From NCBI GenBank assembly GCA_018652045.1, contig JABICX010000010.1, forward strand, positions 114 to 64,113: a stretch of 64,000 bases of DNA, read 5' to 3'. The position numbers were made by a program, and so were the translations under genes. How positions within the stretch are numbered: the first letter of the stretch is position 1; each line of letters opens with the position of its first letter. The notes below the pieces were generated by a model. That model searched no databases, was not told the DNA's origin, and saw only the letters and a list, made by a program, of their open reading frames with translations. Below are positions 1 through 64,000 of this stretch, one piece after another. This DNA comes from Candidatus Woesearchaeota archaeon. Lineage in GTDB: Archaea > Nanobdellota > Nanobdellia > UBA10117 > JABICX01.

Positions 1-244
1 CTTTGTCAGGTATAATTTCAAAAGGAATATTAATTATACGTTTAGTAAGTTGTGCTAAATCAACTTCGTCAAAGAGTTCGCGATTACCCTGAAACTCTAC
101 TTCATTCATATTAACCGCAATCCTTTCAATACCATTATAATCAGTTACTCTTTCTCCTCCACGCGCAAAGGGTGGAAATTTAGCGTCTAACATTTTACGG
201 AAGAGCGTTACCATATACTTACTACATGATCTAGCTTTTAACAT
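1..244 (-). CDS. hypothetical protein, N-terminal part only (gene runs off the left edge)
   Basis: Hand translation of the minus strand. ATG at 244 (in-frame alternative ATG at 214) opens MLKARSCSKYMVTLFRKMLDAKFPPFARGGERVTDYNGIERIAVNMNEVEFQGNRELFDEVDLAQLTKRIINIPFEIIPDK with no stop before position 1. Absent from the ORF track because it is truncated. No family recognised. Confidence 0.4.
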   Translation of the reverse strand, partial: MLKARSCSKYMVTLFRKMLDAKFPPFARGGERVTDYNGIERIAVNMNEVEFQGNRELFDEVDLAQLTKRIINIPFEIIPDK

Positions 245-310
245 TATATTGAATTCAAATAATAGTTTCAATTAAACAATTCATTTTAACTTATTCTTCA
301 AACGTGTTGT

Positions 311-2485
311 ATGCTAGTTTCTGCTATCAAAAAGAAAGGACATCCAAAGCTCCTCGCAAGTCTTGAATTTAAGGAGTTCCGACCGTGTCAAGAAAAGTCC
401 ATTAAAGCAGGGTTATTTGAGAGAAAGAACATACTAGTCTGTACCCCAACAGCAAGTGGAAAGACGTTGGTTGCAGAGATGGGTGCAGTTAACTCTATTC
501 TTAACAAGAATGGAAAAGCAATTTACATTGTTCCACTTAAAAGTCTGGCAAGTGAGAAGTATCGCGAGTTTAAAGAAAAATATGAAAAACTTGGCATTCG
601 TGTCGCTATATCTATTGGAGATCTCGATTCATCAGATGCTTGGCTGGAGAACTATGATTTGATTATCGCGACTGCTGAGAAGCTTGATAGCTTACTGCGC
701 CATCAGGCAAGATGGGTTAAAGACATATCTACCGTTGTTGTTGATGAAGTTCACTTACTAAATGATAAAGGACGGGGTCCGACCTTGGAGATAATTATTA
801 CATTACTTAGACAGCTACTTCCTAAGATGCAGCTAATTGCGCTGTCTGCCACAGTAGGTAATCCAAAAGAACTCGCTACTTGGATGCAAGCGGAACTTGT
901 TCAAGATTCTTGGCGGCCTGTCAAACTTTCACAAGGCACGTTTTTTAATGAGTTTGTTGACTTTCACGGTAAACGAAATAATCATAACATAACTTCAGAG
1001 ATCTCAGATCCAACATTACAACTTGCAATCGATACTATCCGATCAAATCAGCAGGCATTGATATTCTGCCCAACAAAGAATGCTGCAGAATCCACTGCGT
1101 TAAAGATCGCCAACCTACTCAAGATTGATGAAGACCTTCGAGCTGATGCTGAAAAGGTGATTAAATCTCTGGGCAGACCAACAAAGCAATGCCAGAAACT
1201 GTATGACGTCTTTATGAAAACGATTGCATTCCATCATGCAGGACTCGTTGCAAAGCAAAAGAGATTGGTTGAGGATAACTTCCGAGAAGGTAACATAAAG
1301 ATCATCTGTTGTACACCTACGCTCGCTATGGGTATAAACATGCCCGCAGACCGTGCGATCATGAAGTCACTAAAACGATTTGATGGTAGTGGTTCTAACT
1401 GGATTCCAGTTTTAGAGTATCATCAGATGACGGGTAGAGCAGGTAGACCTGGTAGAGGTATTGACGAAGGGCTTGCGATATCGGTTGCAGGTTCAGATCA
1501 AGACCAAGCGATGATCTACGAAAAGTACATCTTGGGTGAACCTGAATCCATCCTATCCAAACTTGCTGCAGAACCAGTTCTTCGGACATACATGCTAAGC
1601 TTAATTGCGGCAGGTTTTGTTAAGACAAAAGACGACCTTATGGCATTCTTTAGACAGACGTTCTATGGCTTTGTATATGGAGATGACTGGAGTTTTGAAC
1701 TAAAGATCGAGGATTTGTTGATGCTTTTAGAAAAGTATGGTTTCATAACAAACAAAGACGATCAACTTCGGCCAACGCAGATAGGCAAGCGTATATCTGA
1801 ACTATACCTCGATCCATTAGATGCGTGGATCATCATGAAAGGTTTCAAAAAAGTCGCAACTAAAAACGAGTTCTCGCTCGCACAACTTATCTCAAGCACA
1901 AGTGAGATGCGACCGTTACTTAGTGTCAGAAAGACGGATGCTGAAATGGTTGATGATGCACTTGTTGTTAACAAAGACCTGATCATAACACCAATCCCAA
2001 AAGAATGGGATTGGGAATACGCCTACTTCTTAGGATCGATTAAAACCGCTCTCCTTTTCATGGAATGGATGGCAGAACATAGTGAGGAATACTTGCTTGA
2101 GACCTTCAACGTAAGACCTGGTGAGATAAGATCTAAACTGATGACTGCAGACTGGTTACTATACGCCTGTTCAGAAATCGCGCGGTTGCTAGATCTAGAA
2201 GACATGCGTAGTCTATCTAACAAGACGCGTATTAGAGTAAAACATGGTATCAAGGAAGAACTTCTTGCACTAATCAAGTTGCGAGGGATTGGTCGTTACC
2301 GTGCGCGTCTACTCTGGAATGCTGGATGGAAAAAACCTACTGATATCAAGAAATCCTCCCCACAGAAACTAGCTATGATCATACACTCTGCAAAGATTGC
2401 GGACAACGTCTGGACACAACTATCAAATGAAAAGAAACCTACACATCCAGACAGAGATCTAGATCAAGACTTAGACGAATTTTAG
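311..2485 (+). CDS. hel308: Ski2-like DNA repair helicase Hel308/Hjm
   Basis: Walker A CTPTASGKT, DEVH box (VVVDEVHLL), SAT motif (ALSATVGN), helicase-C motifs (HHAGL, QMTGRAGRPG). 724 aa with a C-terminal helical/HhH-like domain typical of archaeal Hel308. Confidence 0.9.
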   Translation: MLVSAIKKKGHPKLLASLEFKEFRPCQEKSIKAGLFERKNILVCTPTASGKTLVAEMGAVNSILNKNGKAIYIVPLKSLASEKYREFKEKYEKLGIRVAISIGDLDSSDAWLENYDLIIATAEKLDSLLRHQARWVKDISTVVVDEVHLLNDKGRGPTLEIIITLLRQLLPKMQLIALSATVGNPKELATWMQAELVQDSWRPVKLSQGTFFNEFVDFHGKRNNHNITSEISDPTLQLAIDTIRSNQQALIFCPTKNAAESTALKIANLLKIDEDLRADAEKVIKSLGRPTKQCQKLYDVFMKTIAFHHAGLVAKQKRLVEDNFREGNIKIICCTPTLAMGINMPADRAIMKSLKRFDGSGSNWIPVLEYHQMTGRAGRPGRGIDEGLAISVAGSDQDQAMIYEKYILGEPESILSKLAAEPVLRTYMLSLIAAGFVKTKDDLMAFFRQTFYGFVYGDDWSFELKIEDLLMLLEKYGFITNKDDQLRPTQIGKRISELYLDPLDAWIIMKGFKKVATKNEFSLAQLISSTSEMRPLLSVRKTDAEMVDDALVVNKDLIITPIPKEWDWEYAYFLGSIKTALLFMEWMAEHSEEYLLETFNVRPGEIRSKLMTADWLLYACSEIARLLDLEDMRSLSNKTRIRVKHGIKEELLALIKLRGIGRYRARLLWNAGWKKPTDIKKSSPQKLAMIIHSAKIADNVWTQLSNEKKPTHPDRDLDQDLDEF

Positions 2486-3198
2486 ACTTTCCTGCAAAAA
2501 ACTAGGTAGGCGGTGTGTCCGATTGCGCCCATCCGCTCTTTAAGACTATCCCATTTTAAGTCCCACTCTCGCTCAATCACCTCGATTGCTCGCTCAAAGT
2601 AAAGTCCTTGCTTCTTTGCAAATGCTACAAATGTTTCTGCCTGCTCCAGGTGCGGCACATATACAACAACATATCCCCCTGCTTTCAGAGATTTTGATAT
2701 GTTTGGAACCTTTGTTGGTGTCAGTAAATCTAACGTTATCAGATCGAGCTTTTTCTCCTTAATACCTTTTGTAACATCGACGTTCTTGAGTTTAACATTT
2801 TCTAGCTCCAAAAACTTGAAGTTTTCTTTTGCGATCTTTGCGAAATCCTTACGCTTTTCATAGGTTGTAACTTTACCTGTCGGTCCAACATAGTGTGCTA
2901 GAAAGGCTGCTAACCAGCCAGATCCAGATCCTGCATCAACAACGCTTGCGCCCACAGGTAGACTTGTATGTACTACAATTGCTGCGGCATCTTTAGGAAG
3001 CACAACCTGTGGGCCGCGCTTACAGTTAAGAAGCATGTCTATAAAGTTAGCCTCAGTCTGAAGATACTCTGTGCCCATATGCGACTTGTTTACACCATCT
3101 TTCTTTGCGATCTTTACAACACCGTGTTGTGTATGCATCTCAGTCTCGCCTTTCGTCATAAGATACTTCTTACCTTTCGGGTCAATAAGTAGTTTCAT
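2482..3198 (-). CDS. trmI: tRNA (adenine-N1)-methyltransferase TrmI (Gcd14 family)
   Basis: Class I SAM motif VVDAGSGSGWLAAFLA. N-terminal small beta domain followed by a Rossmann domain. Length and layout match TrmI/Gcd14. The stop overlaps the hel308 stop region convergently. Confidence 0.75.
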   Translation of the reverse strand: MKLLIDPKGKKYLMTKGETEMHTQHGVVKIAKKDGVNKSHMGTEYLQTEANFIDMLLNCKRGPQVVLPKDAAAIVVHTSLPVGASVVDAGSGSGWLAAFLAHYVGPTGKVTTYEKRKDFAKIAKENFKFLELENVKLKNVDVTKGIKEKKLDLITLDLLTPTKVPNISKSLKAGGYVVVYVPHLEQAETFVAFAKKQGLYFERAIEVIEREWDLKWDSLKERMGAIGHTAYLVFCRKV

Positions 3199-3347
3199 TT
3201 TCCTTTCGCCCCCTTAACGATCGGAGTCGGCGACTGCGTCGCTCCTGTCCTTTTGCGCGAAAGGGAACGATTCCTTAACAACATATTTCCTGCTACAATG
3301 AATGCAGCTAAGATTGCTATCGCGATTAGTAAATATTCTTTAATCAT
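3195..3347 (-). CDS. small membrane protein (50 aa), not in the ORF track
   Basis: Hand translation: MIKEYLLIAIAILAAFIVAGNMLLRNRSLSRKRTGATQSPTPIVKGAKGK. It has one N-terminal TM helix and a basic tail. Its ATG overlaps the upstream gene's stop region (gATGATTAA). Its TGA overlaps the trmI ATG (ATGA). It exactly fills the gap between the two genes. Confidence 0.35.
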   Translation of the reverse strand: MIKEYLLIAIAILAAFIVAGNMLLRNRSLSRKRTGATQSPTPIVKGAKGK

Positions 3348-4536
3348 CTTTCAACTCCCGGAAAACCCACGTGCAGACGCCCGAAGACCACGCAAAAGGA
3401 TGTTCTGACTTGTAAAAGAACCGATTAACTGGTGAACCATCAGACTCATAAACTTCATAGACCTCACCATACTTCTCGATATTTGACTTTATATCTTTCA
3501 GCTCAGACTGAGCTCGCAGTTCAAAGCCATTTTCATTCAGGGCTTTTGTATATAGACAGGATATCCACAGCCAACGAATGTCGGTATGATAGTCAGATAT
3601 TCCTGCAAGCATATTTATTGGTGAGATTAAACTCGTTTTATATTGTGGATGTGCGGTTTTCACGCCAAAGCTTCTGTGAAGTTTCTCGGCTTCCATGTGC
3701 ATAAGTATGCTCTTTGCTTTTTCTTCATCTGCAACACCCCATAAAATGGCTAAAAGGTTACCGTCTGTTGAAAAGTAAGTGTATTTTGTGTTGTCAGATA
3801 CCCAGTCAGCATAGTACCCTTGCTCTAACCAAAACTTCTCATTAATTTGTTTATGTACAAGCTGCGACCAAAGATCATAAACCTGTGCCTCGGGCTCATT
3901 TCCGACGGCGCGAGAAAGCGTCACCATAGATTTAAGTGCACGATAGTAACAAACATTGGTGTATAGCACCTCGCCGTTCTTCTTTACAGAATCTGTCCAA
4001 CCAGCATAATCACCCTCATTTATCAAGAAATTATTCATATCATCTTTATTTGCTAGCCAAAAGATTGCTTTTTCAAAACTTGCGAAGTTGTCTCTTGCAA
4101 ACTGTACGTCTTTTGATTTTACAACATAGTCTTCTGCAGCTATGATCAATAGACAGTTCTGATCGCGAGGGTTAGAAAAAAGCTTATCTTGCTCATATCT
4201 TGGTCGCTGAGACTGACTTATATCCAAACCTAACAGTTTCAGCGTAATATCATAATCTCCAAATCGCATAGGATACTGACCTACTTCGTTCTGATGCTCA
4301 ATAAACAGGTTAAGCTGGCTTCGCGAGATATGATAGTCTCCAATAGCATTAGATCCAAAAGTTGCGAAAAGTGAGTCTCTTGCCCAATAATCTGAAAACT
4401 GATTCGCACCCGCATAGATACCATCATCTCGGTATAACGATCTTAGATCCCTTTGTGCGATAGCCTCTGCATCTAGTTCAGCTACAGATATCGGCACCAG
4501 AAGCAACACGAATAAAGCTAAAATGAGCTTTTGCAT
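3340..4536 (-). CDS. secreted (alpha/alpha)6-barrel glycoside hydrolase, glycogen-debranching-enzyme C-terminal (GDE_C)-like
   Basis: Signal peptide MQKLILALFVLLLVPISVA. Motifs YWARDSLFA, AGWTDS, STDGNLLAILWG and PFAWSSG are typical of GDE_C/GH15/GH63-like barrels. Confidence 0.55.
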   Translation of the reverse strand: MQKLILALFVLLLVPISVAELDAEAIAQRDLRSLYRDDGIYAGANQFSDYWARDSLFATFGSNAIGDYHISRSQLNLFIEHQNEVGQYPMRFGDYDITLKLLGLDISQSQRPRYEQDKLFSNPRDQNCLLIIAAEDYVVKSKDVQFARDNFASFEKAIFWLANKDDMNNFLINEGDYAGWTDSVKKNGEVLYTNVCYYRALKSMVTLSRAVGNEPEAQVYDLWSQLVHKQINEKFWLEQGYYADWVSDNTKYTYFSTDGNLLAILWGVADEEKAKSILMHMEAEKLHRSFGVKTAHPQYKTSLISPINMLAGISDYHTDIRWLWISCLYTKALNENGFELRAQSELKDIKSNIEKYGEVYEVYESDGSPVNRFFYKSEHPFAWSSGVCTWVFRELKDD

Positions 4537-4587
4537 GATATCTTGTATTATCGTAAGATTTAAAACATTACTGCGAGTGCAAATCTT

Positions 4588-5472
4588 ATGGTTGATTGGA
4601 TTGCGAGAATATATGAGAAAAACTACAAGAAGATGCTCATTATTCCATTAGTTATATTTATCTGCTGCCTATTGATTTTAGGCTTCTGGAAGGTAAACAC
4701 TGGTGAATTTGTAAGTAAAGACGTAACCCTGACGGGTGGTCTTATGATCACTGTGGAAACTGACCAAAACATTGACATATCTGATGCTCAGACGCAACTT
4801 TCAGACCAACTTGGTCTAAGTTCCCGAGTAAAAGAGCTAAAAAGTTATGGTGGTTCTGGAAAGTTAGGTTATACTTTTGAGGTTGAGAAAACCTCTGACA
4901 TCGACGAGGTAAAAGAAGCTATCTCTGAGATCACCGGTCTAACTTTAACTGAAGGCAGCTATACATTGGAAGAGACTAGCTCATCATTAAGTCAATCTTT
5001 CTGGAATAATACTGTTCGAGCAATATTCCTGGCGTTCTTATTTATGGCAATTGTTATCTTTTTCTACTTTAGAAAACTGGTTCCAAGTGGCGCAATAGTA
5101 CTTGCTGCATTTTCTGACTTTGTATGTACGCTAGCGATGATTAATATTCTCGATATCAAACTATCAACTGCAAGTGTAGCTGCTCTGCTTATGCTGATTG
5201 GATACTCTGTTGACTCCAACATACTTCTGTCTGTAAGAACTATAAAACGACATGAAGGAACGGTCTCAGAGCGAATATCTCGTGCATTAAAGACTGGAAT
5301 GACTATGACTGGGACAACTTTTGTTGTTTTAGCCGTTATCTATCTAATAACTCCGTCTAAGATCTTACAGCAGATCGCACTTGTCCTGGCATTTGGCCTA
5401 GCATTCGACTTTATCAACACATGGATACAGAACGCAAGCATACTACGATGGTGGTTACATAAGAATGGGTAA
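4588..5472 (+). CDS. secF: protein-export membrane protein SecF
   Basis: N-terminal TM, periplasmic-type domain and a C-terminal multi-TM SecD/SecF domain (LMLIGYSVDSNILL). 8-nt overlap with the downstream secD. The secF-secD order is typical of archaea. Confidence 0.85.
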   Translation: MVDWIARIYEKNYKKMLIIPLVIFICCLLILGFWKVNTGEFVSKDVTLTGGLMITVETDQNIDISDAQTQLSDQLGLSSRVKELKSYGGSGKLGYTFEVEKTSDIDEVKEAISEITGLTLTEGSYTLEETSSSLSQSFWNNTVRAIFLAFLFMAIVIFFYFRKLVPSGAIVLAAFSDFVCTLAMINILDIKLSTASVAALLMLIGYSVDSNILLSVRTIKRHEGTVSERISRALKTGMTMTGTTFVVLAVIYLITPSKILQQIALVLAFGLAFDFINTWIQNASILRWWLHKNG

Positions 5473-7000
5473 ACTTAAACAAATCCTAACAGATTGGAGA
5501 GTAATTTTACTTATTCTATTTTTACTTATGTCTGTTTGGACGATTCAACCAAGATTATCTTCTTCAGGCGTATTAATTCAGAATGTAGCTAAAAACAGCA
5601 CTGCTGAAATCAACGGTGTTGAAGTTGGTTCCATAATCACTGAAGTAAATGGTCAATCTGTTGCAGGTCTAGGTGCTTTCGAAGACATTCTTGCAGGATT
5701 AACTGATGGCAATGTAGCAACAATAACCACAAATGAAGGTAGTTTTAAGGTTGTATCTGAAAATGGCTCGATTGGCATAACACCTAGAGTGGTTCCAACA
5801 TCTAATCTACGTAAAGGTCTTGACTTAATTGGTGGAGCAAGAGTCGTGCTAAAACCCGAAGGTGAGATCACACAGGAACAACTTGATGATGCTACAGATA
5901 TTATCGCTAAACGGCTTAATGTATATGGTTTAAGTGACGTAGCGATCACGCAGGCAAGTGGCATTAGTGGTGAAAAATACATAATCATTGAACTTGCGGG
6001 AGCTACTCGTGAAGATGTTCAGAACCTTGTAGGAACGCAAGGTAAGTTTGAAGCTAAGATCGGTGGTGAGACGGTTTTTGTTGGTGGAAAGGATATAAAG
6101 TCTGTGTGTAGATCTACAGATTGTGCAGGTGTTGATCTACGAACATGTGGCCCTAATCAAGAAGATGTATATGGTTGTAGATTTAGTTTCCGGGTTGATG
6201 TATCGCAAGAAAGTGCTCAGAAACACGCAGACATCACATCTAAATTAGATACCATCCGCGAGGGTGATAACGTATATCTAAGTGAAAAACTTGACCTCTT
6301 CTTAGATGATGCTGAATTTGACAGCCTATTTATCTCTAGCGACCTTCAAGGGAAGGTTGCCACAAGCTTTGTTATCCAAGGGCCTGGCAGTGGTCCTACA
6401 AAAGATGCTGCAATAAACTCTGCGCTAGATAATATGAAGCGGTTCCAAACCTTACTAATCACCGGTTCATTGCCAGTTAAGCTGAACATCGAAAAGATTG
6501 ACATTGTATCTCCAACCCTTGGGGAACAGTTCTTTTCGTCAGCACTTCTTGCATTACTTGCGGCAATTACTGCAGTTGGGTGTGTTATATTCTTACGCTA
6601 TCGTAAACTTAAGATCGCACTTCCAATATTCATAACAGGTGCAAGCGAGATAATCATCATCTTAGGTTTTGCAGCACTCATCCGATGGAACCTAGACCTG
6701 GCAGCACTTGCAGGTATACTTGCGGCAGTCGGTACGGGTGTTGATCATCAGATTATTATCACTGATGAAGTGCTTCGGGGTGAATCTGCAACCGGTAACT
6801 GGAATGAGAAGCTTAAGCAAGCGTTCTTTATCATCATGGCTGCCTACTTCACAACAGTTGTTGCTATGGGTCCATTACTCGTAATGGGTGCAGGAATGCT
6901 CAAGGGCTTTGCGATCACAACCATAACAGGTGTTTCAGTTGGTGTCTTCATAACCAGACCTGCCTTTGCTAAGATCATTGAAGTTCTATTGAAAGATTAG
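5465..7000 (+). CDS. secD: protein-export membrane protein SecD
   Basis: Large extracytoplasmic domain (LDLIGGARVVLKP, RLNVYGLSDV) followed by a SecD/SecF TM domain (AGILAAVGTGVDHQIIITDE). Confidence 0.85.
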   Translation: MGKLKQILTDWRVILLILFLLMSVWTIQPRLSSSGVLIQNVAKNSTAEINGVEVGSIITEVNGQSVAGLGAFEDILAGLTDGNVATITTNEGSFKVVSENGSIGITPRVVPTSNLRKGLDLIGGARVVLKPEGEITQEQLDDATDIIAKRLNVYGLSDVAITQASGISGEKYIIIELAGATREDVQNLVGTQGKFEAKIGGETVFVGGKDIKSVCRSTDCAGVDLRTCGPNQEDVYGCRFSFRVDVSQESAQKHADITSKLDTIREGDNVYLSEKLDLFLDDAEFDSLFISSDLQGKVATSFVIQGPGSGPTKDAAINSALDNMKRFQTLLITGSLPVKLNIEKIDIVSPTLGEQFFSSALLALLAAITAVGCVIFLRYRKLKIALPIFITGASEIIIILGFAALIRWNLDLAALAGILAAVGTGVDHQIIITDEVLRGESATGNWNEKLKQAFFIIMAAYFTTVVAMGPLLVMGAGMLKGFAITTITGVSVGVFITRPAFAKIIEVLLKD

Positions 7001-7035
7001 GAAACTATTTTATAATTCGTCAGACTTAGTAAGTT

Positions 7036-7893
7036 ATGGTTCTTGAATCATTGATTCCAGTAAGACTTGCTGAAAAGCGGCCGGTTGAGATGTTACCTCT
7101 TGCTTTTCTGTACGCCAGTCTTGCTATTTTTGTTGCGCTTTGGATCTTCCCAAACCACGCAAGCCTAACAATGGTATTCTTTACAGTGATGGCGCTGCTA
7201 CCATTAATGGTATCTTTAATGCGATTTGAGGAACAAAGTATCTTTGTTAGAAGTAAAGATGCAGATACTGATCACAAACGAGCGATGCCTTTCTTTGTCT
7301 GGATGTTTATTGGAATGGTTCTCGCGTTCTCCGCGTGGTTTATCATATTTCCGCAAGACATGGTTAGTAATCTCTTTAGCGTACAGATAAACACTATCCA
7401 AGCCATCAACAATAACATTAACCAAGTGACTGCGAATACCGTTAATGCAAGTACCTACTTCCTAGCTGTTTTGTTGAATAATCTCAAAGTTCTCTTATTT
7501 GTGCTGCTATTCTCATTCATATATGGCGCAGGTGCGATCTTTATTCTTACCTGGAACGCGAGTGTTGTGGCAGTTGCTATTGGAAACACTGCGCGTAACT
7601 TAATTAGTAAGTATGCAGCTACTGCGCAGCTAACGGGTGCGCCCGCATACTTTGCAGGGTTCTCGCTCGGTCTCATGCGGTATATGATCCACGGAATACC
7701 TGAGATTGGTGCTTACTTTGTCGGAGGTCTCGCAGGTGGAATGATATCTGTAGCAGTTCTACGACATGAATTCTTAGATCTAAGATTTAAACAGGTACTT
7801 TATGATTCATCGCATCTAATTCTTCTAGCAACTGGATTACTCCTCGTTGCGGGCGTCTTAGAAACCTTTGTCAGTCCATTGGTTCCGGTATAA
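7036..7893 (+). CDS. SpoIIM-like (DUF95) integral membrane protein
   Basis: Polytopic membrane protein. NNLKVLLFVLLFSFIYGAGAIFILTWNASVVA and HGIPEIGAYF are characteristic of the stage II sporulation protein M family. Confidence 0.6.
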   Translation: MVLESLIPVRLAEKRPVEMLPLAFLYASLAIFVALWIFPNHASLTMVFFTVMALLPLMVSLMRFEEQSIFVRSKDADTDHKRAMPFFVWMFIGMVLAFSAWFIIFPQDMVSNLFSVQINTIQAINNNINQVTANTVNASTYFLAVLLNNLKVLLFVLLFSFIYGAGAIFILTWNASVVAVAIGNTARNLISKYAATAQLTGAPAYFAGFSLGLMRYMIHGIPEIGAYFVGGLAGGMISVAVLRHEFLDLRFKQVLYDSSHLILLATGLLLVAGVLETFVSPLVPV

Positions 7894-7944
7894 CGCCTAA
7901 TTAAGTTGCATAATTCTTTTATACTCTGTGATTAAAATCTGTGC

Positions 7945-10524
7945 ATGGGTGACGACGATAGACGAGATCAGCTTGTTGGTAAGCTTAAAGGTTTATTTAG
8001 TGACTCTGATGATTCTGAGGGATTAAATCTTGATCAGGAAAAAGTTCTGAAATTTATTAAGGGTGAGAACTTCTACTGGTTACTATTAATACCGGTTTTA
8101 ATCATGTCTCTATACGTACGTACGCGTAATTTAGGACATCTCGGTGGCAAGTATCTACTTGGTTTAGATCCATACTCATTCTATCGCTATGCACAAGAGG
8201 TTCTTCAGACGGGTTCGATTCAATCTCCGGACATGATGCGATATGTACCGGTAGGATATGTGCTCAGAATGGACTATAAGTTCATGGGTTACTTTATGGC
8301 TTACACTTACAAAATCATTAGTGTATTTTCTTCCGCAACGCAACTCGAATGGCACATTATGTATCCACCCGTCATAACGGCTATCAGTTTAGTGTTCTTA
8401 TTCTTATTCGTCAGAAAGATCTTCGATGCAAAGGTTGCGATAGTCGCTACAGCATTCCTCGCAGTTATCCCTGCGTATATATATCGAACAGGTGCAGGTT
8501 TTGCAGACCACGAAGCACTTGCTATGCTTTTCATGTTCATATCACTGTGGTTATTCAGTCTTATGTGGACTACGAGCAATCGCATGCGTTCTATGATCTA
8601 TGGTATTAGTGCTGGAGTCTTCTCTACTGCATTGTACTTCAGCTGGCCTGGTGGTTATCGTTTCTTAACTGTCTCACTTGCCAGTCTAGCAATACTCGCC
8701 ACAGTATTTAGTAAGCCAAGTAAGACGCAAGTTATTGGGTACATAAGTTGGTTTGTCTCATTCATAGTCTTAAGTGCGATAGGGCTAAGACAGATTGCGT
8801 TTATAACTGAACTTGAGAACATAGTATTATTATTCGCAGTTATAGTCCTCATTACTAATCAGATGAAAGGTGTTCGAAGCCTGGTTGAACAAATCGGAAA
8901 GGCACTTCCATATAAGATTCCACCTGAAATCATACTTCTTGTTAGCATTGCATTGATTGGACTTATCATTGGATGGATAACCGGCATACTGGATCCTTCT
9001 TTTATCATTGACCGCCTTCTTCACCCAGGTGGAACAAGTCGATTTGCATTTACAGTTTCTGAGAACCAACAACCATACTTTATTGGTGGAAACAGTTGGT
9101 GGTCTAGCTTTACATGGACATTCCTACTCGCGTTCCTAGGTTCAATCTACATGGTCGTAAAGATGTTTAAATCAATTAAAACAGGTCTAGCTGTTGCAAC
9201 AAGTTACACGATATTCTTTGTAATATTCATATTTGGCAGATTCTCAAGTAACGCAAAATACGCACGAATTGCTAACTTCTCTACGCAAACATACTTAATC
9301 TGGTTCGCGATCTTCATGCTCACATTGTTTGGACTATACATCTTTCATTATAATAAGAATAAAAGCAAGGCTTTGGAAGTGTTCGATATTCCATGGGAAC
9401 TTCTACTCATCTTTATCTGGTTCCTATTCACTGCAATCATTGCGCGAGGCGCGGTACGAACCATCTTCTCCTTTGCTCCAGCTGTCGCGATTGTTGCAGC
9501 ATACTTCACAGTAAACCTTGCACGAGATCTATACAAACGAGGTCAGCTAGAGAAATTCCTAACGTTTATTCTCATAATCTTTATGCTATTCTGCCTATGG
9601 GGTAATGCCACACAGGCGACATATGTAAATCGTGGATCTGGTTCTGGCTTACCGGGACAATGGGAAGCTTCATTTGACTGGATACGCGAAAATACAGCGG
9701 AAAACGCAGTTATTGCACACTGGTGGGACTATGGATACTGGACACAGACTGTTGGTGAGCGAGCAACAGTTGTTGATGGTGGTAATGCTATGCAATGGGA
9801 TCATGGCATGGGTCGATATGGGCTAACACACAACAATCTTCAAGAGACTTTTGAGTATTTCAAGACGCATGAAGTTACACACCTATTAATTTCTGAGGAA
9901 GAGATATCAAAGTATCACGCATTCGCAACTATTGGGTCTGATGAAAACTTTGATCGTAAGAGTACGATAGGTATATTCACATTAAACTCACAAAATGAAG
10001 TACGCGACGGTGCGGAGTTCGTATACCGTGGTGGTTGGGGTCTAGACCAAGACCTTGTTGTAGATATGAAGGTCATACCTGAAGGTACTCCGCTAGCTGG
10101 CTTCTCAATAATTGGTAAGAATGATGGGAGTTTCCAAGCACCTGTTGCAGGATTTGTGGTCGATGGACGACAGTTCAATATGAACGTTGATTGCCTTGTT
10201 GTAAACAACGTTCGTTACGACTTCAATGTTGCTGAACCAAAGATAGAGGCATGTATTGTCTTGCTACCTTTCTTCGTTGACGAACAGAACACAAATCCAA
10301 TTGGTACTGCTTTCTTTGCTTCATCAAAAGTTCGTGATGGAAACTTAGCACGACTATTCCTATATAGCGAACAGATACCGGGTTTTACTAAAGTTTATGA
10401 TGATGGAACGCCTCTTGGAATCTACCAGGGAAGGTTGGTTGGTCCAGTCCGAATCTGGGAGATCCAATACCCTGCTGGTACGAAGACCGACGATAGATAC
10501 TTAGAAAAGAGTATTTACGGTTAA
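7945..10524 (+). CDS. aglB: dolichyl-(mono/di)phosphooligosaccharide-protein glycosyltransferase AglB (STT3 homologue)
   Basis: About 13 N-terminal TM helices. Catalytic WWDYG motif (AHWWDYGYW, near nt 9715-9735). Soluble C-terminal domain. 859 aa. Confidence 0.9.
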   Translation: MGDDDRRDQLVGKLKGLFSDSDDSEGLNLDQEKVLKFIKGENFYWLLLIPVLIMSLYVRTRNLGHLGGKYLLGLDPYSFYRYAQEVLQTGSIQSPDMMRYVPVGYVLRMDYKFMGYFMAYTYKIISVFSSATQLEWHIMYPPVITAISLVFLFLFVRKIFDAKVAIVATAFLAVIPAYIYRTGAGFADHEALAMLFMFISLWLFSLMWTTSNRMRSMIYGISAGVFSTALYFSWPGGYRFLTVSLASLAILATVFSKPSKTQVIGYISWFVSFIVLSAIGLRQIAFITELENIVLLFAVIVLITNQMKGVRSLVEQIGKALPYKIPPEIILLVSIALIGLIIGWITGILDPSFIIDRLLHPGGTSRFAFTVSENQQPYFIGGNSWWSSFTWTFLLAFLGSIYMVVKMFKSIKTGLAVATSYTIFFVIFIFGRFSSNAKYARIANFSTQTYLIWFAIFMLTLFGLYIFHYNKNKSKALEVFDIPWELLLIFIWFLFTAIIARGAVRTIFSFAPAVAIVAAYFTVNLARDLYKRGQLEKFLTFILIIFMLFCLWGNATQATYVNRGSGSGLPGQWEASFDWIRENTAENAVIAHWWDYGYWTQTVGERATVVDGGNAMQWDHGMGRYGLTHNNLQETFEYFKTHEVTHLLISEEEISKYHAFATIGSDENFDRKSTIGIFTLNSQNEVRDGAEFVYRGGWGLDQDLVVDMKVIPEGTPLAGFSIIGKNDGSFQAPVAGFVVDGRQFNMNVDCLVVNNVRYDFNVAEPKIEACIVLLPFFVDEQNTNPIGTAFFASSKVRDGNLARLFLYSEQIPGFTKVYDDGTPLGIYQGRLVGPVRIWEIQYPAGTKTDDRYLEKSIYG

Positions 10525-10534
10525 TCACATTCAA

Positions 10535-11539
10535 ATGATAAGAACGATACTGTTTGTAACTATTGTAAGCTTTCTAGCTAGCGCGATCTCTGCTCCATTC
10601 GTCCTAAGATACATTAATCTTATTGGATTAAGTGCTCCAGATGTTCATAAAAAAGGAAAGCCGCTCGTAGCCAGGTCTGGTGGATTAATACCCTTAATCG
10701 GCACTTTTGCGGCACTGAGCGCATTGATCTTTGTGCAGACTTTCATATACCAAAATAACAGTTTGCAGATATACATACTTGGTGCAATTACAACACTTAT
10801 TGTAATTACGTTGGTAGGTTTTATCGATGATCTAATAACAATAAAATCTAAAGCATCGTATAAATCTACTGAGACAGGTTTGCGATTAAAGCAATGGCAA
10901 AGACCTCTTCTCGTTCTTCCAGCAGTTCTACCTTTGATGGTTATCTCTGCAGGTAACTCGACAATGAACCTTCCACTGTTAGGTTCGATAAACTTTGGTA
11001 TACTTTACCCACTTATACTTGTTCCAATCGGCATCTTTGGTGCTGCAAATATGGTCAATCAACTAGAGGGCCTTAATGGACTTGGATCGGGTATGGGTTT
11101 AGTCTATACAAGTATGTTAGGTCTTTACGCATTTGTGCATCAAAGTTACCTAGGTGCAATACTCTCTTTTGCCGTGTTTGGCGCACTTCTCGCGTTCTGG
11201 AAATACCATAAAACACCTGCAAAGGTGATGGCGGGAGATTCGTTAACCTACTTCTTAGGTGCAAGCTTAGCGTGTATTGCAATACTTGGGAATATTGAGA
11301 AGGCTGTGCTCGTTTGCGCCATCCCATTCTTTATTGAATTCGTACTAAAAGCAAGAGGTAGGATGAAAAAAGACACGATTGGATATGTCGACGATCGTGG
11401 TAAGATACATTCTAAGTGGGATAAAATCTACTCACTCCCACATATATGGATGCGAACAGGAAGGTTTACTGAGAGACAGATTGTATATAACTTAATGTTA
11501 GTCGAGCTTTTCTTCGCGCTATTGATTTGGTTTGTTTAA
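10535..11539 (+). CDS. UDP-GlcNAc:dolichyl-phosphate HexNAc-1-phosphotransferase (GT4 family of the MraY/WecA/Alg7 superfamily, AglH-like)
   Basis: Polytopic protein with GFIDDL and AANMVNQLEGLNGLGSG, which match the Alg7/AglH-type N-x-x-N-x-x-x-G-x-NGL signature. Lies immediately after aglB. Confidence 0.75.
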   Translation: MIRTILFVTIVSFLASAISAPFVLRYINLIGLSAPDVHKKGKPLVARSGGLIPLIGTFAALSALIFVQTFIYQNNSLQIYILGAITTLIVITLVGFIDDLITIKSKASYKSTETGLRLKQWQRPLLVLPAVLPLMVISAGNSTMNLPLLGSINFGILYPLILVPIGIFGAANMVNQLEGLNGLGSGMGLVYTSMLGLYAFVHQSYLGAILSFAVFGALLAFWKYHKTPAKVMAGDSLTYFLGASLACIAILGNIEKAVLVCAIPFFIEFVLKARGRMKKDTIGYVDDRGKIHSKWDKIYSLPHIWMRTGRFTERQIVYNLMLVELFFALLIWFV

Positions 11540-12209
11540 GATGAAAGATAAAGTGTTTGTGATACTGCCAGCGTATAACGAAGATAAACGCATCCTCACG
11601 GCTATTAAGCAATGCAAAAAATATGTAGATAATGTCATTGTTGTAGATGATGGTTCTACAGATAATACATTTAATCAAGCCCAAAAGAGTGGAGCGATTA
11701 CGCTCAAGCACATTGTAAATATGGGTAAAGGTGTTGCTATGAAAACTGGAACAGAGTATGCAATTCAGAAAGGTGCTGATATTATTGTGGTGATTGATGC
11801 AGATGGACAACACAACCCGTCAGAGATACCGCGTCTGATAAAGCTATTAAAGCAAAAGAAAGTAGGTATTGTTCTAGGAATGCGACAGATGCCACCAGAT
11901 TCACCTGTAATATTCAGACTCGGTAACTGGGGACTTAACCAAATCTTTCGGATTATGTTTGGCTCAAAGATAGAAGACACGCAAAACGGCTTTAGGGTCT
12001 TTAACGCAAAAGTGTACCCAAAACTCAAATGGAAGTCTCAGAGATACTTTGTTGAGACTGAGATGATAATCAACATGTTAAAGAACAAAGTTAGTCACGT
12101 AGAAACGCCTGTACAGACATTCTATCACGACCATTACAAGGGCACAACTGTATTGATTGGGCTAGAATACTTTATAAAAATGCTAGAGGTAAAGATAGGA
12201 TGGGTTTAG
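11532..12209 (+). CDS. GT2 glycosyltransferase (dolichyl-phosphate hexose synthase-like)
   Basis: VILPAYNE, VVDDGSTD and DADGQH motifs of GT-A family 2. 8-nt overlap with the upstream gene. Confidence 0.8.
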   Translation: MFKMKDKVFVILPAYNEDKRILTAIKQCKKYVDNVIVVDDGSTDNTFNQAQKSGAITLKHIVNMGKGVAMKTGTEYAIQKGADIIVVIDADGQHNPSEIPRLIKLLKQKKVGIVLGMRQMPPDSPVIFRLGNWGLNQIFRIMFGSKIEDTQNGFRVFNAKVYPKLKWKSQRYFVETEMIINMLKNKVSHVETPVQTFYHDHYKGTTVLIGLEYFIKMLEVKIGWV

Positions 12210-12547
12210 ATTTTATCGCAATACAGCTGATTGGTATTGGATATGGAATTGGTATGTTCTATCTGGCTTTTGATAGTTGGAAGCGACACCAGCTAACAAA
12301 AGGGGATTTCACCGTATGGTCCTTAGCATGGCTAGGTTTTACTCTGGCACTGATATTTCCCAACATAATAACGAGAGTTAGAGAGGTCTTACACATCGGT
12401 GGTGGACAGGTGCCGTTCTTTACTATTGCAGGATTTATGTTCCTGACAGGTATTGTATTCTACCTATATCAGAAAGTGAGAATCAACTCAAGAAAACTTG
12501 AACAGATTGTTCAAAAGATAGCTTGGGATAAAATCAAAACTAGATAA
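12200..12547 (+). CDS. DUF2304-like small membrane protein
   Basis: 115 aa with 4 predicted TM segments. 10-nt overlap with the preceding GT2 gene, which is the usual genomic context of DUF2304. Confidence 0.5.
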   Translation: MGLDFIAIQLIGIGYGIGMFYLAFDSWKRHQLTKGDFTVWSLAWLGFTLALIFPNIITRVREVLHIGGGQVPFFTIAGFMFLTGIVFYLYQKVRINSRKLEQIVQKIAWDKIKTR

Positions 12548-12590
12548 ATTTCTTAATATCGCCAATCTACGATTTGCGATCCACGTAAGT

Positions 12591-13124
12591 TTAGACAAAC
12601 TTACGTATATTATGGTGCCACTCTTCATGGAATAACCACACCAATAAGATTACTGCGTCGATGGATATCATCATCTGTTGGTTAATTCGCTGTGCTCCAA
12701 ATGCTACTGCGTTAGATATTGGATAATAAGGTGTTGTTAGGCCAGCAAAACCATCTAAAAGTACATGCGAAAGCATACCAATCCCAACCAGTGTAAGTAT
12801 TAGGAACCACTGATGATGTTGCTTTTTAGACTTACCTTTACTAAACTTTGTTCCGCCCCACAGCCCTGCTGCAAGTGTGAAGAACAATATTGGAAGAAGG
12901 ATTGAGTGCGTTATTCTTCCATGCCGCAACATATCTGGCAGATTGATTGATAGAAAGTTAAAGATGTATGCTAATGCTACGTCAAGATCAGGTAAGATTC
13001 CACCAACACCTACAAAGAAAACATACTTACGAGGTATTAATCGTCTATGCTTATGTCGTAGAAAGTAGTCTCTGATCAGATCAACAACAACAATTGGTAA
13101 AATAACATGTGTGGTTGCTAGCAT
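12591..13124 (-). CDS. membrane-bound metal-dependent hydrolase (YdjM/DUF457-like)
   Basis: Small polytopic protein with conserved His/Asp positions (ATTHVILP, GILPDLD, SHVLLD) typical of DUF457. Confidence 0.55.
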   Translation of the reverse strand: MLATTHVILPIVVVDLIRDYFLRHKHRRLIPRKYVFFVGVGGILPDLDVALAYIFNFLSINLPDMLRHGRITHSILLPILFFTLAAGLWGGTKFSKGKSKKQHHQWFLILTLVGIGMLSHVLLDGFAGLTTPYYPISNAVAFGAQRINQQMMISIDAVILLVWLFHEEWHHNIRKFV

Positions 13125-13157
13125 TATACTTTTATACGCCGGTAATTAATATACATT

Positions 13158-14186
13158 ATGTTAAAGATTGATGGATCTTATGGTGAAGGTGGTGGGCAGA
13201 TTATTCGAACAGCGATTGCAATGTCTGCTATAACTAATCAACCAGTTCGAATTGTCAATATACGAAAGGGCCGAAGTCAACCAGGTCTCCGACCGCAGCA
13301 CGTCACAGGAGTTAATGCTGCCGCAAAGATATGTGGTGCCAAAGTTCGCTATAATCAACTAGGTTCAACTGAACTTGAGTTTGAGCCAGGTAAGCGTATG
13401 CACGGTAAGTTCCAATTCAACGTCGGTACCGCAGGTGCAGTGACATTAGTTCTACAGACTCTGGTGCCAGTCGCAGCTTTTGGCAAAGACTGCTCAACCT
13501 TTGAAATCATTGGTGGCACAGATGTCAAGTTTGCGCCGACAATCGACTACTTTATGCATGTTTTCAGCCGCAATATGAAGATCATTGGTTTAAACATCAG
13601 CACTGATGAAGTAAGACGTGGCTTCTTTCCAAAAGGTGGTGGAAAGGTTCGGATCGTTGTACACCCTTGGAAGACTAAGAAGAAGTTTGATGCAGTCTCG
13701 CAGAAGAAGCTTGAACACATTGACGTTCATTCGATATGTTCAGAAAGTTTACGCAAAAATGATGTTGGTGAACGACAGCTAGGTGGCTTTAAGTCTACAT
13801 TCTTACCAAATCATCAGAAGCTCATACTTGAAGAAAAAGTCATATACGCACCGTCTCTTAGCTCAGGTACATCTATACATGCGCATGCGCATTTTAAGAA
13901 CTGTAAGTTGGGTGTGGTAGAACTTGGTGAAAAACGAGTGCCTGCTGAAGATGTTGGAACTGAATGCGCACATAAGTTACTTACTGAGATTGGAAGTGGC
14001 GCAACAGTTGATCACCGAATGGCTGATCAGATACTTATCTTCCTCGCATTTGGCAAAGGCGGTCGCTTCAAGACTTCACGCATATCCGAACACCTAAGAA
14101 CCAATGCGTGGGTTATACAACAATTTTTACCGAAAGTGAGTATAAAAATCAACGACCAAACTAAGATTGTTGAGGTCAAAAACTAA
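13158..14186 (+). CDS. rtcA: RNA 3'-terminal phosphate cyclase
   Basis: N-terminus LKIDGSYGEGGGQIIRTAIAMSAITNQPVRIVNIRKGRSQPGLRPQH (RtcA signature with the catalytic His context). 342 aa. Confidence 0.9.
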   Translation: MLKIDGSYGEGGGQIIRTAIAMSAITNQPVRIVNIRKGRSQPGLRPQHVTGVNAAAKICGAKVRYNQLGSTELEFEPGKRMHGKFQFNVGTAGAVTLVLQTLVPVAAFGKDCSTFEIIGGTDVKFAPTIDYFMHVFSRNMKIIGLNISTDEVRRGFFPKGGGKVRIVVHPWKTKKKFDAVSQKKLEHIDVHSICSESLRKNDVGERQLGGFKSTFLPNHQKLILEEKVIYAPSLSSGTSIHAHAHFKNCKLGVVELGEKRVPAEDVGTECAHKLLTEIGSGATVDHRMADQILIFLAFGKGGRFKTSRISEHLRTNAWVIQQFLPKVSIKINDQTKIVEVKN

Positions 14187-14341
14187 TTGCCGAGTGCTTG
14201 TGTAAATAGCTCTTTGTTATCTTCTGCATATAGTAAAAGACTGGTTGCTTGTTCGATGAATTCTTCTACAGATTTAAATCGTCCTTGCTCGACGTACTTT
14301 TCGATCTTAACGATCAGCTCTTTTGGCAGAGAAATGTCCAT
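14183..14341 (-). CDS. ribbon-helix-helix (CopG/Arc/MetJ-like) DNA-binding protein, 52 aa, not in the ORF track
   Basis: Hand translation: MDISLPKELIVKIEKYVEQGRFKSVEEFIEQATSLLLYAEDNKELFTQALGN. It shows the beta-strand/helix/helix pattern of RHH proteins. AT-rich TATA-like box (TTATATTTAAA on the minus strand) about 25-35 nt upstream. The 3' end overlaps the rtcA stop by 4 nt (convergent). Confidence 0.55.
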   Translation of the reverse strand: MDISLPKELIVKIEKYVEQGRFKSVEEFIEQATSLLLYAEDNKELFTQALGN

Positions 14342-14434
14342 ATTACGTCTTTCCATAGTTGTTTAAATATAATTCGCTGTTTTAAAATTTATGTTGCAAT
14401 ACTTAGTTTCCAATGAGTATATTAAAACAAACAT

Positions 14435-15229
14435 TTAACCTCCAACACTTGTATATCGCGTCATTGCGTATTTCCACATTACTAGACTTACTGAAAGGAA
14501 TGCAAGAGTGATAAGATTTAACTGAACAAACAGAGTCGATTCCATTCTTCCAAAGAAAGCTTCTGCGGGGTAGAAAGCTAGTAGACCAAATGGAATTGCG
14601 AACGTAAATATTGCGTGACCTATCACACCATATATCGTAAGTGGATACTTACCAAACATACTACTTTCCCAGAACAGATCTTTAATTGAATCAGTTTTAA
14701 CGAAGATGAAGTTCAATGCTCCGGACAGTATATCAAAAGACGATATAAATACGATACCTAAAATCATAAACCAGACATATAGTGCAAAATTATATGCGTC
14801 AATAGGTACATCCATCTTATACAGTGAGAATATAACCAAAATTATTCCAAGTATCAAACCAGAAGATTCGTCGAGCTCAGTTTCTCTAATGATTAATTGC
14901 TTCATCGGCGACATCGGACGGATAAGTAATTTATCAAAAGTCCCGTTGTGGATCATCTCGTTTGACCACCAGGCAACTGATGAAGTGATAAATGACGAGA
15001 ACCCTCTAACAAACGTAAACGTTCCTACTAAAAAGAAGACTTGGTAAAAGTCCCACCCTGGAAAGGTTAATCCATTATAGTATATTAAGTACACAACGAT
15101 TGGCGTAAGTAGTCGCATTACTGCTCCCGCGATTAAATATAAGAGAAAGTTTACGCGATACTCCATCCATGCAGCAATATCCATCTTTCCACTGATTAAG
15201 TATACGCGTAGTGTCTTTGGAAGTTTCAC
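14435..15229 (-). CDS. ABC-2 type transporter permease (COG3694-like)
   Basis: Polytopic ABC-2 permease. The track start at 15304 overlaps the upstream gene by 79 nt. An in-frame GTG at 15229 gives a GTGA start/stop overlap with the upstream permease and an N-terminus (MKLPKTLRVYL..EYRVNFLL) typical of the family. Confidence 0.7.
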   Translation of the reverse strand: MKLPKTLRVYLISGKMDIAAWMEYRVNFLLYLIAGAVMRLLTPIVVYLIYYNGLTFPGWDFYQVFFLVGTFTFVRGFSSFITSSVAWWSNEMIHNGTFDKLLIRPMSPMKQLIIRETELDESSGLILGIILVIFSLYKMDVPIDAYNFALYVWFMILGIVFISSFDILSGALNFIFVKTDSIKDLFWESSMFGKYPLTIYGVIGHAIFTFAIPFGLLAFYPAEAFFGRMESTLFVQLNLITLAFLSVSLVMWKYAMTRYTSVGG

Positions 15230-16026
15230 ACACCCACCCCCATAAATCTCGTATGCGCTTTTTTCCAGACAAGTAAGCTCATTCCGAAGAATGCTGCGGT
15301 CCATATAACTTGTACAAGTATAAGATTCATAACCTCAACTGTAGAATATGTTCCTAAGAAAGTCTGGATTGGCACATATAGCATATACTGAAATGGCATG
15401 TACTTCGAGATAGTCTGTAAAGATGATGGGAAAAAAGTAAGAGGTATTACTGATCCTGCGAAAAACATGTGTATTCCTTGGCGAATTGATTTAATACCCC
15501 AATATTCTTTTGTCCAGAAAGAAATTAGTCCAAACAAGAATGTGAAGCTGAAACGTATTGTTATCGCAAATATTACAGTTATTATAAAGAAAAGCAAATT
15601 TAATGAGGTATACTCAAAAGAAGGTATTGTAAAGTACCCAATGATTAGTAATATCGGTAAAAACTTTACTCTAAAAACTGCTCGCCAACAATTTCGGATA
15701 AACGAGTATGTTAAAAAATTAATTGGTCTAACAAGGTGCTTTATGAACTTTCCATTTTTGACGGATCGAGATATTTCTGAGTCAACTCGACAGCTTGTTA
15801 CTGCTTGAACAATATGTGAGAGGAAAAAGTAGATAACTATTCCACTAAAGGTAAAACCCCTGATAATTTCTTGAGTACTTACTGAAAAGATTGCTCTCCA
15901 AAGAAAATACTCTACTAAAAAGAACGCTGGAACTAAAAGCATCCAGATAAACGAATCTAAACGATACACATTTTCTTCACTAAATTGAATCTTGGCGAAA
16001 CCAAGCAACGTTCTAACGAGTCCCAT
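15226..16026 (-). CDS. ABC-2 type transporter permease (COG4587-like)
   Basis: Six-TM ABC-2 permease. 14-nt overlap with the upstream ATPase gene. Confidence 0.7.
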   Translation of the reverse strand: MGLVRTLLGFAKIQFSEENVYRLDSFIWMLLVPAFFLVEYFLWRAIFSVSTQEIIRGFTFSGIVIYFFLSHIVQAVTSCRVDSEISRSVKNGKFIKHLVRPINFLTYSFIRNCWRAVFRVKFLPILLIIGYFTIPSFEYTSLNLLFFIITVIFAITIRFSFTFLFGLISFWTKEYWGIKSIRQGIHMFFAGSVIPLTFFPSSLQTISKYMPFQYMLYVPIQTFLGTYSTVEVMNLILVQVIWTAAFFGMSLLVWKKAHTRFMGVGV

Positions 16027-16999
16027 GTTGATATATATCCCGAATTATCTCTTCAATATCAGGGTCAGAGATCGTAATGTCTGCCACTGGGTACTCGCCA
16101 ACCAACTTAGCTACAAAGGGGTCCAACTTATTGTTTTTTAATGGAACCTCAAACTTAATTGTATAGGGTGTTTTATCAATTAAGGTACATCTTTTTGGCA
16201 AACTAACATGTGTTTTCTCTTCAAACCTTACCTCAATTAATTTATTGGTTACATATTTCTTACAGAGATCTGCTAAAGGTCCATCGTAGACAATATCACC
16301 TGTATTGATTATGATTACTCGCTTACACAGCTTTTCAATGTCCTGCATGTCGTGGGTTGTTATGATAAACGTAGTATTGTAGTCCTTATTGATTTGTTTA
16401 ATAAAATTGTGGAGTTGCTTCTTCGCAACAACATCCATCCCAATTGTTGGTTCATCAAGTAAGACAAGTTTTGGTTTATGTAATAGTGCTGCAACAACCT
16501 CGCACTTCATTCGCTCACCAAGACTTAAACCTCGAGTTGGTCGTTTGTATATGTCTTCTAAACTCAACAACTTTACCATATGTGCCAATCTACGCTTAAA
16601 GGTCTCTTCAGGAATATCATACAAAACTTTTAGCAAATGATATGTATCATTTGGTGGAATGTCCCAAGCCAGTTGAGACTTCTGTCCAAATACTACTCCA
16701 AAATTATAAGCATATTCTTGACGTTGTTTCCAAGGAACATACCCAAGTGATTTTACTTCGCCAGAGGTGGGGTACAGAACGCCACATAAAACTTTAATTG
16801 CTGTTGATTTACCAGCACCATTTGGTCCAATTAAACCAATAACCTCGCCAGTCTTAATCTCAAAATCAATTCCTTTAAGCGCGTGCTTTATCTTGAAGTC
16901 CCTTTTGAAAAGTGATCTGATGGATGCTCTAAAACTTTCCTCGCGAGAGTAAGTTTTATACTCCTTCGCTAAACCGCTAACCTTAATAGCAGTTTCCAT
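16013..16999 (-). CDS. ABC transporter ATP-binding protein
   Basis: Walker A GPNGAGKST, signature LSLGERMK, Walker B LVLLDEPTIGMD and a C-terminal extension, as in COG4586 ATPases. Confidence 0.9.
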   Translation of the reverse strand: METAIKVSGLAKEYKTYSREESFRASIRSLFKRDFKIKHALKGIDFEIKTGEVIGLIGPNGAGKSTAIKVLCGVLYPTSGEVKSLGYVPWKQRQEYAYNFGVVFGQKSQLAWDIPPNDTYHLLKVLYDIPEETFKRRLAHMVKLLSLEDIYKRPTRGLSLGERMKCEVVAALLHKPKLVLLDEPTIGMDVVAKKQLHNFIKQINKDYNTTFIITTHDMQDIEKLCKRVIIINTGDIVYDGPLADLCKKYVTNKLIEVRFEEKTHVSLPKRCTLIDKTPYTIKFEVPLKNNKLDPFVAKLVGEYPVADITISDPDIEEIIRDIYQHGTR

Positions 17000-17130
17000 A
17001 CCTAGTGTCTTTCCGAATCGCTTAAAACACTTGTGGTCAAAAAACGTGGGAACGCTTAAAAATCTTCCGCACGTATATTAGTTATACCTACTAAACAAAC
17101 CTTTTTATGTTTTTACTGACCTATAATACT

Positions 17131-17298
17131 ATGAAGTGTCCTAAATGTGGAGATAGAAAAGTAGAGCGCATCATACTCCCGCGCTTCGATAGGATACAGA
17201 TTTCTAAGTTTGTTGAACCGGGAAGTAAGCCATATACTAAGTCAGAAATTGTTGAGACGATTAAATGTGTAAAATGTGGCCATGTTATTAAAAGTTAG
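17131..17298 (+). CDS. small zinc-ribbon protein
   Basis: Two CxxC pairs (CPKCGDRK ... CVKCGH). The track start at 17107 is possible, but the ATG at 17131 (MKCPKCG) is the more usual N-terminus for such ribbons. Confidence 0.45.
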
Positions 17299-19097
17299 AA
17301 TGCGTTTTTTAGTAAGTCGTTGATATTTTTTATTGGAATCACTTTTATCTTAGCGCGATGTGCTTTACTTAACACAATATCTTGCTCGTTTGCTGCTGGA
17401 ATAAGTACGCGCTTCAGACCTGCTTCAATTGCTGCTTCGATCTTTGATGTAACACCTCCGACAGGCAAAACCTCTCCTCTGACGGAAAGTGAGCCTGTCA
17501 TGGCAGTATCTTGGCGAATCGCCTTTCTCTTAAGAGCAGATATAATCGCGGTTGCTACTGCAACAGATGCAGAATCACCTTCAAGACCTTCGTAAGTCTG
17601 TAAGAACTGAACATAGACATCATACTTCTTTAAATCTGCTTTAAACTTATTTTTTATGATTGCAGATACGTTTGTTATAGCTTCTTTTGCAATCTCTCCC
17701 AGTTTACCTGTTGCAATGAAACGTTGCTTTTCGCCGCTCGTTGTGGGTGTAACCTCTACCTCAATCGGCTGTACAATTCCTGAAAGATGGCTACCCTCTC
17801 CAAGAACTGCTAGACCATTAACTCTACCAATCTCTTTCCCTTTTGTTCGAATAACTTCGTACTCTTTCTTACGCTCAATGTACTTATCTGCGATCTGTTG
17901 CTCAAGCGCGCGTGCTGATTTCTTTGCGTCAACAACATGTTTTAGTAAAACTAAATCTGCATTATCCTCTCGTGCAAGATCACCTGCTGCGCGAATCAGA
18001 CCGCCGAGATCTCTCAACATCAGGGTTAACTTACTCTTCTGTCCTGCACGTTTTCTAGCTTCCTTAATAATTTCTTCAACTGCTGCTTTTGTAAAGTGAG
18101 GTATTTTCTTATCTTTAACAACCTCTTGTGCGACAAAACGTGCGATCAATTCTTGGTTCTTTGGATTGTCCTCCATTGTATCATTCATGTATATCTCATA
18201 ACCATATCCTCTGATTCTAGATCTTAATGCAGGGTGCATCTTCTGAACAGTCTCGGTGTTTCCTGCGGCAACAAGGACAAAGCTACATGGAACTGGCTTG
18301 GTTCGAACCATTGCTCCTGCAGATTTCTCAGATTGACCTGTGATTGAATACGCACCTTCTTGCAACGCAGTCAGTAAGTCTTGTTGCGTCTTTGGGTCTA
18401 GCGTTGCTACTTCGTCGACAAACAGAACTCCACCGTTTGCTCGATGAATCATTCCAGCTTCTACCCGCATATGTGCGGGTGTACCTAACCCACCAGATTG
18501 AAACGGATCATGTCTAACATCACCCAACAAAGCTCCTGCCTTTGCTCCTGTTGCCTCAATAAAGGGAGCTATATCTGCGTTAGAATTATCAATCAACAGT
18601 TTTGGCTCGACAGTCTTATGCTTACGTACGCCAAGATTCATCGAAATAGACAGTGCAACAATGAACATCATACCTGCGATCAATGACGCTGCAGCCATTA
18701 TGTCACCATAGCTACCACGTATCCACCACGGAATAAGTATTGCTATAAGTGCTAGTATTAAGAAGAATATTTGTTGATTACTAGATTTATATGATGCTCT
18801 TGCTTTTGCGCGCTCATAAATAAGTCGACCATTTCCTGCAGGAAAAGTCTTAACCAAAGGCTCGTTAGAGTCTTTTTGATTTGGTAGTATAAGTATGTCT
18901 GAAAGCTTGCTCTTTGGCATAAGTTCGGCAAGTGCCTGTCCAAGCATAGATTTGCCAGTTCCAGGAGTACCAATCAACAGAACGTGTCTTCGCTGTCGAG
19001 CAGCCTTTCGAATAATATCAACTGCCGAATCTTGTCCAATAATCTGTTCAACGAGCTTTGTAGGTACTTTTAGCTCAGCAGTTGTTTTAAATCTCAT
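17295..19097 (-). CDS. lonB: archaeal membrane-bound Lon protease (LonB)
   Basis: AAA+ Walker A GTPGTGKS. Two TM helices inserted in the ATPase domain ([15 protein letters not shown] ... [13 protein letters not shown]). Walker B LFVDEV. Protease domain with the GDSASVAV serine and [10 protein letters not shown] lysine. Confidence 0.9.
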
Positions 19098-19145
19098 CTC
19101 TACTGTTAGTTAGTAATGTTTTAAAGAATTGCGCTTATTGAAACT

Positions 19146-19415
19146 CTATTCTTCTACAGACTCGCCGTAGCTTGGGGCTGCAGCACGAGCAACAATCATT
19201 ATGTTTCCAATTGATTTAACTAACTGATGCGGTATAATTACACCTTTTGCGTTTGGCATGGTCTTAGCTAGGAAAGAGTCTCTAACGGCTCTAACTCTCC
19301 ATGCATCAATTCTATTTTTCTTTATTATTGCTTCCTCGATCTCACCAAAAAGATCTCCAGAATCAGTATAAACCTTCAAGTCACGTACTTCACTTAAGTT
19401 CTTCATTTGTAGCAT
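19146..19415 (-). CDS. PRC-barrel domain protein
   Basis: 89 aa. The VYTDSGDLFGEIEEAII ... IDAWRV pattern is typical of archaeal stand-alone PRC barrels. Confidence 0.7.
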   Translation of the reverse strand: MLQMKNLSEVRDLKVYTDSGDLFGEIEEAIIKKNRIDAWRVRAVRDSFLAKTMPNAKGVIIPHQLVKSIGNIMIVARAAAPSYGESVEE

Positions 19416-19522
19416 TGAATATCACCTTTTCAACATTACAATTCCGCTATACAATAAAAGCATTTCTCTTGCCTGCTAGCTATTCTTCAGGCATGCCTCT
19501 AGAATAAACGTTAAAAAAGGTT

Positions 19523-20218
19523 CTATTCAAGCTCTGCTACTTCTTCCAACGCACGTTTTCGGACATAGGGTTGTATGCCGGCCATTTCTTGTAGTGCGTT
19601 TTGGAAACCAATTGAACCAAGACCTAGCAGTTTCGGAGTAACTGATGTTCCAAGTACGTTTCCATCAAATCTATATTGATTATATACACCCATGTTTTCA
19701 CATAATCGACGAGTATCTATAATCTCATACATCTTTTTATTTGGTGTCTCTTCAATAGCCCATATCTTGGCCTTACTTAGTGCGATCAAAACCTCGTCTG
19801 AAGCCATCTTTACGCTCGAGCGATCCACAATTAGTTCGGTAGATACATCATGCGGCAGTCCAAGCGCAGTAACGTCATCCTTACAAGGGCCAAGTGCTTG
19901 TGCTGAATTAAATTTTAAACCTACTTCGTTAGTTGAAGACGCTGGCAAGGGGATAGTCAGACTGCCAATCTCGCCAATGTACTGTATATGTCCTGCTTGA
20001 ACAAGTGCGAAAGGTGTTGCGCCATCACGAAGATAGACTAGCTCCAAACCCGTGTCGATGAGCGTAGCGCTCTTCATATGATTTTCATGGTAAAACGGAT
20101 CTACATGACGTACTATGTCTGCTATTTCTCCTCGCTTTTCATCCATCGCGCGTCCATGTGTGAATAAATCGTCGCCGATTTGGTGGCTAAATCCATTTGG
20201 TGTTGCTGTAATCTTCAT
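19523..20218 (-). CDS. hypothetical protein (231 aa)
   Basis: Long uninterrupted ORF with normal composition. No family recognised by eye. Confidence 0.5.
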   Translation of the reverse strand: MKITATPNGFSHQIGDDLFTHGRAMDEKRGEIADIVRHVDPFYHENHMKSATLIDTGLELVYLRDGATPFALVQAGHIQYIGEIGSLTIPLPASSTNEVGLKFNSAQALGPCKDDVTALGLPHDVSTELIVDRSSVKMASDEVLIALSKAKIWAIEETPNKKMYEIIDTRRLCENMGVYNQYRFDGNVLGTSVTPKLLGLGSIGFQNALQEMAGIQPYVRKRALEEVAELE

Positions 20219-20268
20219 GTTACCCTACATACAGAAAGATATAAAAGCACTTCTCTGCTCCAATATAC

Positions 20269-20928
20269 ATGAGTAATATCACGATTATTGGGACTTCTCA
20301 CATTGCTAAACAGTCTATTAATGAGATTCAAAAGAAGCTCTTTGAGGACAAGCCAGATATTGTCTGTGTCGAGCTAGATCATGCTAGACTTCGAGGTCTG
20401 TTTCAGAAAGAGCAGAGAAAAGTGAGCCTATCTGATCTCAAAGCAGGTGGTTTTGGATTCTTGTTTATGATCATGGGTCGCTGGCTACAGAAAAAGCTCG
20501 GGGCACAGGTTGGTATCGCACCTGGTGCAGATATGAAAGCAGCAGTTCTTGCTGCGAGAAAAATCAATGCGAAGATATACTTGATTGACATACCGATCAA
20601 TCGAACACTGTACAAACTTTCGAAAGAAGTTTCCATGTGGGAGAAGATCAAACTTGTCGGCTACATTATCTTTAGTCCTTTGATGCCAAGTAATCGAAAG
20701 CTGGCTAAGCAGTTTGACCTAACAAAGGTTCCTGCGCAGAAGCTTATTGATCAGATAATCACAGATATGCGGTACCGATTCCCAAAACTCTTCAAAGTCT
20801 TACTGGACGATCGCAATGTCTACATGGCTAAACAGCTTAAGGCAATATCCAAAGCAAACCCAAAAAGTGACATAGTTGCCATTATCGGTGCGGGACACGA
20901 AAAAGACCTAAAAAGAATGATTAAATGA
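20269..20928 (+). CDS. TraB family protein
   Basis: N-terminal ITIIGTSHIAKQS ... VCVELD and C-terminal IIGAGHEKDL, as in TraB/PrgY-like proteins. Confidence 0.7.
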   Translation: MSNITIIGTSHIAKQSINEIQKKLFEDKPDIVCVELDHARLRGLFQKEQRKVSLSDLKAGGFGFLFMIMGRWLQKKLGAQVGIAPGADMKAAVLAARKINAKIYLIDIPINRTLYKLSKEVSMWEKIKLVGYIIFSPLMPSNRKLAKQFDLTKVPAQKLIDQIITDMRYRFPKLFKVLLDDRNVYMAKQLKAISKANPKSDIVAIIGAGHEKDLKRMIK

Positions 20929-21181
20929 TTTCGTCTTCTGAGATTATTACAAAGTCGCCAACAGATATAACTGAACTAAATGGAACTAACAGTCCGCCAT
21001 CTCTTGCTTTCTCAAGATTCAGGGTGCCTGCAAACTCAGTTGCATTATCTAGTAAAAGATAGATTAACTCACCAGTACGTGTCTCAAAGACTAGATCGCC
21101 GACGAGACCGAACTTCTTACCGGATTTTGAGACGATGGTTTTTCCAATAATCTCCATTGAATGCTTCTTATCTTCTGGCAT
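20921..21181 (-). CDS. PRC-barrel domain protein
   Basis: 86 aa. GKTIVSKSGKKFGLVGDLVFETRTGELIYLLL is the PRC-barrel pattern. Paralogous in type to 19146..19415. Confidence 0.7.
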   Translation of the reverse strand: MPEDKKHSMEIIGKTIVSKSGKKFGLVGDLVFETRTGELIYLLLDNATEFAGTLNLEKARDGGLLVPFSSVISVGDFVIISEDEII

Positions 21182-21289
21182 ACTGAATTATGCGTCCAAC
21201 CTATTAAATAATTTTCTATCGCCTGCAGTACAATTATTGAAAATCTTTTTACGAGATTTTCAATTCCGCAAAGTGATTATCACTGGGCG

Positions 21290-21421
21290 TTAGGCCAATT
21301 GAGAATGTAATCCTTTGATCAAAAGAAGTGCCAAAACACCGTACTTAAGCCACGAGACAGACACGTCTGAGAATGCTACAAAGCCTACTGCAAACAAATC
21401 AACGATTCCATAAATATGCAT
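21290..21421 (-). CDS. small membrane protein B (43 aa), not in the ORF track
   Basis: Hand translation: MHIYGIVDLFAVGFVAFSDVSVSWLKYGVLALLLIKGLHSQLA. Paralogue of the ORF immediately upstream. Its ATG shares one base with that ORF's TAA (TAATG). Confidence 0.45.
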   Translation of the reverse strand: MHIYGIVDLFAVGFVAFSDVSVSWLKYGVLALLLIKGLHSQLA

Positions 21422-21561
21422 TATGCCGTCACGGAAGGAACTCCTTTGAATACTAAGCCTAAGATAATCACTATCTTTAACCAGTTTAGCCAGCCAAAAT
21501 CTGAAAAGTAGAGTATACCTGCTGCGGCCAAATCTGCTGCACCATATATCTTAACTAGCAT
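21421..21561 (-). CDS. small membrane protein A (46 aa), not in the ORF track
   Basis: Hand translation: MLVKIYGAADLAAAGILYFSDFGWLNWLKIVIILGLVFKGVPSVTA. About 40% identical by eye to protein B (IYG..DL.A.G...FSD....WLK......L..KG..S..A). Confidence 0.45.
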   Translation of the reverse strand: MLVKIYGAADLAAAGILYFSDFGWLNWLKIVIILGLVFKGVPSVTA

Positions 21562-21610
21562 GTTTTTAGCTCATAAAATAAGCTTTTAAGCTTTTATATA
21601 CCGATAAAAT

Positions 21611-22099
21611 TCAGTATTTCATAACCTCTTTATCTATCAGCTCGAAGCTTACGCCTGCTTTAGCAAACATCTCTTTTGATTCCTTACTTCGACTGTAATC
21701 TTTCTTAGACACAACATGTTTTATTCCTGCGCTTATGATCAACATCGCACATACACTGCACGGAAACATTCGACAATACATTGTTGCACCATCACAAGAG
21801 ATTCCGTACTTCGCGCACTGCACGATAGCATTTTGCTCAGCATGAATTGTTCTCACGCAATGCTCCGTTACCATGCCGGTTTCGTCTGCAGCCTTTCGCA
21901 TAAGATGCCCAACTTCATCACAATGCGGGAGACCGGCTGGAGCTCCAACATATCCAGTAGCAAGTATGCGTTTATCTTTCACAATAATACAACTAGTCTT
22001 ACCTCGATCACATGTAGCTCGCTTAGCAACTGCTTCGCAAAGCTCTAGAAAGTACACATCCCAACTAGGTCGAACCATGATTATATTTGTGTGAGTCAC
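21611..22099 (-). CDS. deoxycytidylate (dCMP) deaminase
   Basis: Zinc motifs HAEQNAI and PCSVCAMLI. 162 aa. N-terminal WDVYFLELCEAVAKRATC is typical of dCMP deaminase/ComEB. Confidence 0.85.
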   Translation of the reverse strand: MTHTNIIMVRPSWDVYFLELCEAVAKRATCDRGKTSCIIVKDKRILATGYVGAPAGLPHCDEVGHLMRKAADETGMVTEHCVRTIHAEQNAIVQCAKYGISCDGATMYCRMFPCSVCAMLIISAGIKHVVSKKDYSRSKESKEMFAKAGVSFELIDKEVMKY

Positions 22100-22134
22100 T
22101 CTTTAAGAATTTGTAAAGTTTACTAAACAATAAT

Positions 22135-22470
22135 ATGAAAAAGCTGCTTTGCTTAGCACTGGTGTTTAGTTTAATTGGCTTATGTTCTCTAATTTTTCTT
22201 GCAGAATACGCTGAACTTGAAAGAGTTGCGGTTAAAGATTTAGCAAGCAAAGTTGGGCGGAGAGTTATTATATCTGGTAAGGTTATAACAACCGATCAAA
22301 GAAGTACTGTAAATTTTTTTGAATTAAAAGACCAAACTGGACAAACAAAGGTTGTTGCTTTTAGTAAAATACAAAAGATCGCGCTAAACTCGCAAATCAT
22401 CGTTAAGGGTAAGGTCTCAGTTTACAAAGGTGATTTAGAAATAATTGCAGATTGGATTGAAAATGTTTGA
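22135..22470 (+). CDS. membrane-anchored OB-fold (tRNA_anti-like) nucleic-acid-binding domain protein
   Basis: N-terminal signal/anchor MKKLLCLALVFSLIGLCSLIFL, then an OB-fold pattern (VIISGKVIT...FELKDQTGQTKVVAF...IVKGKVSVYKGDLEI). Confidence 0.6.
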   Translation: MKKLLCLALVFSLIGLCSLIFLAEYAELERVAVKDLASKVGRRVIISGKVITTDQRSTVNFFELKDQTGQTKVVAFSKIQKIALNSQIIVKGKVSVYKGDLEIIADWIENV

Positions 22471-23665
22471 AATTATATTTATGATTTTGTTTGGAATCTG
22501 TGTCGGTACTTTAACTGGTTTAGTTCCAGGATTGCACACAAATACCGTTGCAATAATTATTACAGGTGGTGCTGTAACACTTGTAAGGTGGTTTTCGCCG
22601 CTCGAAGTTGCTGCATTTCTAATTACACTCGTTGTTATTCATTCGTTTGTGGATTTTATTCCATCGATTTTTTTAGGTGCGCCCGAAGACGCTACGGTTT
22701 TAAGTGTGCTTCCAGGTCATGAGCTTCTCATGAAAGGTGTAGGTTTTCGTGCACTTAAACTTACAGTTATTGGTGGTATAGGTACGTTTTTCATAGGGTT
22801 ATTTTTAATCCCGTTCATGTTTATATTATTACAACGAATCGAACCGCACTTAAGTCAAATTATTGCGCCAGTCTTAATCATTTTTTCAGTTCTATTTATC
22901 CTGCAAGAAAGCACTAACAAGAAACGAGTATGGGCGACAATAATCTTTTTGCTAGCAGGGACACTTGGTTTGATTACATTGAATCATCTTTCAATTAAGC
23001 AACCACTTTTTCCGTTACTTTCAGGTTTGTTTGGAATGAGTACGTTACTCTTAAGTCTATTCAACAAAAAACGTATACCAAAACAAACACTCTGTGAAAA
23101 ATTACCTCTTGTCTCTCGAAAGCACTTGTTAGCATATTGGAAAGCAGGAGTATCTTCACTCATTGTATCCATATTACCTGCAATAGGAGCTGCGCAAGCA
23201 GCAGTAATTTCCAGAGCATTTACTAAGTTCAAGGAGCATGAAGATTTTTTAATCGTACTTGGTGGGATTAATACTGCTGCAGCATTATTCACATTAACTA
23301 CTCTTTTTTTATTAGGTAAAGCAAGAACGGGTGTTATCGCAGCACTTGATGAAATTATCGAACTAAGTTTTTCAGATTACTTAATCCTACTCGTAATCGG
23401 TTTTAATGCGATGATTTTTGGTGCAGCAATTACATTAAAAATTGGACGAATTGCTGCAAAGAACATTACACAAATAAACTACCATTTGATATCAATTAGT
23501 GTGCTTGGGCTTTTGATTCTTATGTCACTTATTTTCACCGGTTTACTTGGACTTTGGATATTATTTGTATCGGGCTGTATTGGTCTACTCGCCCCACTCG
23601 TAGGTGTTAAAAGAATCCATTTAATGAGTGTTTTAGTTGTTCCGGTTGTGATATATTATATCTAA
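22463..23665 (+). CDS. TctA-like (DUF112) polytopic membrane protein
   Basis: About 10-12 TM segments. GLVPGLHTNT and LPAIGAAQAAV resemble TctA/DUF112 (COG1784). The track start at 22445 is TTG. The ATG at 22463 (MFEIIFMILFG) overlaps the upstream stop by 8 nt. Confidence 0.6.
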   Translation: MFEIIFMILFGICVGTLTGLVPGLHTNTVAIIITGGAVTLVRWFSPLEVAAFLITLVVIHSFVDFIPSIFLGAPEDATVLSVLPGHELLMKGVGFRALKLTVIGGIGTFFIGLFLIPFMFILLQRIEPHLSQIIAPVLIIFSVLFILQESTNKKRVWATIIFLLAGTLGLITLNHLSIKQPLFPLLSGLFGMSTLLLSLFNKKRIPKQTLCEKLPLVSRKHLLAYWKAGVSSLIVSILPAIGAAQAAVISRAFTKFKEHEDFLIVLGGINTAAALFTLTTLFLLGKARTGVIAALDEIIELSFSDYLILLVIGFNAMIFGAAITLKIGRIAAKNITQINYHLISISVLGLLILMSLIFTGLLGLWILFVSGCIGLLAPLVGVKRIHLMSVLVVPVVIYYI

Positions 23666-23689
23666 AATAAAAATAAAGAAGAAAGGTGT

Positions 23690-25033
23690 TTAGCTACACC
23701 TTCCACTACTACACGTCTCGTTCCATCGACAAAACATCATTGTTGTATTTGCATAATTTCCTGAACAAAACTGCTCATTAACTACACTTGAATTAAAACA
23801 AGTATCTGTTTCGCTATAAGTTTCTCCTGAAACATATCCACTTACAGTTCCAGTTATATATTCATATATACCATTGTCTGTGTCTGAACACGAGTCTGCA
23901 GGTGAATCACAGGATCCACTTGTACATCCATATGTACAAGATTCAATAAGTTGGGTAGTTACAGCTGAGTCACACTCTCCACTTGAACAATAATAGTCCG
24001 TACTATCTCGATAGACATCGCCACTAGAACAATAGTTGCTACCAGAGTAATCTGTTCCGCAACTCTGTTGTGAATGCGCATCTAAATCACCTAGACAATA
24101 ATACTCCACAATGCTAGTTGAACCTACACAATAGTCACTTCTACTATATGGGTTGTTGTTACGATATCCGGAAACTGTACCGTAAGTAGTGCTAGTGTTT
24201 CCACCATCGGTATCAGAACAAGAATCTGACATTATATCACATTCGCCCGACGTACATCCATATGCGCAAGATTCTACGATGTAAGGTGTTGTTGTATTTG
24301 CACAACCTCCAGAATTACAGTAAAAGTTGTTGTAGTTGTGATAGACATCACCATCTGAACAATAATCTGCACCATAGTTATCTAAATCATCACAGTCTGT
24401 TTGTAGTTGAGCAGTTACTGAATTATCACATTCACCATTTGAACAAAAGTAATCTGTAACATCTTGATAGATTTCGTTTCCAGAACAGTAATTGCTACCT
24501 GTTGAATCCGTTCCGCAACTCTGTTGTGTACTATATGCTGCGTTTCCAGAACAATAGTACTCTCTTACGTTACTTGAATCTGCACAATAATCATTGCTGC
24601 TATAGGCATTATCATTTAGATAGCCCGAAACAGTACCGTATGTTCCAATTACACTACCACCATCGGTGTCTGAACACGAATCGCACTGACCACAGTCGTT
24701 TGAACATGAACTACAGCTTTCACCTGCATCACAGGTTCCGTCGCCACAATAACTACTTGGTCCGCAATCTGCTGAGCAAGAACTACTGTCTTCACCACCT
24801 TCACATTCACCATCTCCACAATTAGTCTCATCTTTGTCTTTTCGGTTACTACATCCATCATCATCCATATCGGTGTAGCCGTCACCATCGTTATCAATTT
24901 TATCATTACATTCAGGTTTTGAGCCGCCTCCGCCTCCGCCGCCACCTTTCTTTTCAGCAACAGCAACTCCTGTCAGTAATATACATGCTATAAATATAGC
25001 AAAAACTAAAGAATACTTTCCATTTTTATTCAT
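23690..25033 (-). CDS. secreted cysteine-rich repeat protein
   Basis: Probable start MNKNGKYSLVFAIFIACILLTGVAVA (signal peptide) at 25033. Next come a Gly8 linker, a CNDKIDNDGDGYTDMDDDGC acidic Ca-binding-like motif, two CGDGxC..E..C..DCG units, then three CSDTD(G/N)G...GTVSGY...C modules. Confidence 0.75.
   Translation of the reverse strand: MNKNGKYSLVFAIFIACILLTGVAVAEKKGGGGGGGGSKPECNDKIDNDGDGYTDMDDDGCSNRKDKDETNCGDGECEGGEDSSSCSADCGPSSYCGDGTCDAGESCSSCSNDCGQCDSCSDTDGGSVIGTYGTVSGYLNDNAYSSNDYCADSSNVREYYCSGNAAYSTQQSCGTDSTGSNYCSGNEIYQDVTDYFCSNGECDNSVTAQLQTDCDDLDNYGADYCSDGDVYHNYNNFYCNSGGCANTTTPYIVESCAYGCTSGECDIMSDSCSDTDGGNTSTTYGTVSGYRNNNPYSRSDYCVGSTSIVEYYCLGDLDAHSQQSCGTDYSGSNYCSSGDVYRDSTDYYCSSGECDSAVTTQLIESCTYGCTSGSCDSPADSCSDTDNGIYEYITGTVSGYVSGETYSETDTCFNSSVVNEQFCSGNYANTTMMFCRWNETCSSGRCS
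23693..24676 (-). repeat. three tandem coding repeats (about 456, 330 and 198 nt) inside the Cys-rich protein gene
   Basis: Protein modules start at residues 120, 272 and 382 with CSDTDGG/CSDTDNG. Similarity is visible at DNA level, e.g. ...accatcggtatcagaacaagaatc... near 24205 versus ...accatcggtgtctgaacacgaatc... near 24660. Confidence 0.7.
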
Positions 25034-25141
25034 ATATTCCACCAAAACAGCGAGTTGGTTATTTATTATAAAAAATTCTATCATCAAACAAACACTACTC
25101 ATGATACAAATCTTTTTATTAATTGTTATAGGGTTTATAGT

Positions 25142-25735
25142 ATGAACTTTGAAGGGTTTGCTAAAGATCTTACAGTGATAGCTGGAGATCAGGACTTATT
25201 TAGTAACCCTGTTTTAACTGACGAAGCAACAGCTAGATTCCAAGCAGGTAAAGCATATTCTGCAAAATGGAACATAGCCCTACATCAACACTTACTAGGA
25301 CGTGAGCTAAAAAATTACTCTATTGGATTTCAAGTAGAAAATATGGACGATGAAGATGTACTGCTATCGGATAAATTAGGATTTCTGCTTGAAATGCATC
25401 CGTCACCATCAGAACTTGTAACATCGGTAGAACGAAATCGCGTACGTACTCAAGTTGAAGCGCTAGCTAATGAACGTGATGAAGGTAATCTACTTCACAT
25501 AATGCACATGTACATCAAACCATTCCATAGACAAATACCTGTTATCTCCGTAGGTGGAGAGATAAACGTAGCACCTAAACCTGAAAATCTACGCACCTAC
25601 GTAGTTGCATTAGACTATGCTGTCAATGTTATGGGTTGGATCTTTGCAAGTGTAGATAAATTAGACGTTCGACGTAATCGTGATATAAAAAATGCAGTAT
25701 TAGATGTAATAAATGATACTAAAGCGTCTGGATAA
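25142..25735 (+). CDS. hypothetical protein (197 aa)
   Basis: ORF with ATG at 25142 (MNFEGFAKDL). The track start at 25055 is TTG and lies inside the divergent promoter region. No family recognised. Confidence 0.5.
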   Translation: MNFEGFAKDLTVIAGDQDLFSNPVLTDEATARFQAGKAYSAKWNIALHQHLLGRELKNYSIGFQVENMDDEDVLLSDKLGFLLEMHPSPSELVTSVERNRVRTQVEALANERDEGNLLHIMHMYIKPFHRQIPVISVGGEINVAPKPENLRTYVVALDYAVNVMGWIFASVDKLDVRRNRDIKNAVLDVINDTKASG

Positions 25736-26150
25736 GACCTCTTTGTTGTTGTGAGATTATCTGTAAACCTTTAGCTGTAAGGTAATAGTTCTTTGGTTTT
25801 AGTCCAATACTAGATACAAGGTTCATTAGCTCTAAAGAAGTGAGCTTGTCACGGATTGTACGTTCAGTCTTATTTATTGAGAACGCTTGCTTAAGTTTAG
25901 ACGCAGATACTGAAAAATCAGGTGTTGTGGCCTTACTTTGATTCAAAAGAACTAAGAGTTGGAACTTCTCCAAAGGAACTGCTGTATTTGTATTGGAAAT
26001 CCTATCGGAAACTTCCGGTTTCTGATTTCCGTTACGTTCAATCGTGCGTTCCAGGAGTTTGATATAGCGTTCTTTCATCAGAGCTAGCTCTTTTTCTAAC
26101 TTTTCTATACGCTCGTTGGTTGCTGTTTTTTGTTGATCTTCTTGCTCCAT
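25719..26150 (-). CDS. coiled-coil plus C-terminal winged-helix-like DNA-binding protein
   Basis: Likely start MEQEDQQ at 26150. N-terminal heptad-rich region (IEKLEKELALMKERYIKLLERTIE). The C-terminal part (SINKTERTIRDKLTSLELMNLVSSIGLKPKNYYLTAKG) looks like a wHTH. Confidence 0.5.
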   Translation of the reverse strand: MEQEDQQKTATNERIEKLEKELALMKERYIKLLERTIERNGNQKPEVSDRISNTNTAVPLEKFQLLVLLNQSKATTPDFSVSASKLKQAFSINKTERTIRDKLTSLELMNLVSSIGLKPKNYYLTAKGLQIISQQQRGLIQTL

Positions 26151-26360
26151 GAAATATATCTTACCTTTTGGATTTTTATGGGTTTCCCTTTTCCAATACA
26201 CTTCCGATTTGTCAATTATGAGTGAAAACGGCTATATTTGCTGTTTTACCCCCCTATTTCGCATGGAACTGCCCCTTCCGTTAGCACCCGTCTATTTCCG
26301 TTGGAAAGTGTCATTTGAGTCAGGTAATGCGAAAAGTAACGGAAATTGGTTTCCGATAGG
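26001..26360. repeat. array of 8 TTCCG-core repeats, including a composite inverted repeat
   Basis: TTCCG/CGGAA cores lie at 26006-10(-), 26013-17, 26027-31, 26202-06, 26276-80, 26296-300, 26340-44(-) and 26351-55. GTTTCCGATAGG occurs at 26349-26360 and as the reverse complement at 26001-26012. ATTTCCGTTAC occurs at 26025-26035 and as the reverse complement at 26336-26346. Confidence 0.8.
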
Positions 26361-26362
26361 AA

Positions 26363-27097
26363 TCATAACAGTGTTGATTGTGCTGGTTTTTCGACTTTTA
26401 CTGGCTGATCTGGAACGTGGGTGGCTGATTTGTGTCCGTAACAAATATCCTTAAAATCACATAGTCTACAGAGGTAGCTTTCCTCGCGCTTAGGTGCAAC
26501 TCCGGTTTTAATCGCGTTTGTCAGGATAGTACCTCGCGCTTCAAGATAGGGTAAAACGTTTCGTGGAACTATATCAAAAGCTCGGATCTTATGCATGCTA
26601 AAGTAGATAACTTGAATCTTTTTGACTTTGGCTCGCTGCGCATCCGTAAGCATGGAATAGTATGCTTGCGCCTGTAAAATATGCGCCTCTTGCGGTGTTT
26701 CAGGTATATTTGCGGTGGTCTTAAATTCATATAAAACACCGTCATGTAAGGCATCTACAAACCCGATTGCGCTACATGTAGCGAACGGTGCGTCTAAGAA
26801 AAGTTCTATATCTTCGGGAGGCATATCTTTTTGTACCATCTCGTGGATCGCAGTTCCACGTGTGAATATCCACATCTTATCCAAAGTTCGAGCAACATCC
26901 TCAGTAAGATCGTAATAGGTTCGTCTAAGGCATCCACCAACTAAACGAGTAACTCCATATCGAGGTTTATCTCGTTTCTTGCGCTTCTTGTTACGCCCAC
27001 CTAACAGCATCTTAGTTATAATCTTTGGATAACACTTACTACATTCAATACATTCGTCGACCTCTTTTTCAGAACCATCTGGACAAAGAATTCGCAT
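26363..27097 (-). CDS. Cas4-like PD-(D/E)XK nuclease with 4Fe-4S cysteines and an N-terminal zinc ribbon
   Basis: N-terminal CPDG..x..CIECSKC. Cluster Cys in GGCLRRTYYDL. Nuclease core GTAIHE ... DALHDGVLYEFKT ... QAQAY. C-terminal CRLCDFKDIC (C-x2-C-x5-C). Confidence 0.75.
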   Translation of the reverse strand: MRILCPDGSEKEVDECIECSKCYPKIITKMLLGGRNKKRKKRDKPRYGVTRLVGGCLRRTYYDLTEDVARTLDKMWIFTRGTAIHEMVQKDMPPEDIELFLDAPFATCSAIGFVDALHDGVLYEFKTTANIPETPQEAHILQAQAYYSMLTDAQRAKVKKIQVIYFSMHKIRAFDIVPRNVLPYLEARGTILTNAIKTGVAPKREESYLCRLCDFKDICYGHKSATHVPDQPVKVEKPAQSTLL

Positions 27098-27183
27098 AAG
27101 AGAATCTACAGAAATAGGTTTAAGATCATTTATACTGTTGGGTAAACAAAAGGCTTTTTTAGTTTAGTGGGTTTGTATAGTTT

Positions 27184-28017
27184 ATGGATCGTGAGGAGTT
27201 TAAGTTACTAGTTGCTACAACTGTAGTTTTAGGATTTTGCTTTAGCTTTAGAGAATGGGGTGTTACTAACTTTGACTTTGGTTTCGGCTTCAAAAACTTT
27301 ATTCTTATAACTATCCTTGTTGGAATATCTATTGTGGTTCATGAATTAACTCATAATCATCTCGCTACTAAATATGGTACTGAGGTTAAGTTCAGAACCT
27401 GGAAGGCTTTACTTTTTGCAGCAGTTTTAATCACAATCATAACAAATGGTTATGTTATCTTTGCAGCGGTATGGGCTGTATCAATTGGCGGACGAGTTCT
27501 CCGACCACGACATAAGTATCCACATGTTGGTCCTTGGGAAAGTGCTAAGATCGCAGCTTCAGGTCCTATGGCAAACTTCTTCTTTGCATTACTATCTGCA
27601 GCCATAGCATTTAAAACAGGCAGCTACATATGGCACAAGCTTATGGTTATCAACTTCTGGATCGCTGGAATGAATCTTTTCCCATTTTTTAGAATCATAC
27701 CAATCTTACTGATGGGTGGTGGAAGTGACTGGCGAAACTTTACGCACCAAATGGGTAAAGCAGTGTGGTCAAAATCACAGGTTCCATATATGGAAGGAGA
27801 GGTTATCTTCTTTGGTTCGCCAATGTTTAATATGTTCTTACTGTTATTAGTTACTATCACTGCCGTGCTAGTTGTATCACTTAAGATGATCTTTACTGGA
27901 TTATTTATCGGACTCCTTATTGGAATTATCTATTGGATATACATGGAAAAGAATAAGGGTGAGTTGATACCTATTCCAAAGAACATGCGAGCGTGGAAAT
28001 GGGACATGTGGAAGTAA
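27184..28017 (+). CDS. membrane zinc metalloprotease (site-2 protease/M50-like)
   Basis: HExxH within a TM helix (VHELTHNHLA). Polytopic. NLFPFF-type second motif (GMNLFPFFRIIP). Confidence 0.65.
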   Translation: MDREEFKLLVATTVVLGFCFSFREWGVTNFDFGFGFKNFILITILVGISIVVHELTHNHLATKYGTEVKFRTWKALLFAAVLITIITNGYVIFAAVWAVSIGGRVLRPRHKYPHVGPWESAKIAASGPMANFFFALLSAAIAFKTGSYIWHKLMVINFWIAGMNLFPFFRIIPILLMGGGSDWRNFTHQMGKAVWSKSQVPYMEGEVIFFGSPMFNMFLLLLVTITAVLVVSLKMIFTGLFIGLLIGIIYWIYMEKNKGELIPIPKNMRAWKWDMWK

Positions 28018-28067
28018 TCTACTTCGAGAATACGAAATAATATAAAGTTGACTTTTGAACCACCATT

Positions 28068-30251
28068 ATGCAGTTTTTGAAGGAAAAATTAAACCTTAGA
28101 ATCTATCAACAAACAATCTTAAACAGCGCAATTAATCATAATACACTCTGCGTTATCCCTACTGGTTTAGGTAAAACGTACATCGCTATTGGACTTGCAG
28201 GCCTATTGCTAAAAAAGAAGGGTGATCGCGTCCTTATGTTAGCGCCCACCAAACCATTAGTCAATCAGCATAAAAAAACATTTGAAGAATTCTTCAAACA
28301 CAAAGATGAGATTGTCGCGATTACAGGTACAACTCCTGCAAAAGATCGTGAGAAGATCTATGCGAATGCTAAGATAATAATCGCCACACCACAGACAATC
28401 AAACATGACATTCTAGCAGACCGCATCGATTTAAAGGACATCAAACTCGTGGTTTTTGATGAAGCACACCGCGCCTCAGGAGACTACGCATATGTTTCTA
28501 TAGCAAAATACTATAGCAAAGTCAAGGGTAAGATCTTTGCGCTAACTGCTTCGCCAGGTGCAGATGAAGAAAAAGTGAGAGAGATCTGTGTAAACCTACA
28601 CATTGATGTTATTGAGCAGAGAGGTAAAAAACATCCAGAAGTAGAACCCTTTGTCAAGCCACTTCTTACGAAGTTTGAGTTTATTGAGCTACCTCCAGAG
28701 TTCAAGAAGATCAAACACCATCTTGAACTATCAGTTAAAGACCGGTTAAAGATACTTAAGCAAATGGGTTTTGTACGAACTACGGACGTTAAAAAATTCT
28801 CTCGGAAGACATTACTTTCACTTCAAACCGGTCTGCGCGCAAGGATTCATGAAGGAGACTTTGACGTTATGCGTGGGTTATCGCTAGCTGCTGCTATTAT
28901 GAAGATAAATCATGCGATTAGTTTATTAGACTCTGAATCACTATCTGCATTAGATCAATATCTAACGAACATATGGACTGACTCAAAAACCACTAAAGTA
29001 AAGGCTGTCAAGAATATTGTAAATGACTTCCACATACGTGTGGCGTATCGACTCACACAGGAAGCTGTTGAGAAAGGTATTGAACATCCCAAACTAGAGT
29101 ACCTTCGAAGAGTTTTTGATAAGGTTATCAGTCAAAAACAAGACGCTAAGATACTAGTTTTTACTGAGTTTAGAAGTAATATTGATCGCATACTCAAAGT
29201 ACTAGATGGATTTCTTGTTGAGAAATTTGTTGGTCAGGCAAGCACGGTTGGTAAGGGTATGACTCAGAAACAACAGATTGAACGTATTCAAATGTTAAAG
29301 AACGGTGAGATAAACGGACTAGTATGTACATCTGTTGCAGAGGAAGGTCTAGATATCCCCTCAGTTGATCTTGTGGTATTTTACTCACCTGTTCCGAGTG
29401 CGATTCGAGACATCCAACGTAGAGGTAGAACTGGGCGGCAAGATATTGGAAACCTACTTGTGTTAATCGCTAAAGGTACGCGGGACGAGATTTACTATTG
29501 GGTTGCACGTAGAAAAGAGAGTGGTATGGAACAAGCAATACATACTGTTTCCAAAGACTTGGGTGAAAAAACCCAACAGACGCTTGAAGATATCCCTCAA
29601 AAAAACAAGAACGATTCAATCATAATACTTTGTGACAATCGTGAACGAGGTACTTTGGTAGAAGACATCCATGATCTAGGTGCGCAGATTAAGTTCAAGA
29701 ACCTTGAGGTTGGAGACTTTATTCTTTCAGATGATGTTGTGGTTGAGAAGAAAGAGGTTAAGGATTTTGTTAACAGCTTACTCGATAGACGGTTGTTTAA
29801 CCAAGCTATTGAGATGAAGCGCAATTTTGACAAACCGTTGATTGTTATTGAAGGTGACCTTGACGATCTTTATGGATCTCGTGCAATTGATCCTAATGCG
29901 ATCCGAAGCGCAATGATATCCCTAACATTGGATTATGGTATTCCTTTGCTCTTTGCTAGAACACCTAAAGAAACTGCGCAGTACCTGTACCAGATTGCAA
30001 AACGTGAGCAGATTGAAAGAAACAAGTCAGTATCTATGCGTGGATCTCGACGTGATTGGCCAATAGAAAGACAGCAACAGTTCTTGCTGGAGGGGTTACC
30101 AATGGTTGGTGAAAACCTTGCAACTGCCTTGCTCAATAAGTTTAAGACGCCCAAAGGAGTTGCAAATGCTTCTCTAAAAGATCTACAAGAGATTGAGAAG
30201 TTAGGTCCTAAGAAAGCAGAGATCATAAGAAAAGTTTTTGATGAAGTCTAA
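28068..30251 (+). CDS. hef: Hef helicase-nuclease (FANCM/XPF family)
   Basis: SF2 helicase (PTGLGKT, FDEAHRA, TASPG, QRRGRTGR). ERCC4 nuclease domain (IIILCDNRERG ... LEVGDFILS ... VEKKEVKDF). C-terminal HhH2 (LPMVGENLATALLNKF). Confidence 0.9.
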   Translation: MQFLKEKLNLRIYQQTILNSAINHNTLCVIPTGLGKTYIAIGLAGLLLKKKGDRVLMLAPTKPLVNQHKKTFEEFFKHKDEIVAITGTTPAKDREKIYANAKIIIATPQTIKHDILADRIDLKDIKLVVFDEAHRASGDYAYVSIAKYYSKVKGKIFALTASPGADEEKVREICVNLHIDVIEQRGKKHPEVEPFVKPLLTKFEFIELPPEFKKIKHHLELSVKDRLKILKQMGFVRTTDVKKFSRKTLLSLQTGLRARIHEGDFDVMRGLSLAAAIMKINHAISLLDSESLSALDQYLTNIWTDSKTTKVKAVKNIVNDFHIRVAYRLTQEAVEKGIEHPKLEYLRRVFDKVISQKQDAKILVFTEFRSNIDRILKVLDGFLVEKFVGQASTVGKGMTQKQQIERIQMLKNGEINGLVCTSVAEEGLDIPSVDLVVFYSPVPSAIRDIQRRGRTGRQDIGNLLVLIAKGTRDEIYYWVARRKESGMEQAIHTVSKDLGEKTQQTLEDIPQKNKNDSIIILCDNRERGTLVEDIHDLGAQIKFKNLEVGDFILSDDVVVEKKEVKDFVNSLLDRRLFNQAIEMKRNFDKPLIVIEGDLDDLYGSRAIDPNAIRSAMISLTLDYGIPLLFARTPKETAQYLYQIAKREQIERNKSVSMRGSRRDWPIERQQQFLLEGLPMVGENLATALLNKFKTPKGVANASLKDLQEIEKLGPKKAEIIRKVFDEV

Positions 30252-31060
30252 ATATATAGACTCGCTACAAATGCAGCGATTGAACAAAGTGCGATTGGAG
30301 GTAGTGCTGGAATTGCTCGTGGTTGAGATTGTGTGATAAGCATATAGTAGACAAGTGCGGCTCCAATTGTTGCTCCAGCAGCGATTGAAAGTGAGGAAAC
30401 AATACTTATCTTAGAAACTGCAACTGCGAAGATTAATGGGAATGCAACATCACCTGTTCCGAGAAGCATAAAACCACTTTTTGGCTTAACTTCTGAAGTC
30501 TTGTCAAACCAGCTACGCGTCATTGGAACAATGAGGGACAGCAGCAACCCTCTATCCATTAAACCTGTAAACATCTTTATCATGTGCTTGGTCTGGTAGA
30601 CTGCAATAACATCATATATTGAAAGTATCCCAAACAGAAAAAGAACGGTTGATATTGAAAGTGAGAATCCAAGTTCCGTAGAGATTCCAGCTATGGCTAA
30701 TATAATTGCTATGTTGTGCATAGCCACATATGGTAACGCTATCCAGAGAGCGACGACCGCCAGAGAAAGTATAACTGTTACTGTATTGGAAAAGAACGCG
30801 GAGAAAAGCGTCTGCGACCCGATGATAATAAGAAATACAAAGAGAAGTTTAAAGCTGAACTTGTGCTTTAGAAAGTGCATAGCTATAAACATCACTGATA
30901 CTGAAACTAGAAATATCCCTGCAAAAACCATCAAAGGTATCTGTGGAAGTATGTAAAGTTCAGGTTGTTGAACCAATAAACGAGTTGCTGCATATATACC
31001 TAATAATTGTATTAACCCGAACATAAACAGCTCTGCAACAAGTGCCTTCACTTTATCCAT
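30248..31060 (-). CDS. presenilin/signal-peptide-peptidase homologue (A22 intramembrane aspartyl protease)
   Basis: Polytopic protein with YD (SIYDVIAVY), GxGD (LLGTGDVAFP) and PAL (AIPALPP) motifs in the canonical order. Confidence 0.8.
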   Translation of the reverse strand: MDKVKALVAELFMFGLIQLLGIYAATRLLVQQPELYILPQIPLMVFAGIFLVSVSVMFIAMHFLKHKFSFKLLFVFLIIIGSQTLFSAFFSNTVTVILSLAVVALWIALPYVAMHNIAIILAIAGISTELGFSLSISTVLFLFGILSIYDVIAVYQTKHMIKMFTGLMDRGLLLSLIVPMTRSWFDKTSEVKPKSGFMLLGTGDVAFPLIFAVAVSKISIVSSLSIAAGATIGAALVYYMLITQSQPRAIPALPPIALCSIAAFVASLYI

Positions 31061-31095
31061 GGAGATATTTAGCTTTTGTAAAATATATAGTTTTG

Positions 31096-32451
31096 CTATG
31101 TGTTTGTAAAATCCAGTATTTGGATGCGCATGTTTCTCAGATTAAGAATTATTACTTTACCTGGATCGGGATGGTGTCCAAGTTTCTCTTGAAACGCCGT
31201 CTTCGCTTGAAAACAACTTGATGCAATACAAAGAACGCCTTTGTATGTAGACACGTCACTCTTATGAATATGCCCTGTATGCAACACATCTGGAACTTGA
31301 TAGATAATTAATGGGTTTGTCTTCATAGGCAAAAGTTCTTGCCCACCATATGTTGGTGAAAGATTTCTTCGTTTAAGAAAGTACTTCTGCACCTCTGTGC
31401 CCTTATTATATCCTCCAGCAAGTCTAAGTGGTTCTATTTCATTGATATAATAATCAAAACTATCTCCATGATACATCAAAACAGTTATTCCTGCGTACTT
31501 TTCAGTATGATGAAGTCGAATAAGTGCTGGATCAGTAACAAGTACTACGTTGTCCATCTCATGGAGATCGCCCGCCAAATATTTCGGTATCTTTGGTTTA
31601 GGTTCTTCAAGACGAATACCTTCATGTGTTCCAGGACAGATAACAACTTTCATGTGTTTTGGTATTTGCTTAATATAATCAATGAGTAGATCGTATTGTT
31701 TATGAATATCTTTTATCTCAAGTTCACGATCTTGTTGCGGGTAGACACCAACACCGTCAACCACATCGCCTGCAAATAAAACGTACCTAACTTTTTTGGC
31801 CATGTCTTTGTGCTTCACACCATCAACCTTACCATTTAACCACGCAATAAACGATTCAAAATCTTCCTTCAAAAACATGTTTGATCCAATGTGCATATCT
31901 GCAAGAAAGGCTACGTAAACATCTTCTTCAGTTGTAGGTATTATTTGTTGAGGTATGTCTGGCCAGATAATCTCATTAACAAAAAATACTCCTTTTGATA
32001 CACCGCCAATAAAACCGACAACTTCGTCTTTTGTCAAGAACTTTGCTTTATCAATTAAATCTTCGTTCTTGCTATGTACAATCGCAGTCATCTTTCCAGA
32101 TAGATCTTCCAAAGTAAGTTTAAGTGTCCCGGTTGGAAGTTTAGCGATATCATAAACCATTGCAATTACAGTTACTTTCTTCTCCTGAATCTGTGATGTA
32201 CGTGATATTGATACTGCGCTCCGCAACTCTGTGCGATTCATAAGAAAGTTACGCATCGTAGAATAATTCTGTCGATTAGCTTCATGAAAATCCTTTACTG
32301 TGATCTTACCAGGTTGATAGTTTGGTGATTGTAAAATCTCAACATTAGTCTCATTATGAAATAGTTGATCAACCTTCTCAAGAGTAGGTAACACTCCTTT
32401 CTCCAACAATTCCTTTATTTTCGATTTCATTACAGGATTAGAACAATTCAC
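31096..32451 (-). CDS. dp1: DNA polymerase II (PolD) small subunit DP1
   Basis: OB-fold followed by a calcineurin-like phosphoesterase domain (LADMHIGS, AGDVVDGVG, HTGHIH). 14-nt overlap with the upstream cdc6. Confidence 0.9.
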   Translation of the reverse strand: MNCSNPVMKSKIKELLEKGVLPTLEKVDQLFHNETNVEILQSPNYQPGKITVKDFHEANRQNYSTMRNFLMNRTELRSAVSISRTSQIQEKKVTVIAMVYDIAKLPTGTLKLTLEDLSGKMTAIVHSKNEDLIDKAKFLTKDEVVGFIGGVSKGVFFVNEIIWPDIPQQIIPTTEEDVYVAFLADMHIGSNMFLKEDFESFIAWLNGKVDGVKHKDMAKKVRYVLFAGDVVDGVGVYPQQDRELEIKDIHKQYDLLIDYIKQIPKHMKVVICPGTHEGIRLEEPKPKIPKYLAGDLHEMDNVVLVTDPALIRLHHTEKYAGITVLMYHGDSFDYYINEIEPLRLAGGYNKGTEVQKYFLKRRNLSPTYGGQELLPMKTNPLIIYQVPDVLHTGHIHKSDVSTYKGVLCIASSCFQAKTAFQEKLGHHPDPGKVIILNLRNMRIQILDFTNT

Positions 32452-33706
32452 CTTGCAAGGTTGTATTTATTTTTTCTAACATATCCGCAGGTATTGTTAT
32501 GTAAATCTCACGTGTTCGGCCATATCTTCCTTTTGAGATTAACCGTGCATTTATCAAACCCAACATATCTAACTCTGAAATAAGATCCGATATTCTTCGT
32601 TGAGTTAATATGTTATTTCCGGTTTGTTTACAGAGTTCCTTATATTGTTCAAAAACCTCTCCAGTTTCTGCTATCTCTCCGCGTTTTTTAGCTGCTAACA
32701 CAAGCAGGATCGAGTACATTACAATCTGACTTTGCTTTGGTTGCGTTTCGATAATCTCTAAAATACGTGATTTCTCTATCTTTTCTTCAGCCATATCTAT
32801 GTGTTGTGCAGCTATTGCTTCGCAGTTGGTTCGTTCTGCAACCTCTCCAGCAACACGTAGAAGATCAAGCGCCCTCCGAGCATCACCATGTTCTCTTGCA
32901 GCATATGCGGCGCACTTTGCTAGAACTCCGTCTTCAATAATTGGTCCTTTAAATGCTAAGATTGATCGTTTAGCTAATATATCTTTCAACTCAAGTGCGT
33001 TATATGGTGGAAATATTATCTCCTCCTCACCAAGACTTGATCGAACTCGTGGGTCAATATCTTCGATAAAACGCACATCATTAGAGATTCCAACGAAAGC
33101 CACTTGTGCTTGATTTAGTTCTGAGTTAATTCGTGTTAATGTATATAATATCTCGTCGCCTGATTTTCTTACAATCTGATCTATCTCGTCCAATACAATG
33201 ATAATTGTTTGCTTTTTTGCATCTAACTTAGTTAGAAAGATGTTGTAAACTTCATCAGTAGGTAGGCCTGTCATGGGCACATGCTCGCCAACCTCTCTTG
33301 CAAGTTGTGCGATTATTCGGTACTCGGTATCTGCCACTTTCTTCAACTTACAGTTAAGATATATTATCCTTAAAGGAATATTTCGCGACTCTGCCAATGC
33401 ATTCATCTTAGTTATTGTGTGTTTCATACAAAGAGTCTTACCTGTTCCAGTTTTACCATATATGAAAAGATTAGAAGGTTTATCTGTCTTAAGTGCTGGA
33501 GCAAGGATAGCTGCGAGTTGCTTCATCTGAGCAGTTCTATGTAATATGATCTCTGGCAGGTACTTAACTTGTAATACAACCTTATCTAAGAACAACGAAT
33601 CTTTCTCTAAGAACTCTTCAAAAAAAGTGTCTAATTCATCCTTCGTTTCTATCTTTACTTCAGTTGGTTGTTTAGCTACAAAATCTGAGATGTTTGTTTC
33701 GTCCAT
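32438..33706 (-). CDS. cdc6: Orc1/Cdc6 replication initiator
   Basis: AAA+ Walker A GKTGTGKT, Walker B IIVLDEID, sensor regions and a C-terminal winged helix (LISKGRYGRTREI). Confidence 0.92.
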   Translation of the reverse strand: MDETNISDFVAKQPTEVKIETKDELDTFFEEFLEKDSLFLDKVVLQVKYLPEIILHRTAQMKQLAAILAPALKTDKPSNLFIYGKTGTGKTLCMKHTITKMNALAESRNIPLRIIYLNCKLKKVADTEYRIIAQLAREVGEHVPMTGLPTDEVYNIFLTKLDAKKQTIIIVLDEIDQIVRKSGDEILYTLTRINSELNQAQVAFVGISNDVRFIEDIDPRVRSSLGEEEIIFPPYNALELKDILAKRSILAFKGPIIEDGVLAKCAAYAAREHGDARRALDLLRVAGEVAERTNCEAIAAQHIDMAEEKIEKSRILEIIETQPKQSQIVMYSILLVLAAKKRGEIAETGEVFEQYKELCKQTGNNILTQRRISDLISELDMLGLINARLISKGRYGRTREIYITIPADMLEKINTTLQGELF

Positions 33707-33710
33707 GAAC

Positions 33711-33723
33711 TTCCATTAGAAAT
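33711..33723 (+). repeat. ORB-like element 1 (TTCCATTAGAAAT)
   Basis: Perfect 13-bp inverted partner at 33807-33819. Resembles the TTCCA-N3-GAAA(T) mini-ORB core. Confidence 0.6.
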
Positions 33724-33806
33724 AACCCTTATATATATTTATATGGCAAAAAATAGAATTACTCTAAAAGAGTTAACCTATAAAGTTTGAACCCTCTCAC
33801 TCCTTG

Positions 33807-33819
33807 ATTTCTAATGGAA
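33807..33819 (-). repeat. ORB-like element 2 (reverse complement of TTCCATTAGAAAT)
   Basis: ATTTCTAATGGAA on the plus strand. Followed by the run ctatataataatatgtttttttatatatatttatatatattt, a DUE candidate. Confidence 0.6.
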
Positions 33820-33986
33820 CTCGCTCTATATAATAATATGTTTTTTTATATATATTTATATATATTTACAATATAGTAAATAACGTTACAACTTATTTCA
33901 CGCTTTACGTTCTTTGATTTTAAAACGAATACTACGACGAGTAACGAAACAACAATTTTGAAAGTAAAAATGTTTTGAAGAAAGAG

Positions 33987-33999
33987 TTCGAGTGGAAAT
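33987..33999 (+). repeat. ORB-like element 3 (TTCGAGTGGAAAT, degenerate)
   Basis: 10 of 13 matches to element 1. GTGGAAAT matches the classical ORB core more closely. Confidence 0.4.
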
Positions 34000-34015
34000 G
34001 ATCGGGTGAGAGTGA

Positions 34016-34354
34016 TTATATGTTTCGGAGTTTGTTTGCAATCTCTTTATTGCCAGAGGGTTGTGCATTTACACCAAGCTGAAATATTACTTGTTTTACT
34101 CCACTTCCCCAACTAAAATCTCCCTTAACATCCCTTATCTCTTTAAGATTAAAGACACCAAGTTCAACACCCTTGTTTAGGTGGTAATATATTGAACGCA
34201 TAGATATTTTTTTGTCATAAACTTTACAATACTTTTTGTACAAATCATATCCATAAGCTTCTTTTAGAAAGAACAAAAGATCTACCATTTCATCACGTAT
34301 CTGGCTTTTCGCTTTTCTTCCAAGTTTTTTAGACATACTATGATTTGTCACCAC
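34016..34354 (-). CDS. small winged-helix DNA-binding protein (PadR-like)
   Basis: 112 aa. LFFLKEAYGYDLYKKY...ISMRSIYYHLNKGVELGVF matches the helix-turn-helix plus wing layout of PadR-type wHTH proteins. Confidence 0.45.
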   Translation of the reverse strand: MVTNHSMSKKLGRKAKSQIRDEMVDLLFFLKEAYGYDLYKKYCKVYDKKISMRSIYYHLNKGVELGVFNLKEIRDVKGDFSWGSGVKQVIFQLGVNAQPSGNKEIANKLRNI

Positions 34355-34486
34355 AGCATTTAAAGTTTCCTTTTTTGCACTATTGAAAAGAATGAATTGT
34401 AGACATGGACATGTGTGTGAAACATATATATAATTGAGTGATTAAACTAAACAATTCTTTAAAACATAGCGCTGAGGTCCTTGATC

Positions 34487-37400
34487 ATGGTTGGAGAAAT
34501 CGTTTGCTCACCCCGCATTAAGAAGTATTTTGATAGACTTGATAAGGAAACACGTACTACACATGCTTTAGCTACCAAAGCAAGAGAGGTTGGGTTTGAT
34601 CCCGAACATAAAGTTGATATCTTACTTGCAGCGTCGGTCGGCAAGCGTGTTGAAGGAATTATAGCAGTTGTTGAACCTCGAATTGTGGACTCAGGTGTTG
34701 CAGAGCGAATATTTACTTTAGAAAAAAAGTATGGACCTGGCGATTGGCGAGTTGGAATGGTTATTGCGTGGGAGGTTGCGAATCACCAGTTCTTTAAGAT
34801 GGATAAGGAAGAACATGCGCTTGCAACCGGAATACGCACAGGTTTAGCATATACAACAAATGGTGTAGTATCCGCACCTGTAGAAGGTTTAGCTGCTATT
34901 AAACTTAGACCTCGACAAGATGGTAAGGGGGAATATATTTCAGTTTATTTTGCAGGTCCAATCCGCGGAGCAGGAGCAACACAACAAGGTGTTGCGTTGA
35001 TTATTGCAGATTATGTTCGAGTAAAGAAAGGCTTAGCAAAATATGATCCAACACCTGACGAAGTTAATCGATATTATACGGAGATGATTGATTATTATGA
35101 GCGAGTCGAACGTAAACAGTACAAACCCACAAAAGAAGAGATGAACTGGATAATACCAAACATGCCTATAGAGATAAATGGTGATCCAACTGCAGAACTC
35201 GAAGTTTCTAATTACAAGAACCTACCACGTGTTGAGACGAATCGTATTCGAGGAGGTTTAGCATTAGTCCTCACAGATGGTGTTGTTAAATATCCAAAAC
35301 TTTGGAAGCAAGTGTCTAAATGGCAAGACGAGTTTGGTATTGACTGGAATTGGATGAAGGAATACTTTAAGATTAAAAAGAAAGTGAGAGCATTAGATAG
35401 CGCTGGAGAGAAAACTGACGAATCAAAGAACAAGAACAAACTTACACCAAACTTTTACTATGTTTCCGAGATCGTTGCAGGTAGACCTGTGTTTGGATAT
35501 CCTTTGGAAACTGGTGGCTTTAGACTTAGATATGGTAGGAGTAGATTGACGGGCGATGGTAGTTGGGCAGTTTCACCCTTATCTGGCAGACTTTTGTTAG
35601 ATTTCCTTGCAACAGGAACACAGCTACGTGTTGAGCGACCAGGCAAGAGTACTGCGCTGACAATGTGTGATTCAATTGAAGGACCGATAGTTAAACTTGA
35701 AAACGGCAACGTTGTTCGTTTAGAGACTGAAGAACAGGTTAAGAAACTTCGAAGTCAGGTGAAGGAGATACTGTTTGTCGGCGACATACTTATCTCACAT
35801 GGTGATTTTAATGAACAAGGAACTACGTTAGTTCCACCTGGATATTGTGAGGAGTGGTGGTTACTGGAGATTGAGAAGCAAGAGAAAGACAAAGGCGTCG
35901 ATTTAAGGCAGGTTGTTGGTGATCTAGCAGACCGTTTGAAGAAAGATATCTTCAAAACCGTACCTTCTTTTGAAGATTCCTTGAAGATTTCCATGAAGCT
36001 TAATGTTCCGTTTCACCCATATTGGACACTCCATTGGAAGGATATATCTGAAGAAGATTACAATAACTTAGTTGGGTGGTGGTTAGCTAAGGAACATTCA
36101 TTAGAAAGTGAGAGTGATAAAAAAGTTAAACGATCTTTAGAGATATTGGGTTGCCCACATGTTGTTGAGAAAGGTAAAGTTGTTTTTGCAGAAGAGTATG
36201 CTAAGGTACTAAACTTTTTTCTTAAGGAGACGTCGACGGGAGAAGATGGTTTAGCCTGCGTAAACAAAACTTCGAATGTTACACAACGAGATAAATCTGG
36301 AACTGCCATCGGCGTAAGAATGGGTCGGCCAGAGAAGTGTAAGGTCCGTCCGATGAAAGGAACACCACATCTATTATTTCCAGTTGGTGATGAAGGTGGA
36401 CGTTTAAGGACATTCCAAGCAGCAGCACAGAATGGCAAGGTCACAGCACAGTTTCCAATCTTTTATTGTGATAAATGTAATCTACAAACCATATACTCTC
36501 GATGTGAGACTTGTAGATCGTTGACTAAATTGTACCGGATCTGTCCAATATGTAAGAAAAAGACAATTGATCTTAAATGTCATAGACCAACTCAGACTTA
36601 CGAAAAAATCGCGCTTGATGTTACAAAATACATTAACTCAGCACGTAAAGTAACAAACATACCACAGATACCTACTCAGATCAAGGGCGTACGTGGAATG
36701 ATGAACAAAGACCACTTTGTAGAATATTTTGGGAAAGGTTTGTTGCGAGCGAAATATAACTTACCTGTTAACAAAGATGGCACAATTAGATTTGATATGA
36801 GTGAGTTGGGAATAACACACTTCAAGCCAAAAGAGATTGGCTTATCTATTGAAAAAGCAAAGGAACTTGGATATGATGTTGATATTAAAGGCGCTCCACT
36901 AACTCATGAAGAGCAAATTCTCGAGATATTTCCACAAGATGTAGTTATGCCAGCATGTCCTGAGTCGCCGAATGAATTATCTGACGTAGTTTTTATGCGT
37001 ATAGCAAACTTTGTTGACGAAGAGCTTGTTAAAATCTATAATCAAAAGCCGTTTTATAATGTTACGAAACGAGCTGATTTGATTGGTCAACTAGTTATTG
37101 GTTTAGCACCACATACTTCAGCAGGAATTATTGGTAGAATTATTGGTTTTTCAGAGACACAAGGTGGTTTTGCACATCCATATTGGCATGATGCTCAACG
37201 ACGAGATTTAGATGGTGAGGAAACTGCTGCGTTCTTATTGATGGATGGATTCCTAAACTTTTCAAGACAGTATCTACCAGACCGGCGAGGTGGTAGAAGT
37301 ATGGACGCGCCACTTGTTCTTTCAACAAAGCTTAATGTAGAAGAGATCGACGACGAGGTTTTTGATGTAGATACTGGCTGGAGATATCCGTTATATTTTT

Positions 37401-37960
37401 ACGAAGCTGCGATGGAGATGAAAGCACCGTGGGACATTAAGATCGATCAGATAAAACATCGGGTAGGTAAACCTGAACAATACGAAGGTATTGGTTATAC
37501 GCACCCCGTTAGTAATATGAACATTGGTATTCGTAACTCTGCATATAAATCATTACCAACCATGCTTGAGAAGATGGGTGGTCAGCTAAAGTTAGCACAA
37601 CAGATTCGTGCAGTAGACCTGGGAAAGGTTGCACAGTTGATTGTAGAGGGACATTTTGTGAGAGATATCAAAGGTAACTTGCGAAAGTTTACAAAACAAA
37701 CGTATCGCTGTACTTCATGTAATACTATCTATCGACGACTACCTTTGAATGGAACGTGTGATCAATGTAAGAAAGGTAACCTCGTTTTTACAATTGCAGA
37801 GGGAACGATAAAGAAGTATCTTGAACCAACTCTTAAGTTGATCGAGTATGAAGGTGTGTCTCCATTTATCAAACAGTCGATAGAACTTCTGAGTCAACGA
37901 GTTGAATCAGTGTTTGGTAGAGATAAGACTAAGCAGTTAGGTTTGGACAGCTTTAATTGA
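34487..37960 (+). CDS. dp2: DNA polymerase II (PolD) large subunit DP2
   Basis: About 1157 aa. Conserved PolD catalytic-core blocks (GRPVFGYP, GGFRLRYGRSR, LAPHTSAGIIGRIIGF, DGEETA, RRGGRSMDAPLVL) and Zn-finger clusters (CDKC..CETC, CPICKKK, CTSC..CDQC). The track start at 34481 is TTG; ATG is at 34487. No intein is apparent. Confidence 0.92.
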   Translation: MVGEIVCSPRIKKYFDRLDKETRTTHALATKAREVGFDPEHKVDILLAASVGKRVEGIIAVVEPRIVDSGVAERIFTLEKKYGPGDWRVGMVIAWEVANHQFFKMDKEEHALATGIRTGLAYTTNGVVSAPVEGLAAIKLRPRQDGKGEYISVYFAGPIRGAGATQQGVALIIADYVRVKKGLAKYDPTPDEVNRYYTEMIDYYERVERKQYKPTKEEMNWIIPNMPIEINGDPTAELEVSNYKNLPRVETNRIRGGLALVLTDGVVKYPKLWKQVSKWQDEFGIDWNWMKEYFKIKKKVRALDSAGEKTDESKNKNKLTPNFYYVSEIVAGRPVFGYPLETGGFRLRYGRSRLTGDGSWAVSPLSGRLLLDFLATGTQLRVERPGKSTALTMCDSIEGPIVKLENGNVVRLETEEQVKKLRSQVKEILFVGDILISHGDFNEQGTTLVPPGYCEEWWLLEIEKQEKDKGVDLRQVVGDLADRLKKDIFKTVPSFEDSLKISMKLNVPFHPYWTLHWKDISEEDYNNLVGWWLAKEHSLESESDKKVKRSLEILGCPHVVEKGKVVFAEEYAKVLNFFLKETSTGEDGLACVNKTSNVTQRDKSGTAIGVRMGRPEKCKVRPMKGTPHLLFPVGDEGGRLRTFQAAAQNGKVTAQFPIFYCDKCNLQTIYSRCETCRSLTKLYRICPICKKKTIDLKCHRPTQTYEKIALDVTKYINSARKVTNIPQIPTQIKGVRGMMNKDHFVEYFGKGLLRAKYNLPVNKDGTIRFDMSELGITHFKPKEIGLSIEKAKELGYDVDIKGAPLTHEEQILEIFPQDVVMPACPESPNELSDVVFMRIANFVDEELVKIYNQKPFYNVTKRADLIGQLVIGLAPHTSAGIIGRIIGFSETQGGFAHPYWHDAQRRDLDGEETAAFLLMDGFLNFSRQYLPDRRGGRSMDAPLVLSTKLNVEEIDDEVFDVDTGWRYPLYFYEAAMEMKAPWDIKIDQIKHRVGKPEQYEGIGYTHPVSNMNIGIRNSAYKSLPTMLEKMGGQLKLAQQIRAVDLGKVAQLIVEGHFVRDIKGNLRKFTKQTYRCTSCNTIYRRLPLNGTCDQCKKGNLVFTIAEGTIKKYLEPTLKLIEYEGVSPFIKQSIELLSQRVESVFGRDKTKQLGLDSFN

Positions 37961-39166
37961 AGTTTTTAACCCATATGTATTAAGTAGGATTTTAATTGCG
38001 AGCACAGTAATCGTTGCAATTGGCGCGCCTGCAAGTCCAATCTTTGAGATCAGGAAGATGTTCAGGGCGAGATTTACTACGATAGCAAGGATTGCGTCAA
38101 AAGTGAGAATTACAACCTTTCTCCGCGTCTCTTGTACCTGTCCAAGATAGATTGAGTTAATGAGTGAGTATATAACAAGTAGACTGGATGATATAACTAA
38201 CGACCAGATTAAGAATGAGTCTACCTTTGCGAACTCCGAACCAAACAAAAATACTACGAGATATGGTGCAGTTAGGCCAATGGCTAGCGCAAAAGGTAGT
38301 ATAAAACTTATCAGCTTTTTTACACTTCCTATGATGTTGAAGTCTTTTCGTGCAGAGGCGGTGATCATGACAAAAGGTATGACGTATGCAGATACCCGTA
38401 AGATGTTTATGTAGTTTGAAAAGCCAGTATAGTAACCAAGTTCACTAAAGTTTAGAACGTACTTGATCGAGATTCGATCGATGTAGTAGATGGAATGCAT
38501 ACCAATAAGCGCAAGAAAAAACGGCAAGCTTTTCTTGAAAAGTGGTTTAAAGTTAGCCTTTTGTGAACTTAATCGAGTAAGCTTTAGTTTAAATGGCACG
38601 AGCAGTAACATGGAGACTGTTGCGCTAAGTAATACTAACCAGAAGTTCTTCGAGAGTATTGCAATCAAGATGAAAAGGAAGACAAGTACTCGATTAAAAG
38701 TGAGGAATCTCATCGATACTTCATATCTTTCAGTTCTTCGGATCGCACCACTAAGTATTGTAAATACACTTATCATTAAACTGTAGCCAAAGATCAGCCA
38801 GAAGAAAAAGTTCAGTGCAGGATTAAGATCCAAGTAACTTGCGATTTGGTAGAAAACTAATGAAAATACGAACGATGCGATGATGACATAGACTAGGATT
38901 TTTGCAAGTAACTTTCTACTTAGTTGTTTTTCAGTTAGTTTCGCAATAGTATTTGCTAGACCAAAGCTTGCAAAAATATGTATTAAGTTTGTGATGCTAA
39001 GAAAGTATGAATACACACCAAACATTTCCTTGCCAAAGAATCGTGCAATAACTATGTTCGTAAGTAATCCGACACTTGTTGCTATGAAGTATATAACAAA
39101 AGTGGTACTGATGATAGAACCTGTTTTACCAAACACTTTGGTTGCAAGTGCATTAAGATTAGCCAT
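37937..39166 (-). CDS. oligosaccharide/polysaccharide flippase (MOP/Wzx family)
   Basis: 409 aa with about 12 TM segments and typical Wzx-like hydrophobic repeats. The 3' end overlaps the dp2 3' end by 24 nt (convergent). Confidence 0.7.
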   Translation of the reverse strand: MANLNALATKVFGKTGSIISTTFVIYFIATSVGLLTNIVIARFFGKEMFGVYSYFLSITNLIHIFASFGLANTIAKLTEKQLSRKLLAKILVYVIIASFVFSLVFYQIASYLDLNPALNFFFWLIFGYSLMISVFTILSGAIRRTERYEVSMRFLTFNRVLVFLFILIAILSKNFWLVLLSATVSMLLLVPFKLKLTRLSSQKANFKPLFKKSLPFFLALIGMHSIYYIDRISIKYVLNFSELGYYTGFSNYINILRVSAYVIPFVMITASARKDFNIIGSVKKLISFILPFALAIGLTAPYLVVFLFGSEFAKVDSFLIWSLVISSSLLVIYSLINSIYLGQVQETRRKVVILTFDAILAIVVNLALNIFLISKIGLAGAPIATITVLAIKILLNTYGLKTSIKAVQT

Positions 39167-40602
39167 TATTTAGTACGCATTATTTTGAAGACTTCTCGCC
39201 CGACTTTGGTACCCATCATGACACTCTTAACTTGCTCATATCTTTTTTCATCTCTTGCAAAAAGAACCCACAGTACACTACCAGTTACTTTGCCAAAACG
39301 GAACTTAAGGTGCATCTTTCGAGTTAGCGCAAACGCGATGTCCTCAGCCTTCTTTCTTTCAGCTACAGTAAACTCGGGCGTTTCAAAGACAGGCCTACTA
39401 GTGAGATTTGCAGTTTCAGATAGATATACTTCAGGCGGGTAGATAAATGTACCAAACTCTTTTACATACTCATAAACCTCAGTTCCAGGATATGGTATCA
39501 TGTTGCGGAAGTTTACATAACCAACCGGTAGTTTACGTGCGAAGTTTATACTACGCATAGCTTTCTCAAAAGTTTCAAAAGGATGACCTATGATAAAGTT
39601 GACAGAGCAAGCTATTCCAACCTTACGTGCCGCATTAAAAGTATTAATTGCATTTTCTAAAGTAACACCTTTTTTGATTTTAATTAGTGTTTCAGGATCT
39701 CCACTTTCTAACCCAAATGCCATATAGGTACATCCTGATTTCTTCATTTTTTTAAGTAGTTTATAGTTGGCCTTATCTGCACGTATGCCTGCACATAACC
39801 AACTGATTTTCATCCCACTTTTAATAATGAGTTCGCAGATCTTTTCTGCGCGATTTAGATCGAAACTAAAACAATCATCAACCATCTCAAAAGTGTGATA
39901 CCCCTTATCATACCATACTTGTAGTTCTTCAATTACTTTCTCTGGACTTCGAGGTCTAAAGTTCTGACCTAGACTTAACTTTACTGCGCAGAAAGTACAT
40001 CCAAAAGGACAGCCTCTAGATGTAGATATCGGCATACGCTTATCAACTGAACAATAGGTATACTTCTTAAGATCAAACGCGTCAAATGCTGGAAATGGTA
40101 GGCTATCCATATCCCAGATTGGTTGTCTTCGAGAGTTTTCAATAATTTTCTTACCGCTGCGATAGAGCAGGTTTTGTATATCTTTTGGCTTTTTTCCTTG
40201 CACAAGTTCTAGAAGTGCATGTTCACCTTCACCATATATTGCATAGTCTGCTTTGGTTTTTTCCATAACATCTTTGTGTGTTGAGGATACATGAACGCCA
40301 CCAACAATAACAGGTAACTTGGTTTCAACTTTCAACTTGTCAATCAATTTGTAAGTATTAACAAAATCATATGTAAACATAGTTACGCCAATAAGATCTG
40401 GATTGAACAGCTTGACCCGTTTTAGCAAATAATCAAAGGAGTAGTTGAGTTGCATATCAAGTATTTCTACAGCGATACCCTCTCTTTGTAAGAATGAAGT
40501 GAGACTTGCGATACCAACGTGCGGGAATAGTGCACCTGGATAGTTCGCATATATTTTCGGAATGACAAACAATATTCGTTTAGCTTTCATTTTTACTTCC
40601 AC
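39166..40602 (-). CDS. B12-binding-domain radical SAM enzyme (class B)
   Basis: N-terminal cobalamin-binding-type Rossmann domain (ILFVIP...IGVTMFT). CxxxCxxC cluster (SRGCPFGCTFCAV). 478 aa. Confidence 0.8.
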   Translation of the reverse strand: MEVKMKAKRILFVIPKIYANYPGALFPHVGIASLTSFLQREGIAVEILDMQLNYSFDYLLKRVKLFNPDLIGVTMFTYDFVNTYKLIDKLKVETKLPVIVGGVHVSSTHKDVMEKTKADYAIYGEGEHALLELVQGKKPKDIQNLLYRSGKKIIENSRRQPIWDMDSLPFPAFDAFDLKKYTYCSVDKRMPISTSRGCPFGCTFCAVKLSLGQNFRPRSPEKVIEELQVWYDKGYHTFEMVDDCFSFDLNRAEKICELIIKSGMKISWLCAGIRADKANYKLLKKMKKSGCTYMAFGLESGDPETLIKIKKGVTLENAINTFNAARKVGIACSVNFIIGHPFETFEKAMRSINFARKLPVGYVNFRNMIPYPGTEVYEYVKEFGTFIYPPEVYLSETANLTSRPVFETPEFTVAERKKAEDIAFALTRKMHLKFRFGKVTGSVLWVLFARDEKRYEQVKSVMMGTKVGREVFKIMRTK

Positions 40603-41134
40603 TCTTCAGCACGATTTTGGCTAACGTAAAGTAGCTCACCAACACATTTCTGATTAAATACATTTTGCTTCGGCGACATTTCGCGTTTAATAGCTTGTGA
40701 ATTTCACGGTCCATGTAGCAGGCTGGTTTATCGTATTTCTTTAATCTAACCTTTTTAACTTTTTGTATGCTCTTTGATAAGTTTCCGATGTCCTTGCAAT
40801 AGATGAAGCTTCCACTTTCTTTGGAAAGCGCTTCAAGAAACTCTACTTGATGAAGATCATTACGTTCTTTGTTAGCACACGAGATGAGTTTCTTATGCAT
40901 AGCAAGTAGCTCAAAAGTAGTTCCAGTACCGCCGTGTGCGATGATTAAGTTAGCTTGCTTGTAGTATTTTTCTAAGTTTGGTGCAAATCTAAACCATTTA
41001 CAGTTTAGTGGTTTGTAATCACCTGATCCGATTTGCATTGTAATCGGTGTTTTAAGTTTTGGTGCTAATCGGTCAACCTCTTTAATCAGCGCATCAAACT
41101 TACCTGTCCCGACCGTAACAAATATTCCCATCAA
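40580..41134 (-). CDS. Alg13-like glycosyltransferase subunit (GT28 C-terminal domain)
   Basis: IFVTVGTGKFDAL and IAHGGTGTTFELL are typical of Alg13/EpsF-type catalytic subunits. 4-nt overlap with the upstream Alg14-like gene. Confidence 0.75.
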   Translation of the reverse strand: MMGIFVTVGTGKFDALIKEVDRLAPKLKTPITMQIGSGDYKPLNCKWFRFAPNLEKYYKQANLIIAHGGTGTTFELLAMHKKLISCANKERNDLHQVEFLEALSKESGSFIYCKDIGNLSKSIQKVKKVRLKKYDKPACYMDREIHKLLNAKCRRSKMYLIRNVLVSYFTLAKIVLKSGSKNES

Positions 41135-41628
41135 CTTAACCTCCCAACAAATCGAGCATTTGCGTATTGTTTAAGTAACGGTTTCCATTGAACTAAGAAA
41201 AGATCGTCATCTGTGAAGAACGGAGCTAACTGCTTTCCAGATATCGACCGACTCTTTACTCGTGTGAGACTTTCAAAAAATACTGCTTTTGCGCCAAACA
41301 TATACTTTGCGAGAACAACAACGTGTTCACAAACCGCCGGACCACAACCAATAACTAGCACAGGTTTGATCTTCCAAAGCACATTTATTGCCTGCAGTGT
41401 TGATGGAACATATTTTAGAATGATCTTTAAGAGATTGGCGTCGGTCTTCAGACGCGTATCATATATATAAAAAACCTTGCCAGGAATCCTAATGCGACTC
41501 GCAGATGCTTTGTCTGTGTTAGCGATTATGTAGTTGTAATCATATCGGTGTCCGAGCTTGTCAATCAGTTCGAGCATCTGTCGAGTATGACCGCCTGAAC
41601 CGAGTACTACCGCTATCTTCGGTTTCAT
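41131..41628 (-). CDS. Alg14-like glycosyltransferase subunit
   Basis: VLGSGGHTRQM motif. 165 aa. Paired with the Alg13-like gene. Confidence 0.75.
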   Translation of the reverse strand: MKPKIAVVLGSGGHTRQMLELIDKLGHRYDYNYIIANTDKASASRIRIPGKVFYIYDTRLKTDANLLKIILKYVPSTLQAINVLWKIKPVLVIGCGPAVCEHVVVLAKYMFGAKAVFFESLTRVKSRSISGKQLAPFFTDDDLFLVQWKPLLKQYANARFVGRLS

Positions 41629-41717
41629 ATCGAGGTATTGTTAGTTCGAGTTAAAAGAATTTTGATACTATGTTCTACTTTCATAAGGTTTAATAAGTAA
41701 ATTTAGCATCTTTGTCC

Positions 41718-42146
41718 ATGAGTATTATGTTCTTTCCATTTAAATTAGCTAAAAGATTGTTAAAAGTGAGATTTATGCGGTACTTTACTATTGGAGTGGT
41801 TGCTACAGCAACAGATTGGTCTGTGTTTTATTTACTATCTGCGTTAGTTAGTATAAACTATCTAATTTCTTTAGCAATAGCATATTCATTAGGTGGCGTT
41901 GTTAATTTCTTTGGAAATAAGTTTTATACTTTTGATTGTAAATCTAAGAAAATCGTTCGACAGATGTCTGTCTTTTGGATATTTTTATGGATGTTCCTTG
42001 GAGTAAGTTTTGTATTAATGTATTTATTTGTAGATGTATTTATGCTTCATAAGATGTTAAGCCGAATAGCAACTACATTTATCGTGTTTGTACTTTTGTA
42101 TATAACACAACGCAGTGTTGTATTTAACAAGAAACATTTTGTGTGA
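41718..42146 (+). CDS. GtrA family membrane protein
   Basis: 4 TM segments. RYFTIGVVATATDWSVFYLL and GGVVNFFGNKFYTF are GtrA signatures. The track start at 41712 is TTG. Confidence 0.8.
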   Translation: MSIMFFPFKLAKRLLKVRFMRYFTIGVVATATDWSVFYLLSALVSINYLISLAIAYSLGGVVNFFGNKFYTFDCKSKKIVRQMSVFWIFLWMFLGVSFVLMYLFVDVFMLHKMLSRIATTFIVFVLLYITQRSVVFNKKHFV

Positions 42147-43422
42147 TGTCGTTTAGTATTTGATTGCTGATCTTTTTTGCAAGTTTAATGCTGTTGTTAA
42201 GGTCCCGGTCATCAGGATAGATTATGGAAGTGTTCGCAAGATACATGTTATTGTATAGTTTTACTTTAGGTTTAATCTTTGAGTAGTTCTTTACATATAT
42301 TGGTGTAGCATGTTTTTCACGGAATAGTTTATACTGTTTTATATTCTTATTGTCGAACATAAACGTTTGTTGTAGCTCGTTAGTGTATTTGTTTAGTATT
42401 TTTGCGTTAGATTGTTTATACGCATCACTATCTGGCGACACGTAGTCGAAAAGATATGTGATATAATTATTACGGCGTCTGTTTGGGATAAAGTTTGTAT
42501 GTTCAACCATACCTCCAAACGCCTTGGAGTCCACGATGTTTGTCCAATAAGTTTTACTAATTGGTTTACGTGTGTTTATAACAAGACATAGTGCGCATTG
42601 GTATCTGATTTTGTTAAGTTGTGTAACCGTACTTTTTGGAAGGTCAGTAATTGCGATAACTTGTGGATTGTGTATCGCAAAAACTACTTTATCATACTCA
42701 TTTCGTTTCGTTTTAACGCTAACTGAAATCTTTCCAGATTTAGTTGTTCGGACTTTCTGAACACGCGTTTTCTTATGAATCGTTACGGTTTTACTGAGGT
42801 CAACTTCCATGGCAGTGATAAGTTTTTGGAAGCTACCGTTAAGGTACCCCAGTACCTCTTTACTTAGGAATTTGCCACGAGAGTTTGCACGAGAACGGAA
42901 TCTACCCCAAATCCATGCCGCAGATATCTGTTCAGCTGCGTCCCCAAACTTTACGTTAAGTAATGGCTGCCATAGTAACGAGCACACTTTTTTCCCCGCG
43001 ATCTTTTTCATATAGTTAACTGCACTGACGTTTTCTATACTTCGCCAGGATTTGGTTTTAGTGTAGAAGACAGATAGACCGAATCGCATTTTGTCAATGA
43101 TATTAAAATGTGGGAAACGTAATAAATCAAAAGGTGTTGAGAACGGGTAAACTTTGTTTTTGTATAAAAGGCTCATTTTTGATTCAGACCAGATAATGTC
43201 TTGTTGTAGACCTAACTCTTGAATCAACTTTAGCAGATATCTGTCGCTTCTAAAAAAGTGATGGAAATACTTGTCTACCTGAAATCCAAAGTCATTGAAT
43301 GCGCCAGTAATACCTCCCAGTTCACCTTCGCTTTCAAAGAGAGTCACATCAATATTTTCTTTGGATAGATAATATGCAATAGATAGTCCTGTAATCCCTC
43401 CACCAATTATCGCAACTTTCAT
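42124..43422 (-). CDS. FAD/NAD(P)-binding oxidoreductase (amine-oxidase/protoporphyrinogen-oxidase-like Rossmann fold)
   Basis: N-terminal dinucleotide motif MKVAIIGGGITGLSIAYYL..V.LFE. 432 aa. 4-nt overlap with the upstream PHP gene. Confidence 0.7.
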   Translation of the reverse strand: MKVAIIGGGITGLSIAYYLSKENIDVTLFESEGELGGITGAFNDFGFQVDKYFHHFFRSDRYLLKLIQELGLQQDIIWSESKMSLLYKNKVYPFSTPFDLLRFPHFNIIDKMRFGLSVFYTKTKSWRSIENVSAVNYMKKIAGKKVCSLLWQPLLNVKFGDAAEQISAAWIWGRFRSRANSRGKFLSKEVLGYLNGSFQKLITAMEVDLSKTVTIHKKTRVQKVRTTKSGKISVSVKTKRNEYDKVVFAIHNPQVIAITDLPKSTVTQLNKIRYQCALCLVINTRKPISKTYWTNIVDSKAFGGMVEHTNFIPNRRRNNYITYLFDYVSPDSDAYKQSNAKILNKYTNELQQTFMFDNKNIKQYKLFREKHATPIYVKNYSKIKPKVKLYNNMYLANTSIIYPDDRDLNNSIKLAKKISNQILNDITQNVSC

Positions 43423-44033
43423 TGTTTCACCATATACTTGTACATTTTTGTGAGAGTCATGTTAATTAAGAACATAAAATTGTATCCTATGTGAACTTTG
43501 TTCTTGGTAAGGTCTGTATAGAAACTACCTAATTCCCATTTCCAATGTGCATCACTACCAGCAATTATATGTAAGTTATGTCTATTTGCAAAGCATCTTG
43601 CTCGATAGTTAAAGAGTGGGAAAGCACGACCATTTAGTTCAATATAATCAATGTACTTTAGCGAGCTTAATAATCGTTTTTTGTTTAGAACTGCTTCGGG
43701 GAATCTGAAGTAATCTTGAAAGTGTGGTATTGATATCTTAGCACCCTGACTGTGGAGCTCTTTTAGAACTTCTTCGAAACGAGTACTCTTTACTTCCTTA
43801 GTCATATGATAGCCAATAACTTCACCTGCGTCGGTTTTAATCTCACAACTTGGTATAAATGTAATTCCCGTTTCTTTAGCTACCTTTCGGGCTTGTTTCC
43901 AACCTCGCGTTGTGTTATGGTCTGTGAGTGCAAACCCATCCAATCCCTTTCGTTTTAGTATTTGGGCGATGGTGGAGATTTCTAGGTTGGAATGACCGGA
44001 ATACTTAGAATGTACGTGCATGTCTATTTTCAT
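43419..44033 (-). CDS. PHP-domain phosphoesterase
   Basis: MKIDMHVHSKYSGHS, ALTDHN and GSDAH motifs. The ATG at 44033 forms an ATGA overlap with the upstream UbiA stop. The track start at 44069 is probably over-extended. Confidence 0.75.
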   Translation of the reverse strand: MKIDMHVHSKYSGHSNLEISTIAQILKRKGLDGFALTDHNTTRGWKQARKVAKETGITFIPSCEIKTDAGEVIGYHMTKEVKSTRFEEVLKELHSQGAKISIPHFQDYFRFPEAVLNKKRLLSSLKYIDYIELNGRAFPLFNYRARCFANRHNLHIIAGSDAHWKWELGSFYTDLTKNKVHIGYNFMFLINMTLTKMYKYMVKQ

Positions 44034-44899
44034 AGGAAGTAAAGGATTACGAAGCAGCTTATTGCCCATAATGCAAAGGCGAGAACCATTGATATGTCCT
44101 TGAAGAAGAGCTCGTTCTTACCAATGATTGGGTGATTAATTGAAGAGAGGTAAAGATATCTGAATATGATATAGCTGACAAATATACTTGTACCAATCAT
44201 AAGTGGGTTGTCATGCGCAAGGAAACTATATAGAACATATATGAAAAACAACGACGCTGCAAGTACGAGTTGAAGACTGTGCAAGAACTCTTTGTTGTAT
44301 ATTTTGTAGATCTTTTTGTATTTTACTTTTGATGGAAGGGTTTCTAAATCATATTTTCTTTTGCCAGTTGTTAGGAAGATCGCGATTATAAACACAAGTA
44401 AGATTGTCCATGCAGATAGGAACGTGCTAATTATGTATGCGCCAGCTAATGTACGTACCATGAAGTTGAACCCAATAAAATACATGTCAATGATTGGAAT
44501 GTTCCTAAAGTAAACGGTGTACCACATTGTTGCAGTGAAGAGTGCTAGTGGAAATAGTATAAGTCCGGGTTTTATGATATACGCTAAAGTTATCGCAATA
44601 GTAAAAAGTGCTGCAGACAAAGTTAGTGATGCGCACGTGGATACTTTTCCAGAAGCAATCAGGCGATCTTTTTTAGCTGGATGTTTTTGGTCTTCTTTAG
44701 CATCGTAAAGATCATTGAGAATATAATATGCTGACGAGATGAGACATAGTGATATAAATCCAAGAACGACTTTGCTTAGAGCATCTATATTGAAGACCTG
44801 TGCAGCAAAGAATATTGGTAAGAAGATGAGGAGATTTTTATACCATTGCTTTACGCGCATCAGTTTTAATAGCATGGAAGTGGGTGAATCGTAAGACAT
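44030..44899 (-). CDS. UbiA-family prenyl-phosphate phosphoribosyltransferase-like enzyme (DPPR-synthase-like)
   Basis: N-terminal RVKQWYKNLLIFLPIFFA and NDLYDAKEDQKHPAKKDRLIASG. These match the R-x-x-QW-x-KN and ND..D...D..HP.K..R.IA.G signatures of decaprenyl-phosphate phosphoribosyltransferase-type UbiA proteins. 8-9 TM segments. Confidence 0.7.
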   Translation of the reverse strand: MSYDSPTSMLLKLMRVKQWYKNLLIFLPIFFAAQVFNIDALSKVVLGFISLCLISSAYYILNDLYDAKEDQKHPAKKDRLIASGKVSTCASLTLSAALFTIAITLAYIIKPGLILFPLALFTATMWYTVYFRNIPIIDMYFIGFNFMVRTLAGAYIISTFLSAWTILLVFIIAIFLTTGKRKYDLETLPSKVKYKKIYKIYNKEFLHSLQLVLAASLFFIYVLYSFLAHDNPLMIGTSIFVSYIIFRYLYLSSINHPIIGKNELFFKDISMVLAFALWAISCFVILYFL

Positions 44900-44975
44900 A
44901 AAAAAGTTTGTTTAGTAAACCATTAGTTTACTGAGTAACCAAAATCCATAAAAGTCAGTGTTAGTTTTGGTTAGT

Positions 44976-46517
44976 ATGAAGTTCGGTAACCAACTTGTAG
45001 CATTTTTAGACCAGCGCTATAATCAAGCGTTTTTAGTTGTTTTACTGGCAGGAGTACTTTTACGATTAAAGTATTTCTTTATGGAGAGTATCTGGAACGA
45101 TGCTTCAGTGCACCTTTGGTACGCACTTAAATTTTTGAGACAACCTTCATTTATGTTTTCGTACTCGTTTCTATCAGGGGATTATGTAGTACCGCAGTTC
45201 ATAACCGCTTTCTTCTACATATTTACGCAAGACATCTTTGTTGCTGGAAAGCTTATGGCATTGTTCTATGCAATTGTAGGTATATTCTTTATGTATCTTC
45301 TGGGAAGTGAGCTTAAGGATAAACAATTCGGTTTAATTGCTGCTTTAGTGTTCGCGTTTAATCCGTTGTTTTGGTTTTATAGTGTACGTCCACTTGCAGA
45401 TGCACCATTAACTGCGATGTTTGTTGTTGGAGCATATTGTATTTTAAAACTTGAGAAAGAGCGAACTAGATTGTGGGCAATAATAACTGTTGGCGTGTTA
45501 TTCGCAGCAATGCTTACAAAGAACGCAGCAATTCTGTTGTTTATCGCGTTTTTGATATATTTCCCTACGTTCAAGTACAAAATACTAAAGGATACTGCAG
45601 TGCGTTTCGCATATCTACTTGCTGTGGGTTTATTTGTACTTGCTAATCTTGTGTATTATGCTTTATTTAGAGCTAATCTTGTGTATGAAGTATTTATTGC
45701 GAAGATTATTAATCAAGAAGGTCTTTTGCAGGGCTTTGAAGCGATATCATACCTACCACATCTACTATCTTGGTATGTTTTGATCTTTGCAATCATAGGA
45801 ACTTTCTTTGTTTTATTCTATCGTAAGAAGGAGTTTTATTTTATCTTGTTAGCACCCTTCATATTTTGGATATATATAGAGTTCTTTGTACGCAACGCTT
45901 TTGATAGATATATGCTTCCGGTAGTGCCATTTATTATTTTGTTAGCTGTTTTCGGAATCATTGAGCTATCGGAGCTAGCTAAATTAGCAATAAAATCTAA
46001 GTACGTTAAGTTAGCAATCATCGCAGTTGTTGTTATCCTCATTTGTTTTAACTATTATCAGTATGGTAGCGCCTTAACCGATTCAAAAGTAGAGTCTTAT
46101 GTTGGTTATGCTGAAGCAGGAGACTGGGTAAAGGCGAATGTTCCTGAAACTAACGCAGTGCTTTTTGCAGGATCCTGGCGATCTATGCGAACATTTTCAG
46201 AACGAGAGACGGTTGATAGTTATCTTGACGCACAGGACGGGAACCTCGTTAATCTAAGATCTGATCGCTATTTTAATAGTCGAGAGGTGTTCGAAGCAGA
46301 CTTAGTAAAAGCATTATCTGATGGAAAACAAGTTTATCTGGAAATTGATATTTGGGAATATGCACAGCCAAGTTGGTACTTCCCACTGACACAAGAGAGC
46401 GTAAACTATTTCCAAACATTGGGTTTTGTCCCAGCGAATATCATTGAGTATGAACTAACTACTCAACAAGGTTTGCAAAAGATGCCAGTTATACTTATTC
46501 TTAAGCACGGTAATTAA
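44976..46517 (+). CDS. GT-C fold glycosyltransferase (ArnT/PMT, GT39/GT83-like)
   Basis: Multi-TM N-terminal region with an acidic first loop, plus a soluble C-terminal domain. The track start at 44958 is GTG; ATG (MKFGNQ) is at 44976. Confidence 0.65.
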   Translation: MKFGNQLVAFLDQRYNQAFLVVLLAGVLLRLKYFFMESIWNDASVHLWYALKFLRQPSFMFSYSFLSGDYVVPQFITAFFYIFTQDIFVAGKLMALFYAIVGIFFMYLLGSELKDKQFGLIAALVFAFNPLFWFYSVRPLADAPLTAMFVVGAYCILKLEKERTRLWAIITVGVLFAAMLTKNAAILLFIAFLIYFPTFKYKILKDTAVRFAYLLAVGLFVLANLVYYALFRANLVYEVFIAKIINQEGLLQGFEAISYLPHLLSWYVLIFAIIGTFFVLFYRKKEFYFILLAPFIFWIYIEFFVRNAFDRYMLPVVPFIILLAVFGIIELSELAKLAIKSKYVKLAIIAVVVILICFNYYQYGSALTDSKVESYVGYAEAGDWVKANVPETNAVLFAGSWRSMRTFSERETVDSYLDAQDGNLVNLRSDRYFNSREVFEADLVKALSDGKQVYLEIDIWEYAQPSWYFPLTQESVNYFQTLGFVPANIIEYELTTQQGLQKMPVILILKHGN

Positions 46518-46567
46518 GTAGGTTTGATTATCATAAATGTTTTATAACTACTGTTTGGTTTTAGAGC

Positions 46568-47611
46568 ATGCGTATTAAGACAGTATTAGTGACTGGCAGT
46601 TCTGGTTTTTTAGGAATAAATTTGTGTCGTTATCTGCACGCAAAAGGATACAAGCTAAAAGGCATGGATGTTGCAGAGTTTGATTACGAAGACATGAAAC
46701 CACATGTTGATTTTTATCGAGGTGATATTTGTAAACTTGACGATGTACGTAAGGTTATGAAAGATGTTGATATTGTTGTGCATGCAGCAGCAGCACTTCC
46801 GAAGTATACTACTTCAGAGATCTTCAATACAGATGTTGAGGGTACGCGTAACGTTCTTTCCGTAGCAGAAGAGTTTAAGGTAGAACGCGTTGTATTTATA
46901 TCGTCTACCGCAGTTTATGGTATCCCAAAGACTTGCCCAATAACTGAGAATAGTGTGTTAAGTATTATCGGTCCATATGCAAAAGCTAAAGCTATTGCTG
47001 AACAGCTTTGCGTTGATTATCGCAAAAAAGGCATGACTATTTCAGTGTTACGTCCAATAACGTTTGTTGGACCTGAACGATTGGGTGTTATGGCCGTGTA
47101 TTATGATTGGATCAAACGAAACAAAAATATCCCAATTATTGGATCAGGTAAAAATAAGTTTCAGTTATTAGACGTAGAAGATTTCAGTCAAGCAATATAT
47201 TTGTGTATGATTAAACCAAAATCAAAAGTTAATACTTTGTTTAATATTGGTTCTAAGAATTTTACAACGATGCGTGAAGACTTTGGAGAGATTCTAAACT
47301 ACGTTGGATCAAAAAAGAAGATCGTTCCACTACCTACAGAATTAATCTTACCGTTACTTCGCGTGTTTGAGTTGTTGAATATATCTCCGTTATACAATTG
47401 GATGTGTCAGATTGCTTCAAAAGATGTCTACGTATCGATAGATAAAGCAGAGCGGGTGCTTGGATTTAAACCAAAGTACTCTTCTAAGCAAGCACTTGTA
47501 AGAAACTATCAATGGTATGTGGATAATTTGAATAGCTTTAAATCACAAGGTGTATCACATCGAGTTCCGTGGAATCAAGGCATCTTAAAGATCGTTAGCT
47601 GGCTGTTTTGA
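46568..47611 (+). CDS. NAD-dependent epimerase/dehydratase (extended SDR)
   Basis: VLVTGSSGFLG glycine motif. Catalytic YAKAK (YxxxK). 347 aa. Confidence 0.85.
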   Translation: MRIKTVLVTGSSGFLGINLCRYLHAKGYKLKGMDVAEFDYEDMKPHVDFYRGDICKLDDVRKVMKDVDIVVHAAAALPKYTTSEIFNTDVEGTRNVLSVAEEFKVERVVFISSTAVYGIPKTCPITENSVLSIIGPYAKAKAIAEQLCVDYRKKGMTISVLRPITFVGPERLGVMAVYYDWIKRNKNIPIIGSGKNKFQLLDVEDFSQAIYLCMIKPKSKVNTLFNIGSKNFTTMREDFGEILNYVGSKKKIVPLPTELILPLLRVFELLNISPLYNWMCQIASKDVYVSIDKAERVLGFKPKYSSKQALVRNYQWYVDNLNSFKSQGVSHRVPWNQGILKIVSWLF

Positions 47612-47664
47612 TTAGTATAACCAACCATACTTAATTTTATAAGCCGAATTTTAGATAGAGTCTT

Positions 47665-49287
47665 ATGCGGTTTAATCGATCACATGTCCTGTTGTTTCTG
47701 ATTTTGTTACTAACACTTGTTATTCGAATACCAGGTATTGACCAAGCGTTGTTTGGTGATGAGCAAGATTTAGTTGTTGGTGTGTACGCTCATGAGGCTT
47801 TTGGATTTAATCCAATTGTTAGTCATGCTCCGCTTGCGTCGTGGATATTTCAAGCAATCGGAATGCTTTGCCAATCGATTTGGTGCTTTAGATTGTTTAT
47901 GGCGTTTTTGGGAACCGTAACGATTTTACTGATTTTTATGATTGGTAAAAAAGTATACAATACTCGAGCAGGACTTGCTGCAAGCCTAATCGCAAGCCTA
48001 TCTTTTTACCATGTTCTCGCATCTAACCAACTTGCAGATGATGGTGCACTAGCACTTATGTTTTACTCCTTGTTTTTCTATGTGTATATACATTATCGGG
48101 AGAATCCTTCAAACCGACTAGCTGTGTCGTTAGGTATCATCTTCGGACTTGCTTTGATTACAAAAGAAACGTCTATCTTCATGTTAGCGATCGTTGCGAT
48201 ATATGAATCGCTTGAGTTAGTACGTAGTTCAGCAAGTATAACTACATGGTTTTCACGAATCAAAATGTATGTTCCTGTTGCTTCGATTGGAGCGTTGTTT
48301 GTTGCAGGTTTTTTAACTCTCGCATATATTGCAAATACTACTTTGTTAGGTAAGATTTTGCAGAGAAGTGGTGGAAATATTGGTGTAGGTGTTTCTTTTT
48401 TAGGAATAAGTATGTTTCTGTTTTGGGCTACACCGTTTCTTATTGGATTGTTTCTAATAGCCACGTTAGATCGAGATAGACGTAATGATTTGTTTATAAT
48501 TTGGTTCGCAATAATCTTTGTGTTTTACTCGTTCTTTGTGAAGCAAGGAGACTACAGTCGATATTACATGAACTTAATCATACCAATGTCGCTAGTTGCT
48601 GGGAACTTTCTTGGGCGAGTTAAGTTTAGAAAGATACATCTTATGTTTGGATCTGCAATCGCCGCAGCGTATTATATTTTACTTACTTTGTTATCTCGAG
48701 AGACTTTCCAGTATGTTCCAAGAGATATGAATTTGTATATATCCAAGATACAAAGTTTAGATTTTAGCTTTATGTTCTCATATGTTAGTAGTTCGGGTCC
48801 ATATGTGCTTCTACCATTCAACACAATTGTGCTGACCTTTGTAGCGTGTGCATCGTTGTTTTTGTTATATATCGTAGTACCTAAAAAAGTTAAGACATGT
48901 TTATTGGTGAGTTTTATCGCTATAGCATTCACATTTAATATTTTCTTACTTAATCAGTACCTGTTTGCGTTAGATACACCAGATGTTAGCCAGACCGTTA
49001 CAGATTCGATTGAATATTATCAGGGCTTAGAGTCCGATGCTATCGTGTATTCTAATAACGACGCGTTACTGTTTATGTTAGATGCTAACTACTTGCGTAA
49101 GGATGGATTTTATTACGTTGGAAACTACGGCGAATCCCTTCCAAAAGTAACGAAAGGTAATATTTTGCTTTTAGATTACCCAACAATTCCTAGAGATAGT
49201 GAGTTATGGATTTGGGCAGAGAGTTGCGATCTACGTGAGCGTTTTAGCTCTGAAGGACAGGCATTCGTCTACATATATAGTTGCTAG
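47665..49287 (+). CDS. GT-C fold glycosyltransferase (ArnT/PMT-like), second copy
   Basis: Polytopic. RIPGIDQALFGDEQD first-loop acidic motif, typical of polyprenyl-phosphate-sugar-dependent GT-C enzymes. Confidence 0.65.
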   Translation: MRFNRSHVLLFLILLLTLVIRIPGIDQALFGDEQDLVVGVYAHEAFGFNPIVSHAPLASWIFQAIGMLCQSIWCFRLFMAFLGTVTILLIFMIGKKVYNTRAGLAASLIASLSFYHVLASNQLADDGALALMFYSLFFYVYIHYRENPSNRLAVSLGIIFGLALITKETSIFMLAIVAIYESLELVRSSASITTWFSRIKMYVPVASIGALFVAGFLTLAYIANTTLLGKILQRSGGNIGVGVSFLGISMFLFWATPFLIGLFLIATLDRDRRNDLFIIWFAIIFVFYSFFVKQGDYSRYYMNLIIPMSLVAGNFLGRVKFRKIHLMFGSAIAAAYYILLTLLSRETFQYVPRDMNLYISKIQSLDFSFMFSYVSSSGPYVLLPFNTIVLTFVACASLFLLYIVVPKKVKTCLLVSFIAIAFTFNIFLLNQYLFALDTPDVSQTVTDSIEYYQGLESDAIVYSNNDALLFMLDANYLRKDGFYYVGNYGESLPKVTKGNILLLDYPTIPRDSELWIWAESCDLRERFSSEGQAFVYIYSC

Positions 49288-49325
49288 AGTAAAAGTTTAT
49301 ATATTGCGTTAGTACTTCAGCTATT

Positions 49326-49478
49326 ATGGCTAATCTCGTTACTGAAATGTGGGATTTTCTTAAGGTTAGGAAGAAGTGGTGGTTACTTCCCGTAATTGTC
49401 ATGATATTATTAGTCGGTATCTTAATCATATTTGCACAGAGCAGCGCACTTTCACCGTTTATATATGCTCTATTCTAA
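49326..49478 (+). CDS. DUF5989-like small membrane protein (50 aa), not in the ORF track
   Basis: Hand translation: MANLVTEMWDFLKVRKKWWLLPVIVMILLVGILIIFAQSSALSPFIYALF. This is the characteristic ..W.FL..RKKWWLLPI......G.L.....S..APFIY.LF pattern. Confidence 0.7.
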   Translation: MANLVTEMWDFLKVRKKWWLLPVIVMILLVGILIIFAQSSALSPFIYALF

Positions 49479-49511
49479 TAATACTTATAATCTTGTTACT
49501 TGGAGTTAAGA

Positions 49512-49691
49512 ATGGTCAGACGATATTCTATTGGAAAACACTTAGGATTCATTGTAGCAGATGTGTTTTTCTTTACAGTTTTGTTTTTGATTCTTACATA
49601 TACGAATAAACTTCCAGAGTATGTTGTCTATGAGTATATGCTGATCCTAGCATTAATTATATGGATAATCCATGTAGGAGTCAAAAAATGA
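49512..49691 (+). CDS. small two-TM membrane protein (possibly SxtJ-like)
   Basis: ATG at 49512 (MVRRYSIGKHLGF...). Its TGA overlaps the ATG of the next ORF (ATGA at 49688-49691), which suggests translational coupling. Confidence 0.35.
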   Translation: MVRRYSIGKHLGFIVADVFFFTVLFLILTYTNKLPEYVVYEYMLILALIIWIIHVGVKK

Positions 49692-49915
49692 ACTTTGTCC
49701 AAGGTGTTAAAGATGGCTTCAAAGAATTTGGTGAGCGAGTTACTTCAGTAGTTAACTTCGTGCTACTACTAATTGTGTATGTTATTGGTGTTGGTATCAC
49801 GACGATACTAGCAAAGATCACAAAGCAGAAATTATTAGATTTTAGTTTTAAGGACGGTCGAGATAGCTACTGGGTAGATCATAAAGAGGAGGTTGATTAT
49901 ACAAAACAATTTTAA
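49688..49915 (+). CDS. small membrane protein associated with the carbamoyltransferase
   Basis: MNFVQGVKDGFKEFGERVTSVVNFVLLLIVYVIGVGITTILAKI...SYW...QF. One TM helix. Ends 1 nt before the carbamoyltransferase ATG. Confidence 0.45.
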   Translation: MNFVQGVKDGFKEFGERVTSVVNFVLLLIVYVIGVGITTILAKITKQKLLDFSFKDGRDSYWVDHKEEVDYTKQF

Positions 49916-49916
49916 A

Positions 49917-51671
49917 ATGTATATTTTAGGAATCTCTTGTTATTATCATGATGCGTCGGCAGCGCTCCTAAAAGATGGAGTTATCGTAGCTGCTGCAGAA
50001 GAAGAACGATTTACGCGGAAGAAACATGATATTAGTTTTCCAACTAACGCGATAAACTATTGTTTGAAGGAGGTAGGTATATCTGCAGATAAACTTGATT
50101 ACGTAACTTTTTACGAAAAACCTTTCTTAAAGTTTGAACGGATTTTATATCAACACATAACTATGTTTCCACGTAGTTTCTGGTCGTTTTACAAGACAGT
50201 ACCTTCATGGGTAAATGAGCGTCTACGAATACGTCGAATGTTAAAGAAAACGTTAAAGTATGACGGAAAAGTTTTCTTTGTAGAACATCATCAAGCACAT
50301 GCAGCATCTTCATATCTAATAAGTCCTTTTGACAAAGCCGCATTGTTAACTGTTGATGGTGTTGGTGAATGGGCTACAACAACCTTTGGATATGCTAAAG
50401 GAACAGATTTGAAGATTATGAAGGAGATTAACTTTCCACATTCATTGGGTTTGTTATATAGCGCAGTAACTGCCTATCTTGGTTTTAAGGTAAATAATTC
50501 AGAGTATAAGGTCATGGGTTTAAGTCCATATGGAAATCGAACAAAGTCTAACCCATATTATGCTAAGATGCGTAAGTTGATTGATATTAAACCTGATGGA
50601 AGTTATGCTTTAGATATGAGTTACTTTGTTTATCATTATAAAATGTCTATGCCAAGCTCTAAGTTTGTCAAAGTGTTTGGACCTACACGTAAATGGAGCG
50701 ATCCTTTAACAAAGCGACACAAAGATATTTCTGCAGCATTACAGATGGTAACTGAAGAAGCTATCTTTGCGATGCTGAATAGTCTATACAAAGAGACAAA
50801 GTGTACGAATCTGTGTATAGCGGGCGGGTGCGCACTTAATAGTGTTGCTAATGGTAAACTCTTACGAAATACGCCATTTAAGAAAATCTATATTCAACCA
50901 TCTGCGGGAGATGGTGGCACAAGTATGGGCGCAGCACTTTATACCTATAATGTAATACTTGGAAAAAAGAAACGTTATGTTTTAACTGACGCGTTCTTTG
51001 GACCGCAGTTTACTGATCGACAGATTAAGAAGTTCTTAGATCGGAACAAGATTAAGTATACACAGTTTAAGAGCGATAAAGAGTTAGTCAAGACGGTTGC
51101 TTCGTTGATTAAGACTGAGAATGTTATTGGCTGGTTCCAAGGAAGAATGGAATGGGGACCTCGTGCATTGGGTGCTAGAAGCATATTATCTGATCCAACA
51201 AATCCAAAGATGCAAGATATCCTAAACTTAAAAGTAAAACATCGAGAGAAGTTTAGACCTTTTGCACCCGTTATCTGTGCAGATGATGCTAAAACTTATT
51301 TTGAGTGTGATGAACCTGTGCCAGTTCCAACCGACTTTATGTTAATGGTTTATCCAATTAAGAAGTTCGCACGATCTAAAGTACCCTCAATAACACACGT
51401 TGACGGATCGGGTAGATTACAGACGATCCGCCGAAAAGATAATCAACTTTATTATGATCTGATCAAAGAGTTCGGCAAGATATCAAAAATACCGATCTTG
51501 ATTAATACTTCATTCAATATCCGTGGCGAGCCAATCGTATGTACGCCATTCCATGCATATCGTTGTATGATGGGAACTGGAATTGATTATCTAGTTATGA
51601 ATCGGTTCTTTATCGGTCGAGCAGATAACCCACAACACATGTGGGATAGTGAGAGCCATGCGAAGGATTGA
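49917..51671 (+). CDS. carbamoyltransferase (NodU/CmcH family)
   Basis: MYILGISCYYHDASAALLKDG, EERFTRKKHD and HHQAHAASS. C-terminal domain GRMEWGPRALGARSIL and TSFNIRGEPIV. The track start at 49893 is TTG. Confidence 0.9.
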   Translation: MYILGISCYYHDASAALLKDGVIVAAAEEERFTRKKHDISFPTNAINYCLKEVGISADKLDYVTFYEKPFLKFERILYQHITMFPRSFWSFYKTVPSWVNERLRIRRMLKKTLKYDGKVFFVEHHQAHAASSYLISPFDKAALLTVDGVGEWATTTFGYAKGTDLKIMKEINFPHSLGLLYSAVTAYLGFKVNNSEYKVMGLSPYGNRTKSNPYYAKMRKLIDIKPDGSYALDMSYFVYHYKMSMPSSKFVKVFGPTRKWSDPLTKRHKDISAALQMVTEEAIFAMLNSLYKETKCTNLCIAGGCALNSVANGKLLRNTPFKKIYIQPSAGDGGTSMGAALYTYNVILGKKKRYVLTDAFFGPQFTDRQIKKFLDRNKIKYTQFKSDKELVKTVASLIKTENVIGWFQGRMEWGPRALGARSILSDPTNPKMQDILNLKVKHREKFRPFAPVICADDAKTYFECDEPVPVPTDFMLMVYPIKKFARSKVPSITHVDGSGRLQTIRRKDNQLYYDLIKEFGKISKIPILINTSFNIRGEPIVCTPFHAYRCMMGTGIDYLVMNRFFIGRADNPQHMWDSESHAKD

Positions 51672-51678
51672 TTATTAC

Positions 51679-52719
51679 ATGTTGAAAGTGAGACAGATGT
51701 TTATCAACCTAGTTTTGCTAGCTTTTGTTTTAGTTATTATGTTAAGTTTATTTGAGGGTGGATTGCGTGTTATTTCGTCGCACGAACGTGATATGATATC
51801 AACACCAAATGGATACGTATACAAACCAAACTCGACAATAGTGTATGAGACCGAGCATTTTTCAAACACGTACGAAATTAATTCAGAAGGTTTTGTTGAT
51901 TATGATCATGAACTAACATCTGAAAAGTATCGTATTGCTTTACTTGGAGATTCGTTTATTGAGGCGACACAGGTTCCGTTTGATCTTGCATTACCAAGAC
52001 TTATGGAATCCGTGGATGTGGAAGTTATGAGTTTTGGTCTAAGTGCGATTGGAACAAGTCAGGAGTTAATCATCTTTAACGAGTATACTTCAAAGTATCG
52101 TCCAGATGCTGTTGTGTTGTTTTTCTTTGCAGGAAATGATTTGATAAACAATCATTACGACTTGCAAGATGATGTATATCGTCCATACTATGTTCTTGAA
52201 GATGGTGAACTTCAGTTAGTGCGATATGAACCAACATTACGTGATCGTGCAATAAAGTTAGCTAAGAAAAGTTATGCTATACGGTTCTTTAACACAAAGT
52301 TTCAGATACTTTTAGGTACTAAGAATACGCAGGGTGGCGCAGTTGCAAAGTATTATGTTTATGATGATGAGTGGCCCAAAGCATATGTTGAATCTTGGGA
52401 GGTTACACAAAAAGTTATCTTACAGCTTCAACAAGATGTTGAGAAAGATGGCGCAGAGTTTTTGTTAGTTGTTGTTAATGGTCCCGAACATGTTGACTCT
52501 ACGATTCGAGAGGAGGTAGAAGGATTAATTGGTACGCCACTAAACTGGACCCTACCAAATGATAAAATGCAAGTTTTCTGTGAGACTAATGAGATACATT
52601 GTATTGATCTAAAAGACCATTTCGTACAAGCTTCTTTGCACATAGAAGGCAATGGACATTGGAGTGAAGAAGGACATCGTTTAGTTTCAGAAGTTGTATT
52701 AGACGCACTTCGCTATTGA
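51679..52719 (+). CDS. membrane-anchored SGNH/GDSL-type hydrolase or acyl-esterase
   Basis: N-terminal TM (FINLVLLAFVLVIMLSL). Block I RIALLGDSFIEA. Later GND block (FFAGNDLINN). C-terminal GHWSEEGH. The exact start is uncertain (51649 GTG, 51658, 51679 or 51697). Confidence 0.6.
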   Translation: MLKVRQMFINLVLLAFVLVIMLSLFEGGLRVISSHERDMISTPNGYVYKPNSTIVYETEHFSNTYEINSEGFVDYDHELTSEKYRIALLGDSFIEATQVPFDLALPRLMESVDVEVMSFGLSAIGTSQELIIFNEYTSKYRPDAVVLFFFAGNDLINNHYDLQDDVYRPYYVLEDGELQLVRYEPTLRDRAIKLAKKSYAIRFFNTKFQILLGTKNTQGGAVAKYYVYDDEWPKAYVESWEVTQKVILQLQQDVEKDGAEFLLVVVNGPEHVDSTIREEVEGLIGTPLNWTLPNDKMQVFCETNEIHCIDLKDHFVQASLHIEGNGHWSEEGHRLVSEVVLDALRY

Positions 52720-53619
52720 TCTAACTTTGTTTAGGTTCTTAACTTTAGATTTGTTTACAAATAATAAGTTCATTATACCGTTGTTGTAATCACCGTATTC
52801 TTTGATCTGTGTGAAGTTATGATTGTCAAAGAAGTCCAGTACATCTTGATAATAAAGTGGGGTTGTCTCAAGTACGACATACTTTGTGTTCTTGATAGAA
52901 GAAGTCATTCCTTTCAAAACAGATAGTTCATGACCCTCTACATCAATCTTTACCATATCTACTTTGAGTTTAAGCGAGTCAAACTTTTTAGTTTTGATAG
53001 ATATCTGACGTACGTATTTATTCTGAGTGTATTTTTGAAAGTTTGAGTCTAAACTGTGACTCCCATCATTTTCATCACTCAAGGAAATCTTTGCAGTTGA
53101 GTTTTTGTTTGATAATGCAAAGTCGTGTACTTTGACATTGTTGAAATTATTTAGTTTTATGTTGCTTTTTAGTTCTTTAAGTGCAGAAGGAACGGGTTCA
53201 AATGCATATACTTGCTTACAGACACTAGCAGCCATGAGCGCAGTCTGACCAATGTTTGCGCCAATATCTGCATAGGTACTTTTCGTATCGAGTAGTTTAG
53301 TGATGAGTAGACCGAGATCGTCGTTGTTGTCCTTGTATAAGAAAAGCCGACCAACAAAACTTCGTAGATTAAGTCTAAGTTTGTAATTGAGTTTCTTATC
53401 TTTAATGTATATGTAATCTCGTGTCACATAGATATCTTTTTTAAGATCTTTAAGTGACGCGTTTAGAAAATGAAATGCAAAGTGCTTTACATACGAGTTT
53501 CTAAGTTTGTAATAATGCTGCTTAGCTAGTTGAATTCTCAACGCTAGTGGTAAGAACGTGAGTAGTCTTCCGATTGACTTAAACCCATAACTCATTACAT
53601 TTAGTGGCTTTATGCGCAT
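52699..53619 (-). CDS. FkbM-family SAM-dependent methyltransferase
   Basis: YADIGANIGQTALMAA ... AFEPVP ... IDVEGHELSVLKG are FkbM signatures. Start moved to the ATG at 53619 (MRIKPLNV), because the 412-aa track ORF overlaps the divergent gene at 53723 by 215 nt. Confidence 0.7.
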   Translation of the reverse strand: MRIKPLNVMSYGFKSIGRLLTFLPLALRIQLAKQHYYKLRNSYVKHFAFHFLNASLKDLKKDIYVTRDYIYIKDKKLNYKLRLNLRSFVGRLFLYKDNNDDLGLLITKLLDTKSTYADIGANIGQTALMAASVCKQVYAFEPVPSALKELKSNIKLNNFNNVKVHDFALSNKNSTAKISLSDENDGSHSLDSNFQKYTQNKYVRQISIKTKKFDSLKLKVDMVKIDVEGHELSVLKGMTSSIKNTKYVVLETTPLYYQDVLDFFDNHNFTQIKEYGDYNNGIMNLLFVNKSKVKNLNKVRSIAKCV

Positions 53620-53722
53620 GTATGAAAGCAAGGAAGTGTGGTTATTAATGTTTCCATAGCTGAATATAGATATATGTTTGAGTTTGATAAATATTATAAA
53701 CGTTACTGCGCGATAATAATCG

Positions 53723-54892
53723 ATGGTAGATAGTACGCATAGATTAAACTTCGTTTTAGATATTGATGGAGTGCTAACTACAGGTAAGTTTCTGTATGAC
53801 GAGAACGGTAAGGCATACAAAGAGTTCGGTCCGCATGATGCGGACGGTTTAAAATTAGTTAAAGATAAAGTTAACATAACTTTTGTTACTGCAGATAAGC
53901 GAGGGTTTCCAATATCGTCAAAACGTATAACTGACATGGGATATCCAATTAAGTTATCTACCGAGAAAGATCGATATAATCAATTTAAGAACGACTTCGG
54001 TTTTAGTAATACTATTTTTATGGGTGACGGACTTCATGACGCACCAGTTTTGAAAGATTGCATGTTTGGCGTTGCACCCGCTAATGCTCGAAAAGAGGCA
54101 AAGCAGGCAGCAGATTTTGTAACGGAGTCAAAGTCTGCAGAGGGCGCAGTACTTGACGCTTGTATTGAGATCAATCGGAGATTTTTGCAAGGAGATAAAC
54201 TAAAATATAAAGTTTGTATCTTAGCTGCAGGAAAAGGTAGCCGAATGTCAGACTTTTGTGAGGTTTACAACAAAGCAATAATACCTGTTCAGGGTAAACC
54301 TGCAATATGTCATATTATTGAAAAGTTTCCAGAAGATGTTGAGATTGTAATTGCAGTAGGTTACAAGAAAGAAAGTATAAAGCACTACTTAAATTACGCA
54401 TATCCAAAACGTAAGATAACGTATGTGGAAGACTTTGAACTTAAAGGTCCGGGATATTCTTTGCTAAAATGTAAAGACCATCTTCAGAGTCCTTTCATTT
54501 TCTTTGCAGCGGACACACTTGTTAGAGAACCAATACCTTTGCCAGACAAAAACTGGTTTGGACTTACAGAAGTAAAAAATACTGAACGGTTCTGTTCAGC
54601 ATCCGTTACAGGAGATAAGATCTCACGCGTTGATGATAAGGTAAAGACTGACAATAAGTACGCATTTATTGGTTTAGCAGGCGTTTATGATTGGGAGTTT
54701 TTTTGGAACAGACTTACATCAAACGACCAAATCATTGCTGGCGAGATTCAGGTTTCAAATGGCTTTAGGGCTTTAATGGGAAAAGACATGTTTGCGGAGT
54801 ACTTTACTTGGTTTGATGTGGGCGTTCCAGAGGCATATGCATATGCGTTAGAGAACTTTCCTTTTGGTGAATCTTACAGGGGCGAAGATTAG
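53723..54892 (+). CDS. bifunctional KdsC-type HAD phosphatase / sugar-phosphate nucleotidyltransferase
   Basis: Residues 1-155: FVLDIDGVLTTG...DGLKL...FMGDGLHDAPVL...GAVLDAC (YrbI/KdsC subfamily). Residues about 161-389: KVCILAAGKGSRM (IspD/LicC-type loop) and a GT-A-like nucleotidyltransferase fold. Confidence 0.75.
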   Translation: MVDSTHRLNFVLDIDGVLTTGKFLYDENGKAYKEFGPHDADGLKLVKDKVNITFVTADKRGFPISSKRITDMGYPIKLSTEKDRYNQFKNDFGFSNTIFMGDGLHDAPVLKDCMFGVAPANARKEAKQAADFVTESKSAEGAVLDACIEINRRFLQGDKLKYKVCILAAGKGSRMSDFCEVYNKAIIPVQGKPAICHIIEKFPEDVEIVIAVGYKKESIKHYLNYAYPKRKITYVEDFELKGPGYSLLKCKDHLQSPFIFFAADTLVREPIPLPDKNWFGLTEVKNTERFCSASVTGDKISRVDDKVKTDNKYAFIGLAGVYDWEFFWNRLTSNDQIIAGEIQVSNGFRALMGKDMFAEYFTWFDVGVPEAYAYALENFPFGESYRGED

Positions 54893-54894
54893 AT

Positions 54895-55674
54895 ATGTTA
54901 GAGACAGCAAAGCTAGCAGCTAAGGAAGCTGGTAAAGTTATTTTAAAATACTTTAACCAAGATGTTGTTTTTTCTGAGAAAGAAGATAAGACGGTTGTCA
55001 GTATCGCTGACGAAGAATCTGAACAAGTAATAATAAAAACAATTAAAGAAAAGTTTCCAGATCATTCTATAAATGGTGAAGAAACTGGTCGAACAGGTGA
55101 TAGTGATATTGTTTGGCATGTAGATCCGTTAGATGGTACGAGTAATTTCAAAAACAAAATACCTTTTTCAACAGTTTCTATTGGTGTAGAGAAAGCAGGC
55201 AAGTTTATTTTAGGCGTAATCTATAATCCTTTTACTGACGAGTTGTTTTACGCAGAACTTGGAAATGGCGCGTATCTTAATGAGCTAAAGATACAAGTTA
55301 CAGACCTAAAGCTTTCAAAAGGCGCAGTAGTTTTAGACGCATCTTTTAGAGATGATCGAGCACATCGTAAGCTTAAGACGCAGGAAGAACTTCTGAATCA
55401 TACATCAAAGTTTAGAATGCTCGGCAGTAACGCACTACAATTGGCTGAACTTGCAAAAGGCCAGTATGTTTGTTCTATTTCTGACGCAATTCATACATAT
55501 GACTTTGCAGCAGGATTGGTTATTATTCGTGAGGCGGGCGGCGTTGTTACTGATCAATATGGTAATGAACCAACGGTGGATTCTGTTGTGATTGTAGCCA
55601 CAAATAATGTTGATAACCATGGAAAAGTTATAGATATAACCAAAAGAACCTATGCGGGATACAAAGGGATGTAA
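54895..55674 (+). CDS. inositol monophosphatase family phosphatase (IMPase/FBPase-like)
   Basis: WHVDPLDGTSNF and YDFAAG motifs. 259 aa. Starts 2 nt after the upstream stop. Confidence 0.85.
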   Translation: MLETAKLAAKEAGKVILKYFNQDVVFSEKEDKTVVSIADEESEQVIIKTIKEKFPDHSINGEETGRTGDSDIVWHVDPLDGTSNFKNKIPFSTVSIGVEKAGKFILGVIYNPFTDELFYAELGNGAYLNELKIQVTDLKLSKGAVVLDASFRDDRAHRKLKTQEELLNHTSKFRMLGSNALQLAELAKGQYVCSISDAIHTYDFAAGLVIIREAGGVVTDQYGNEPTVDSVVIVATNNVDNHGKVIDITKRTYAGYKGM

Positions 55675-55706
55675 AGTATATAATCTAGTTCTATAAATCT
55701 TATAAA

Positions 55707-55721
55707 CGTCGACGCTTTTTT
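55707..55721 (+). terminator. possible transcription stop: 8-bp palindrome CGTCGACG followed by a T6 run
   Basis: aaaCGTCGACGcTTTTTTag lies in the only sizeable intergenic gap (55675-55785) of the 53.7-60.5 kb gene string. Archaeal termination commonly uses oligo-T. Confidence 0.3.
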
Positions 55722-55785
55722 AGATACGTCAGCAGATAAGGATGCATGTGGCATCGAGATGGCTGTATTGTTGAGGTTGAGAAGT

Positions 55786-57375
55786 ATGGACTATAAGATT
55801 TGTATTTTAGCCGCAGGTATTGGTAGTATGAGTGAACTTACAAAAGATATTCATCATTCTATTCTTCCAGTTAACTTTAAGGCGACGTTATCGTATATAT
55901 TTGAAAAATTTCCAAAAGACGTAGAGGTTGTAATCGCAGTAGGGTACAAGAAAGAAACAATTAAAGAATATTGTTCTTTAGCACATCCCGATAGAAAGAT
56001 AACTTACGTTGATATAGAAAAGTACTTTGGACCTGGAACTGGTCCTGGACAGTCTTTACTTGAATGCCGTCCACATCTAAATTGTCCTTTTGTGTTCTTC
56101 GCAGCAGACACAATTGTGTTGGAGGAAGTTCCTAATCCCGATAGAAATTGGTTTGGTATTGCTCCAGTTAAGAAGACAGAAGATTTCTGTACAGTTAGAA
56201 TTAAGAACAACTTGATATATCATCTAGACGACAAAGTAAAAGTAGATAATAAGTTCGCATTTATTGGTTTAGCGGGAGTAAGAGACTATGACGTTTTCTT
56301 CAACGCTCTTGAACAAGATAAGACCATTAAGAAAGGAGAGATTCAGGTTTCAAATGGTTTTAGCAAACTCATCGAGAAGAAGTTGGTTCCGATTGGTTTT
56401 ACTTGGTTTGATACAGGTAGACCTGAAAGTTACAAAGAGACAAACAAAAGTTTTTCAGAGGGCAGCAAGTTTGATTTTAGTAAGAGTAACGAGTTTATCT
56501 ACTTTGTAAATAATAAAATTGTAAAGTACTTTGCAAATCCCGAGATTATTGAGAAGCGGTATAAACGCGCACAAATACTTAAGGGACTTTGCCCAGATAT
56601 TGAGGCAAAGACTCCGAACTTCTATTCCTATGAACGCGTACCGGGTCAGGTTCTCTACGATGTGTTGAATTCGTCAGTTGTTACTGACTTTTTTGAGTGG
56701 TCTAAAAATAACATCTGGAGAAAGATAGATATATCTAAAAAAGACCAGAAAGTTTTCAATCAAGCTTGTAAGAAATTCTACTATGATAAGACAATGAAGC
56801 GATTGGACATGTTTTACGACAAACTAAAGGTTGACGATACGCAGAACAACATTAATGGAGTTGTTGTTCCACCACTTAAAGATATGTTTGATAAGATTAA
56901 CTGGGATGAACTTTACAAAGGCGTTCCCGTTAAATTCCATGGAGATTTACAGTTTGACAATATCCTTGTTACACGAGATCCGAAAAGTAACTTGTCTAAG
57001 TTTGCACTACTTGATTGGCGGCAAGATTTTGGTGGATTAACTGATTATGGTGATCTATACTATGACCTGTCAAAGTTGTATGGTGGCGTTACGTTATCCT
57101 ACAAAGAGATAAAGGCGGGGAACTTCTCTTTTGATCGTAGTGGTACCAGCGTCTATTATAACTTCAGCGTAAAGAACGATCTATTAGATGCAAAAGAAGA
57201 ATACGAGTCATTCTTGGATCGAAACAAGTTTGATATGGAGAAGATTAAGATCTTAAGAGCGCTGATATATCTTAACATGTCTCCTTTGCATCACACTCCA
57301 TTTGATCTTATGTTGTACTACATGGGCAAAGTTATGTTGTATAAAGCATTGAAGGAGTTTGGGAGGATTAAATAA
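55786..57375 (+). CDS. bifunctional nucleotidyltransferase / APH-choline-kinase-like phosphotransferase (LicC-LicA-like architecture)
   Basis: N-terminal domain is paralogous to the C-terminal domain of 53723..54892 (KICILAAGIGS..., VIAVGYKKETIK, FFAADTIV, FAFIGLAGV, GEIQVSNGF). C-terminal kinase domain has HGDLQFDNILV and LLDWRQDFGG. The ATG at 55786 (MDYKICIL) is preferred to 55759. Confidence 0.7.
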   Translation: MDYKICILAAGIGSMSELTKDIHHSILPVNFKATLSYIFEKFPKDVEVVIAVGYKKETIKEYCSLAHPDRKITYVDIEKYFGPGTGPGQSLLECRPHLNCPFVFFAADTIVLEEVPNPDRNWFGIAPVKKTEDFCTVRIKNNLIYHLDDKVKVDNKFAFIGLAGVRDYDVFFNALEQDKTIKKGEIQVSNGFSKLIEKKLVPIGFTWFDTGRPESYKETNKSFSEGSKFDFSKSNEFIYFVNNKIVKYFANPEIIEKRYKRAQILKGLCPDIEAKTPNFYSYERVPGQVLYDVLNSSVVTDFFEWSKNNIWRKIDISKKDQKVFNQACKKFYYDKTMKRLDMFYDKLKVDDTQNNINGVVVPPLKDMFDKINWDELYKGVPVKFHGDLQFDNILVTRDPKSNLSKFALLDWRQDFGGLTDYGDLYYDLSKLYGGVTLSYKEIKAGNFSFDRSGTSVYYNFSVKNDLLDAKEEYESFLDRNKFDMEKIKILRALIYLNMSPLHHTPFDLMLYYMGKVMLYKALKEFGRIK

Positions 57376-58367
57376 TGCAGCGAGAGTTGGGTGTGGGACC
57401 TATGAGTCCAGAAATTATCGAAGCTATCTTCCGTTACTCGCATTACAATCGAACGCCTCTCATGATAATTGCATCTAAAAATCAGATTGACCATAATGGT
57501 GGATATGTGAATGGTTGGAATACAAAACAATTTATGGATTTTGTAAAAGATTTGAAAGGAACATATTCAAATAGTAACGTTATGATTTGCAGAGATCATT
57601 GCGGTCCGGGTTTTAATGGTATATATGATACTGAAGATACGTATAAGACAATTAAAACTGATATTGAAAACGGGTTTGATTTTATTCATATAGACTTTTG
57701 TAAACATAAAGGCGCTCGGGATGAGCGACTAGATGAAGCAAAAAAAGCAATTCAGTATTGTCTGAAGTTGAACCCAAACATTGTGTTAGAGATTGGAACT
57801 GATGAGAATGAAGGTGATCAGTTTAGTATTACAAACTTGCAAGAAGTTAAAGAAGAGGTGGAATTCTTCACAAACTTTTGTAAGCCTAAGTACTATGTTG
57901 TTCAGACTGGAAGTTTGGTAAAAGAGATAAATCAAGTTGGTGGTTTTAATCAGGAGTTCATAGAACGTATTCGTGAATTTTTGAAGTCCAAAGATATTAA
58001 ATTAAAAGAACATAATGCAGATTATTTCTCAAAGGATCAGATAGAGACGCGTAATGGTGTGGTAGACGCGTTGAACATTGCACCGCAGCTCGGTGCTTTG
58101 CAGACGATGCTTGTACTTCAAAAGTGTATAACTTACGGCGTTGATTTTGACGAATTTATTGAAGAAGCGTATAATAGCAAGAAATGGGAAAAGTGGCTAC
58201 ATACCAACAAGCCAGATAACAAGTTCTTGTGCGCAGTAATTGCAGGACACTATAACTTTACAACCGATTCGTATCGTAAGATTATAGAACAGCTTGAAGC
58301 TAGAGAAGATATTCATGAATTTATAATGGATAAAGTCATGGAGGTAATTGATCATTATGTTAACTGA
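57375..58367 (+). CDS. GatZ/KbaZ-like class II aldolase-family TIM-barrel protein (shortened)
   Basis: [33 protein letters not shown] and [10 protein letters not shown] align with E. coli GatZ blocks [31 protein letters not shown] and GFSKIHLDAS. The ATG overlaps the upstream TAA (TAATG). Confidence 0.6.
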
Positions 58368-59085
58368 AATGTTACAGGGAAAGCGAATACTTATTACAGG
58401 ATCTTCTCGAGGAATTGGCGCTGCAATCGCAAGACTTGCAAAGCAATATGGTGCTGAAGTAATCCTTCACGGGAAGACGGAATCTAATGCACTGATAAAT
58501 TTAGCACAAGAACTTAATTCAAAATATATTTTTTGTGATGTTATTGACGAAGTTGCTGTGACTTCTGCGATAACTAATCTTGGGAATGTAGATGTGCTAG
58601 TTAATAATGCGGGAATAAATCCGTCAAAGACTTTTGTTCAGTTAACAAACGAAGATTGGCGGTCTATTTTTGAGATTAATGTTATGGGTACAGTTAACTT
58701 TTCTAGGGCGTTTATCTCAAACATGTCAGATAAAAAGCGCGGAAAAGTAATAAACATAGCATCTATTAAAGCATACAATTCAGTTTCAGGTAAGCCTAGT
58801 TACGCCGCATCTAAGGCAGCAGTTATGCGAATAACGTCTAGTATGGCTGAAGAGTTTGCACCACATGTTCTTGTTAATGCTGTTGCTCCAGGATTTACCC
58901 AAACAGAGATGACTCAATCAACATTATCTCCAAAGATTCAGAAACAGATTGATAGTATCCCATTAAAGAGAATGGCGCAACCAAAAGAAATAGCAGAAAC
59001 AGTTCTGTTTTTAGCAAGTGATAGGTCTAGTTATATCACAGGACAAACAATATTAGTTGACGGAGGTTATACAATAAATGGATAA
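58357..59085 (+). CDS. short-chain dehydrogenase/reductase (FabG-like)
   Basis: [19 protein letters not shown], and S...YAASKAA catalytic residues. Start is at 58357 or 58369 (the track TTG at 58348 is unlikely). Confidence 0.85.
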
Positions 59086-59596
59086 GGATAATACTGAAGC
59101 AGCCGCTTCAAAAAATAAAGACGTAGGTGTTAAGGTGTGGCATTCTAACTTGCCAAGACCGCCCGGGTACGAAGAGTATAAGTTTCCATGTAAAATAGAT
59201 AAACCTTGGGGTTGGGAACGTTGGTTAGAACTTTGGCACGATCCAGAGCTTAGACGTGGATACTGCATGAAACATCTATTCATCAAGAAAGGTACGCGAA
59301 CTAGCTTGCAGAGACATAAGTTAAAGATAGAAACTAATTTTCTTATTCAAGGAAAGGTTGAAGCATATCTCGAGAACGAAGCTGGTGAGATGGAGATGCG
59401 CATAATGGAGGCAGGTAATCCTACATGCGATACTTGGACAATACCTACTGATAAGACACATAGAATTTACGCTCTAACAGATATTTATTTAGTAGAAGCG
59501 TCAACGCACGATGTTGATGATGTTACGCGGATGGCAGATGATTCTGGGCGTGGAAGTGGTAAGATAGATTCTGAGCACGATCGAGCAAAAGAATGA
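59078..59596 (+). CDS. cupin-domain protein (type II phosphomannose-isomerase-like cupin)
   Basis: KPWGWERWL ... [23 protein letters not shown] resembles the PMI-type cupin pattern (PWG ... SLQ.H..R.E.W.V..G). 8-nt overlap upstream and an ATGA overlap downstream. Confidence 0.65.
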
Positions 59597-60468
59597 AAGT
59601 ATCATATGTTATGAAGATAGGTCCAAAGTATACTTGGCGAGTATTGCGAGGAAAGTTGCGAAGGTTACCGCGTTACAAAGCTTCAAAACCACCACGCGTC
59701 GCGTTTTGCTTATGTGGTTTAGTTGGTGGTATAACGGGTAAGGCTGGAGATAATCTAGCAAGTTCTGTGGATGTTCTAAAAATCGGTTATGATCAATATA
59801 AGAAACATATCTTTGATAAGAACAATGTGGACGTGTTTGTACATAGTTGGAGTACCGACCTTAAGGCAGATATAAAGAAACTGTACAAACCAAAGAAGTC
59901 GCTGTTTGAGACGAATCGGCCCTTCAAGTACCCCTCTTACGCAAAAGGTGAGCCTAGAAGAATCAGCAATCACTATAGTAGGTGGTATAGCACCCAGAAA
60001 GCTATTGAATTGAAAGCTAAGTACGAGAAAGAGCAGGGTTTCAAGTATGATTTTGTTATGGTTATTCGCTTTGATTTAGCCCCACAGAAAGATATACTAT
60101 TTGATCGAATAAATCCTAAGTACTTTTACGCAGCTAACTGGTACAGTAACGCACCTTTATTTGGAGTAATTCCTATAAACGTATTACAAGGATATCCTTA
60201 TACCGGTATGAGTGGTCTGGCTGATCTTTGGTTCTTTTCAAACTCAAGGTACATGGATAGGTTTGCAAAGTTGTACGATAAGTTGGATGAATATAACAAG
60301 CCAGGTAGCTGTCCTTTAGGAAAACAAGGAATATCTAACCATATACTTTCAGGGTATCATCTGCAACAGAGCGGCATAATAAAAGACCTTAGGTTTATCT
60401 ATAATCAGTATGGACCTAATGAGACGATGCCATTAATCCGAAAGAAATACTTTGGATCTAAAATCTAA
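59593..60468 (+). CDS. hypothetical protein (291 aa), last gene of the operon
   Basis: Coupled by an ATGA overlap to the cupin gene. Contains VAFCLCGLVGG, DVFVHSW and VIRFDL blocks. No family recognised. Confidence 0.5.
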   Translation: MKVSYVMKIGPKYTWRVLRGKLRRLPRYKASKPPRVAFCLCGLVGGITGKAGDNLASSVDVLKIGYDQYKKHIFDKNNVDVFVHSWSTDLKADIKKLYKPKKSLFETNRPFKYPSYAKGEPRRISNHYSRWYSTQKAIELKAKYEKEQGFKYDFVMVIRFDLAPQKDILFDRINPKYFYAANWYSNAPLFGVIPINVLQGYPYTGMSGLADLWFFSNSRYMDRFAKLYDKLDEYNKPGSCPLGKQGISNHILSGYHLQQSGIIKDLRFIYNQYGPNETMPLIRKKYFGSKI

Positions 60469-61990
60469 TTAGTTTTTTAATTGGACTAAGATTTAGTCCT
60501 AATCTTTTTTCTATTGCTAACATAATCTTAAGATCATTTTCATCAAATGTTTTTAACAGGAAAATAAAGCTGATGTAAGATCCAACAAACAACATGCCAA
60601 CAATACCTAACTTGACATACAGGTTAAGTTGTAATACGTTGTAGACAACTTTGATTATAACGATACTCATGATGCTGCTCAGAAGGAACTTTGAGTTTAC
60701 TTTCCAATCAAACTTTAGTTTCTCAAGTTTCCGCGCCTTACGTAAGAAGAGAATGTTTTGCAATGAAAGTGAGAATGCTGTAGATATTGCTGCACCAGTT
60801 ATTCCAATAAGTGGTATTAACATCATGTTTAGACCTAAGTTAATTATCGCAGTAATGAAATTTGCTTTAAAGATGTATTTTGTTTTCTTATGTAGTTGTA
60901 GTATGCTTTGGCAGAAACCAACAGATACTATGACTAAAAACCCAATGATAAGTATCTGTATGGATGTTGCTCCAAGTGCATATGCATTACCATATACTAA
61001 CGTAAGAATTGTTTCACCAAAAACTGCAAGTAATAATGCCGCTGGTAGAACTATTCCAATCATCCAGTTTTGTGATTTCTTGAAGAGGTATGAGATACTT
61101 TCAGAATCACCTTTTGCGTATCTTTCAGAAATAATTGGCATGAATATTGTTCTGAAAATGTGAAAGAAGAAGATTAGGAAGCGACTCAATGAATATGCAA
61201 TTGCGTATATTCCCAAGTTTGTTGGATCTAGGAACTTACCAATAACTAAGTTGTCAGTCCAACCAATAAAGTAGTTGAATATTCCTACAAGAAGTAATGG
61301 CCAAGAAAAACTAATCCAATCACTCATAAGATATGATTTGACTTTTGACTTTGGGAATCGTATCTTACGTTTGTAGACAGTTGTGCTGTATAAGAACGAA
61401 AATACCATTGAAAGTGTGAAGAAAAGTACAAGGTAGTATATGTGTAGGTTAAACAAGAAGATAGTTGCAACTCCGAGCAAGAAGATAAGTGGTTCAATAA
61501 AGTTTCTACTTATGTTTTGTTGTAATATTTTACCCTTAGCAAAGAAGATGCCGCTAAAGACCATGTTAATTGCGTAAAATGGAAGTGCAATTGCAATTAA
61601 GCGTAAGATTTCTACAAACGCTTCTGGAAAACTAAAGAACGAAGTGAGCATTGGTGCAATTACAAAGATGATGATTGACGCAAGTATCGATAGTATAACT
61701 GGAATTTTGAAGATAAGGTCAAGATATCCTGCAAGGTGATCTGGTTCTTTTCGATGTTCGTATATTGGTATGTATCTCGAAGGTCCATGATGTATGCCTA
61801 CTAAAACAAGTATTCCAAATATACCTAACATTGTCTCAGCTAGAATAAATAGTCCATAATCACTTGGACCAAAGTATCTTGCAGCAAGAAGTTTGGAGAT
61901 AAAAACAATACCGTATGCAAACATACCAAAGACAAATGAGATTGCAGCTCCGTGCGCTAACTTTTTGAGTGGTTTTAACTCACTGTCCAT
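60458..61990 (-). CDS. polysaccharide biosynthesis flippase (MOP/Wzx-MATE-like)
   Basis: 510 aa with about 14 TM segments. Typical Wzx layout. Confidence 0.75.
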   Translation of the reverse strand: MDSELKPLKKLAHGAAISFVFGMFAYGIVFISKLLAARYFGPSDYGLFILAETMLGIFGILVLVGIHHGPSRYIPIYEHRKEPDHLAGYLDLIFKIPVILSILASIIIFVIAPMLTSFFSFPEAFVEILRLIAIALPFYAINMVFSGIFFAKGKILQQNISRNFIEPLIFLLGVATIFLFNLHIYYLVLFFTLSMVFSFLYSTTVYKRKIRFPKSKVKSYLMSDWISFSWPLLLVGIFNYFIGWTDNLVIGKFLDPTNLGIYAIAYSLSRFLIFFFHIFRTIFMPIISERYAKGDSESISYLFKKSQNWMIGIVLPAALLLAVFGETILTLVYGNAYALGATSIQILIIGFLVIVSVGFCQSILQLHKKTKYIFKANFITAIINLGLNMMLIPLIGITGAAISTAFSLSLQNILFLRKARKLEKLKFDWKVNSKFLLSSIMSIVIIKVVYNVLQLNLYVKLGIVGMLFVGSYISFIFLLKTFDENDLKIMLAIEKRLGLNLSPIKKLIRF

Positions 61991-62033
61991 AAAAAATAGC
62001 CTAACAACGCATTATAAGTTTTATTGAACACTG

Positions 62034-63095
62034 TTATAGAGTTTGGAATTGTTTCAGATATTGTTTAGCAAGTTTAGATTGATCCAGACGTGCAGGAAGT
62101 TTCCAAGATGACCATTTCTCCTTGAGAATATATTTTATTAATTCAGGATCTGTCTGAAAAGTTTTACTTGCAAACTTTTTTAGATCTACAATATCTCTTG
62201 CTATAACGGGTATGTTACTGTGAGCTGCTTCAGATATGGTTCTAGGAAATCCGTCAGTTAGTGATGGATGTAATAGTAGATCTGACGCACGTAGATAGTA
62301 AGTTGTTTTTGCAGGAGGTAGTTGGCCTAATAGGTGTACGTTTTTTCCACCAACTTGCATAAGTTTTTCATTGTAGCTTTCGCAGTCAGTACCAATAAAG
62401 ATAAAGTGGATGTTTTTATTGTGTTTGATAACTTGTGGAATAATGTTAACAAAAGTATCCATTCCTTTGTACTTTTCTAATGCACCAATGTATATAATGT
62501 ATTTATACTTTGGATTTAAACCAAGTTTCTTTCGTAATTGGTTCTTGTTTTTAGTTGGTTGATATAACTGCATATCAGTTGGTTGTAAAACTATCTCTAT
62601 CTTTTTAGGATCATAACCGTATCTGATAAGTTCTGCTTTCTGTTTACTATTCATACAGATGATTCGGTCAGACCCTAGGATCATTCGCATAAACCAATGA
62701 CATACAAAGTAGGTTAATATTTTTTTGAAACCTTTCTTTAGTTTGTAGTTTTCAAATCCAGATCCAGATAATCTAACTAATGTTTTTATGCCAAACAGCT
62801 TTCCAAAAAAACCAATTAACGGTCCTTGTACATCGGGTCTTTGTAGTGAACAAAGAATGTCTGGACGTTGTCTTCGACAATACTTGTATAAGTTTAAGAT
62901 GTCTCGAATGAAATAAGTTAGCTCACCTTTTGCAGAAAGTTTAGAATAGTTTTTGATTTTGTATGTTTTAGTAAGGCGTGTATCTTTACCATAATAACTA
63001 ATCAAGTCTAAATCAAATTGTTTAGAAAGTATCTTACCAATGTAGTAATAGTTACTCGAGTATTCTTCTCGTGGTCCGATAGTACCTATTTTCAT
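62034..63095 (-). CDS. GT-B glycosyltransferase (GT4 family)
   Basis: C-terminal LLLHPSLTDGFPRTISEAAHSNIPVIA corresponds to the E-x7-E region of GT4 retaining transferases. Confidence 0.75.
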   Translation of the reverse strand: MKIGTIGPREEYSSNYYYIGKILSKQFDLDLISYYGKDTRLTKTYKIKNYSKLSAKGELTYFIRDILNLYKYCRRQRPDILCSLQRPDVQGPLIGFFGKLFGIKTLVRLSGSGFENYKLKKGFKKILTYFVCHWFMRMILGSDRIICMNSKQKAELIRYGYDPKKIEIVLQPTDMQLYQPTKNKNQLRKKLGLNPKYKYIIYIGALEKYKGMDTFVNIIPQVIKHNKNIHFIFIGTDCESYNEKLMQVGGKNVHLLGQLPPAKTTYYLRASDLLLHPSLTDGFPRTISEAAHSNIPVIARDIVDLKKFASKTFQTDPELIKYILKEKWSSWKLPARLDQSKLAKQYLKQFQTL

Positions 63096-64000
63096 TTTTT
63101 AGCCACAACTATAAAGTTGGGAGTTAGAAGTTTTGTAAGATGTATGTAGGATATCGACTGTATCCAATAAGTCATTAGTTTTAGCTTTAATGTTAGTGCG
63201 TTCTTTCTCGCACGTTTACATGCAGATACTATTGATGCGTATCTATCTATCTCAACAACTTCATATGTATGTTGATAATGAGGTATTGAAACATACGTTT
63301 TAATTGTTGTGAAACCTTTGAACAGATCTTTGATCTCGGCGTTGTAGATTAATCTGTGAAAGTAATACTTACCTCGGAAGGTTTGTGATAGCATGTTGGC
63401 TAGACTAAATGGTAGTAATCCAAGTAAAGGTGCGTGATTATGCGGTTCACGTATCCAGAAAGGTGGGAAGAATCTATTTTCAGTTCCTACTAAAAGTAAA
63501 CCATTTTTCTTAAGAACGCGGTGCGCTTCAAGGATAGCATTGATTTGAGATTGTCTTGGCGTCATTTTTTCACTACTACAACCAACCCATTCAATAACAC
63601 CTGTTGTGTTAACAACATCAACGGAGTTGTTCGCTAGTGGCAGATTTAGTGCGTCCCCAATTTCTGCAGAAACATTTTTCTTACGACTTTCTTTAACACG
63701 TTGTTTTACAACATCAACATTATCTTGTGAGATATCTAAAGCAATAACTTTCTTAAACTTACTTGCAAATGAGAGTGCGAGTGCACCCCAACCACAGCCA
63801 AGATCAACGATCGTTTTTGTCTTACTATCTGTTTGTTTGCAAATGAAATCAGATAGTAACTTACCTCGTTTTAATCCCAGTTCTAGTGATTCAAACTCAC
63901 CGTTGTTTTGTCTAAGTTTTTTTAGAAGTTGTTTTATTAATCTTAAGAATCTAAATCGTAGGTAAAAGAAAATTACTTTGTTTTTAATACCAGTTCGTTT
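63092..64000 (-). CDS. class I SAM-dependent methyltransferase, 5' end beyond the window
   Basis: Hand translation upstream of the 157-aa track ORF stays open to position 64000. It reads ...KTKTIVDLGCGWGALALSFASKFKKVIALDISQDNVDVVKQRV...NSVDVVNTTGVIEWV...MTPRQSQINAILEAHRVLKKNGLL (motifs I, II and post-II). Confidence 0.75.
   Translation of the reverse strand, partial: KRTGIKNKVIFFYLRFRFLRLIKQLLKKLRQNNGEFESLELGLKRGKLLSDFICKQTDSKTKTIVDLGCGWGALALSFASKFKKVIALDISQDNVDVVKQRVKESRKKNVSAEIGDALNLPLANNSVDVVNTTGVIEWVGCSSEKMTPRQSQINAILEAHRVLKKNGLLLVGTENRFFPPFWIREPHNHAPLLGLLPFSLANMLSQTFRGKYYFHRLIYNAEIKDLFKGFTTIKTYVSIPHYQHTYEVVEIDRYASIVSACKRARKNALTLKLKLMTYWIQSISYIHLTKLLTPNFIVVAKK

Follow-up and report, generated by a model that had tools for sequence, protein, structure and literature searches.

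Replication origins of the CDC6 type commonly take the form ORB(-)/DUE/ORB(+), in which two inverted origin recognition boxes (ORBs) flank a duplex unwinding element (DUE) (10.64898/2026.08.15.744077). The gap between cdc6-dp1 and dp2 analyzed here raises two questions: (i) is it the chromosomal replication origin of its host; and (ii) if so, which of its repeats would the initiator recognize? The window, that is, the whole 64,000-nucleotide stretch under study, corresponds to positions 114-64113 of contig C15, from an assembly of 685 kb in 25 contigs that is 88.5% complete. The relatives of the encoded Cdc6 were found in MAGs labelled Woesearchaeota, Pacearchaeota, Nanoarchaeia or Nanobdellota, which places the host among the DPANN archaea.

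Genes and composition around the gap

As originally predicted, the gap starts directly after the initiation codon of the orc1/cdc6 gene (ATG at 33704-33706), and Pfam agrees with the proposed identities of cdc6, dp1 and dp2 (Table 1). The best solved relatives of the predicted Cdc6 were Sulfolobus solfataricus Cdc6-1 (2QBY_A, E 8e-105) and Aeropyrum pernix ORC1 (2V1U_A, E 1e-100). By homology the protein is an Orc1-1 orthologue, matching both proteins that were crystallised on ORB DNA, and the intergenic region thus adjoins a gene of the Orc1-1 class, as expected of an origin. The assembly contains two further Cdc6-like genes, one full length (on contig C2, with Cdc6_C) and the other without a detectable winged helix.

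The gap had been described as the longest and most AT-rich of the window. With 72.5% AT it had the highest AT content among the ORF-free gaps of at least 150 nt, but two ORF-free gaps of the window exceeded it in length (53938-54894, 957 nt, and 21182-21610, 429 nt). Its AT-rich core (33828-33978) reached 79.5% AT, and ∼80% in 150 nt is the second highest value of the assembly. The ORFs overlapping the gap were only 20-56 aa long and look spurious. A non-coding RNA in the gap was considered and rejected, because the Rfam search returned zero matches to it, even at E ≤1.

Gene dp1 follows cdc6 directly in 77 of the 80 related loci. Of the 62 loci that were informative for dp2, 49 retain the ancestral, Pyrococcus-type order cdc6-dp1-dp2; in the other 13 dp2 is upstream and divergent, as in the present genome, where an inversion has placed it beyond the gap. 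The common order would be converted into the present one by a single inversion of the segment small wHTH gene-oriC-cdc6-dp1, so that the dp1/dp2 split is a clade-specific rearrangement: judged from gene order, it is a derived inversion and not a functional design. The separation of the polymerase subunits by the origin had been described correctly; among the related loci it is the minority arrangement (13/62).

The small wHTH gene on the other side of the gap, a 112-aa ORF in the original prediction and 106 aa long when read from its ATG, has a PadR-like winged-helix fold: the closest folds to its AF2 model (pLDDT 89) were PadR regulators. Sequence searches of Pfam, NCBIfam and PDB gave no match for the 106-aa protein, and the fold comparison alone was informative. 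Among 41 relatives of the order, 37 have it as a single-copy gene beside oriC-cdc6. Class-wide, 116 of 151 genomes encode it, at a distance of 20-300 kb from cdc6 in other orders.

Table 1. Coordinates of the genes and predicted origin elements in the window (bits, score with the ORB matrix; rank, position in the scan of the whole assembly)
Feature	Position	Strand	Basis and remarks
Coiled-coil + TubR-like wHTH gene	25722-26150	-	Fold comparison
Tandem ORB-like pair	26241-26310	-	19.5 and 11.6 bits; upstream of the TubR-like gene; 7.5 kb from the origin
PolD small subunit DP1	31096-32451	-	Pfam DNA_pol_E_B + Metallophos; 14-nt overlap with the cdc6 end, same operon
orc1/cdc6, 422 aa	32438-33706	-	Pfam AAA+, Cdc6_lid, Cdc6_C winged helix
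Mini-ORB, dyad without G-string	33711-33723	+	Between the cdc6 TATA box and ATG; candidate autoregulatory operator
Putative cdc6 TATA-box region	33729-33744	-	23-38 nt ahead of the ATG; 16-bp repeat, first copy
Full ORB, cdc6-proximal	33792-33823	-	Dyad 33807-33819 + G-string GGAGTGAGAGGG 33792-33803; 28.9 bits, rank 1
Duplex unwinding element (predicted)	33824-33883	.	Weakest duplex among all 60-mers of the assembly
Core palindrome, 16 bp	33865-33880	.	TTTACAATATAGTAAA; family pattern TTTWCWATATWGWAAA
Full ORB, cdc6-distal	33983-34014	+	Dyad 33987-33999 + G-string CGGGTGAGAG 34003-34012; 25.1 bits, rank 2
PadR-like winged-helix gene, 106 aa	34016-34336	-	ATG at 34336; origin-flanking
PolD large subunit DP2	34481-37960	+	Pfam PolC_DP2 N-terminal, central and catalytic domains; points away from the origin

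Origin recognition boxes, predicted unwinding element and core palindrome

The 13-mer TTCCATTAGAAAT (33711-33723) and its perfect reverse complement (33807-33819) are the sole exact copies in the window. Among first-order Markov simulations of the gap, 0.65% produced a perfect inverted repeat of at least 13 bp (P ∼0.0065). A third copy, TTCGAGTGGAAAT, is present at 33987-33999 and had been considered degenerate. Taken as a 13-mer with three mismatches it carries no significance, since the window holds 53 such matches vs. 43.7 expected. A repeat finder, however, returned a more extended inverted pair (33794-33827 and 33979-34012; 34 nt, 74% complementarity), both arms of which read GAGTTC-N6-GAAAT-N3-5-G(G/A)GTGAGAG, that is, the dyad followed by a G-rich tail. 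This is the anatomy of a full ORB, so that the "third copy" belongs to one of the two main boxes, and its 32-nt context is the second-best ORB of the assembly. The predicted functional inverted pair is thus formed by the two full ORBs of Table 1 instead of the perfect 13-mers, whose coordinates were right but whose role as the origin pair was not upheld. The full ORBs, of 32 nt each, are in inverted orientation around the AT-rich DUE, with the proximal G-string directed away from it. At least two ORBs with the TTCCA-N3-GAAA dyad and a G-string are expected of an origin; two full ORBs and one mini-ORB matched the dyad pattern, and the proposed resemblance of the repeats to the ORB core was confirmed.

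An ORB matrix of 32 nt was derived from 27 ORBs upstream of cdc6 in 29 related genomes, with the present genome excluded. Its consensus, TTCCAtnnGAAATnAAGGGGTanGgG, agrees with the published TCCA...GAAA dyad and GGGGT G-string (PMC4164010). When 1.37 million positions of the assembly were scanned with this matrix, the two full ORBs ranked first and second, followed by the segment 26241-26272 on the (-) strand (19.5 bits), with a background ceiling of ∼14.6 bits. Specificity was similar in relative G010 (919 kb), where four matches of at least 14 bits were obtained, all within 4 kb of cdc6.

The original prediction would have been weakened if the repeats were not conserved in related genomes. 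Across 80 loci from named Woesearchaeota/Pacearchaeota MAGs, 142 matrix matches of at least 15 bits accumulated nearly exclusively at positions -900 to 0 relative to cdc6, and zero were found in the >280 kb downstream of cdc6 at these loci. At least one ORB match was upstream of cdc6 in 76 of the 80. The commonest layout overall was a (-) distal and a (+) proximal ORB. Exactly two ORBs were present in 31 loci, and every time the distal ORB was (-) and the proximal one (+) in cdc6 orientation, so that the dyads are turned toward the AT-rich core and the G-strings away from it. The arrangement is strongly conserved across the order and the class, as expected of an Orc1/Cdc6 origin.

The segment 33824-33883 has a nearest-neighbour dG of -54.3 kcal/mol vs. 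a C15 mean of -76.9 (sd 4.6), and it abuts the cdc6-proximal ORB. The 16-bp direct repeat TTATATATATTTATAT, proposed as a source of unwinding candidates, was located at both predicted positions (33729-33744 and 33846-33861). Its first copy, however, occupies the expected TATA site relative to the cdc6 ATG and is for this reason a poor unwinding candidate, the weakest duplex being the segment above. AT-rich boxes were observed at the same promoter position in relatives, and 33729-33744 is the probable TATA region of an apparently leaderless cdc6 mRNA. The mini-ORB is separated from the cdc6 ATG by 4 nt and from this AT-rich box by 5 nt. At least 10 relatives, of families f1 and f5, share this layout, CAT-N3-5-TTCCAnnnGAAA-N5-8-TATA/AT-box, and the mini-ORB probably is an autoregulatory operator of cdc6.

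The DUE holds one further conserved element, the core palindrome TTTACAATATAGTAAA, which is the sole perfect match to TTTACNATATNGTAAA in the assembly. When up to one mismatch was allowed, 43 of the 47 matches to TTTWCWATATWGWAAA in 420 kb of related loci fell in the 600 nt that precede cdc6, and 31 loci had a match between the two ORBs. Sulfolobus oriC1 likewise has an extra conserved motif inside its DUE: there it is ucm, TTATACAAAC (10.64898/2026.08.15.744077), and here a 16-bp AT-rich palindrome. Origin activity in Sulfolobus depends on ucm, whose binding protein UBP makes contact with MCM (PMC12141716). The two motifs differ in sequence, and their likeness is one of position only (conserved, inside the DUE). 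By analogy with ucm/UBP, the core palindrome probably is the docking site of an accessory factor. The PadR-like gene was considered as a dedicated partner of the palindrome and was rejected in this role, because co-occurrence does not support a specific palindrome-binder: 24 palindrome loci are without the gene within 2.5 kb, and in other orders the gene is remote from cdc6. The PadR-like protein may still be a partner of the palindrome, because its gene is single-copy in most genomes.

Strand asymmetry and competing explanations

Raw cumulative GC skew along C15 reached a minimum at 26-34 kb and then rose steadily to the contig end. As a test of origin position the raw curve was rejected, because a G excess of +0.09 to +0.18 on the coding strands confounds it, and it was replaced by a per-gene regression and by GC3/4-fold sites. 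After this strand correction the best single breakpoint of C15 fell at the gap or one small gene off, the outcome that favours the original prediction. For total GC skew the breakpoint lowered the residual variance by 29% (0/300 permutations), and third positions gave a 40% reduction (0/200). The leading strand was G-rich, as in bacteria. The left replichore arm of C15 is only 34 kb long, its skew is weak and its 4-fold sites are near 0. The skew extreme was obtained at the contig level, the 25-contig assembly giving no whole-genome curve. A single terminus-like switch of similar strength was detected, on contig C4 at 109.5 kb.

The breakpoint was within one gene of the ORB gap in five of the eight contigs analyzed (C15, G002, G009, G014 and a piece of G010). 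The "single contig" of G010 consists of 46 contigs joined by 100-N spacers; whole-genome skew on it was rejected, since these joins make the curve meaningless, and only the 67-kb piece bearing cdc6 was used. Three of these genomes, G009, G014 and G010, belong to families f5 and f6; their polarity was opposite to that of the present genus, with a C-rich instead of a G-rich leading strand, and 4-fold degenerate sites agreed with the polarity in G009 and G010. Weaker breaks were 13 and 6.5 kb from the gap in G005 and G018, respectively, and no skew switch was detected by the strand-corrected test on the long contig of G021. The displaced or absent breaks and the inconsistent polarity make skew a noisy witness in this clade, but the coincidence of breakpoint and gap in five genomes supports use of the origin.

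The ORB(-)/DUE/ORB(+) anatomy, its conservation, the specificity of the ORBs in two genomes, the least stable duplex and the skew breakpoint all point in the same direction. On these features, as originally proposed, the gap is very probably the chromosomal replication origin, of the oriC1 type, of a very small, uncultured archaeon of the Pacearchaeales/Woesearchaeales (Nanoarchaeia, DPANN).

It may be argued that additional origins exist and that the present one is neither the sole nor the main one, with the others at sites of the C2 Orc1/Cdc6 paralogue or in the missing ∼12% of the genome. Neither of the two further Cdc6-like genes, however, has an AT-rich gap or an ORB upstream. A second origin at these paralogues was rejected, their upstream gaps being ∼85 and 37 nt long and free of ORBs. 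Genomes of ∼0.7-0.8 Mb in the class carry a single-copy Orc1-1 orthologue, and only one strong origin-like and one strong terminus-like switch were observed. Additional origins would find some support in the presence of the paralogues themselves, one of them full length with Cdc6_C, in weak skew breaks of origin polarity on C2 and C23 (7/300 and 5/300 permutations, respectively) and in the incompleteness and fragmentation of the assembly. We consider this explanation improbable.

ORB-like boxes were also found at a distance from the gap, in tandem upstream of a gene encoding a coiled-coil and a TubR-like wHTH. The closest fold to this wHTH was TubR, and AspA, the pNOB8 centromere-binding proteins and MarR regulators were also retrieved. 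Of 40 related genomes, 14 had an orthologue of the gene, and wherever the orthologue and cdc6 share a contig they are 5-8 kb apart, with the orthologue to one or the other side. In all 11 loci examined in relatives, the orthologue was preceded by one or two ORBs (15.5-25 bits, sense strand). The 26.2-kb site was rejected as a second origin, because its boxes are in tandem instead of inverted and the region is not AT-rich (57% AT in the gap). We read this distal pair as a predicted Orc1-controlled promoter or centromere-like site. An ORB cluster inside dp1, as in Pyrococcus, was found neither by the motif search of the window nor by the matrix scan of the assembly.

The conserved ORB pair at a non-origin promoter, which is without an AT-rich core, indicates that Orc1 sites can serve roles other than initiation. 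The ORB cluster of the gap could accordingly be mainly an Orc1 autoregulatory/promoter region or a dormant origin, with bulk replication starting elsewhere or driven by recombination, as in Thermococcus kodakarensis and origin-deleted Haloferax. Indeed, T. kodakarensis keeps a canonical oriC yet replicates without using it (PMC5663688). The mini-ORB inside the cdc6 promoter and the absence or displacement of the skew switch in three of the eight contigs, with inconsistent polarity, are in line with such a role. A simple operator, however, has no need of inverted ORBs around the least stable duplex, the strand-corrected breakpoint is at the gap in five independent genomes, and no other ORB cluster or AT-rich gap beside a Cdc6 gene was found in the assembly. 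We therefore consider an autoregulatory or dormant ORB cluster quite improbable.

The probability that the repeats arose by chance in a divergent, AT-rich promoter region is negligible: AT-rich DNA readily yields short repeats, the gap contains many weak inverted repeats and the 13-mer family with up to three mismatches is not enriched in the window, but the perfect inverted repeat is itself rare in simulations, and the first and second genome-wide ranks of the extended boxes with an independent matrix, together with their extreme positional conservation over 80 loci, already refute this explanation.

Predicted initiation and relation to other archaeal origins

From the architecture of the gap we infer how the origin may work. 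The neighbouring Orc1-1 orthologue would bind the two full ORBs as monomers, its winged helix contacting the TTCCAnnnGAAAT dyad and the initiator-specific motif of its AAA+ domain contacting the GGGGT-type G-string. The inverted boxes turn the dyads toward the AT-rich core (∼160 bp). MCM would then be recruited, the duplex would open within 33824-33883, next to the cdc6-proximal ORB, and forks would leave the origin in both directions. When bound to the mini-ORB, Orc1 would stand in the way of the pre-initiation complex, and the apparently leaderless cdc6-dp1 operon would thereby be repressed by its own product.

The oriC1 of Sulfolobus/Saccharolobus and of A. pernix is likewise beside the orc1-1 gene. 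In Sulfolobus and A. pernix it has the same TCCA...GAAA dyad followed by the GGGGT G-string (PMC4164010) and the same inverted ORB pair around an AT-rich DUE (ORB3-DUE-ORB2). Initiation in Sulfolobus maps where the least stable DNA abuts one ORB (PMC12141716), and the weakest duplex is equally placed here. Unlike these oriC1 regions, the present one has a promoter-embedded mini-ORB and belongs to a mesophilic lineage of the DPANN whose genome measures ∼0.77 Mb. Sulfolobus has three origins, whereas a single origin is likely here.

In Pyrococcus abyssi and P. furiosus, oriC, upstream of cdc6-dp1(-dp2), likewise holds an inverted pair of long ORBs (34 bp) together with mini-ORBs of 13 bp and stretches rich in AT, and its TTCC...GAA core motifs match the present ORBs. 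The P. furiosus ORB1 shares the dyad, but its G-run is ∼10 nt further from it (PMC1904270). In parallel to the distal pair described above, Cdc6 of Pyrococcus also binds another ORB cluster, a few kb away from oriC (PMC1904270); that cluster is inside dp1, whereas here the pair is upstream of the TubR-like wHTH gene.

The features by which Ori-Finder 2, Ori-Finder-Arch and DoriC recognize CDC6-type origins, namely an intergenic region by the initiator gene, ORBs, a DUE and the ORB(-)/DUE/ORB(+) order, are present in the gap. The authors of Ori-Finder-Arch state that their predictions cover Nanobdellota, and a 2026 paper on Nanobdellota genomes only rotates the genomes to ORC1/Cdc6. Bulk computational annotation aside, we found no published account of the ORB sequence, palindrome or skew of Woesearchaeales/Pacearchaeales origins.

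By its predicted architecture, this origin is built like known archaeal origins and is ordinary in kind, apart from the conserved central palindrome. Such core biology is expected, Orc1-1 and ORBs being conserved across archaea. The position of the origin fixes the replichore layout of a fragmented DPANN genome. The lineage-specific ORB matrix, which finds oriC in 76 of 80 Woesearchaeota/Pacearchaeota MAG loci, can be used for genome rotation, skew analysis, growth-rate (peak-to-trough) estimates and assembly checks.

Three leads emerge: (i) the core palindrome; (ii) the Orc1 boxes at the TubR-like promoter; and (iii) the opposite skew polarity of sister families at the same origin. They raise the prospect, which we hold to be unlikely though not far-fetched, of a lineage-specific control layer on the Orc1/ORB core, in which the palindrome would dock a dimeric accessory protein and Orc1 would act as a transcription factor at the TubR-like gene. 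If so, the accessory protein could be the PadR-like wHTH, as a functional analogue of UBP at ucm, and Orc1 at the TubR-like promoter would couple initiation to segregation or cell-cycle control.

Skew polarity at the probable origin and a terminus-like region

The gap bearing the origin recognition boxes (ORBs) upstream of cdc6 was the site of a switch in third-position GC (GC3) skew in all five genomes considered here. The regions analyzed were the window, G002:C8, G009:C1, G014:C3 and positions 626580-693590 of G010. The last genome, listed as one contig of 919,475 bp, consists of 46 pieces separated by 100-N spacers, and is therefore unfit for use as a closed genome. The polarity of the switch was opposite between families: the leading strand was G-rich in the genus of the window and C-rich in f5 and f6, two families of relatives, with the reversed sign found in genomes of lower GC. 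Outside the window, at 109.4-109.7 kb of contig C4 of the same assembly, a strong + to - switch in strand-corrected skew was detected (0 of 300 permutations). This terminus-like signal likely marks the replication terminus region.

Gene family and ORF-free stretches

The 106-aa PadR-like protein carries a basic, RGRP-type tail at its N-terminus, and no model for the family was found in Pfam or NCBIfam. It is present as one copy each in 116 of the 151 genomes of the class; its gene adjoins oriC-cdc6 across the order of the window and lies distant from cdc6 in other orders. The two longest ORF-free stretches of the window gave no Rfam match and no tRNA.

Features in the window and elsewhere in the assembly (window positions unless a contig is named)
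Feature	Coordinates	Strand	Remarks
Second-longest ORF-free stretch in window	21182-21610		429 nt; no ORF of at least 60 aa
Coiled-coil and TubR-like wHTH protein gene	25722-26150	-	
Tandem ORB-like box pair	26241-26310	-	upstream of gene 25722-26150 (-)
106-aa protein gene, PadR-like fold	34016-34336	-	
Longest ORF-free stretch in window	53938-54894		957 nt; no ORF of at least 60 aa
Further Cdc6-like gene	G000 C2:46471-47877	-	additional to origin-adjacent cdc6
Further Cdc6-like gene	G000 C15:115131-116243	+	additional to origin-adjacent cdc6

Further Cdc6-like genes and a distal ORB-like pair

Of the two further Cdc6-like genes, one encodes a full-length protein of 468 aa that includes the Cdc6_C domain; in the second (370 aa) a winged helix was undetectable. 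Neither an ORB nor an AT-rich gap was found upstream of either gene. Their products may be Orc1-2-type regulators.

In the matrix scan, one box of the distal tandem pair ranked third among all ORBs of the assembly. Orthologues of the TubR-like gene keep one or two ORB-like boxes upstream in 11 of 11 loci of relatives, and the gene lies 5-8 kb from cdc6 in every case with both on one contig. Arrays of TGGAAA half-sites were also seen in this region of relatives. The distal pair may be an Orc1-regulated promoter or a centromere-like site near the origin.

Follow-up and report, generated by a model that had tools for sequence, protein, structure and literature searches.

In Haloferax volcanii (AglD/AglR/AglS) and in Shigella and Salmonella (GtrA/GtrB/Gtr*) the same three parts recur: a lipid-phosphate-hexose synthase, a flippase and an outward-facing transferase. 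Donor pathways for lipid-linked pentoses are already known from mycobacteria, where they yield decaprenyl-phosphoryl-arabinose (DPA), and from other bacteria. Three-component pentofuranose systems are widespread in bacteria, with swappable phosphatases, flippases and epimerases, and the Citrobacter youngae O1/O2 system consists of ORF15-ORF14-ORF12 with or without ORF13 (Kelly et al. 2024, PMC11127046).

Here we describe a locus in a 64,000-nt stretch of DNA (the window) from a DPANN archaeon of the Woesearchaeota which we predict to be an archaeal variant of this bacterial system. Our literature search found no paper describing a lipid-linked pentose donor pathway in archaea, in agreement with a sequence-only reading made earlier. 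That reading had proposed an independently assembled route with mycobacterial-style donor logic. The roles given to UbiA, PHP, GtrA and GT-C proteins are supported, but mycobacteria alone are too narrow a comparison: the three-component logic was generalised in bacteria in 2024 (PMC11127046), and the window system is thus an archaeal variant rather than a new route. We regard it as on balance probable that the locus is an archaeal version of a PRPP-dependent lipid-linked pentofuranose donor and GT-C system. Judged from its sequence, the cassette most probably starts from PRPP and assembles a ribose-derived sugar on a lipid carrier in the membrane, for use by outward-facing glycosyltransferases. 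Two pathway steps here use enzymes unrelated to their bacterial counterparts.

Gene layout and the UbiA protein

All seven adjacent ORFs noticed earlier are present at the positions given then, and Pfam upheld their families. PolD DP1/DP2, Cdc6 and AglB, all encoded in the window, mark it as archaeal, and proteins identical to its own have been deposited from Candidatus Woesearchaeota MAGs. A GT2+DUF2304 pair is encoded at 11.5-12.5 kb. The minus-strand operon begins with the UbiA gene (44030-44899; Pfam UbiA 6.3e-21), predicted to encode a polyprenyl-phosphate 5-phosphoribosyltransferase of the PPPRS/DPPRS type. It is followed by the gene of a PHP-family metal phosphoesterase (43419-44033/44069; Pfam PHP 4.3e-13, PHP_C 2.5e-10), the predicted 5'-phosphatase of polyprenyl-P-ribose-5-P, and by that of an FAD oxidoreductase of the PRK07233 family (42124-43422; Pfam Amino_oxidase/NAD_binding_8; NF005560). 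The three genes are translationally coupled, as had been noticed: the PHP start codon (ATG, 44033-44031) overlaps the UbiA stop codon (TGA, 44032-44030) as ATGA in the sequence, and the PHP and FAD genes share 4 nt (43419-43422). The PHP reading frame is open up to 44069. A homologous locus in Altiarchaeota has the identical 4-nt UbiA/PHP overlap.

The plus-strand gene at 41712/41718-42146 encodes a small GtrA-family membrane protein (Pfam GtrA_DPMS_TM 2.8e-19 over its full length), a candidate flippase or accessory protein for lipid-P-sugars. It had been described as divergent. However, this gene and the FAD gene run towards each other on opposite strands and share 23 nt at their 3' ends, so they are convergent; the divergent pair of the locus is UbiA and GT-C1. 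The AT-rich 58-bp spacer between them (44900-44957) presumably carries a promoter for each of the two units. On the plus strand, as expected, two GT-C genes bracket the SDR gene: GT-C1 (44958-46517; PMT_2/ArnT-like, GT-C fold, Pfam PMT_2 9.6e-9), an extended SDR of the NAD-dependent epimerase/dehydratase family (46568-47611; Pfam Epimerase 4e-42) and GT-C2 (47665-49287; a second PMT_2-type glycosyltransferase, Pfam PMT_2 7.3e-13). The downstream minus-strand context (37937-41628, Pfam assignments) consists of Alg14-like, Alg13-like (GT28 C-terminal), B12-binding radical SAM and Wzx-type flippase genes. The same block adjoins GT-C1 homologues elsewhere; it is a conserved glycan-assembly backbone into which the donor cassette is inserted.

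The two signatures earlier ascribed to the UbiA protein, RVKQWYKNLL and NDLYDAKEDQKHPAKKDRLIASG, were both located in its translation, and its assignment to the DPPR-synthase type was borne out. The top three NCBIfam models are all DPPRS/PPPRS (NF008977, 1e-53; NF006088, the HAD-UbiA fusion model, 2.5e-42; NF008978, 1.9e-36), while no model of another UbiA subfamily does better than 1.5e-15 (DGGGP synthase 5e-8, UbiA 7e-6, haem O synthase 6e-5). The sole PDB sequence match is Rv3806c (8j8j, E=3.5e-23). In the alignment, 10 of 11 residues of the Rv3806c PRPP/Mg site are conserved or conservatively replaced: R22, K28, Y70, N73, D77, K87, R90, Y138, K143 and Y157 correspond to R15, K21, Y59, N62, D66, K76, R79, Y127, R132 and F146 of the window protein. 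The single differing site is Q135, a ribose O3 contact, which is T124 here. In Rv3806c, K28 and Y70 bind the 5'-phosphate of the phosphoribose, and its phosphoribose-binding sites are, according to the authors, not conserved across the wider UbiA superfamily (PMC10994848).

Could the protein nevertheless be an ordinary prenyltransferase of the DGGGP synthase, quinone or haem O synthase type, with a superficial likeness to DPPR synthase? It belongs to the UbiA superfamily, NCBI names it only "UbiA prenyltransferase family protein", and its NF008977 match (182.7 bits) lies under the curated equivalog cutoff of 234. However, its bit scores are 126-183 with the DPPRS/PPPRS models and 20-57 with those of all other subfamilies, the PDB search returned no other solved UbiA-family structure at E<=1, the PRPP-specific residues are kept, and the neighbours of UbiA are glycan genes and phosphatases rather than lipid-core or quinone genes. 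We consider this alternative very improbable. The prediction that the window protein is a polyprenyl-phosphate phosphoribosyltransferase of the Rv3806c/DPPR-synthase type, rather than a prenyltransferase of lipid-core, quinone or haem synthesis, is well supported by these comparisons.

Linkage across archaeal loci and the donor slot

How much of this arrangement is shared by other archaea? We compared 79 other archaeal loci (GTDB) carrying a DPPRS-type UbiA, counting genes within 4 kb of UbiA (near) and at 4-10 kb (far), two zones with roughly equal amounts of DNA. PHP orthologues were found near UbiA in 19 loci and far in 2, PAP2 proteins (the Rv3807c family) in 5 and 0, the flavoprotein in 15 and 3, an SDR in 25 and 9, and ArnE/ArnF-like EamA pairs in 11 and 2. 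GT-C genes were modestly enriched (28 loci near, 15 far), the cluster of GT-C1 orthologues being found in 8 and 1; they directly adjoin UbiA in many loci (e.g. L116, L133, L146, L148, L154 and L157). This near-versus-far enrichment indicates that parts of the module are linked beyond chance. The seven-gene order, in contrast, is not conserved among the 79 loci and is unique to the lineage of the window, the linkage of the whole arrangement is no more than chance, and just one of these loci (L138) has a GtrA homologue close to UbiA. No phosphatase was found within 4 kb of UbiA in 55 of the 79 loci, and co-occurrence of GT-C with PHP near UbiA was not significant (p=0.58).

The PHP phosphoesterase is supported as a recurrent, translationally coupled partner of UbiA. 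Among solved structures it is closest to 3e0f and 2yb1, two pAp-phosphatase-type ribose-phosphate phosphatases, and its metal-ligand residues (H18, H20, D50, H51, E76, H116, E144, D173 and H175) are kept across 19 orthologues. The Pfam match makes it a predicted phosphatase non-orthologous to Rv3807c, as had been suggested.

The AF2 model of GT-C1 (pLDDT 92) has a C-terminal extracytoplasmic alpha/beta domain, and its Foldseek matches (STT3, PglB, ArnT, DPY19, ALG9 and AftB) confirm the modelled GT-C fold. GT-C2 matched our local GT-C profile at 2.5e-27. The closest homologues of GT-C1 have no adjacent UbiA gene; they adjoin Alg14/Alg13/Wzx, with GT2+EamA or without any donor synthase. In the syntenic locus of the nearest one, GT2 and EamA replace UbiA-PHP-FAD and GtrA, which indicates that the GT-C proteins take lipid-P-monosaccharide donors. 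In a close relative a small GT2+EamA cassette lies between the same GT-C genes, so that the window's cassette occupies a donor slot, and the syntenic P0249 locus has a 544-aa PMT_2 protein at the position of GT-C2. The UbiA-PHP-FAD genes, with GtrA and the SDR, thus behave as a swappable donor cassette, and GT-C1 is the predicted user of its lipid-P-pentose.

Proposed pathway and competing readings

In the pathway that we propose, UbiA would move 5-phosphoribose from PRPP onto polyprenyl or dolichyl phosphate, and the PHP enzyme would strip the 5'-phosphate to give lipid-P-ribofuranose, as its coupling and conserved adjacency to UbiA suggest. These two predicted steps are well supported. The flavoprotein and the extended SDR may then tailor the lipid-linked sugar, most probably by oxidation followed by reduction, epimerising ribose to arabinose (at C2) or to xylose (at C3); alternatively, the SDR may act alone, like C. 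youngae ORF13. By analogy, GtrA would aid transfer of the donor to the outer membrane face, where GT-C1, GT-C2 or both would put the pentose on an extracellular glycan or glycoprotein, probably a glycan from the adjoining Alg13/14-Wzx-AglB machinery. A logic of lipid-P-sugar donor, flipping and GT-C transfer, completed by GtrA and the two GT-C-fold proteins, is supported. Every step has bacterial precedent, including a single SDR for lipid-P-Ribf to Xylf (PMC11127046).

The flavoprotein is a full-length member of PRK07233 (NF005560, 439 bits, curated cutoff 252), an uncharacterised family of 1935 clusters at 50% identity (E<=1e-30) annotated "hypothetical protein", of which our literature search found no mention. 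Its AF2 model (pLDDT 93) has PPO/CgoX, phytoene desaturase (5mog, TM 0.85) and MAO as best Foldseek matches, with no VAO/DprE1 fold among them; the model thus places it in the PPO/phytoene-desaturase fold and, as had been proposed, apart from DprE1. The SDR carries TGxxGxxG and YxxxK motifs, matches an HpnA-like model under its cutoff (120 bits) and has a C-terminal tail, GV(S/T)HRVPWKQGILK, kept in 8 orthologues; it is a candidate epimerase or keto-reductase on the lipid-linked pentose.

The pathway may hold as far as lipid-P-ribose while the flavoprotein is no DprE1 analogue. It would then take a substrate common to all lipid-P-sugar systems, either saturating or desaturating an isoprene unit of the polyprenyl carrier or serving as a generic sugar oxidase without epimerisation. 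Whether the final sugar is Xylf or Ribf would then depend on the SDR only, or on no further enzyme at all. In the family tree the window protein falls inside a clade translationally coupled to small GT2 synthases beside GT-C/DUF2298 genes, with no SDR nearby, which argues against a ribose-specific 2'-oxidase. Such couplings, together with the fusions GtrA-FAD-GT2-GT2 (P0411), LPG_synthase_TM-FAD and FAD-methyltransferase, make a 2'-oxidase role no more than putative. Phytoene desaturase gives the best structural match (TM 0.85), the HMMs ranking second are those for HpnE, PPO and carotene desaturases, relatives that work on hydrophobic substrates, and one SDR suffices for Ribf to Xylf in C. 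youngae (PMC11127046). On the other hand, every flavoprotein gene near UbiA has a companion, an SDR in 6 loci and DUF362 in 9 (15/15). Its association there with orthologues of the window SDR (Fisher OR 15.5, p=0.002) fits an oxidase/reductase pair, and a general carrier-lipid enzyme is not expected in variable glycan cassettes. We hold this alternative to be possible but rather unlikely. The earlier comparison with DprE1 is retained as one option among others, and the flavoprotein would either oxidise the lipid-linked sugar or modify the carrier lipid.

In another view the seven genes adjoin one another only because the region is an island of shuffled glycosylation genes: whatever UbiA, PHP and FAD make would serve a different process, and the GT-C proteins would use another donor, for example Dol-P-hexose from the GT2+DUF2304 pair. 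The window does contain that pair as well as AglB, relatives keep the two GT-C genes and the Alg13/14-rSAM-Wzx block without UbiA, and the insignificant co-occurrence of GT-C with PHP agrees with it. Yet lipid-P-pentose has no known use besides that of a GT-C donor, and both the GT-C genes directly adjoining UbiA and the GT2 synthase in the relative's donor slot oppose this view, which we judge improbable.

Comparison with described systems

With the C. youngae system the locus shares a PRPP-dependent UbiA-type polyprenyl-phosphate phosphoribosyltransferase with a 5'-phosphatase, a GT-C transferase and a flippase candidate that is small or multi-pass. An epimerase of the extended-SDR kind is an optional part, and cassette-type behaviour that diversifies glycans is common to both. 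It differs in its archaeal host, with dolichyl phosphate as the presumable carrier, in its separate PHP enzyme instead of a fused HAD PRP domain, in GtrA instead of MATE as flippase candidate, in its PMT_2-type GT-C proteins and in the extra PRK07233 flavoprotein.

Like the mycobacterial DPA pathway, the locus has a first enzyme homologous to Rv3806c with the PRPP site kept, a GtrA-family protein (cf. Rv3789), GT-C end users (cf. Emb/Aft), and both a flavoprotein and an SDR. However, its phosphatase is PHP rather than PAP2, although PAP2 adjoins UbiA in 5 other archaeal loci; its flavoprotein has the PPO/PDS fold rather than the VAO fold of DprE1; and its SDR is extended, whereas DprE2 is classical. 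The mycobacterial donor carries arabinose, which for the window is only one candidate sugar.

The hexose systems of H. volcanii, Shigella and Salmonella follow the same three-part logic at the outer membrane face, and a syntenic relative of the locus holds exactly such a GT2-type cassette. Their synthase is a GT2 enzyme using a nucleotide sugar, in contrast to the UbiA-type enzyme and PRPP predicted for the window.

Gene layout and identity of the UbiA protein

The window is archaeal, since it encodes PolD DP1/DP2, Cdc6 and AglB, and its proteins are identical to Candidatus Woesearchaeota MAG entries (e.g., MBT3940937 and MBT3940940). All seven genes named in the sequence-only reading were recovered as open reading frames, and their Pfam families are those claimed: GtrA (41712-42146, + strand), an amino-oxidase-fold FAD protein (42124-43422, -), PHP with PHP_C (43419-44033/44069, -), UbiA (44030-44899, -), a PMT_2 GT-C protein, GT-C1 (44958-46517, +), an extended SDR (46568-47611, +), and a second PMT_2 GT-C protein, GT-C2 (47665-49287, +). 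The proposed coupling of UbiA to PHP is seen directly, the PHP ATG (44033-44031) overlapping the UbiA TGA (44032-44030), and the 4-nt overlap between the PHP and FAD genes is evident from the ORF coordinates. GtrA had been described as divergent, but it is actually convergent with the FAD gene, their 3′ ends overlapping by 23 nt. The divergent pair is UbiA and GT-C1, which are separated by a 58-bp AT-rich spacer.

Other features of the window deserve mention. At 33705-33870, between cdc6 (32438-33706, -) and the PolD large subunit gene (34481-37960, +), there is a perfect 13-nt inverted repeat, TTCCATTAGAAAT / ATTTCTAATGGAA, which borders an AT-rich stretch immediately upstream of cdc6 and looks like the origin-recognition-box elements of a replication origin. 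An AglB/STT3 oligosaccharyltransferase gene (7945-10524) lies 30 kb upstream of the locus together with a GT2 and DUF2304 pair (11532-12209 and 12095-12544). This pair is a module of the lipid-P-hexose-synthase type and brings the lipid-P-sugar donor modules in the window to at least two. A 356-aa ORF (51649-52719, +) between carbamoyltransferase and FkbM methyltransferase genes has no Pfam match at E≤0.001. No tRNA or Rfam features were found in the window.

The UbiA protein was placed by HMM scores and by an NJ tree rooted on Rv3806c, the mycobacterial decaprenyl-phosphate phosphoribosyltransferase (DPPRS). Its top three NCBIfam models are all DPPRS or polyprenyl-phosphate phosphoribosyltransferase (PPPRS) models, namely NF008977 (1e-53), NF006088 (a HAD-UbiA fusion, 2.5e-42) and NF008978 (1.9e-36). 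The remaining UbiA subfamily models matched at 1.5e-15 or more weakly, including DGGGP synthase (5e-8), UbiA (7e-6) and haem O synthase (6e-5). When all PDB sequences were searched, the sole match was Rv3806c (3.5e-23). The subfamily placement suggested as a check thus came out on the DPPRS/PPPRS side, and these scores together with the single PDB match led us to reject a DGGGP, quinone or haem prenyltransferase. With 182.7 bits against NF008977 the window protein does not reach the curated equivalog cutoff (234 bits), for which reason the NCBI pipeline names the product merely "UbiA-family protein"; relatives at L128, another locus with a UbiA gene, fall under the same cutoff (204.7 bits). 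The JGI name is decaprenyl-phosphate phosphoribosyltransferase. In the NJ tree the window UbiA clusters with an Altiarchaeota-type clade, not with the main Woesearchaeota clade.

The alignment with Rv3806c was read against the paper on its PRPP-bound structure (PMC10994848). Ten of the 11 Mg/PRPP ligands are identical or conservatively replaced: the Mg ligands N73 and D77 correspond to N62 and D66, the 5′-phosphate ligands K28, Y70 and Y157 to K21, Y59 and F146, and the pyrophosphate K/R cluster R22, K87, R90 and K143, plus Y138, to R15, K76, R79, R132 and Y127. The one differing ligand is Q135, which contacts ribose O3 and is T124 in the window protein. Since the phosphoribose-binding residues of Rv3806c are not conserved across the wider UbiA superfamily (PMC10994848), their presence here is specific evidence for PRPP use. 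Judged by these residues and the model scores, the protein very probably uses PRPP to add a phosphoribosyl group to a lipid phosphate.

This UbiA also has bacterial relatives (33-37% identity), seen in Chloroflexi (locus L166:7001-10915) and Goldbacteria (locus L167:7001-8802). They adjoin a GHMP kinase and a DAO-type flavoprotein, or a PfkB (ribokinase-like) kinase, and no phosphatase or GT-C gene was found near them in these two loci, which suggests a different pentose supply or use in these lineages.

Recurrent partners of archaeal UbiA genes

How far the gene set is kept in other archaea was traced by scanning GTDB with each species represented by a single genome, an alignment of 10 closer sequences serving as query. 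It returned 368 UbiA relatives, and the best 80 of the 368 were all archaeal, mostly from Woesearchaeota, other DPANN and also Altiarchaeota. Genes in these loci were called and clustered, cluster representatives were annotated with Pfam, and local profiles were built. For the 79 other archaeal loci we compared DNA near UbiA (≤4 kb, 556 kb in total) with DNA farther off (4-10 kb, 611 kb), about equal amounts. GT-C genes occurred near UbiA in 28 loci and far in 15, SDR genes in 25 and 9, PHP in 19 and 2, the FAD flavoprotein in 15 and 3, small EamA pairs in 11 and 2, and DUF2304 in 8 and 2; LPG_synthase_TM (6 loci) and PAP2 (5 loci) occurred only in the near zone. A phosphatase, either PHP or PAP2 (to which the mycobacterial enzyme Rv3807c belongs), stands within 4 kb of UbiA in 24/79 loci, compared with 2 farther off.

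These counts identify a phosphatase, flippase-type small membrane proteins, GT-C proteins and redox tailoring enzymes as recurrent partners of the archaeal PPPRS gene. As read from gene content, this recurrent set is the anatomy of a predicted lipid-P-sugar donor system. Of the co-occurrence that the sequence-only reading had proposed as a check, the recurrence of several parts stands, but the exact seven-gene order is not kept.

Among all partners of the archaeal PPPRS-type UbiA, the tightest linkage is that of a gene for a DUF362 protein of ~355 aa (28 loci near, 0 far), which is not present in the window; examples lie at L109:8869-9939 (-) and L001:11463-12527 (-). It is frequently paired with PHP, and a second DUF362 paralogue frequently lies immediately upstream of the flavoprotein gene. 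Its invariant residues are K40, N42, K152, H154, K164, H179, D205, D231 and D236; with no conserved cysteines, an Fe-S protein was rejected. A comparison with PDB sequences gave no meaningful match. DUF362 may be an alternative tailoring enzyme.

The window PHP protein keeps all its metal ligands, and the solved structures nearest to it are those of pAp-phosphatase-type ribose-phosphate phosphatases. We consider it a likely 5′-phosphatase. The window GtrA is a full-length four-helix match to PF04138 (GtrA/DPMS TM, 2.8e-19, profile positions 1-117 of 117). Among the 79 loci only one other, L138, has a GtrA homologue near UbiA; single-sequence and iterated searches with GtrA and GT-C2 gave almost no matches in UbiA loci, and GtrA linkage may be undercounted. 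Flippase-type genes at other UbiA loci are ArnE/F-like pairs, LPG_synthase_TM or DUF2304. The EamA pairs (~120 aa each) adjoin UbiA in DPANN loci L128:10464-11255, L102, L110, L117, L141 and L151, and their best model matches are ArnE/ArnF, the undecaprenyl-P-aminoarabinose flippase subunits. By this similarity they probably serve as flippases in those loci, as GtrA would in the window. GtrA itself is a candidate flippase or accessory protein, an assignment for which we see about even chances.

The predicted structure of GT-C1 is confident (pLDDT 92) and shows a GT-C fold akin to STT3/PglB, ArnT, DPY19, ALG9 and AftB, while neither GT-C1 nor GT-C2 has a sequence-level match in the PDB. We predict, with somewhat less assurance than for the phosphatase, that the adjacent GT-C proteins, one or both, use the lipid-P-pentose donor. 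The closest homologue of GT-C1 (58% identity) is encoded in a syntenic locus, P0249 (JGI 3300072015), with the order Wzx, GT4, B12-radical SAM, Alg13, Alg14, EamA / GT-C1 / methyltransferase, GT2 / second PMT_2 GT-C. When window 37937-49287 is set against it, the Alg13/14-rSAM-Wzx block and the two GT-C genes are common to both, GtrA and FAD-PHP-UbiA occupy the position of EamA, and the SDR occupies that of the methyltransferase and GT2. The nearest GT-C1 homologues have no UbiA neighbour, and a more distant one has neither type of donor module nearby. We infer an exchange between the conserved GT-C genes, in which a donor cassette relying on PRPP took the place of one relying on GT2. Such a swap supports a functional link between cassette and GT-C proteins, and makes this link recent rather than ancestral.

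The flavoprotein and the SDR

The flavoprotein is a full-length member of NF005560/PRK07233 (439.4 bits against a curated cutoff of 252, residues 1-426 of 432), a family annotated as "hypothetical protein", for which we found no literature and which comprises 1,935 50%-identity clusters at E≤1e-30. Pfam assigns it to Amino_oxidase/NAD_binding_8. Its AF2 model (pLDDT 93) is best matched in Foldseek by protoporphyrinogen oxidases, phytoene desaturase (TM 0.85) and monoamine oxidases. The protein lacks FAD_binding_4/ALO domains and a VAO fold, hence a DprE1 homologue was rejected and the claimed non-orthology to the mycobacterial oxidase holds. A UDP-galactopyranose-mutase-like enzyme was likewise rejected, the sequence match being weak and N-terminal and no UGM appearing in the top 50 structural matches.

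In an NJ tree sampled PRK07233 members form two clades. One consists of 17 UbiA-linked DPANN proteins. Members of the second show elsewhere a translational coupling to small GT2 synthases, with GT-C/DUF2298, LPG_synthase_TM or EamA genes alongside; the window protein belongs here, its nearest relative being a GT2-coupled Altiarchaeota protein (44% identity). Fusion proteins (P0411, P0347, P0293 and P0346) have the architectures GtrA-FAD-GT2-GT2 (1447 aa), LPG_synthase_TM-FAD (824 aa) and FAD-SAM-methyltransferase (732 and 764 aa). The clade contexts and fusions tie the family firmly to lipid-phosphate-sugar systems, and would fit an enzyme acting on either sugar or carrier.

The SDR (347 aa) is of the extended type, with the motifs TGxxGxxG and YxxxK and a C-terminal tail, GV(S/T)HRVPWKQGILK, kept among 8 UbiA-linked orthologues. 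Its best matches are HpnA-like proteins and NDP-sugar epimerases/dehydratases, with no DprE2 model among the top matches. DprE2 (Rv3791) is a classical SDR of ~250 aa, and an identification with it was rejected.

Do the two enzymes nevertheless act as a pair in the manner of DprE1/DprE2? Near UbiA the flavoprotein is always accompanied, by an SDR in 6 loci and by DUF362 in 9, and orthologues of the window SDR co-occur with it there (OR 15.5, p=0.002), whereas the GT2-coupled flavoproteins mostly have no SDR nearby. A two-step epimerase formed by FAD protein and SDR is accordingly a tentative proposal that we would sooner doubt than accept. The SDR alone could set the sugar, by analogy with Citrobacter youngae, in which a single extended SDR suffices to turn lipid-P-Ribf into lipid-P-Xylf (PMC11127046). 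The fullest reading, which we hold to be rather unlikely, takes PRK07233 as an unrecognised widespread component of lipid-phosphate-sugar/GT-C systems in bacteria and archaea, which here, with the SDR, would replace DprE1/DprE2 non-orthologously and lead to dolichyl-P-arabinofuranose (or -xylofuranose). If it is true, pentofuranose surface glycans are a feature of DPANN archaea.

Relation to known lipid-linked pentofuranose systems

PRPP-derived lipid-linked pentofuranose donors have so far been associated with the mycobacterial cell wall, Pseudomonas pilin and enterobacterial O antigens. If the predicted route is real, such donors reach from bacteria into archaea, and unusual pentofuranose decorations are to be expected on the cell surfaces of DPANN, which live attached to hosts. 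PHP would then be a third unrelated 5′-phosphatase solution besides PAP2 and HAD, and PRK07233 flavoproteins and DUF362 would gain a concrete context as enzymes acting on lipid-phosphate-linked sugars or on the carrier.

The route had been proposed as undescribed in archaea, and our search for literature on an archaeal PRPP/UbiA lipid-pentose route, including DPANN, found no relevant archaeal paper; searches on PRK07233 and DUF2298 brought up no archaeal work on the subject either. The novelty is narrower than that, because the logic, first set out for mycobacteria, was generalised in 2024 to widespread bacterial three-component systems, in which phosphatases, flippases and epimerases are interchangeable and archaea are not treated (PMC11127046). 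The locus is for this reason best described as a predicted variant of a known bacterial system. It resembles the three-component systems in its predicted phosphatase, whose gene is coupled to that of the synthase; GtrA is a candidate for the flippase, and the GT-C-fold proteins are candidates for the transferase that would use the lipid-P-pentose. It differs from them in being archaeal and in having a PHP phosphatase and a PRK07233 flavoprotein, and from the mycobacterial pathway in that this flavoprotein is PPO/PDS/MAO-like, while DprE1 has the VAO fold.

Follow-up and report, generated by a model that had tools for sequence, protein, structure and literature searches.

A gene cassette shared by archaea, bacteria, and phages, with a proposed role in making a nucleotide-activated rare sugar

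Seven adjacent genes in the window—the whole 64-kb stretch of DNA analysed here—raise two questions: what activated compound do their products make, and is it one compound or two? The sequence-only reading had sketched a route in which a sugar phosphate is made or epimerised, reduced or isomerised, dephosphorylated, re-phosphorylated, and activated, and could match it to no known pathway; our searches of curated families and the literature likewise found none to which the gene set is assigned. Here we propose, with a probability of roughly 0.6, that the operon core is a widely transferred, uncharacterised cassette that turns a central ketose phosphate into a rare sugar and delivers it as a single NDP-sugar to the surrounding glycan island.

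All seven predicted ORFs are present on the + strand. ORF1 (53723-54892, KdsC-like HAD and nucleotidyltransferase, NT) lies 2 nt from ORF2 (54895-55674, IMPase); ORF3 (NT and kinase) runs to 57375 from 55759, its first possible start, or from a likelier ATG at 55786; ORF4 (57375-58367, GatZ/KbaZ-like) overlaps ORF3 by 1 nt; ORF5 (58348-59085, classical SDR) probably begins at ATG 58357 or 58369, and the choice of start codon decides between an overlap with ORF4 and a 1-nt gap; ORF6 (59078-59596, PMI-type cupin) overlaps ORF5 by 8 nt; and ORF7 (59593-60468, an orphan of 291 aa) overlaps ORF6 by 4 nt. The tight packing described for the whole series is seen at these junctions, but not between ORF2 and ORF3, which are 84 nt apart if ORF3 starts at its first ATG and 111 nt apart if it starts at the ATG at 55786. 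The latter is preceded by GAGGTTGAG, and we prefer it over 55759 because of the GAGG upstream. The TATA-like 10-mer TTATAAACGT occurs only twice in the window: at 53694..53703 (+), 20 nt upstream of the ORF1 ATG, and at 55700..55709 (+) within the ORF2-ORF3 gap, where a T6 run follows it; at least two matches anywhere arose in 5 of 100 shuffles. The first copy is a candidate archaeal promoter of an ORF1-2 unit, and the second, with the T6 run, may mark an internal promoter and terminator region.

Six of the seven original domain calls stand in Pfam, NCBIfam, and fold searches. The N-terminal domain of ORF1 (residues 1-158; 53723..54196, +) is a KdsC-type cap-less HAD phosphatase with the motifs DIDGVLT and GDGLHD; it matches TIGR01670 at 2.9e-17 (63 bits, under the equivalog cut-off) as well as Pfam Hydrolase_3. 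The C-terminal domain (54197..54892, +) is a sugar-phosphate nucleotidyltransferase, hereafter NT2, with an intact GKGSRM...NKA motif, a Pfam NTP_transf_3 match at 7e-11, and NCBIfam matches to Arch_glmU, AglF, RmlA, and HddC. ORF2 belongs to the IMPase/FBPase phosphatases (Pfam Inositol_P, 7e-60) and ORF5 to the classical FabG-like SDRs (adh_short_C2, 2e-58). ORF7, described earlier as unrecognised, also had no family match in our profile searches; its homologues form only 64 clusters, every one annotated as hypothetical, with a faint match to DUF7796.

The ORF3 call stands in part. Its N-terminal half (55786..56490, +) has an RmlA/MurU-like NT fold, with an NCBIfam Arch_glmU match at 1e-13 and MurU, RmlA, and GalU as best Foldseek matches. 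The C-terminal half (56491..57375, +) is a divergent APH/choline-kinase-like kinase whose family match is weak: the window protein reaches 17.6 bits with PF01636, whose cut-off is 23.2, and 12 of 12 members of the NT-kinase family match this profile weakly (best 5e-6). The motifs HGDLQFDN, LLDWRQDFGG, and GDLYYDL (DW...GDxYYDL) are invariant in the family, and AF2 models the kinase half, for which the PDB holds no detectable sequence relative, with pLDDT above 85. By analogy with AmgK, NahK, MtnK, and Mak, we propose that this half is an anomeric sugar kinase. The LicC-LicA phosphocholine system had been named as an architectural parallel to ORF3; the resemblance holds for the architecture but not for the function, as the fold neighbours of the NT and its gene partners are sugar-phosphate enzymes.

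The NT half of ORF3 bears on the number of products. It carries GIGS-MS...HHS instead of GxGxR...K, the Arg being deleted and the Lys replaced, and is probably catalytically inactive and retained as a structural module. The two NTs (of ORF1 and ORF3) are close paralogues, with cross-matches of 1e-70 to 1e-100. Of the 20 loci that hold a second NT, 16 have lost the motif in the kinase-fused copy, vs 2 of the 57 loci lacking one (Fisher p=5e-11 over 77 loci, phylogeny ignored). The decayed motifs follow at least six different patterns; among 80 viral copies, none accompanied by NT2, 79 keep the motif intact. From this loss, and its tracking with the second NT, we infer that the C-terminal half of ORF1 is probably the working NT of the locus and that one product is likelier than two; the two separate activation enzymes, and hence head groups, of the sequence-only reading do not fit this pattern.

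Is the gene set peculiar to this genome? A gene-neighbourhood check shows that it is co-conserved elsewhere, recurring in hundreds of unrelated genomes, and we found it in no characterised pathway. Homologues of the NT-kinase fusion form more than 1,792 protein clusters, the best 120 of which are full-length at 59-69% identity across DPANN archaea and CPR bacteria. Relatives occur in 245 of ~185,000 species-level genomes, on 162 IMG/VR contigs (viral as labelled by IMG/VR), and in one sorted Caudoviricetes genome; carriers of the cassette include Legionella, SAR86, Pelagibacteraceae, Halieaceae, and phages. Among complete loci, in which the fusion has 5 kb or more of sequence to each side (52 cellular, 60 viral), the partners are a GatZ-like gene (50/52 cellular, 51/60 viral), a cupin (51/52, 56/60), a dehydrogenase (44/52, 55/60), and a phosphatase (47/52, 54/60). 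The operon core is thus a six-function cassette common to tiny archaea and bacteria as well as to bacteria and phages of the sea. It is not a uniform seven-gene unit as first described: strong homologues of the ORF2 IMPase are found in 4 and ORF7 in 4 of the 52 complete cellular loci, and in the window ORF1-2 are split from ORF3-7 by the gap with its promoter-like motif. ORF7 also adjoins the cassette in 25 of 60 viral loci and is an accessory, possibly a transferase for the cassette product; the IMPase is an accessory gene travelling with NT2, to which it is fused in locus L013.

The roles of the cassette outlast the enzymes that fill them. The SDR (22 loci) and a shikimate-dehydrogenase-like gene (37 loci) are mutually exclusive, with no locus holding both; ORF5 therefore fills the dehydrogenase role held elsewhere by an SdhL-type enzyme, whose closest relative is HI0607 SdhL. 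The shikimate dehydrogenase family contains a keto-sugar reductase, 5-ketofructose reductase (PMC7954740). Some complete loci, such as a Micrarchaeia group, have no dehydrogenase. The phosphatase role is taken by at least four unrelated types—KdsC-type HAD, a 120-aa mini-HAD (two clades), HAD_2, and IMPase—and 45 of the 52 complete cellular loci have a stand-alone KdsC-type orthologue next to the NT-kinase. Displacement by analogous enzymes thus keeps the cassette roles, and fusions tie them into one pathway: the NT-kinase is joined to the GatZ-like protein in L048 and L049 and to the cupin in 55 of 80 viral loci, a cupin-GT2 fusion also exists, and NT2 is joined in other lineages to three unrelated phosphatases (IMPase, HAD_2, or KdsC-type HAD). 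With its roles co-conserved and repeatedly fused, the functional sketch given at the outset is upheld. So is the glycan-island setting; cellular cassettes lie among flippases, GT-C/PMT_2 proteins, and GT2/GT4 glycosyltransferases, and viral ones are flanked by glycosyltransferases, aminotransferases, and sugar dehydratases. A carbamoyltransferase 2 kb upstream in the window (49893..51671, +; Carbam_trans_N 5e-85, Carbam_trans_C 2e-69) is a recurrent cassette companion, with homologues close to the cassette in AG-345-E15 (a sorted virus) and in 4/52 cellular and 11/60 viral complete loci.

ORF4 (57375..58367, +) is a shortened class II aldolase-fold TIM barrel, and its GatZ/KbaZ likeness is confirmed by PF08013 (2e-11) and a TM-score of 0.83 to GatZ 2fiq; the AF2 model (pLDDT 87) finds 2fiq first in Foldseek, followed by class II FBA/TBP aldolases. 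In the alignment D74, H75, D143, and H213 correspond to GatZ D87, H88, E171, and H257 (PMC11907403), so the metal and catalytic residues are retained. GatZ and KbaZ are fructose-6-P/tagatose-6-P C4 epimerases (PMC11907403); ORF4 differs from GatZ where three family-specific residues line the substrate (C20 to G, E44 to I, K279 to N), and its reaction may therefore be neither this epimerisation nor a standard aldol reaction. We propose a ketose-phosphate C4-epimerase or aldolase. ORF6 (59078..59596, +) was rightly called a PMI-type metal cupin: PF01050 gives 17.5 bits here against a cut-off of 23.6, relatives score above threshold, and the L001 orthologue matches NCBIfam GMP_PMI at 9.5e-9. Its metal ligands Q-x-H/E/H (Q78, H80, E85, H128) never vary, nor do K42, K65, K83, R129, R151, and R158. 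We propose an aldose-ketose isomerase; a weak WbuC-type match suggests that it could instead act on an NDP-sugar.

The analysis shows which genes make up the set and are conserved together, how they are fused, to which folds and families their products belong, and how the NT motif decays; the substrates, step order, nucleotide, and sugar of the proposed pathway are all our inference. ORF4 would use metal-dependent retro-aldol/aldol chemistry to remodel a ketose phosphate, either epimerising it at C4, as when fructose-6-P becomes tagatose-6-P, or carrying out a true aldol condensation. The dehydrogenase (ORF5, SdhL-type elsewhere) would reduce a keto group of the sugar, its place in the order being tentative; the simplest epimerase route has no obligatory place for it, which counts against the proposal. 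ORF6 would then convert ketose to aldose, the HAD half of ORF1 would strip the non-anomeric phosphate, and the kinase half of ORF3 would phosphorylate the anomeric hydroxyl—these last two in either order, as in MupP/AmgK or in HldE/GmhB—before the NT, here that of ORF1, yields the NDP-sugar. ORF2 and ORF7 would be accessories of particular lineages, the one supplying an additional phosphatase and the other possibly a transferase.

The dehydrogenase also lends itself to a different product. It may be, though we consider it improbable, that a ketose or ketose phosphate is reduced to an alditol or cyclitol, its phosphate repositioned by phosphatase and kinase, and the NT then forms a CDP-alcohol for a teichoic-acid-like head group, on the model of CDP-2-glycerol, CDP-ribitol, CDP-glucitol, or CDP-inositol. 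APH-family kinases act on non-anomeric hydroxyls of cyclitols and alcohols, the dehydrogenase is near-universal (44/52 cellular and 55/60 viral complete loci), the NT weakly matches inositol-1-P and ribitol-5-P cytidylyltransferases, the window holds an IMPase, and L001 has a CDP-alcohol phosphatidyltransferase ~10 kb upstream. Such transferases are not consistently linked to the cassette, however, and the best NT matches are sugar-1-phosphate enzymes (MurU, RmlA, GalU, GlmU-N, HddC); a polyol route would have no use for the PMI-type isomerase, which is as conserved as the dehydrogenase, and certain complete loci manage without any dehydrogenase.

The isomerase in turn brings an ordinary sugar to mind, a somewhat less probable outcome still. 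Hosts of reduced central metabolism, as DPANN and CPR are, might use a mutase-independent bypass to GDP-mannose or UDP-galactose; fructose-6-P would become mannose-6-P (by the PMI cupin), mannose-1-P, and GDP-mannose, with the GatZ-like enzyme and IMPase supplying hexose phosphate from trioses. The best family match of the cupin is the PMI domain of bifunctional PMI-GMP, the cupin-NT fusion mirrors type II PMI-GMP, and the window has an IMPase/FBPase-family enzyme. Yet the cassette is patchy (245 of ~185,000 species genomes), sits in variable glycan islands, and is carried by phages and by Legionella, SAR86, Pelagibacteraceae, and Halieaceae, bacteria that presumably make common sugars via standard routes; the dehydrogenase and GatZ-like step would also go unexplained.

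Two head groups, made by two active NTs with one arm of the LicC-LicA phospho-aminoalcohol type, are very unlikely: the window does hold two NT domains, and ORF3 has an architecture that we take to resemble LicCA, but its NT lacks the catalytic Arg and Lys in a manner that tracks the second NT, the two NTs are close paralogues, other lineages join the NT-kinase to sugar enzymes of the GatZ-like or cupin type, and LicB- or LicD-type genes were not found in the examined flanks. Equally slight is the chance that the cassette makes no surface-glycan precursor and serves phage biology or conflict, as a donor for, e.g., DNA or virion glycosylation with cellular copies of viral origin; its presence on 162 IMG/VR contigs and in a sorted Caudoviricetes genome, and a very high cross-domain identity that suggests recent mobility, are offset by the flippases and glycosyltransferases around cellular copies, by the sugar genes beside viral ones, and by the reliance on IMG/VR labelling for the viral nature of most contigs.

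A rare NDP-sugar thus remains our preferred reading, and its later steps have a precedent. The order of HAD phosphatase, APH-like anomeric kinase, and NT is established for MupP/AmgK/MurU (PMC5371407), which supports the dephosphorylate, re-phosphorylate, and activate part of the sketch. This is the closest known logic, with the heptose route GmhA/HldE/GmhB as the alternative; to either, the cassette would add two upstream enzymes, a PMI-type isomerase and a C4-epimerase or aldolase of the GatZ type.

Seven ORFs, all on the + strand and co-directional, run head to tail at the places where the sequence-only reading had put them: ORF1 (53723-54892; a KdsC-type HAD joined to a nucleotidyltransferase, NT), ORF2 (54895-55674; IMPase), ORF3 (from 55759 or 55786 to 57375; an NT joined to an APH-like kinase, here called the NT-kinase), ORF4 (57375-58367; a GatZ-like barrel), ORF5 (58348-59085; an SDR), ORF6 (59078-59596; a cupin), and ORF7 (59593-60468; an orphan). 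Most junctions are tight—a 2-nt gap between ORF1 and ORF2, a 1-nt overlap between ORF3 and ORF4, a gap or overlap of a few nt between ORF4 and ORF5 that is set by the choice of ORF5 start codon, and overlaps of 8 nt (ORF5/6) and 4 nt (ORF6/7). The exception is the ORF2/ORF3 junction, with 84 nt to the first ATG (55759) and 111 nt to the ATG at 55786. We favour 55786 as the probable start, because GAGGTTGAG lies upstream of it and the conserved N-terminus MxYK(V/I)CILAAG begins there. The ORF2-ORF3 gap contains a T6 run and, beside it, one of the only two copies of the 10-mer TTATAAACGT in the 64-kb window (55700-55709); the other copy (53694-53703) stands 20 nt upstream of ORF1. These two copies resemble TATA-like archaeal promoters, which suggests that ORF1-2 and ORF3-7 may be separate transcription units; the single tightly coupled operon first proposed is probably two. 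Rfam and tRNA scans of the whole window gave no matches. ORF4 and ORF7 each have an exact match in NCBI, annotated as a hypothetical protein from a Candidatus Woesearchaeota MAG.

The association of these genes is real and lies far beyond chance. More than 1,792 protein clusters are homologous to the NT-kinase fusion; the best 120 are full-length, 59-69% identical to the window ORF3, and derived from Patescibacteria and from archaea of the Woese-, Pace-, Nano- and Diapherotrites groups. When one genome was scanned for each species, relatives turned up in 245 of them; the carriers include DPANN, many CPR lineages, Omnitrophota, SAR86, Pelagibacteraceae, Halieaceae, Legionella/Legionellales, Bdellovibrionota, Elusimicrobia, Desulfatibia, Planctomycetota, Dehalococcoidia, and Gemmatimonadota. 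Partner genes were counted in 52 cellular and 60 viral loci reaching at least 5 kb either side of the NT-kinase: a GatZ-like gene is present in 50 of the cellular and 51 of the viral loci, a cupin in 51 and 56, a dehydrogenase in 44 and 55, and a phosphatase in 47 and 54, with all four partners together in 38 of the 52 cellular loci. Compared across gene neighbourhoods in this way, as the sequence-only reading had proposed, the genes are co-conserved elsewhere; its picture of a uniform seven-gene unit, however, gives way to one of six conserved roles. A strong IMPase homologue occurs in 4/52 complete cellular loci, as does an ORF7 homologue (ORF7-like genes are found in 25/60 viral loci), and both ORF2 and ORF7 are accessories outside the conserved unit. 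We refer to that unit—NT-kinase, GatZ-like protein, cupin, dehydrogenase (SDR or shikimate-dehydrogenase-like, here SDH-like), and phosphatase—as the cassette.

Gene fusions join several of the same partners. NT-kinase-GatZ triple fusions occur in two MAGs (loci L048 and L049), and a second NT related to the C-terminal half of ORF1 (NT2) is fused to a KdsC-type HAD (window, L046), an IMPase (L013), or a HAD_2 phosphatase (L012, L015), and elsewhere to methyltransferase or WavE domains; Omnitrophota have a cupin-GT2 glycosyltransferase fusion. Eight MAGs (L014, L019, L022, L023, L025, L030, L049, L067) labelled as uncultured Pseudomonadales, Gammaproteobacteria, Bdellovibrionales, or Methanosarcinales carry cassettes 59-65% identical to the archaeal one (47% in L049), most with CPR gene order; either these taxonomic labels are unreliable or the transfers were very recent.

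The cassette is also found on viral contigs. The IMG/VR scan found 162 contigs with a full-length NT-kinase relative at 31-39% identity; in 55 of the best 80 (L084-L163) the cupin is joined to the NT-kinase in a triple fusion, with genes for an SDH-like protein, a GatZ-like protein, and a 120-aa mini-HAD coming after it. Marine virus AG-345-E15 (MH319741, 12001-13831) has a mini-HAD, NT-kinase, GatZ-like gene, cupin, ORF7-like gene, and carbamoyltransferase; it is a single-particle-amplified (sorted) marine genome classed as Caudoviricetes, and the other contigs are viral by IMG/VR classification. The cassette flanks on the IMG/VR contigs resemble glycan islands. On one of them, L092, the flanks (3705-5332 on the - strand and 15710-16264) hold a GDP-mannose-4,6-dehydratase-like SDR, a split TPP-dependent (transketolase/E1-like) enzyme, and a 2OG-Fe(II) oxygenase, genes that suggest further unusual sugar tailoring in the islands of viral contigs. 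Among cultured phages, the nearest NT relatives are cyanophage "putative nucleotidyltransferases" (34-37% identity over ~105 aa; records H17-H25), which are annotated beside phosphoheptose isomerase and heptose 6-epimerase genes (e.g., Synechococcus phage S-CAM1, ~114.1 kb).

In the window, the cassette likewise sits in a glycan island, flanked by two PMT_2 GT-C proteins, an extended SDR, a carbamoyltransferase (49893-51671), a GDSL-like protein, an FkbM methyltransferase, a Wzx-type flippase, and a GT4 glycosyltransferase. The FkbM ORF (52699-53937, - strand, 412 aa) has an N-terminal extension that runs 215 nt into the start of ORF1; homologues elsewhere are 257-275 aa and have no such extension, which makes an internal Met the probable start and the overlap probably not a real one. 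The carbamoyltransferase recurs beside the cassette in archaea, bacteria, and viral contigs (11 of the 60 viral loci), and the L025 protein matches that of the window at 1e-243. ORF7 has 64 homologous clusters only, every one annotated as hypothetical, and a faint DUF7796 match; it and three other recurrent neighbour families gave no Pfam match at E up to 10. Carbamoyltransferases and ORF7-like orphans were seen in L002, L025, L091-L095, L128, L149-L162, and L164 (MH319741). Because both families recur next to the cassette, there is a hint that the cassette sugar is O-carbamoylated and that the ORF7 family is its transferase.

Domain searches bear out the assignments first made for four of the proteins: ORF1 is a fusion of a KdsC-like HAD with an NT, ORF2 an IMPase (PF00459, 203 bits against a cut-off of 27), ORF4 a shortened GatZ/KbaZ-like barrel by both Pfam and fold, and ORF5 a classical SDR (TGxxxGxG/NNAG-type motifs and YAASK; PF13561, 198 bits). 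The N-terminal half of ORF1 has HAD motifs I (DxDG) and IV (GDxxxD) in a cap-less domain of ~160 aa. It appears to be KdsC-like in fold but no KdsC orthologue, because its TIGR01670 score is 63 bits where the cut-off is 107, and the KdsC and KDN-9-P phosphatase equivalogs stay far under their cut-offs. ORF2 reached no NCBIfam equivalog. The viral 120-aa protein is a minimal HAD phosphatase of two related clades, joined by hhalign at 97.5% probability; one clade matches Pfam Acid_phosphat_B and HAD_PNKP. A DxDxT motif is present in the protein, and there is a weak NCBIfam match to the EcbF-BcbF "capsule biosynthesis phosphatase". The notion that the HAD is dispensable in viruses was rejected, as this mini-HAD occupies the phosphatase slot.

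The sequence-only reading had seen two separate activation enzymes in the two NTs; the evidence points instead to one activated product. Sugar-1-phosphate NTs carry a G-x-G-x-R...K signature that contacts the NTP phosphates, as established for RmlA-type enzymes. The NT in the C-terminal half of ORF1 keeps it (AAGKGSRM...YNKAIIP), whereas in ORF3 it is broken (AAGIGS-MSELTKDIHHSILP; pattern GIGS-MS...HHS), with the Arg deleted and the Lys replaced. The ORF3 NT domain is still ~65% identical to active relatives, and in an AF2 model (pLDDT 80) it retains a GT-A-like NT fold by Foldseek, with MurU first among the top matches, then RmlA and GalU (E=1e-10, target-normalised TM-score ~0.7). By sequence, the N-terminal half of ORF3 matches NCBIfam Arch_glmU at 1e-13, every NCBIfam score being far under its equivalog cut-off. 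Across 77 loci scanned, the signature of the kinase-fused NT is lost in 16 of the 20 with a second NT nearby but in only 2 of the 57 without one, the other 55 keeping it (Fisher p=5e-11, counting loci without phylogenetic correction); one of the two exceptions sits at a contig end. At least six distinct degenerate patterns occur among the kinase-fused NTs (loci L004-L061), and there were therefore several independent losses. Viral NT-kinase copies have no second NT, and their signature is intact in 79 of 80, including all 79 complete copies. Read most simply, the second NT carries out this same reaction in place of the fused ORF3 NT, which would survive as a structural module; motif loss coupled to the presence of a second NT resembles a natural series from catalytic domain to pseudo-enzyme module.

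The C-terminal half of ORF3 appears to be a very divergent APH-like kinase. Its catalytic loop (HGDLQFDN) and metal-binding LLDW motif are invariant in 22/22 sequences; PF01636 scores 17.6 bits on the window protein, under the cut-off of 23.2, and is matched weakly by all 12 family members tested (best 5e-6). No PDB sequence match was found for ORF3 or for the kinase-domain profile, even at E=10, and all 50 matches listed in a fold search with the whole protein fall on the NT domain.

ORF4 matches PF08013 at 2e-11 (43.6 bits against a cut-off of 26.7), and its AF2 model (pLDDT 87) is closest to GatZ (2fiq, TM-score 0.83), followed by class II FBA/TBP aldolases, SqiA, and YdjI. GatZ and KbaZ are C4 epimerases that turn fructose-6-P into tagatose-6-P and back, probably using Zn-dependent retro-aldol/aldol chemistry; in GatZ, Asp87 is the proposed catalytic residue, His88, Glu171, and His257 the metal ligands, and Cys20, Glu44, and Lys279 family-specific residues lining the substrate (PMC11907403). 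D74, H75, D143, and H213 of ORF4 share columns with Asp87, His88, Glu171, and His257 in a MAFFT alignment bridged by long cassette forms—an alignment based, towards the C-terminus, on MAFFT motifs rather than structural superposition. These four residues are invariant or conservatively substituted in 17 cassette members, D143 being Glu in the long forms. An hhalign alignment of the ORF4 family with GatZ covers the first ~100 residues only, and that with GatY is insignificant. Since the catalytic residues are kept but the substrate-lining positions are changed (G8, I32, and N234 in place of Cys20, Glu44, and Lys279), the substrate or stereochemical outcome of ORF4 may differ from that of GatZ.

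In the ORF6 family, the metal ligands Q78, H80, E85, and H128 (Q-x-H/E/H, of the PMI kind) and six Lys/Arg residues are invariant. PF01050 scores 17.5 bits on the window protein against a cut-off of 23.6, with orthologues above threshold at 26-32 bits. The best curated match is the PMI domain of PMI-GMP (GMP_PMI, 9.5e-9); PDB profile matches list generic cupins first, with PMI, D-lyxose isomerase, and cupin PGI further down. The dehydrogenase slot is filled by a FabG-like SDR in 22 loci and by an SDH-like protein in 37 (L001, 9168-9989, and 36 other loci), with both in none; because the two are mutually exclusive, we take them to be putative analogous enzymes for one step. The SDH-like partner (also at 9517-10161 of L092) is nearest to HI0607 SdhL (1npy, 2e-51) and belongs to that class. 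It keeps the catalytic Lys and Asp, and in the sequence read, that of L001, the shikimate carboxylate-binding S-x-S motif is replaced. Because its 202.2 bits narrowly exceed the cut-off of the TIGR00507 aroE domain model (200.2 bits), we expect annotation pipelines to name it "shikimate dehydrogenase"; the lineages that carry the cassette are not known to have a shikimate or aromatic amino-acid pathway. The SDH family includes a reducer of keto-sugars, 5-ketofructose reductase (7cok; PMC7954740).

Taken as a pathway, ORF4 would act upstream with GatZ-type chemistry on a ketose phosphate, and the PMI-type cupin would convert a ketose phosphate to the aldose; tagatose-6-P handled with PMI-like stereochemistry would give D-talose-6-P. 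Activation could then follow the order phosphatase, anomeric kinase, NT, as in MupP-AmgK-MurU, or kinase, phosphatase, NT, as in HldE/GmhB; the latter would fit because there are three independent phosphatase-NT fusions. The dehydrogenase is the step least placed, and a keto-sugar reduction is plausible because the family of the SdhL-like partner contains 5-ketofructose reductase. In an attractive variant, ORF4 would act as an aldolase making a keto-ketose that the dehydrogenase reduces, so that all six roles would be used once. The functional sketch of the sequence-only reading is largely right on this evidence. We put a probability of about 0.4 on the cassette being a dehydratase-independent, sugar-phosphate-level route to an undescribed nucleotide sugar, which would be a surface decoration shared by DPANN archaea, CPR bacteria, some marine bacteria, and their phages. 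Such a route might lead by way of tagatose-6-P to an NDP-D-talose-type hexose, or through an aldol condensation and then an SdhL-type keto-reduction to a deoxy- or L-configured hexose.

If true, the dehydratase-independent reading would provide a first physiological role for the orphan SdhL (HI0607) class and for a new GatZ-like clade. Very little is known about the surface chemistry of DPANN archaea and CPR bacteria, which live attached to other cells, and the cassette—a compact set with six clearly assignable enzyme roles, 60-70% identical between the two domains and present in marine phages too—offers a testable handle on one such surface sugar. The interest of the cassette lies in its spread across domains and phages, its strong conservation, and the fact that it has no known product. 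The experimental path is short (six soluble proteins, commercial ketose phosphates, NTPs, and LC-MS), and function would follow for the NT-kinase clade of more than 1,700 clusters, the new GatZ-like clade, and probably the SdhL class. For annotation, the labels "tagatose-bisphosphate aldolase non-catalytic subunit" and "shikimate dehydrogenase" are misleading in carrier genomes. For enzyme evolution, the link between a lost NT motif and an added second NT is a clear natural case of a catalytic domain becoming a pseudo-enzyme module.

The NDP-heptose pathway uses a GmhA isomerase, an HldE or HddA kinase, a GmhB phosphatase, and an HldC/HddC NT. The cassette resembles it in the logic of a proposed ketose-P to aldose-P isomerase, then an anomeric kinase, a distal phosphatase, and an NT; HldE is also a kinase-NT fusion, and the cassette NTs match HddC weakly (43 and 26 bits against a cut-off of 300). 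However, the enzymes differ—cupin against SIS, APH-like against ribokinase/GHMP, KdsC/mini-HAD against HisB-type HAD—with no homology among the four, and the GatZ-like and dehydrogenase roles are extra. Pfam and NCBIfam searches found no SIS, ribokinase, or GHMP domains in the operon proteins, and canonical GDP-heptose synthesis was rejected for want of orthologues of GmhA, HldE/HddA, GmhB, and HddC. LicC-LicA (CDP-choline) and probably Gtp1-3 (CDP-2-glycerol, with an added reductase) also pair an NT with an APH-like kinase to make nucleotide-activated decorations; in contrast, the partners in the cassette are sugar-phosphate enzymes. No LicB transporter or LicD transferase domains occur in the flanks of the window, L001, or L002, and the phosphocholine (LicA/LicC) reading was rejected on this absence of Lic partners. 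CMP-Kdo/KDN synthesis was rejected because the NT is not of KdsB/NeuA type and the KdsC match is far under cut-off. None of the core cassette proteins reached an NCBIfam equivalog (their PGAP names include "NTP transferase domain-containing protein"), and a literature search found no description of the gene set; the initial failure to match it to a known pathway stands.

Individual parts of the cassette have clear counterparts. ORF4 resembles GatZ/KbaZ (PDB 2fiq, 3txv) in its fold, Asp-His pair, metal ligands, and VVQxG and xDY motifs, but is ~90 residues shorter, is detectably similar in sequence only over the first ~100 residues, and stands in a biosynthetic rather than catabolic setting without a GatY partner. 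Type II PMI-GMP (ManC/AlgA/XanB) likewise has an NT and a PMI-type cupin (Q-x-H/E/H) in one pathway, and viral cassettes join the two in one polypeptide; the cassette differs in its reverse domain order, its extra kinase, the absence of a linked phosphomannomutase, and scores far under the equivalog cut-offs. For the comparison with SdhL and 5-ketofructose reductase, the window has the SDR analogue in place of the SDH-like partner. In the anabolic MurNAc recycling of Pseudomonas, MupP-AmgK-MurU converts MurNAc-6-P to MurNAc, MurNAc-1-P, and UDP-MurNAc (PMC5371407). The same roles would be filled in the cassette from the same superfamilies—a HAD phosphatase, a putative APH-like anomeric kinase, and a small RmlA-type NT—and MurU heads the structural matches of the ORF3 model. 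In contrast to that system, the cassette kinase is fused to the NT and is not detectably similar in sequence to any solved kinase, the phosphatase belongs to the KdsC type or is a mini-HAD rather than MupP-type, and the route appears to be de novo rather than salvage, with GatZ-like, cupin, and dehydrogenase steps before activation. Every enzyme of the cassette comes from a known superfamily, and its activation logic is one already known.
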